Source of the DNA: a virus
Length of the DNA: 37,426 nucleotides
Reading direction: 5' to 3' (one strand)
UHGV virus genome: UHGV-0281131
Of the stretch, positions 1 through 37,426 are shown one piece after another. The notes beneath the pieces were generated by a model. The model was not told where the DNA came from, did not search any database, and worked only from the letters and a program-made list of their open reading frames with translations. Numbering within the stretch: the first letter of the stretch is position 1; each line of letters opens with the position of its first letter. The position numbers and the translations under genes were made by a program.

Positions 1-9800: not shown

Positions 9801-12364
9801 TTAGCTCCTACAAACTCAAAATCAATATTGTATTTAAATTTATAAAAATCTAGCATTTTCTGTATGCCATCAATATTATTTTTCTTTCTTACAGTTTTAC
9901 CAAATTCTTTTTGAACTGCTAACATATCATTAGTTAGTTGTTCAGCACTTGTAAATCTTTTATTCAAATTCAATTTTTCTTTAAAATATTGAATTATCTC
10001 ATTTTTTCTAGCAGCTTTAGATTTACTTTTAATCTTTGGATCTGTTGTGTCAATTTTAAGTTTATATATATCTCCTACTATTCCATAAGAAGTTGGGTCT
10101 TGAGAGAAAAGTCCATGATATTTAGTGTTGCTGATAGTAAATTCTACACTCATTATTGCTTCTTTTTCTTGCCATCTACTCCTTGTGAATACAGGGTTTC
10201 CATCCGCGTCAACACCAGTTTGGATAGGATATTTAGTTCTACTAACATATCCTTTAGCTTTTGTAACTTTTGCTTCTTTAGGAATAGCACCTTTTCCTTT
10301 TAAAACTTGTGTTATTTGGTCTTTATTGTAATCTCTCGGGTTGTGTCTTATAACAGTTTTTTTATTTTCAAACTCATCAGCAGTAGTTTCATAAATATGT
10401 AATTTTAAATCTTTTTTATCAACTTCATTTATTAAAACTGTTTTAGGCTTTTGTGGCTCCAATATTTCAGCAGGAGTTTTATTCCATAGTTCTAAGAAGT
10501 TATTAAAAGCTTTTTTCTGCTCTTTACTTAATTTTTTTTCTTGCATAATCATTTCAGCAAGTTCTTTCATAAGTTGTGGTTCTTGAGTTATTAGTTGAGA
10601 AAATTCTTCTTTTGAATTTATTCCTAATTCTTTTATTGATATAAAAGTATCCATGACTATTTTACCATCAGTTTTAGGAACAGTTTCCATTATTTCTCTA
10701 GGTTTAAATGGTCCTATTCCCAATCTTTCTCTTGCTAGTTTTCTCATTTGAAGTTTATTTAATCTTTTAGTTTCTGGAATATCTATTTCTGGGAAAACTT
10801 CTTCTATTATATTTTTAGGTTGAACAGTAGGTAAAATTTGTATAGTTTCCTCATCTAAAGGGAATACATAACCTTGATAATCTCCTTTTTCATTTTTTCT
10901 AAAATCAGCAAAGAATCTTTTACCACTATCTATGAACTCTGATTTTATAATATAATTTTTAGTTTCTTTGTCTTTATATCCTCTAGCATATATAACATCA
11001 GCTTCTTCTGGAATAATTCCAGTAATTCTAAGTTCTGATTCTAAAGCTCCTTTTTTAAAAATTTTATAATCATTTTTTATAGGTTGTCTTCTAGCTGCTA
11101 AATTTCCTAAGTCCATTCCGTTTATAGCACGTGTCTGGCTTACTCCGTATCTAGTAGTAATTACTTTTTGTATATTGCTTGGATAAAGAGTAGGTTCATA
11201 TATAACTACTGGGTCATCAAAATTTTTTATTAATTGTCTTGCTACTCCATTCATATCAAGATATATATCAGTTATTTGATTTGGGTTAGTTACATCATAG
11301 TAATATCTAAAGGCTTGTATGTCATCAGCTCCTAAAGATTTATTTCTTAACGCTCTGGATATAATAGTCCTCATTTGTTGTGGGTTGCTTTCTAGTAGTT
11401 CGTTGAAATCAAATACAGATTTTATGTTTGGATATCTAGGGTCATCAATAACATTATTGATTATACTTGCTGTGTATTCTCTTATAATCGGTAATTTAAC
11501 AGAGTTTATCTCCAAGTTATCTGGAACTATATTATATAAGCTACCAGTCTTACCGAGGCTTTCATTGAATGGCATCATATTTTGAATTGTAGCTCTTGTT
11601 ATATCTGGGTCTATCTGTCCAGTATATCCAAAGGAACTCCTTATATTCCTTATAACGTCTATTTCTGAATTTTTAATAGAATTTAATATTCTTCTACTAC
11701 CTACTCCAATTCCAGCAAAACCAACACTAGCAACACCACCAGTACCAGCCGCAAAGAAAAGTTCTTCAAGTGTAGGTAATCTATCTTCTGTGCTATAAAT
11801 ATCATAAGATTCTTGAAGTGTATTCTCTACTGCTCCAGCTCCTGCTATAACTCCAATTTTTGCTAATTTAGAAACGGGGTTAATTACATTCAATATTCCA
11901 GCACTCAACATATTAGTAGTTGCATTTACTGCAAATTGGTTAGCGTCTGTTAGAACTCTTATTCCCTCTGCTCCAAGTGTTGCTAAAGTTCTTTTGGTTA
12001 AATTTGGGTCAGAACCTAACATTCTTCTCATTCTGTCAAGACTAGCTTTAGAAACTTTTTTATAGTCTTCAACATACATTTCTAAGTCTTGCATATCTTT
12101 TTCTAATTCTTTATCTTTATAAGTTCTAGCTAATTTTTTCTCCTCTGCTAACACAACCTCATTAGCAAATCTATTAAAGTTGTTCTTTATTTGTGTTCCT
12201 AACTCTTTAAAAACTTTTCCTTGGTCTATATCATATTTACTTTTACCTTTTGTTATTTCAAATCTATCAGCTATTTCTTTATTGTCTTGATAATATTTAT
12301 TTATGTCTACTATATTAGCCTCTCCATTTTTAGCTAAATACAGTGCCTTATTCATTTCAGTCAT
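6836..12364 (-). CDS. Giant internal virion / ejection protein (1842 aa), T7 gp16-like by position; contains an HEXXH zincin motif
   Basis: Largest gene of the late operon, directly downstream of other putative core proteins. Carries a glycine-rich hydrophobic stretch (GVIAGAGAVEN...AAGTGGVASVGFAGIGVGS) and the metalloprotease-like motif VLRHEIQHILDLY with downstream Glu residues. Confidence 0.5.
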   Translation of the reverse strand: MTEMNKALYLAKNGEANIVDINKYYQDNKEIADRFEITKGKSKYDIDQGKVFKELGTQIKNNFNRFANEVVLAEEKKLARTYKDKELEKDMQDLEMYVEDYKKVSKASLDRMRRMLGSDPNLTKRTLATLGAEGIRVLTDANQFAVNATTNMLSAGILNVINPVSKLAKIGVIAGAGAVENTLQESYDIYSTEDRLPTLEELFFAAGTGGVASVGFAGIGVGSRRILNSIKNSEIDVIRNIRSSFGYTGQIDPDITRATIQNMMPFNESLGKTGSLYNIVPDNLEINSVKLPIIREYTASIINNVIDDPRYPNIKSVFDFNELLESNPQQMRTIISRALRNKSLGADDIQAFRYYYDVTNPNQITDIYLDMNGVARQLIKNFDDPVVIYEPTLYPSNIQKVITTRYGVSQTRAINGMDLGNLAARRQPIKNDYKIFKKGALESELRITGIIPEEADVIYARGYKDKETKNYIIKSEFIDSGKRFFADFRKNEKGDYQGYVFPLDEETIQILPTVQPKNIIEEVFPEIDIPETKRLNKLQMRKLARERLGIGPFKPREIMETVPKTDGKIVMDTFISIKELGINSKEEFSQLITQEPQLMKELAEMIMQEKKLSKEQKKAFNNFLELWNKTPAEILEPQKPKTVLINEVDKKDLKLHIYETTADEFENKKTVIRHNPRDYNKDQITQVLKGKGAIPKEAKVTKAKGYVSRTKYPIQTGVDADGNPVFTRSRWQEKEAIMSVEFTISNTKYHGLFSQDPTSYGIVGDIYKLKIDTTDPKIKSKSKAARKNEIIQYFKEKLNLNKRFTSAEQLTNDMLAVQKEFGKTVRKKNNIDGIQKMLDFYKFKYNIDFEFVGAKKIQHLGETIIKKNKDGSRILQVAISDKIKDLDTQIGVLRHEIQHILDLYNTPEFRSKEFNPVVMDSAKPIEEVLKGINRGHFADYSDDYFELSYIIKNAMDNLVDGDKLNPEFVEILKLDIPKVIDKDDVSAVKKIIKETGNEVDVSERLAKLKAETNKYFKIKDGLRKIYRSNENLSGKARRAKDFLKTQILLPFQKTKEQSKTKLLNLFTLDYKGQKLDLEKMLDLFEENKFDLRDFLFSFNRKLPDELAELQPKLEDIRETLYQTVKELTKDYDINVQDIYNNLNYDSNLSLEKLLSQDELQKYLTTLTKEFDGQKFLDGELIADPVTGKDVSKRLVDPRERFAERNYDFFMSSVERLEIEIKKENPSPYEIIQRLKEIKTCIPSDERFKIISKYNLEQYPEVQRFLKNNKDFFEDLPGTDFDRNNIESKKQNARRAFTEDMDSYKGAEENPLKETAVHRFGRFENWIDRGYIKKSKVKDFVANNKVDGRLALQKLINEISNAEAIKSTFPQGGYKGFKKLLGELQTSTLSQDFKSYMRELEGYIDVELGRDLGHITKPIETSLDRFVKKYTSVYGKINLTGPKAFRELYMEPMSMVRANISRYGGDGFFTTYKQVMNNVIALMMNVNNTPELMAQLKNSMPIEYVNAILGELDDFTGYRKARMIKYGSNQDKLLSALDSGLNKLNLYQYTQLALKAAAYSLGGMNLEKFAKYSSLDELLNSQGHYFKKMIEDLNIGSLEFEFMKKIPDLESFKNNKLYDEISFSDSIKKTDIENYLGDIITDDEFKYIKDDIVDKVTKFYDKMVSDISPTEATAAARNEIDMINDNVRRNFARMTGFFKTSLQEQWRRLATDVFYSNVNNGKMDWTNKLWQKRMMNYMVQLGVVVVAGSLLKDGEFYEDPLGTVIDKFNDMVDSPGSTLWTFFDDNIINSYALTTGSMAIVRPAYLIQNISKGDIDKAATNLIKMGINTTNYNIAKNVIELLQ

Positions 12365-14354
12365 TTATACCACCTAGTTTTAAAATAATTGGTTTACCAT
12401 CTTTATCTTGAGCAACCATTCCGCCATACATAAATACTGCAACGTTTGCTCCAGGCTTGCTTGAAACTCTTAATTCTTTTTTTCTGATATTGGTTCCGTT
12501 GATGTAAAACTCGTTATCAGCTACAAATGTATTTATTCCTTTTGCTATTTCATCAGCATTAGCGTTTTCATCAGTTAAAATCATTCCATATTTACCAGTA
12601 TCAACAGTTTTATAATTTATTATTTTAGGAATAATACTTGCCATTTTTCTATCAACATTTTTTCTAACATCATCATTTTCATTGTAAAAAGCTTGTAATA
12701 CTTTGGTTTTTTGTTCTTTATTCAACGAATCTAAGGTTACATCAAAAACTTCTAAGTCTGCTTTTTTAGCTAAATCTTTAGTAAGTATGCCACCAGTTTG
12801 TCTAAATAGCTCAACTTTTATACTATCACTATACATTTTTTCAAAATCTTCTATAAATCTATTAGAGGCTTTATCTCCTGCTAAAGAGGCAGCATTTAAA
12901 GCTTCTAGTGTAGCTCCTGCTGCTGGAGTAGTAGATTCTTTAACATAATAAGAATTTAATACATTTTCATATGCTAAAGCTACTTCTGATGATATATTAA
13001 ATTTTTCTATTCCATCAAAATTAGCAACTTCTATTCCTTTGAAACTTTCTATTGTTTGTCTGTTTGTAGAATCATATAAATCATTATAAAGAGATTGTAC
13101 TTCTGGTTGAGAAAAATATGCTCTTGTAAGCATGCTTCCACCAGCAATATTTTTATTGGTGCTATCTAAATAATCTTCTGATATTTCTTTACTACCATAA
13201 GAACTTGTATTTTTAACCATTGCTTCTGCTCTATCATTCATTATTGAGGCACCATTTAAAGTAGTATTATCATAAATATGGTCTGTGTTATCAAATCCCT
13301 TTTCTTGCCACCCCATATCCAAACCTAATATAGGGGCTTCATCTATGGAAGTTAAATTTGTGCCATTAATTTCATTTATTATTTGGAGTTGCACACTTTC
13401 TGGTATAGGATAATCTTTAGGAAGTTTACTTTTCTTTATATAGTATTCTCTAGGTTTAGTTTTTCTTTTCATATCATCTTCTATTTGTTCAGCTAAAGTC
13501 ATTTCTCCAGCCATTTTTTTTCTGTTTTCTATTCTATTTATTGAAGATGATATTGTGCTTTTAAATTTTTTGTATTCATCAATACCAAGTCTTACTTCTC
13601 CAAATTCACTAGAAAATTGTAAATCTTTATAATGATATATAAATTCCTCTGGTGTCCACTTATCCATTTGAATTAATAGTTCTTCTCCACCAGGCATATT
13701 TTCATATGACATAATATTACTTTCTATAAGAGTTGGAATCTGTTCTCCTAATGTTTCTATTGCTTTAGCTTTGGTTATAAATTCAGCGTCAATCATTTTT
13801 TCTAAATCATCAACTAAAGAGTAGAAATTATTAATTCCTCCTGTATAATCTCCATTTAAAAATCTGGTATTTAAATTTTCTTTTTTTTGAGCTAGAATAA
13901 ATTCGGCTTCATTTTTTTGAACTTTAGTATTATAGTCATTATATTCAACTAAATAATTTACATTTGATTTTTCAAGTTCTCCTGTTACCATAGAACTATA
14001 TTTTTCTAATATAGAATCATCTATCCCTAATTCCTTTCCATCTTTTTTAAATTGCTCTATATTAGCTTTTATTTCACTTTCTAAAGAGTTATAAGAATCA
14101 AAATTATGGAATAATTTTTTATTTATTTTTCCCTGGTTATCTCTATCTAATATCATTTTAGACATAGAGGCAGCAAATTGCTGCCCGAATGTTTCTGCTT
14201 GTATTAAGTCTTGCTTTTGTTTTTTCTGGAAAAGTTCCTCAAGTTTACTAGCTGTATTTCTCTCTACTCCAAAATCTGCAGCTATATTTAATTGTGGTAC
14301 TACTTTGCCACTTGGTCTATTTATTTTTAAAGGTTGTATTAGTGTTCCTGCCAT
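12357..14354 (-). CDS. Virion structural / internal core protein (665 aa), gp15-like by position
   Basis: Start overlaps the upstream gene stop (ATGA at 14354). Its 3' end overlaps the start of the 1842-aa gene by 8 nt, implying translational coupling within the virion block. Confidence 0.4.
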   Translation of the reverse strand: MAGTLIQPLKINRPSGKVVPQLNIAADFGVERNTASKLEELFQKKQKQDLIQAETFGQQFAASMSKMILDRDNQGKINKKLFHNFDSYNSLESEIKANIEQFKKDGKELGIDDSILEKYSSMVTGELEKSNVNYLVEYNDYNTKVQKNEAEFILAQKKENLNTRFLNGDYTGGINNFYSLVDDLEKMIDAEFITKAKAIETLGEQIPTLIESNIMSYENMPGGEELLIQMDKWTPEEFIYHYKDLQFSSEFGEVRLGIDEYKKFKSTISSSINRIENRKKMAGEMTLAEQIEDDMKRKTKPREYYIKKSKLPKDYPIPESVQLQIINEINGTNLTSIDEAPILGLDMGWQEKGFDNTDHIYDNTTLNGASIMNDRAEAMVKNTSSYGSKEISEDYLDSTNKNIAGGSMLTRAYFSQPEVQSLYNDLYDSTNRQTIESFKGIEVANFDGIEKFNISSEVALAYENVLNSYYVKESTTPAAGATLEALNAASLAGDKASNRFIEDFEKMYSDSIKVELFRQTGGILTKDLAKKADLEVFDVTLDSLNKEQKTKVLQAFYNENDDVRKNVDRKMASIIPKIINYKTVDTGKYGMILTDENANADEIAKGINTFVADNEFYINGTNIRKKELRVSSKPGANVAVFMYGGMVAQDKDGKPIILKLGGIND

Positions 14355-14890
14355 TATTTACCACCCCATAAACTTCCTATCATACTTCCATATCCTCCAC
14401 CTTGAATACCTTTATTTTTGTTTATACTTGTTATTTCGTCCATTTTTTTCATATGTGTGTAGTCCATAAAAGCATTAGCTACACTTAACCCTGCACTCAA
14501 TCCAAGTTGCTTATAAGTTGCTCCTAAATTATAATTATTTTGAGCTTTAGTTAGTTTAAGTCCTCCTTGTATCTCTGTTAGTGCTTCACTCTGTCCTGTC
14601 TTAGCTTCTAGGAATGATTTTTCATGTGCTGTCATTCCTTTGCTAAATAATGTGCTAGCTGTATCTATTCCAGCATTAGCAAAAGCTGCTTTTTGAGATT
14701 TCATTCTAGTAGTCATCTCTTCCATAGCTGATGTATAGCTCCTCATAGTATTGGTAGTTTCTTTAGCTGCATTTACTTCTGTTGTTAAATTATTTAATTT
14801 TGTTTGATTCTTTGCTCTTCCAGCGTCTGCCACTGAACCGAATAGACTTAGTCCAGTGCTTGCTAATTGCATTATCATTAATGGATTCAT
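14354..14890 (-). CDS. Virion structural protein (178 aa), internal core gp14-like by position
   Basis: Small protein with an N-terminal hydrophobic segment and a Gly-rich C-terminus (GIQGGGYGSMIGSLWGGK). Sits between the tail-tube candidate and the core proteins. Confidence 0.35.
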   Translation of the reverse strand: MNPLMIMQLASTGLSLFGSVADAGRAKNQTKLNNLTTEVNAAKETTNTMRSYTSAMEEMTTRMKSQKAAFANAGIDTASTLFSKGMTAHEKSFLEAKTGQSEALTEIQGGLKLTKAQNNYNLGATYKQLGLSAGLSVANAFMDYTHMKKMDEITSINKNKGIQGGGYGSMIGSLWGGK

Positions 14891-14905
14891 ATTCTCACAC
14901 TCCTA

Positions 14906-16702
14906 TTATCCTATTTCTGCAAATATTCCTACTATTTCAATTTTCTCATTATTGAGTTGCTCTATAACTAATTCCTCTTTTCCAATGTTGGCCATGTCTA
15001 TGTAGTGAATTTTTTCATAAAAATTATCTATATTTTCTCCAAAGCCTACTGATTTAGTTTGGTTATTTATTTTTAAGTTATAATTTCCATAACACAAAAT
15101 CTTACAATTTTTAAATCTTGCTTTCATTAAAAATTCTGGAATTGGCATTTGGTAGTTTTGCGACATAGTTGTTTTTGGTAGTTTTAACTTTAAAGGTTCT
15201 ACCTCTGTACTTGAATAAGTGTATATATCTATATTTTCATTATTAACATTGAAGATATAGAGTTTATCATCTATATTAAGATATTCATTTATTCCAGGCA
15301 ATTTAGGTACTCTAGTCCAACATAATATATTTTCCGAATAATTATAACTTAATGCTCTTCCACCACTTACTGTATCTACTCCTATAATGTTGTTTTTACC
15401 AATTTTATGAAAGTAAATATCATTGATGTTATCCATTAAGTGTCCAGAATATAGTGTTACTTCCTGCACTACATAAGCACTATCTGCCCCTACGTCTTGT
15501 ATTTGATAGATTCTATTAGAACTGTCAACATAGTATATTGCGTCGTCTGCCTCTGTCCAATACCCAAGCCCTTTAGGTCTTGGTAGTTTTTGGTCGTACA
15601 GTGCTGATGTTTCAGTAGTTAGTCCCTCATTTAATTGTGTGGAATAAATTCCTCTATCTGTTATTACTATCAAGGATTTATAAGCTATAAACTCTTTAAC
15701 AGTATTAACTTCATTACCAGTAACAAAGGTAGTAAATCCATCATTATCATCTGTTGATTGTCTAAAGTTAGTAGAGTCATATACCCTACTTGACACTATC
15801 GCTGATGGGTTACCTGCAACATTTCCGAAGATCACTCTACCTTTATACTCTGCCACTACTGCTGGATAACCACCATTGAATAAAGATTCAGAGAAAGTTA
15901 TATCCAGGATATTTATTTTTCTTTCAGCTTCTGGTGTTGATGAGGTAGGAATATCTATTCCAGTTGCTGGTGCTGTAACTTGCGTAGTAGTTATCTTTTG
16001 TTTTCCATCTCTATTCTCTATTTTATTGATTCTAAATTCTCCAGCCATATAGGAAATAGTTCCCTCTTTTAATTTATCCAGGAATGTAGGTTTAAATACA
16101 GGACTTGAGATAGTAGATTCGAAGACAACACTTGCTCCAGATTGATACCATTGAAATACTTGTTTTTCTTCATCTGTATATTGATATTGAGTTTCCACTC
16201 TTTTTACTGGAGGATTTACTATATTTTCCCAATACTCTACTACATCAAACTCTTGAGTGTCTTCCGTAACTCTTATCATTTCTGGTTTTTTATTAGCTAC
16301 ACAAGTTATAACACTATTTTGGAATTGTGCTATACTTAGATTCTCAATCTCTTCATCTGTGTAATTTACTTCTATTTCCTTTATAACTTCAAAGTTATCT
16401 TCTCTTAATATAATTACTTTTAATTCAGTAAATAAAAAAAGATACCCACTAAGTGAGGTATCTTTCTTTTGAATTTTATATTTAAAAATCTTGAAAGCAT
16501 TTATAATAGTTTTAGTTGTAACTGCTTGAATAGTAGCAACTTTTTTTAATGCTGGGAAATTAGTTATTCCTGCTGAAGAGGTTATAAGTCCATTTTCTAA
16601 ATAGGCTAATCCTCTGTTTGGTATATCTGTATCTACCCTAAAACATAGTGGTGGGTCTATCTCCCCTAAAGAGAACCTCCCCTTTTTTTCATAATATTTC
16701 AT
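14906..16702 (-). CDS. Tail structural protein (598 aa), tail tube/nozzle-like by position
   Basis: Large beta-rich protein downstream of a 172-aa protein and upstream of core proteins, matching the gp11-gp12 order of T7-like virions. No catalytic motif. Confidence 0.4.
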   Translation of the reverse strand: MKYYEKKGRFSLGEIDPPLCFRVDTDIPNRGLAYLENGLITSSAGITNFPALKKVATIQAVTTKTIINAFKIFKYKIQKKDTSLSGYLFLFTELKVIILREDNFEVIKEIEVNYTDEEIENLSIAQFQNSVITCVANKKPEMIRVTEDTQEFDVVEYWENIVNPPVKRVETQYQYTDEEKQVFQWYQSGASVVFESTISSPVFKPTFLDKLKEGTISYMAGEFRINKIENRDGKQKITTTQVTAPATGIDIPTSSTPEAERKINILDITFSESLFNGGYPAVVAEYKGRVIFGNVAGNPSAIVSSRVYDSTNFRQSTDDNDGFTTFVTGNEVNTVKEFIAYKSLIVITDRGIYSTQLNEGLTTETSALYDQKLPRPKGLGYWTEADDAIYYVDSSNRIYQIQDVGADSAYVVQEVTLYSGHLMDNINDIYFHKIGKNNIIGVDTVSGGRALSYNYSENILCWTRVPKLPGINEYLNIDDKLYIFNVNNENIDIYTYSSTEVEPLKLKLPKTTMSQNYQMPIPEFLMKARFKNCKILCYGNYNLKINNQTKSVGFGENIDNFYEKIHYIDMANIGKEELVIEQLNNEKIEIVGIFAEIG

Positions 16703-16711
16703 TGTTGCCTC

Positions 16712-17230
16712 CTATCTTAAATCCTCTATATTAATTATTGGAGGATTGTCATGTATAAATTTATTTTGCTCTGCTAAGAAAAGTTCATATAATCTACTTA
16801 ATTCTCCAGCTTTAGAAAGTGGAGCTGCCATCATAATTGCAAGTGAAATACTAGCAAGTCTTGTATATTTCTCATCTATTTCTTCTGGGTCTATATTTTT
16901 TAAATATTTAAATAAAAAATTATTTTTTGAACTGATTAATTTATCCCTATAAGCCTCCACACCACTTGTTAATGATTTGATATACCCATCTGGTTTTAAG
17001 TAAATTATCTTCCCAAGCATATTTTGTACATCAGCTTTTCTTAGTACCACTTTATCTATATTAATTCCATAATTTTCATTTTGTAACATATCATTTATCA
17101 TCATCATATAATAATTATTTCCTGTCTTATAAGCTGATGCCGTTTCCTGGTCTGCCTCATCATAAGGAAAGCCAAGCTCTAGCATAGCTGCTCTAATCAC
17201 TTCGTGCTTTTTCAATATTAATACCTCCAT
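16712..17230 (-). CDS. Hypothetical virion protein (172 aa), possible tail adaptor (gp11-like by position)
   Basis: First gene after the accessory island, immediately upstream of the 598-aa tail protein. SD present. Confidence 0.3.
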   Translation of the reverse strand: MEVLILKKHEVIRAAMLELGFPYDEADQETASAYKTGNNYYMMMINDMLQNENYGINIDKVVLRKADVQNMLGKIIYLKPDGYIKSLTSGVEAYRDKLISSKNNFLFKYLKNIDPEEIDEKYTRLASISLAIMMAAPLSKAGELSRLYELFLAEQNKFIHDNPPIINIEDLR

Positions 17231-17387
17231 CTATAAGTTTTTCTATGACAGATAATTGTTCAAGAGTAGTCGCTGCTTCAATCCCTACTCTTCCAACAAC
17301 TAAAAAGAAAGTTCTAGTTTTAATATATTTCTTTTTTAATAGATACCTCATTAATTTATAAAACATTAAAAATAATTTATTTCTCAT
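17193..17387 (-). CDS. Small hypothetical ORF (64 aa), uncertain
   Basis: Overlaps both neighbours (38 nt with the 172-aa gene, 11 nt with the recombinase). Could be genuine or a frame artefact. Confidence 0.2.
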   Translation of the reverse strand: MRNKLFLMFYKLMRYLLKKKYIKTRTFFLVVGRVGIEAATTLEQLSVIEKLIDGGINIEKARSD

Positions 17388-18072
17388 TTTGTGCCTCCTC
17401 TAGTATAATATTTTTCTTATACTTGTAATATGTATTCTTAGTTATTCCTAGCAGTGTAAAGACTTCTATATCTTTAAGATTTCCTCCAAAATCTTTAGCT
17501 AGTTTTTTAATTTTCTCTCTCATCTCCTTTTCTTTCTTGGTAGTATAAGTATCTCCTTGTTTTCTACCTAATACAGTTCCTTTAGCTTTAGTAACTCTTA
17601 GTCCCTCTTTTGTTCTTTCTCTAAGGTCTAACACTTCCTTTTCAGCTTGGTCAAATGCTATTTTAATTTGTTCTTGAGCTAATATCTTTAATACTTCATT
17701 GGTTGCATCTATGTATATATCAGCTATTTTATTTCCTGTTGAATCTATTTTATTCTCTAAAGCTTTTTTATAAAGGGCTGTATTGATATATCCCTCTTTT
17801 AAAAATATAAGTTCAATACCTCTTTCTACAAAATTAAAATATTCTTTTATTCCCTCTTCTGCATTTCTACTCATTCTACTAACAGAATCAAATATAATTG
17901 TATCTCCAGGTTTAACTATTTTTTTTAGCTTACTCCATTCTTTTCTATCTGTTGTAGTTCCTGTATATGCTTCTTGAAATACTTTAGCAGTTGGATATAT
18001 CTTTATGATATTTTCCACCTGTCTTAAAATATTTTGTTTTTTTGTAGATACCCTGCAATAACCATAAATCAT
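17377..18072 (-). CDS. Serine recombinase (resolvase/invertase family) with C-terminal HTH
   Basis: N-terminus MIYGYCRVSTKKQNILRQ has the catalytic Ser of small serine recombinases in the usual Y-x-R-V-S-T context. It carries the resolvase catalytic-core motifs and a C-terminal HTH (FTLLGITKNTYYKY). It has its own promoter and SD. Confidence 0.8.
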   Translation of the reverse strand: MIYGYCRVSTKKQNILRQVENIIKIYPTAKVFQEAYTGTTTDRKEWSKLKKIVKPGDTIIFDSVSRMSRNAEEGIKEYFNFVERGIELIFLKEGYINTALYKKALENKIDSTGNKIADIYIDATNEVLKILAQEQIKIAFDQAEKEVLDLRERTKEGLRVTKAKGTVLGRKQGDTYTTKKEKEMREKIKKLAKDFGGNLKDIEVFTLLGITKNTYYKYKKNIILEEAQNEK

Positions 18073-18109
18073 TTTTTATCTCTCCTTTTAGTATTTATTC
18101 TGTCGTTCG

Positions 18110-18140
18110 TTTCACTTAATACCATAATTATACTATTTTT
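18110..18140 (-). promoter_or_regulatory. Promoter of the serine recombinase gene (TTGTTT-17-TATAAT) bracketed by an 11-bp inverted repeat
   Basis: Minus-strand reading TTGTTTTTTATCTCTAAAAATAGTATAAT. TTTTTATCTCT (18076-18086) and AGAGATAAAAA (18143-18153) are reverse complements flanking the -35 and the SD/start. Confidence 0.4.
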
Positions 18141-18400
18141 AGAGATAAAAAACAATGTACTTTTAATACTTTTTTTAATAGGTTTGTTTTGATACTTTTT
18201 TGTGTTTTCTACTTTTTATATTAGTAGTTAAAACTACAAGTAAAAATTGTTTAGGTACAAAGTCACAATCTTTGTATTTTTTACACCTACAATATCTAAC
18301 TTTACTTATAACACTTACTATTTTTTTACCTCTTGGTAAAATTTTATATTTTACTTTGCTATGGTGCTTAGGTTTTTTCTTTTTGTTCCAGGTTTTCATT

Positions 18401-19063
18401 TTACCACGGCCAATCTGAAAATACACTTTCTAGGCAAATTGATTCTCCATCTGTGCTTTCCATACCTATTATATTTGTAAACCAAAAGTTAATTTCTTCA
18501 AATCCGTTTGCCACTTTTTTTAAATGTTCTTTAGGAATAATTATTCCTGTTTTAATTTTATCAGAACCATTACCACATAAAGCTCCCCCAATTCTAGTAA
18601 ACTCTTCTAAAGAAGTTAGAATTATAAATTCATTATCTAAATTTTTTCTTATAAAGTTAGCAACATTTCTACCAGTAAATCCAATAACTTCATCAGAATA
18701 TAATTTTTCAAATATTCCTTTCATCATATGAATTAATGCACTTGTATTAATAAATGAATATACACAAGTTTCTCCAGTAGGTTTAATTAGTAATTTTATG
18801 TCTATACTATGTTCAACTGCTATTACTTCTTTGATTATCTTTTTAGTTATGCCAAGTATATTCTTTTCATCAACTTCTTTTTTTCTTTTTTCTATTCCTA
18901 ATATATCAATTATTTTAACTCTTTCATCTTCATAACCTTTTAAATTTAAAATATCTTCCAATGATTCTATTTTTATTTTTTTTAGAGTTTTAAAAGGAGT
19001 GGCACAAACACCATAAGGTGGCATATTTCTATAATTCATCATTTTTTTCATCTCCCATTCCAT
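18401..19063 (-). CDS. Hypothetical protein (220 aa), accessory island
   Basis: ORF with no recognisable motif. The annotated start overlaps the upstream gene, so the true start is probably one of the internal Met codons (MKKMMNY...). Confidence 0.4.
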   Translation of the reverse strand: MEWEMKKMMNYRNMPPYGVCATPFKTLKKIKIESLEDILNLKGYEDERVKIIDILGIEKRKKEVDEKNILGITKKIIKEVIAVEHSIDIKLLIKPTGETCVYSFINTSALIHMMKGIFEKLYSDEVIGFTGRNVANFIRKNLDNEFIILTSLEEFTRIGGALCGNGSDKIKTGIIIPKEHLKKVANGFEEINFWFTNIIGMESTDGESICLESVFSDWPW

Positions 19064-19250
19064 AAAATTTTATTTCTATTTCATCTTTTGGTGCTGGTGT
19101 AATCAACCCATCATAATATCTTCTGTTTTTTTCTAAGTTTTTAGCTATCAACTCATCACACCTTTTAGAAATTTTTTTAATTCTTTCTATTTCTTGTATT
19201 TTTTCTAAAACAATAGTTGTAACTCCCCAAGGACATTGTTTTCTTTCCAT
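19029..19250 (-). CDS. Hypothetical protein (73 aa)
   Basis: Small ORF in an operon-like array. Contains a QCPWG segment, otherwise charged and helical. Confidence 0.3.
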   Translation of the reverse strand: MERKQCPWGVTTIVLEKIQEIERIKKISKRCDELIAKNLEKNRRYYDGLITPAPKDEIEIKFYGMGDEKNDEL

Positions 19251-19268
19251 TTATCCCCCTTTTATACC

Positions 19269-27327: not shown

Positions 27328-28403
27328 TCTAACTCTGCCCCCTCTTCTCCTAGTCTTATTTTTATACTAACTTTAGCTATTTTTTTGAGTAGTTTTTCCA
27401 ATCTTTCAAAGTTCTTGGAATAAGACTTTTTAATCTCTCCAAGTTTTTCTAACTCTTCCAGCTTTTCAATAACTTTCTTTTTCTGGTATTGAATAGCTCT
27501 TTTTTTAATACTCATATTATTTTCAGTCATTACAACATCAAGTAATCTAATATCAAATATTAAATACTCTTTCATCATAAGTCTTTCTGCTAACCCCTTA
27601 GTTCCTGGAGCAACTATCTTTTTTAATTCTGCGATGTCATAGTTTAACTCTTTGACTATCTGCTCTGTAAGTATTGCTCCTATTGTTTTTCTAAGTGATG
27701 AAGCTAGATTATCTTTAGTTATTCCACCTAAATGATTTAAGTTGTAGGTCTTGAGGTGCGGAGGTCTTAGTGTCAACTCTCCTCTTAATGCTTGTCTTTT
27801 CTTTACTCCCTCTTTTCCCGTATCTTCCATCTCTTTTCTTTTGGAATAGATTTTAAAGTAAGCCTTGCTATCTCTTGGTCTTTTACCTTTTTCTCTAAAG
27901 TCTACTCCGTCAAGTTCCAATCTTTTTTTGTTGTCTGTATCAAAATACATTCTTGAGGTTGGAAAGATATTTTTATATGCTCTGTATATCAAATTTAAAA
28001 CTTGATAATAATTTCTAATGTTCTCAACTTCTAATTGGTTTGAGAGGTCTAGACTTGTTATAACTATATCCTCTTCTCTTACAAGTTCCCCTGTTATGCT
28101 TCTAAGTATTAAGATTAATTCTTGATGTACTTGAGCAATAACTTTTTTATTTGTTACTAGCTTGTAATTGTCATTGTTATCATATCTGGAATAACTAAAA
28201 GATATTGTTATAGTTATAGAGTTTCTTTTCTCCTCTACTCCTATAAAGTTTAACCAGCTAAATTTTTTTAGCTGGATATTTTTATATAATATTCTTTTAT
28301 TTTCTGCTTGTGCCTCTTCTTTCAGTAATAGATTAGCTGACCCGATTATAAAATCAAAGTCAGTTTGTCTAACTGAATAATTTATACTTGCGGTATCTAC
28401 AAT
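27315..28403 (-). CDS. First gene of late operon: 363-codon open frame; only ATG is at 27992 (225 aa), upstream 137 codons stop-free with ATT after a strong SD
   Basis: The frame is open from TAG at 28404-28406 to 27315. AAAAGGGGGTGGG is followed 4 nt later by ATT at 28401-28403. No ATG/GTG/TTG occurs until 27992. The C-terminal half is Lys/Glu-rich and helical. Confidence 0.4.
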   Translation of the reverse strand: MVDTASINYSVRQTDFDFIIGSANLLLKEEAQAENKRILYKNIQLKKFSWLNFIGVEEKRNSITITISFSYSRYDNNDNYKLVTNKKVIAQVHQELILILRSITGELVREEDIVITSLDLSNQLEVENIRNYYQVLNLIYRAYKNIFPTSRMYFDTDNKKRLELDGVDFREKGKRPRDSKAYFKIYSKRKEMEDTGKEGVKKRQALRGELTLRPPHLKTYNLNHLGGITKDNLASSLRKTIGAILTEQIVKELNYDIAELKKIVAPGTKGLAERLMMKEYLIFDIRLLDVVMTENNMSIKKRAIQYQKKKVIEKLEELEKLGEIKKSYSKNFERLEKLLKKIAKVSIKIRLGEEGAELEWQE

Positions 28404-28606
28404 CTAACCCACCCCCTTTTAATTTTCTAAAAGATAGCTTTAAGTTTTAAAACTATCTCTAAGAAAATCAGGTATATTTTATTTTTTTATATGCTGCTCT
28501 CTCTAATATAAACGGGAGCATTATATATAATTTTATGTCAAAAAATTTTTTTAAAAACATAGAATTTATGCTAGTTTCAGAAGATTTTTTCTTACTTTTA
28601 TACCCT

Positions 28607-28634
28607 CAAAAACGCAATTTTTTTTGCGTTTTTG
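28607..28634. terminator. Perfect 11-bp A/T-symmetric hairpin CAAAAACGCAA-T6-TTGCGTTTTTG (bidirectional terminator/insulator)
   Basis: Seen directly. Lies between the late operon start and the convergent gene pair at 28716-29062. Confidence 0.5.
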
Positions 28635-28651
28635 GGGTAAAAAAATATTTA

Positions 28652-28680
28652 TTAACATACTTTCAAAATTGTTATATAAT
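28652..28680 (+). promoter_or_regulatory. Promoter TTAACA-17-TATAAT for the 28716 ORF
   Basis: Spacing is exactly 17 bp. SD AAAGGAG precedes the ATG at 28716. Confidence 0.4.
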
Positions 28681-28715
28681 TTGATTAGCACACATCAAAG
28701 AAAGGAGTTGAAAGT

Positions 28716-28910
28716 ATGTTTGAAGATATTTTCAAAGGTTCAATAGTTGATGTCTATATCAACAACCCAGAAAAACCAACTTTTGAAGGCTATAAATTTA
28801 TAAGACAAATAAATGCTTTTATTTGCCTTGAAAATCCCAGCAATTTTAATTTTATCTATGTAAATCTAAATAATGTTTTAGCTATTCAAAAGTCAGTAAC
28901 TCAAGAGTAA
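28716..28910 (+). CDS. Hypothetical protein (64 aa)
   Basis: ORF with SD AAAGGAG and its own promoter. Convergent with the minus-strand regulator pair. Confidence 0.4.
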   Translation: MFEDIFKGSIVDVYINNPEKPTFEGYKFIRQINAFICLENPSNFNFIYVNLNNVLAIQKSVTQE

Positions 28911-28918
28911 ATGGCAGT

Positions 28919-29062
28919 TTATTCTGCCTTTTCTCTTTTTAGTAATAAAGTATTAAAATAATCAAGTATCATTCTTTCTTGTAGTTCTTTTCTCAAGTCC
29001 ATTTTGTCTAGCTCTTCTTTAAAATACTTCAATGTCTCAACAAGTTCTTTTGTTTCTTCCAT
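28919..29062 (-). CDS. Small acidic helical protein (47 aa): MEETKELVETLKYFKEELDKMDLRKELQERMILDYFNTLLLKREKAE
   Basis: Not in the track (<60 aa). Strong SD AAGGAGGTGCAGGA immediately before ATG at 29060-29062. Directly downstream of the HTH gene, 36 nt apart on the same strand. Confidence 0.35.
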   Translation of the reverse strand: MEETKELVETLKYFKEELDKMDLRKELQERMILDYFNTLLLKREKAE

Positions 29063-29098
29063 TCCTGCACCTCCTTTCGTTTTCCTGGTGTTAAAATG

Positions 29099-29335
29099 TT
29101 ATTTAACTAAATCAGCAACTGAAACATCAAGGGCATTCGCTAGTTCAAATAAAGTTGATGTTGTTATCCCGTCGCCTTTTTCTAATTTTTTTAGTCTATT
29201 ATGCACATTCTGGGGAGTAGTCCCAGTTTTTCTAGCTAATTCACTAGAATTTATTTTTTTTACTTCCATTTCTTTTAAAATATTTTTATAAATTATTAAA
29301 TTAAAATATTTAATTCCGTTCATTATATACCCCAT
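29099..29335 (-). CDS. XRE-family HTH transcriptional regulator (Cro/CI-type); likely true start at internal Met (29269)
   Basis: INSSELARKTGTTPQNVHNRLKKLEKGDGITTSTLFELANALDVSVADL is a classic HTH_3 domain. The N-terminal 22 residues of the track ORF are AT-rich filler. Confidence 0.6.
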   Translation of the reverse strand: MGYIMNGIKYFNLIIYKNILKEMEVKKINSSELARKTGTTPQNVHNRLKKLEKGDGITTSTLFELANALDVSVADLVK

Positions 29336-29483
29336 TTTTATTTTTTTATATATATTTTTAAACCATTTTAATTATATTAATAACTCAAAAATTTAATAAA
29401 GTCAATATTTATTTTTTATATAAAAATAAAAAAGTTATAAAAACATTCTATTTTTCTAGCTTTTCAAAAGATAAAAAATATAT

Positions 29484-29519
29484 AAAAAAGAGGAGAAAAA
29501 AATTCTCCTCTTGTTTATT
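29484..29519. terminator. Bidirectional rho-independent terminator GAGGAGAA-AAAAA-TTCTCCTC with flanking A and T runs
   Basis: Seen directly. Terminates the repressor-membrane protein operon (minus) before the next HTH gene. Confidence 0.55.
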
Positions 29520-29549
29520 CTTGTGATAATTATTTTATTTCTTTATTTT

Positions 29550-30266
29550 TTAAATAATTTCTAATTTTAAAATCATTGTTTCTTCTTTAGGGTCTAATAT
29601 TACACAAATTGTTAATTTATAAGTTTTTAAATAATCATATTTTTCTAATTTGGTTATATCAGTTATGATATACTCTTCTCTTAAAGTTTCATCTTTCACA
29701 TACATTCCTGTTTTTTTGATAGTAAAATCTTTGAATTCTTTTTCTAATTCTATATTCAATCCTGCAAATAATGAAGTATAATAAAATTGTGCCAAACCTT
29801 TATTGTTTATATTTTTATGATTAAATTCTGGCGTTTTATATCTTGCAACTTTAAAATAAATGATATTTTTTTTATCATAAAAATTATTAATCATATTTTC
29901 TATTTTAGGACTTTTATTTTTCAAAAAAGAATCCAAAAAAAAGTTAAATTTTTCTTTTTCTTCATCAAATAAATTTTCGAAAATAACTTCATCTACTGCT
30001 TGCTCCTCTCTACATTCTGGAACAGACAAAGGTTTCATTGATATATCTTCAGGCATTTTTATTTCATAGTCATATACTCCTTTTGTATAATTATCGTTCT
30101 TCTCTTTTTCTTTTTGTTCTCTTTTTTCTTTTTCCCATTTTCTTATTTTACTTTCTTGTATTTGGTCATGAATAAACGACCATACAAAAGCTATCACTAA
30201 AATAAAAATAGCTCCAACAATCGTTTCTCCTACTAAATAAATCAAATCATTTAAACTTCTTATCAT
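29550..30266 (-). CDS. Membrane-anchored protein co-transcribed with the CI-like repressor (candidate superinfection exclusion / abortive infection protein)
   Basis: 238 aa. N-terminal TM helix (LVGETIVGAIFILVIAFVWSFI), Lys/Glu-rich linker, ~150-aa globular C-terminal domain. Starts 24 nt downstream of the repressor stop and is followed by a terminator. Confidence 0.5.
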   Translation of the reverse strand: MIRSLNDLIYLVGETIVGAIFILVIAFVWSFIHDQIQESKIRKWEKEKREQKEKEKNDNYTKGVYDYEIKMPEDISMKPLSVPECREEQAVDEVIFENLFDEEKEKFNFFLDSFLKNKSPKIENMINNFYDKKNIIYFKVARYKTPEFNHKNINNKGLAQFYYTSLFAGLNIELEKEFKDFTIKKTGMYVKDETLREEYIITDITKLEKYDYLKTYKLTICVILDPKEETMILKLEII

Positions 30267-30289
30267 ATCCCCGCCTTTATATATAACCG

Positions 30290-30607
30290 TTATTGTTTTA
30301 AAAATTTAATAGCATCTAACATATGATTTAATTTTTTATTCTCTTCTTTTAATCTTTTTACCTCTTCTATCATTTCTGGGCTCATTCTGTCGAAGTTCCA
30401 AGCTTCCCATGCTTCGTTAGTTTCTTTCTCATCCAATTTTAAAAACTCTATTATTTTTTGCCAAGTTTCATATTTAGCAGTCTTTTTCCCATTTCTCATA
30501 TAACTTAAATATACTTGGCTTATTCCTGCATACTCTGCCATATCTTTTAAATTTACATTTTTAGCAACTGAATATTTTTTTAAAAAAATCTCTGTATTAG
30601 TCATCAT
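30290..30607 (-). CDS. CI-like prophage repressor (XRE-family HTH)
   Basis: HTH LKDMAEYAGISQVYLSYMRNGKK near the N-terminus. Transcribed divergently from the early operon. Confidence 0.65.
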   Translation of the reverse strand: MMTNTEIFLKKYSVAKNVNLKDMAEYAGISQVYLSYMRNGKKTAKYETWQKIIEFLKLDEKETNEAWEAWNFDRMSPEMIEEVKRLKEENKKLNHMLDAIKFLKQ

Positions 30608-30637
30608 AACACCTCGTTTTTACACTTTTTTATTTAT

Positions 30638-30672
30638 ATTATAGCACAAGCTATTAAATTTAGTAAATAACC
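30638..30672 (-). promoter_or_regulatory. Repressor (maintenance) promoter, extended -10 TGcTATAAT on minus strand
   Basis: Minus-strand reads TTTACT-N18-TGCTATAAT. The -10 lies at 30638-30643, 25 nt upstream of the repressor start. Confidence 0.4.
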
Positions 30673-30709
30673 TAGTTTTTATTTTTAAACTTTTTTATTT
30701 AAAAAACTA

Positions 30710-30738
30710 TTGACAAATTAAAAAAAATTCTATATAAT
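30710..30738 (+). promoter_or_regulatory. Early promoter with perfect consensus TTGACA-17-TATAAT
   Basis: TTGACA at 30710-30715 and TATAAT at 30733-30738. Drives the plus-strand early operon starting at 30804. Divergent from the repressor promoter. Confidence 0.6.
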
Positions 30739-30758
30739 TCAATTAAGAAATTAAACTA

Positions 30759-30783
30759 AAAGGTTTAAAATAATAAACCTTTA
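30759..30783 (+). promoter_or_regulatory. Perfect palindrome AAAGGTTTA-AAATAA-TAAACCTTT in the early 5' leader (operator or leader hairpin)
   Basis: Seen directly. 9-bp arms between the early promoter and the SD (AGGAGTTGG) of the first early gene. Confidence 0.4.
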
Positions 30784-30803
30784 AATTTATAGGAGTTGGT
30801 AAT

Positions 30804-31250
30804 ATGTATAAATACTTTAACAGTAACGAGGATTTAAAAAAACAATATAGAGAATTATGTAAGAGATTACACCCAGACCATGGTGGAAACGAAGAGAACT
30901 TCAAAGAGATGATGGCAGAGTATGAAAGAATACAACTTGAGGGATTTAAACAACAAGCAAGGGAAGCAGGGGAAGAGATAGCCCCAGAGGTTATGGAGAT
31001 ACTAAAGAAAATAATACATTTCCATGGTTTAGAGATTGATGTTGTAGGCTCTTGGATATGGGTATCTGGTAATACTTTCTTATACAAGGAACAGTTAAAA
31101 GAACTTGGTTTTAGATGGAGTGCTAAAAGAAAAAAATGGTACTTTGGAGAGAAAAAAGGAAAAGGAACATTCAAGGGAGATTATGAAGAGTTAAAACAAA
31201 AATATGGTTGGCAAAGAGTACAAGGAAGCAACCTACAAGCGATAGCATAA
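30804..31250 (+). CDS. J-domain (DnaJ-like) protein, first early gene
   Basis: N-terminus DLKKQYRELCKRLHPDHGGNEENFKEMMAEYERI is a J domain with the invariant HPD tripeptide. A ~80-aa C-terminal domain of unknown function follows. Confidence 0.7.
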   Translation: MYKYFNSNEDLKKQYRELCKRLHPDHGGNEENFKEMMAEYERIQLEGFKQQAREAGEEIAPEVMEILKKIIHFHGLEIDVVGSWIWVSGNTFLYKEQLKELGFRWSAKRKKWYFGEKKGKGTFKGDYEELKQKYGWQRVQGSNLQAIA

Positions 31251-31253
31251 TTA

Positions 31254-31312
31254 AGTTTTTATAGGTTCCCCAAGGAACTTGGGGGACTTGTTAAAAACTT
31301 AAAGGGGGGTGG
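31254..31312 (+). repeat. Intergenic structured repeat copy 1 (hairpin GTTCCCCAAG-GAA-CTTGGGGGAC + ACTTGTTAAAAACTTAAAGGGGGGTGG)
   Basis: One of three ~60-bp near-identical units (31254, 32085, 32801). Each ends in the SD of the next gene. Confidence 0.6.
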
Positions 31313-31316
31313 CAAT

Positions 31317-31496
31317 ATGTCACAAGATGTGATGTTCTTAAAATATATCAATGAGAAATGGGGAGTTCTTACAGTAAGAAGATTTAAAAAATTTTATATA
31401 GTAAATGCTGGAGAGTTTCATGGATATGGTTTAACAGTATCTGAAGCAATAGCAAATTTAGCACTTAATAGTCAAGAGGAGGGAAAACTATGTTAG
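31317..31496 (+). CDS. Small protein (59 aa), possible HicB/UPF0150-like fold
   Basis: Not in the track. ATG follows the repeat-borne SD GGGGGGTGG. Sequence ...NAGEFHGYGLTVSEAIANLAL... resembles the small alpha/beta HicB-like domain. Weak call. Confidence 0.3.
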   Translation: MSQDVMFLKYINEKWGVLTVRRFKKFYIVNAGEFHGYGLTVSEAIANLALNSQEEGKLC

Positions 31497-31765
31497 ATAA
31501 AGAATTATTAGAAGGATTTGAAACAATGCAACAATTACAAGATGATGGACTAATTGATTCTTACAATTATAACTCAAAGACAGGAGATTTTATGGTATTT
31601 TCTGGACTTGGTAAAAAGGAAGTTAAGTTCCAGGTGGATATGGATAGTATGATGGAGTTTTTAGAAGAATGGGAAAAAGAAGTTGAAGAAGCTTTCCAAG
31701 ATAAAAAAAGAGAAGAGCAAGACAGAGAAGCAGCTTACTGGGCAGTCCAAGGGGTTAGATATTAA
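31490..31765 (+). CDS. Hypothetical acidic protein (91 aa)
   Basis: ORF overlapping the previous stop. SD GAGGAGGG upstream. Confidence 0.4.
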   Translation: MLDKELLEGFETMQQLQDDGLIDSYNYNSKTGDFMVFSGLGKKEVKFQVDMDSMMEFLEEWEKEVEEAFQDKKREEQDREAAYWAVQGVRY

Positions 31766-31832
31766 TGATAGCTTGGATAAAACATATATTAAAATTCAAA
31801 ATTAAATATAGCAAAATGTAGGGGGAATTAGA

Positions 31833-32081
31833 ATGTTAGCAGTAATGATGGAGAATTTAAAAGAAAAATACAGTATTAAAAATTTAGCTTGGGAGATAAA
31901 AAACAATATAGTTTTCTTTAGTGGAGAACTTAAAAAAAATATAGTTGCTGGATATGTAGGAAAAAAACCAGTAAGTTATGAAAAAAAATTAGATTTTAAT
32001 AGCTTTAGGGTAGCAGATGAAAATGTGGGAAAAGAAATTGATGACTTTTTCCAAATGCTTGAAAATGTTTTTAATAAATAA
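31833..32081 (+). CDS. Hypothetical protein (82 aa)
   Basis: ORF with SD GTAGGGGGAATTAG upstream. Confidence 0.4.
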   Translation: MLAVMMENLKEKYSIKNLAWEIKNNIVFFSGELKKNIVAGYVGKKPVSYEKKLDFNSFRVADENVGKEIDDFFQMLENVFNK

Positions 32082-32084
32082 TTT

Positions 32085-32143
32085 AGTTTTTATAGGTTCC
32101 CCAAGAGCCTTAGGGTACTTATTAAAAACTTAAAAGGGGGCGG
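32085..32143 (+). repeat. Intergenic structured repeat copy 2
   Basis: TTTTTATAGGTTCCCCAAGAGCCTTAGGGTACTTATTAAAAACTTAAAAGGGGGCGG. Same architecture as copy 1. Confidence 0.6.
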
Positions 32144-32148
32144 TCAAT

Positions 32149-32286
32149 ATGACTGATGTTGGATTAGGAAGACTTGATAATTACTTTGATGAGGAGCTAG
32201 AAGAAGTTAGAGAAGCTGCAGCAGATATGACAGAAAAAGAGCTTAGAGAATTTTTAGAACTTTTAAATATCGAGGAGTGGTTTTAA
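32149..32286 (+). CDS. Small acidic protein (45 aa): MTDVGLGRLDNYFDEELEEVREAAADMTEKELREFLELLNIEEWF
   Basis: Not in the track. ATG follows the repeat SD. Stop overlaps the next ATG (TAATG). Confidence 0.3.
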   Translation: MTDVGLGRLDNYFDEELEEVREAAADMTEKELREFLELLNIEEWF

Positions 32287-32798
32287 TGGCAAATATAATG
32301 AATTTATTAGAGGACAAATTAGTATTAAATGAACTTTGGGAAAATTCCATTGATGAGAATACAGGAGAGATAAAAGAGTGTGAAGCTTTAGAGGCTTTAA
32401 CAAAAGAAATAGAGCAAGATTTGAACAGCAAAACAGGTAGAATTATACAGGTATTTCAAAATAATAAAGCACAAATAGAAGTGCTGGACAAGGAAATAAA
32501 AAGGCTTGAAGCTAGAAAAAAATCTTTAGAGAATAAAGATAAAAATTTTAAAAACTTCTTGAAATATACTCTTGAAAGAATAGGAGTAAAAAAAATAGAT
32601 ACTATCTTTGGAATAATAGGAATAAAAAATAATCCTGCAAGTGTAGAGCTTATAGACAAAGACAAAATACCTGCAGAATTTAAGACAATAAAATATGTTG
32701 AAGATATTTCAAAAACTGAAATTTCAAAAGCTTTAAAGGCTGGGGTAGAAGTTCCAGGAGCAGAACTTAAACAAAGTACAAGTTTATATATTAAATGA
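32286..32798 (+). CDS. Gp157-like protein (siphovirus Gp157 family; recombination-module partner)
   Basis: 170 aa from ATG 32286 (the track started at an upstream GTG). Coiled-coil (EIKRLEARKKSLENKDKN) then NPASVELIDKDKIPAEFK...ALKAGVEVPGAEL, as remembered for Gp157-family proteins that pair with Sak/RecT. Confidence 0.4.
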   Translation: MANIMNLLEDKLVLNELWENSIDENTGEIKECEALEALTKEIEQDLNSKTGRIIQVFQNNKAQIEVLDKEIKRLEARKKSLENKDKNFKNFLKYTLERIGVKKIDTIFGIIGIKNNPASVELIDKDKIPAEFKTIKYVEDISKTEISKALKAGVEVPGAELKQSTSLYIK

Positions 32799-32800
32799 TT

Positions 32801-32860
32801 TAGTTTTTATAGGTTCCCCAGGAGTCTTGGGGTACTTATTAAAAATTAAATTGGAGGTGG
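32801..32860 (+). repeat. Intergenic structured repeat copy 3
   Basis: TTTTTATAGGTTCCCCAGGAGTCTTGGGGTACTTATTAAAAATTAAATTGGAGGTGG. Same architecture as copies 1 and 2. Confidence 0.6.
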
Positions 32861-32865
32861 TCTTT

Positions 32866-33489
32866 ATGACTAAAGAAAAATTTCAAGAAATGTATTTAAA
32901 AGATTTAACAGGTATGATAGAAACAGTAGACACAGGAAAAAGAAAGCTATCATATATTAGCTGGGCTAATGCTTACAAAATGGCTATGGAGCAAGACCCA
33001 TCAATGAGTTATGAAATATTAGAAGATTTAGAGGGGTTTCCTTTATTCTCAAGAGGGGATTGCCACTTTGTAAAAACTACTGTTACTATGTTTGGAGTAA
33101 CTAAAAAAATGATGTTACCTATCATGGACAATAGACATAATTCTATAAGCAAACCTAACAGTAGAGATATAAACGACAGTATAATGAGATGTCTTGTAAA
33201 AAATATAGCAATGTTTGGTATAGGACTATCATTATACACTGGAGAGGATTTGGAAAAGTATAAGGAATCCAAAGAAGATAAAGAGGTTAAGGAAGTTGAA
33301 GAGCAAATTACACCAGAAGAGAGGGCTAAATTTATAGAAGTTATAAATAAAAAATACTCTAAAGAGGATATAGACAAGGCTATATACTTAGTTAAGGAAA
33401 ATGGTAGATTTGAATTTAATATCTACACAGCAAGTAAAAAAGAATTGAACTATTTAAAAGCAACTTTAAGAAGTTTAAAAACTGCATAA
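32866..33489 (+). CDS. Single-strand annealing protein, Rad52/Sak-like
   Basis: 207 aa from ATG 32866 (the track ORF began at a TTG inside the repeat). LSYISWANAYKMAMEQDP and the NIAMFGIGLSLYTGEDL segment resemble conserved blocks of phage Rad52-like SSAPs (FGIGRYLY-type motif). Lys/Glu-rich C-terminal tail. Confidence 0.45.
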   Translation: MTKEKFQEMYLKDLTGMIETVDTGKRKLSYISWANAYKMAMEQDPSMSYEILEDLEGFPLFSRGDCHFVKTTVTMFGVTKKMMLPIMDNRHNSISKPNSRDINDSIMRCLVKNIAMFGIGLSLYTGEDLEKYKESKEDKEVKEVEEQITPEERAKFIEVINKKYSKEDIDKAIYLVKENGRFEFNIYTASKKELNYLKATLRSLKTA

Positions 33490-33498
33490 AATAAAAAT

Positions 33499-33529
33499 GG
33501 CAGGTTTATTCCTGCCACTTTTATTAAAG
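33499..33529 (+). terminator. Rho-independent terminator GGCAGG-TTTATT-CCTGCC + ACTTTTATT after the early operon
   Basis: Seen directly, 10 nt after the stop at 33489. Confidence 0.5.
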
Positions 33530-33647
33530 AATCTTGAATAACATACGATGTTAAAAAAAGCATCTTATATGGGGTTAAAAATTTGGATACAGTAGTATAA
33601 TATACTTTTTGATATAAGTCAATATATTTTTAAACAAAAAGTATAAA

Positions 33648-33955
33648 GGTACAAAATCCAATTTTTATAGGTACAACATCAAAATTAATGTACCTTTAAA
33701 AACTACAAAATCCAAATTATAACTACATGTCCTTTTATTATTGTAGTTAATTATTTCCTATTTAGAAGAATATCTTTATATTCTTGTTTCTTTTAATATA
33801 TTTCGGCACCTCTCAAACCTTTAATTTTAGAGGGCTAGAGAAGACAAAAAACGACAAAATCCAGAGTATTTAACTACAAAATCCAAAGCAAAAAACGACA
33901 AAATCCAGAGTATTTAACTACAAAATCCAAAATATAGAACTACAAAATCCAAAAT
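33648..33955. repeat. Iteron-type replication origin: ~7 copies of ACAAAATCCA(A/G) core including two 44-bp tandem units
   Basis: AACTACAAAATCCAAA at 33701, 33872, 33916 and 33937. GACAAAATCCAGAG at 33853 and 33897. A 44-bp direct repeat spans 33844-33887 and 33888-33931. Lies immediately upstream of the Rep gene. Confidence 0.7.
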
Positions 33956-33990
33956 TGAACGACATTATTTATTGACTATGTAGTTTTAAT

Positions 33991-37426: not shown

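Follow-up and report, generated by a model that had tools for sequence, protein, structure and literature searches.

A stop-codon-proximal hairpin repeated between the early genes of a phage: a candidate RNA processing or stability element at cassette boundaries

Introduction

What is the role of a short structured repeat that recurs between the early genes of a phage, each time just before the start of the next gene? This question was raised by the window analysed here, i.e. the whole stretch of 37,426 nucleotides of the virus genome UHGV-0281131. In a first-pass annotation, the repeats were viewed either as mRNA processing or stability elements or as sites for an antiterminator or a late activator. 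Here, we examine their structure, their position relative to genes, their occurrence in other genomes and their link with gene exchange, and weigh these functions against several others.

Three related hairpins between early genes

The presence of three copies on the + strand is confirmed by a repeat search, which groups all of them in one family (Table 1). They share the 19-mer AGTTTTTATAGGTTCCCCA, found exactly at 31254, 32085 and 32802, with no occurrence expected by chance (100 shuffles). The first two starts had been placed correctly and the third one, given as 32801, is shifted by 1 nt. The layout described earlier is also correct: a conserved 5' block is followed by a GC hairpin, an ACTT(G/A)TTAAAAA block, a G-rich Shine-Dalgarno sequence (SD) and an ATG. 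The GC hairpin is 7 bp long and not 10 bp, and it had been overlooked that the blocks on both sides of it are mutually complementary, so that each whole unit of the window is one helix of 22-24 bp. In unit 1, this helix spans approximately 31251-31302 and has a GAA loop. The z-score of the sense RNA fold is below -4 for two of the three units. Unit 2 is a weakened copy, CUUAGGG replacing CUUGGGG in its upper stem, and forms a weak hairpin. The units are not simple duplications of one gene start, a possibility that had been raised with the first description. When sak, the gene located downstream of unit 3, is read from its ATG at 32866, the Pfam SSAP_Sak match begins at residue 7.

Table 1. Coordinates and folding of the units and of other features of the window
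Feature	Position	Strand	Fold (kcal/mol)	z	Antisense fold (kcal/mol)	Covariance model R1 (bits)	Context
Unit 1	31252..31303	+	-28.5	-5.45	-19.8	76	Stop-proximal hairpin, from DnaJ-like gene (stop 31248-31250) to orf59
Unit 2	32083..32134	+	-14.5	-0.31		72.3	Hairpin, from orf82 (stop 32079-32081) to orf45
Unit 3	32800..32851	+	-24.9	-4.06	-12.3	72.5	Hairpin, from Gp157/Gam-like gene (stop 32796-32798) to the single-strand-annealing gene sak
SD GGGGGGTGG and ATG (31317) of orf59	31304..31319	+					Begins 1 nt past unit 1; unpaired in the minimum-energy fold
SD GGGGGCGG and ATG (32149) of orf45	32136..32151	+					
SD GGAGGTGG and ATG (32866) of sak	32853..32868	+					
Sigma-70 promoter, TTGACA-17-TATAAT	30710..30738	+					12/12 matches; the only perfect one
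Intrinsic terminator with U-tract	33498..33517	+					After sak; terminator scan
Late-leader hairpin	28421..28469	-	-24.4	-4.9	-12		22-bp helix directly 5' of SD 28408-28416
Weak unit look-alike ATTTTTATAGGTAC...GTACCTTTAAAAACT	33656..33708	+	-11.6	-2.97		22.7-23.6 (E 0.13-0.2)	Non-coding origin region; no gene after it

The unit exactly fills the gap of about 50 nt that separates a stop codon from the following SD, which it leaves free. Among 30 phage units, the distance from the stop codon is 1 nt in 20 cases, 0 in eight, 2 nt in one and 7 nt in one; in the eight cases without any gap, the stop codon is the unit's own TAA. A downstream SD was located for 29 of these 30 units and starts 1-6 nt past the unit. 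On chromosomal-looking contigs (described below), about 45 of 62 copies lie approximately 1-8 nt past a same-strand stop codon (2-9 nt by a measure that counts one higher). The unit had previously been tied to the downstream SD; the link that is invariant across the family is the one with the upstream stop codon.

The promoter listed in Table 1 drives the early operon that contains the units and the terminator located after sak ends the transcript that carries them. The three units, bracketed by this single promoter and this single terminator, are therefore intercistronic in a polycistronic early transcript. The promoter scan revealed no sigma-70 site inside any of the three units and their identity as promoters was rejected on this basis. 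In the divergent promoter region (30610-30800), in connection with the idea of an operator for a CI-like repressor, nothing unit-like was found beyond a short AACCTAGTTTTTAT string. Early promoters of phage N4, which have a small stem and a 3-nt loop, would offer another model, i.e. hairpin promoters recognised by a phage-encoded or virion RNA polymerase. Such a function would be compatible with the presence of three copies at the start of early cassettes, with the apical 7-bp stem and 3-nt loop (GAA in unit 1) and with an ORF of 1842 aa that has no PHROG match. However, divergent units have AU-rich apical stems with loops of 4-8 nt, chromosomal copies are located downstream of genes and not before them, a perfect sigma-70 promoter already serves the operon and there is no sign of an RNA polymerase, which makes hairpin promoters extremely improbable.

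The terminator scan flags unit 3 alone, marginally, and the tail concerned (UACUUAUU) is the 3' arm of the long helix. No U-tract is found 3' of the helix, the tail of phage units being UAAA(A)GGGGG, and divergent units have AU-rich stems. Identity as intrinsic terminators was rejected, since the GC stem is not followed by a U-tract. Stable intergenic hairpins in the early operon of a temperate phage could nevertheless be attenuators or terminators that a phage antiterminator enables the polymerase to read through; the marginal score of unit 3 would agree with this, and the stem-loops of T4-type PeSLs do terminate transcription (PMC2839356). However, the genuine terminator after sak has the U-tract that the helices lack, the stems of divergent units are AU-rich and no antiterminator homologue was detected among the ORFs scanned. 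We consider attenuation very unlikely.

The first-pass annotation, in which an antiterminator or late-activator site was considered, also described a block upstream of the late operon thought to be related to the units. Nothing points to such a site: the units contain neither a U-tract terminator nor a promoter and the similarity with the late leader is at chance level. The block is not a member of the unit family, the covariance model having no match there. The 13-mer that it was said to share, reported at 28454-28466, is actually located at 28438-28450 on the minus strand; the coordinates of the late-leader SD (28408-28420) were right. With at most one mismatch, this 13-mer was found five times versus 1.7 times expected, a number reached by 6 of 100 shuffles and corresponding to chance level. 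It sits in the apical loop of a separate hairpin and is not conserved among relatives. The stem of the late-leader hairpin is conserved in relatives and its loop varies; this hairpin has in common with the units the succession of a hairpin and an SD, yet it is outside the unit family. The weak look-alike of the origin region could be the remnant of a former copy or have arisen by chance.

The units behave as RNA structural elements

In sense RNA, the approximately 52 bases of a unit form one helix of 22-25 bp with a loop of 3-8 nt. The lower stem is rich in AU and GU, conserved in sequence and includes one bulged U; the upper stem is variable and its pairing is kept. The search of related genomes suggested in the first-pass annotation was carried out on contigs of related phages and on metagenomes and yielded 74 distinct copies. 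Pairing is kept at 98-99% of pair positions across these copies, with compensatory changes (the covariance-model alignments used being biased towards the modelled structure), and single changes are mostly wobble-compatible switches from U-A to U-G. In the phage set (21 distinct units), 98.0% of cells are paired and both sides have changed in seven pairs. The covariation score of this set was reached by none of 500 shuffles and slid registers pair at 34-63%. In the metagenome set (54 distinct units), 99.1% are paired, eight pairs show double changes and U.A and U.G alternate at four positions of the lower stem. The helix has 22-25 bp in 68 of the 74 units, and most units include 3-5 G.U pairs.

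Furthermore, sense RNA is more stable than antisense RNA in 72 of the 74 units (-23.5 versus -13.9 kcal/mol). Folding of the units as DNA gives a far smaller difference between strands, and the helix opens in its centre. Because of the covariation, of the use of G.U wobbles and of this strong asymmetry, much weaker as DNA, the data support that the units behave as RNA structural elements of the transcribed strand. They show that selection on this strand holds the structure. Sequestration of the SD, or a riboswitch-like alternative fold, was ruled out, as the SD is unpaired in every minimum-energy fold.

A wider family with a chromosomal subtype

No description of this hairpin family was found in the literature. 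An Rfam covariance search of positions 27900-34100 of the window and of locus L114 gave nothing relevant at E <= 1, the only matches being spurious ones of microRNA precursors to palindromes. Neither the early region nor a single unit gave a blastn match in annotated phages and plasmids, and comparison of the chromosomal subtype with plasmids gave only short matches at chance level. An exact-pattern scan of 185,579 species-representative genomes returned a single, chance-like match in Flagellimonas.

A second subtype follows immunity-like lipoprotein genes in two-partner-secretion toxin arrays carried by chromosomal-looking contigs. In these arrays, it is located at the 3' end of each orphan toxin-immunity cassette, in one orientation throughout. 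An upstream ORF is recognisable for 48 of the chromosomal copies, of which 45 follow just two lipoprotein families. The Rep3 initiator has its best matches in plasmids of Cetobacterium and Fusobacterium, and the chromosomal contigs show a MORN_2 and TpsB context. We infer from the Rep3 matches and from this context that the host of the phage belongs to the Fusobacteria.

The various subtypes, including the AGCCTAAG subtype, have unrelated upper stems. Their lower stem, UUUUUAUAGGU...ACUURUUAA, hardly varies, and neither does the bulged U; the conservation of this stem is partly an ascertainment artefact since both collection scans specified it. Locus L053, retrieved only through a DnaJ-like protein that is 47% identical, harbors four hairpins of 12-18 bp with unrelated sequences. 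These hairpins have the same layout as the units, i.e. stop codon, hairpin, AAAUUAAA and SD, and each of them folds more stably as sense RNA. The covariance model found no unit in loci L018-L052, which come from phages with a DnaJ-like protein about 30% identical (GC around 54%). These phages have their own single conserved hairpin, unrelated to the unit, after the DnaJ-like gene.

A nearly invariant lower stem could be the operator of a sequence-specific RNA-binding protein, from the host or the phage, that would read this stem and its bulged U and control the translation or the decay of the neighbouring cistrons. The unit adjoins both a stop codon and an SD, and KhpA/B-type RNA-binding proteins are known in Fusobacteria (PMC11039985). 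However, besides the contribution of the search pattern to this conservation, the relatives in L053 keep the layout with unrelated sequences, no RNA-binding protein was recognised among the early genes and the SD is free in the fold. Such an operator therefore appears distinctly unlikely.

Conservation falls sharply at both edges of the unit and the flanks belong to several unrelated classes. A discrete imperfect palindrome found in both phage and chromosomal contexts may evoke a miniature mobile element that is selfish, like REP, MITE or Correia sequences, and spreads in Fusobacteriaceae and their phages without any dedicated function; Correia elements are likewise targets of RNase III (PMC2649163). 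However, the orientation and the distance to the upstream stop codon are fixed, and the chromosomal copies are concentrated behind two lipoprotein families instead of being dispersed. The lack of a transposase or RAYT gene among the window ORFs scanned and the single chance-like match in the scan of species-representative genomes also argue against such an element, which we view as very improbable.

Cassettes are exchanged at the units

Homology between related phages breaks at 31303, 31317 and 32138, which are edges of units, and the cassettes located beside the units have been swapped, inserted or deleted among these phages. The cassette map includes all four combinations of the first gene (F3 or F8) and of the recombination module (Sak-type or F7-type), one deletion of a whole cassette and insertions adjoining units. 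Moreover, in loci L005 and L007, paralogous units are identical within the genome and differ at 1-7 of 47 nt from the units found at the same position elsewhere. Comparison of these genomes shows the 50-80 bp of conserved DNA to be the apparent site at which homologous recombination exchanges, inserts and deletes cassettes. This exchange would be catalysed by the phage's own annealing proteins of the Sak or RecT type. The only recombinase-type match among the window ORFs scanned is a serine invertase encoded in the tail region (17377-18072); neither a tyrosine recombinase nor a transposase or RAYT gene was found among them. Neither the position of the units at mosaic junctions for cassette exchange nor their membership of a family that extends to bacterial toxin-immunity arrays had been noticed in the earlier reading of this sequence.

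These data could suggest that the units are DNA-level recombination linkers only, acting as portable homology or as a structured recombinase site in the manner of T4-type PeSLs or integron attC, and that the RNA hairpin is incidental. Besides the mosaic breakpoints and the presence of every cassette combination, the concerted evolution of paralogous units within a genome, the location of units beside the phage's own recombination genes and the uniform orientation of the second subtype 3' of each orphan toxin-immunity cassette would all agree with this view, for which PeSLs are a precedent (PMC2839356). However, plain homology requires neither a palindrome nor compensatory changes nor wobble-specific substitutions, and the continuous helix is exclusive to sense RNA, the asymmetry being much weaker for DNA, in which the helix centre opens. 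Furthermore, the hairpin layout persists in L053 although its four sequences are unrelated and provide no homology for recombination. No tyrosine recombinase was found in the scanned window ORFs, and the R''/R' box consensus of attC was absent on inspection. A role restricted to DNA recombination thus seems unlikely.

Comparison with known intergenic elements

T4-type PeSLs (PMC2839356, PMC4122927) resemble the units in several respects. In both cases, a conserved composite motif occupies the space from the stop codon of one gene to the SD and ATG of the next, the stem-loop includes G.U/G.T pairs and the flanking genes are small early-region genes of unknown function. Recombination between copies of PeSLs inserts, deletes and replaces the flanked genes; for the units, the evidence for this is comparative only. 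However, PeSLs combine a strong sigma-70 early promoter with a terminator stem-loop over about 100 bp in total, whereas the units have no promoter and no U-tract, are about 52 nt long and consist almost entirely of one helix of 22-25 bp.

The RNase III sites of phage SP82 are conserved in both sequence and structure, a further point of likeness with the units. Early mRNAs of T7 and SP82 carry, as in our phage, several related hairpins of approximately two turns between cistrons (PMC1935012, PMC4838370). The units present features of RNase III sites, i.e. at least approximately 20 bp of double-stranded sense RNA and an intercistronic location in a polycistronic early transcript. In T7 and SP82, an internal loop directs a single cut, whereas pairing in the units is nearly complete, the exceptions being a 1-nt bulge conserved on the 3' arm and one position that varies between U.U and U.G. 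The units have no sequence similarity with these sites.

SAS/ESAS elements from Cluster K mycobacteriophages (PMC3203893) are also imperfect inverted repeats with a short variable spacer, located directly 5' of an SD motif and a start codon, before a subset of non-structural genes and in a single orientation. Their function is unknown, and the role in expression that was suggested for them is still unverified (PMC12699233). The SAS (GGGATAGGAGCCC, 13 bp, located at the start codon and preceded by imperfect inverted repeats of 17 bp) differs from the units in sequence, host phylum and GC content. Furthermore, ESAS are defined by the start codon whereas the unit family is anchored to the upstream stop codon and, unlike for the units, neither covariation analysis nor a link with recombination has been reported for ESAS.

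REP/BIME and Correia (CREE) elements (PMC2817692, PMC2649163) are, like the units, imperfect palindromes that lie outside genes and are transcribed at gene 3' ends. REP and Correia elements can increase the stability of the mRNA upstream of them, or RNase III can bind or cut them (PMC2817692, PMC2649163). However, REPs are GC-rich sequences of 20-40 nt, scattered in hundreds of copies with either orientation and associated with RAYT transposases, whereas the units have 52-58 nt, an AU-rich lower stem and three copies in the window, with one orientation relative to genes. No GTAG head typical of REPs was found in the unit alignment and no transposase among the annotated window ORFs scanned. CREEs differ from the units by their size (100-155 bp), their 26-bp terminal repeats and their TA target duplications.

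In integrons, each promoterless cassette has at its 3' end an attC site, a structured imperfect palindrome that pairs on the bottom DNA strand. The units share with attC a single orientation, a conserved outer stem, a variable centre, an extrahelical base and the presence of one site per cassette 3' end. However, the units pair best as RNA of the coding (top) strand and not on the bottom DNA strand. Inspection of the alignments for the boxes RYYYAAC/GTTRRRY revealed strings resembling GTTAARR in the 3' arm and no complementary RYYYAAC on either strand. Scanning of window ORFs revealed no integron integrase; for the chromosomal arrays, the sequence covered extends to flanks of 14 kb at most. 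Membership of the attC family was judged unlikely, the R''/R' boxes and the integrase being absent. It is also quite unlikely, in our view, that an integron-like cassette system devoid of a classical integrase uses the hairpin as its recombination signal. In such a system, a structured site common to the polymorphic-toxin arrays of Fusobacteriaceae and to their phage-plasmids would be recognised in single-stranded form, or preferred by annealing proteins of the Sak/RecT type. Promoterless cassettes would be captured, excised and reordered, each bringing a stop codon, a hairpin and an SD linker.

Proposed function

Since the units behave as RNA elements and have the size expected of an RNase III-type substrate or of a barrier to decay, mRNA processing or stability is the best-supported reading; this part of the first-pass proposal is retained, cleavage itself being only predicted. 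We propose, with about even chances of being right, that the unit is an intercistronic RNA processing or stability hairpin whose conserved DNA doubles as a recombination linker. At the RNA level, it is probably a substrate of RNase III or a barrier to exonucleases.

According to this proposal, the unit would be a discrete RNA element within the polycistronic early mRNA that extends from the promoter (30710-30738) to the terminator (33498-33517), and after transcription it would mark a cassette boundary on this mRNA. Host RNase III may cut the two-turn helix and separate the mRNAs of the cassettes, as at the early processing sites of T7 and SP82. Alternatively, the helix may remain uncut and act as a barrier to the 3'-to-5' exonucleases PNPase and RNase R and to the 5'-to-3' exonuclease RNase J. 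In both cases, wherever a cassette is inserted, it would bring along its own stop codon, an mRNA end that is protected and a ribosome-binding site that is exposed.

Several points have to be weighed with this proposal. The weakness of unit 2 as a hairpin (z -0.31) argues against it. RNase III does not need any conserved sequence, and the high conservation of the lower stem even across distant subtypes, partly an effect of the search pattern, hints at a sequence-specific partner. Moreover, RNase III cuts would leave 5'-monophosphate ends, which are open to attack by RNase J. Finally, each ribosome that terminates has to melt a helix located 0-2 nt past the stop codon, and the unit could have a translational role instead.

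Significance

If this reading is true, the unit would be a portable linker made of a stop codon, a two-turn hairpin and a ribosome-binding site, making any cassette expressible and exchangeable wherever it is recombined. It would join the post-transcriptional segmentation of phage early mRNAs, for which RNase III processing in T7 and SP82 is the classic paradigm, to the mechanics of mosaic genome evolution, as exemplified by PeSL-type linkers and by the relaxed recombination that Rad52-like annealing proteins promote; these two subjects are usually treated separately. To our knowledge, the T7/SP82 paradigm has not been described for Fusobacteria. The unit would provide a testable candidate substrate for RNase III and for the control of decay in Fusobacterium, whose RNA biology is only now being mapped. 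Designers of operons for low-GC bacteria could also use it as a small natural insulator part. Furthermore, the presence of the element behind immunity-like genes in two-partner-secretion toxin arrays suggests that the host and its phage-plasmids use one cassette grammar.

The Repeated Units of the Early Operon

The window has a GC content of about 30% and carries its structural genes on the minus strand and its early operon on the plus strand. Three units located in this operon are bracketed by one perfect sigma-70 promoter and one U-tract terminator. The first-pass annotation had described them as three repeats, and they are real: exact copies of the 19-mer AGTTTTTATAGGTTCCCCA lie at 31254, 32085 and 32802, none is expected from shuffles, and a repeat search of the window groups the units in one family. 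Their alignment bears out the proposed layout (a conserved block, a GC-rich hairpin, an A/U-rich tail, then SD and ATG), except that the GC hairpin has 7 bp instead of 10 bp. Furthermore, the blocks flanking this hairpin, AGUUUUUAUAGGUU and ACUU(G/A)UUAAAAACU, are mutually complementary. Therefore, each unit of the window folds as a whole into a helix of 22-24 bp, whose 3' arm bears one bulged U; the downstream Shine-Dalgarno sequence (SD) is unpaired in these folds. For units 1, 2 and 3, the folding energies are -28.5, -14.5 and -24.9 kcal/mol in the sense RNA and -19.8, -15.4 and -12.3 kcal/mol in the antisense RNA.

In the way it works, the unit comes closest to the T4-type PeSLs (PMC2839356). 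These are defined by a promoter, but a promoter scan found no promoter-like site inside any of the three units, and a function as hairpin promoter is hardly credible.

Besides the three units, a covariance model of the unit (R1) matches only a weak look-alike in the window (E about 0.13-0.2). It has the head ATTTTTATAGGT and the tail TTAAAAACT of the unit, lies in the non-coding origin region with iteron-like ACAAAATCC motifs on either side and no gene after it, and may be a relic copy.

Features of the window and of related contigs
Feature	Position	Strand	Remark
Two adjacent large ORFs	2363-3475, 3489-4868	minus	probably tail fibres
Long 9-nt periodic repeats	3092-3981		collagen-like Gly-X-Y tracts in these ORFs
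1842-aa ORF	6836-12364	minus	no PHROG match
Serine DNA invertase gene	17377-18072	minus	phrog_125, E 8e-37; amid tail genes
First late gene, open frame	27318-28403	minus	362 codons
SD of first late gene	28408-28416	minus	directly before the frame
Late-leader hairpin	28421-28469	minus	22 bp, just 5' of SD
13-mer	28438-28450	minus	apical loop of this hairpin
HTH gene	29099-29335
Perfect 10-bp palindrome	29488-29512		T-runs on both sides; terminator score on both strands
238-aa gene	29550-30266	minus	palindrome just downstream
Sigma-70 promoter	30710-30738	plus
9-bp hairpin AAAGGUUUA...UAAACCUUU	30759-30785		5' leader of first early gene
DnaJ-like gene		plus	early operon, 1
Unit 1	31252-31303	plus	early operon, 2
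orf59, orf91, orf82		plus	early operon, 3
Unit 2	32083-32134	plus	early operon, 4
orf45 and Gp157/Mu-Gam-like gene		plus	early operon, 5
Unit 3	32800-32851	plus	early operon, 6
Sak single-strand-annealing protein		plus	early operon, 7
U-tract terminator	33498-33517	plus
Look-alike of unit	33656-33708
Five 22-bp iterons	33845-33954		before Rep3-family initiator
Rep3-family initiator	33991-35148
ParA-type ATPase	35159-35917		inferred from KGGTGKTT Walker motif
221-aa protein	35908-36573		may be the ParA partition partner
L053 hairpins	6466-6520, 7091-7146, 8160-8212, 9605-9660
L022 hairpin	4520-4545
L114 unit array	6367-13909
L068 unit array	7552-11722

The iterons, the Rep3 and ParA genes and the head, tail and terminase genes, with no integrase found among the window ORFs scanned, make this genome look like a phage-plasmid of about 37 kb; its IMG/VR relatives are 37.0-37.8 kb long. 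Since the best matches of the Rep protein are in Cetobacterium and Fusobacterium plasmids, the host is probably a member of the Fusobacteriaceae.

Other features of the window deserve mention. The position of the serine invertase gene among tail genes suggests that a tail-fibre segment can be switched, and the 1842-aa ORF may encode an internal virion or ejection protein since the portal is podovirus-like. The palindrome at 29488-29512 is also upstream of the HTH gene. The 9-bp hairpin in the early leader directly precedes the SD of the first early gene, about 14 nt from where the transcript is expected to begin. It may stabilise the 5' end, but its predicted fold is no better than those of shuffles (z -1.13).

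Distribution and Covariation of the Unit Family

The region and the unit gave no match to annotated phage and plasmid records, nor the unit to any Rfam family, and no description of the unit was found in these resources or in the literature searched, a comparison that leaves aside a 131-bp repeat found between genes of F. nucleatum (PMC1924603), whose sequence is given in a figure only. Exact-pattern scans of IMG/VR located it in 13 viral contigs, and R1 picked up extra copies that these patterns overlooked. Among 21 distinct phage units, standard pairs occupy 98.0% of pair cells, seven pairs are changed on both sides, slid registers pair at only 34-63% and the covariation score was reached by none of 500 shuffles. 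In some IMG/VR units, the upper stems are of wholly different sequence yet paired (for instance CUAUGAUU/AAUCAUAG, UUCCAAUU/AAUUGGAG and CUGCGAUUAA/UUAAUCGUGG). An operator for a sequence-specific RNA-binding protein, which could explain a constant lower stem, is quite unlikely.

A metagenome scan, with a pattern that fixed some of the lower stem, and R1 together yielded at least 62 further units, at least 54 of them distinct. Most of those among the matches listed belong to a second subtype found on chromosomal-looking contigs, UAAUUUUUUAUAGGUAGCCUAAG-loop-CUUAGGCUACUUGUUAARRRAUUAAA. In these matches, 99.1% of cells are paired, eight pairs are changed on both sides and four lower-stem positions switch freely between U.A and U.G, in an alignment that was fitted to R1 and is therefore biased towards the modelled structure. 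Over the 74 distinct units (phage units and metagenome matches listed), the helix has 22-25 bp in 68, most contain 3-5 G.U pairs, and the sense RNA is more stable than the antisense in 72 (means of -23.5 and -13.9 kcal/mol). Folding the units as DNA gives a far smaller difference between strands and an open helix centre. The continuous two-turn helix thus belongs to the sense transcript. The unit is a real, non-random RNA structure, a discrete element selected for this helix.

Position and Cassette Exchange

Measured from the upstream stop codon, the R1 model starts at 1 nt in 20 of 30 phage-type units, at 0 nt in eight (the stop being the first TAA of the unit) and at 2 and 7 nt in one each. 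A downstream SD, beginning 1-6 nt past the unit, was found for 29 of them, with the ATG 13-19 nt past the unit. For the chromosomal subtype, among the matches listed, about 45 of 62 copies start ~1-8 nt from the upstream stop (also tabulated as 2-9 nt, a measure one higher than that of the phage-type count) and the next gene is 0 to 260 nt away. What stays constant is thus the link to the 3' end of the gene before the unit rather than to the SD after it. Lying between stop codon and SD, the unit has neither promoter nor terminator tail, and attenuation is very unlikely.

When the window is compared pairwise with related contigs, homology breaks off at unit edges, namely at 31303, 31317 and 32138. 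In the map of genes between units, F3 (DnaJ-like) and the unrelated F8 alternate as first gene. Two versions of the recombination module occur, [F4 F5]-unit-[Sak] and [F10 F7 F11], and all four combinations of first gene and module are present. The related contig L006 is devoid of the entire [F0 F1 F2] cassette, and F9, F17 and F19 are extra genes inserted adjoining units. At gene-gene junctions without unit, neighbours overlap or are fused. Moreover, in each of two other relatives, L005 and L007, two paralogous units are identical but differ at 1-7 of 47 nt from same-position units of other genomes, which indicates conversion between units; the flanking genes show about 81% (L005) and 97% (L007) identity. 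The role of the units in recombination is an observed pattern, which may be selected for or a by-product: they coincide with its junctions. A pure DNA linker would also lie at such junctions, and is unlikely for an element whose helix belongs to the transcript.

Arrays of the second subtype occur on 225-230 kb low-GC contigs, L114 and L068, and these chromosomal settings likewise consist of serial gene cassettes. L114 encodes a ShlB/FhaC transporter, a MORN_2 protein and an outer-membrane protein, with eight units in 7.5 kb. L068 encodes an exoprotein of >2231 aa followed by a lipoprotein gene and, further along, orphan toxin C-terminal fragments, each accompanied by a lipoprotein of its own of ~160 aa. 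Its size and repeats, together with the TpsB context in L114, lead us to read this exoprotein as FhaB/CdiA-like; judged by gene content, both arrays sit in two-partner-secretion/CDI-like loci. One unit follows each lipoprotein gene of these arrays, and 45 of the 48 units for which an upstream ORF can be recognised, among the matches listed, come after one of two lipoprotein families, whose array members we read from their position as putative immunity proteins. Flank alignment shows a nearly invariant unit with sharp edges and divergent gene ends upstream; the sequences downstream fall into at least four unrelated classes. Such edges would suit a selfish mobile repeat, a highly improbable explanation for units anchored at upstream gene ends; nor does the unit qualify as a REP, Correia or attC element.

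Hairpins Sharing the Layout without the Sequence

The contig L053, from a related phage and fetched solely via its DnaJ-like protein (47% identical), shows hairpins of unrelated sequence, with 12-18 bp in folds, in four intercistronic positions. They keep the stop-hairpin-AAAUUAAA-SD layout and the sense RNA is more stable for all four. The high-GC relatives (about 54%; L020-L052) have another, single conserved hairpin some 20 nt past the DnaJ-like gene, (AGGG/GCCG)CCGCACAGTAAAGCGA(CCCT/CGGC), with compensatory AGGG/CCCU to GCCG/CGGC changes; it marks the border between this conserved gene and variable downstream genes. Hence, the layout persists where the sequence does not, an argument for a function exerted as RNA.

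The late-operon leader had been considered a relative of the unit because of a 13-mer placed at 28454-28466, a position that needs correction (see table). This 13-mer is at chance level, is not matched by R1 and is not conserved in relatives. The hairpin that carries it is separate (-24.4 kcal/mol sense vs -12 antisense), with a stem conserved in relatives and a variable loop. Therefore, the late leader has a hairpin-then-SD design in common with the unit and is not a copy of it. Upstream, a gap of only about 10 nt separates TTGACA and TATAAT hexamers; the late promoter may therefore depend on an activator. The nearest in-frame canonical start codon of the first late gene is 137 codons further in, phrog_36664 (PHROG profile) aligns from residue 44 of the frame and relatives retain the ATT at 28403. 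Taken with the SD position, these data indicate that translation probably starts at this AUU.

Proposed Function

Whether the unit is a processing or stability element is, in our judgement, an even question, with RNase III specifically accounting for part of that confidence. A helix held at 22-25 bp despite unrelated upper stems is a hallmark of RNase III substrates and makes the unit a candidate one. It resembles the T7/SP82 RNase III sites and, by analogy, could be such a site, although these have an internal loop, where the unit shows only a conserved 1-nt bulge on the 3' arm and one variable U.U or U.G position. Its architecture also mirrors that of the ESAS/SAS repeats of Cluster K mycobacteriophages (PMC3203893, PMC12699233), themselves unexplained. 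Cleavage by RNase III in the unit would separate the mRNAs of cassettes and free an A-rich leader before the SD, while an uncut helix would be a barrier to exonucleases from both sides. Hence, this structured intergenic repeat and cassette linker may act after transcription as a cassette boundary, and its family reaches wider than the first-pass annotation saw.
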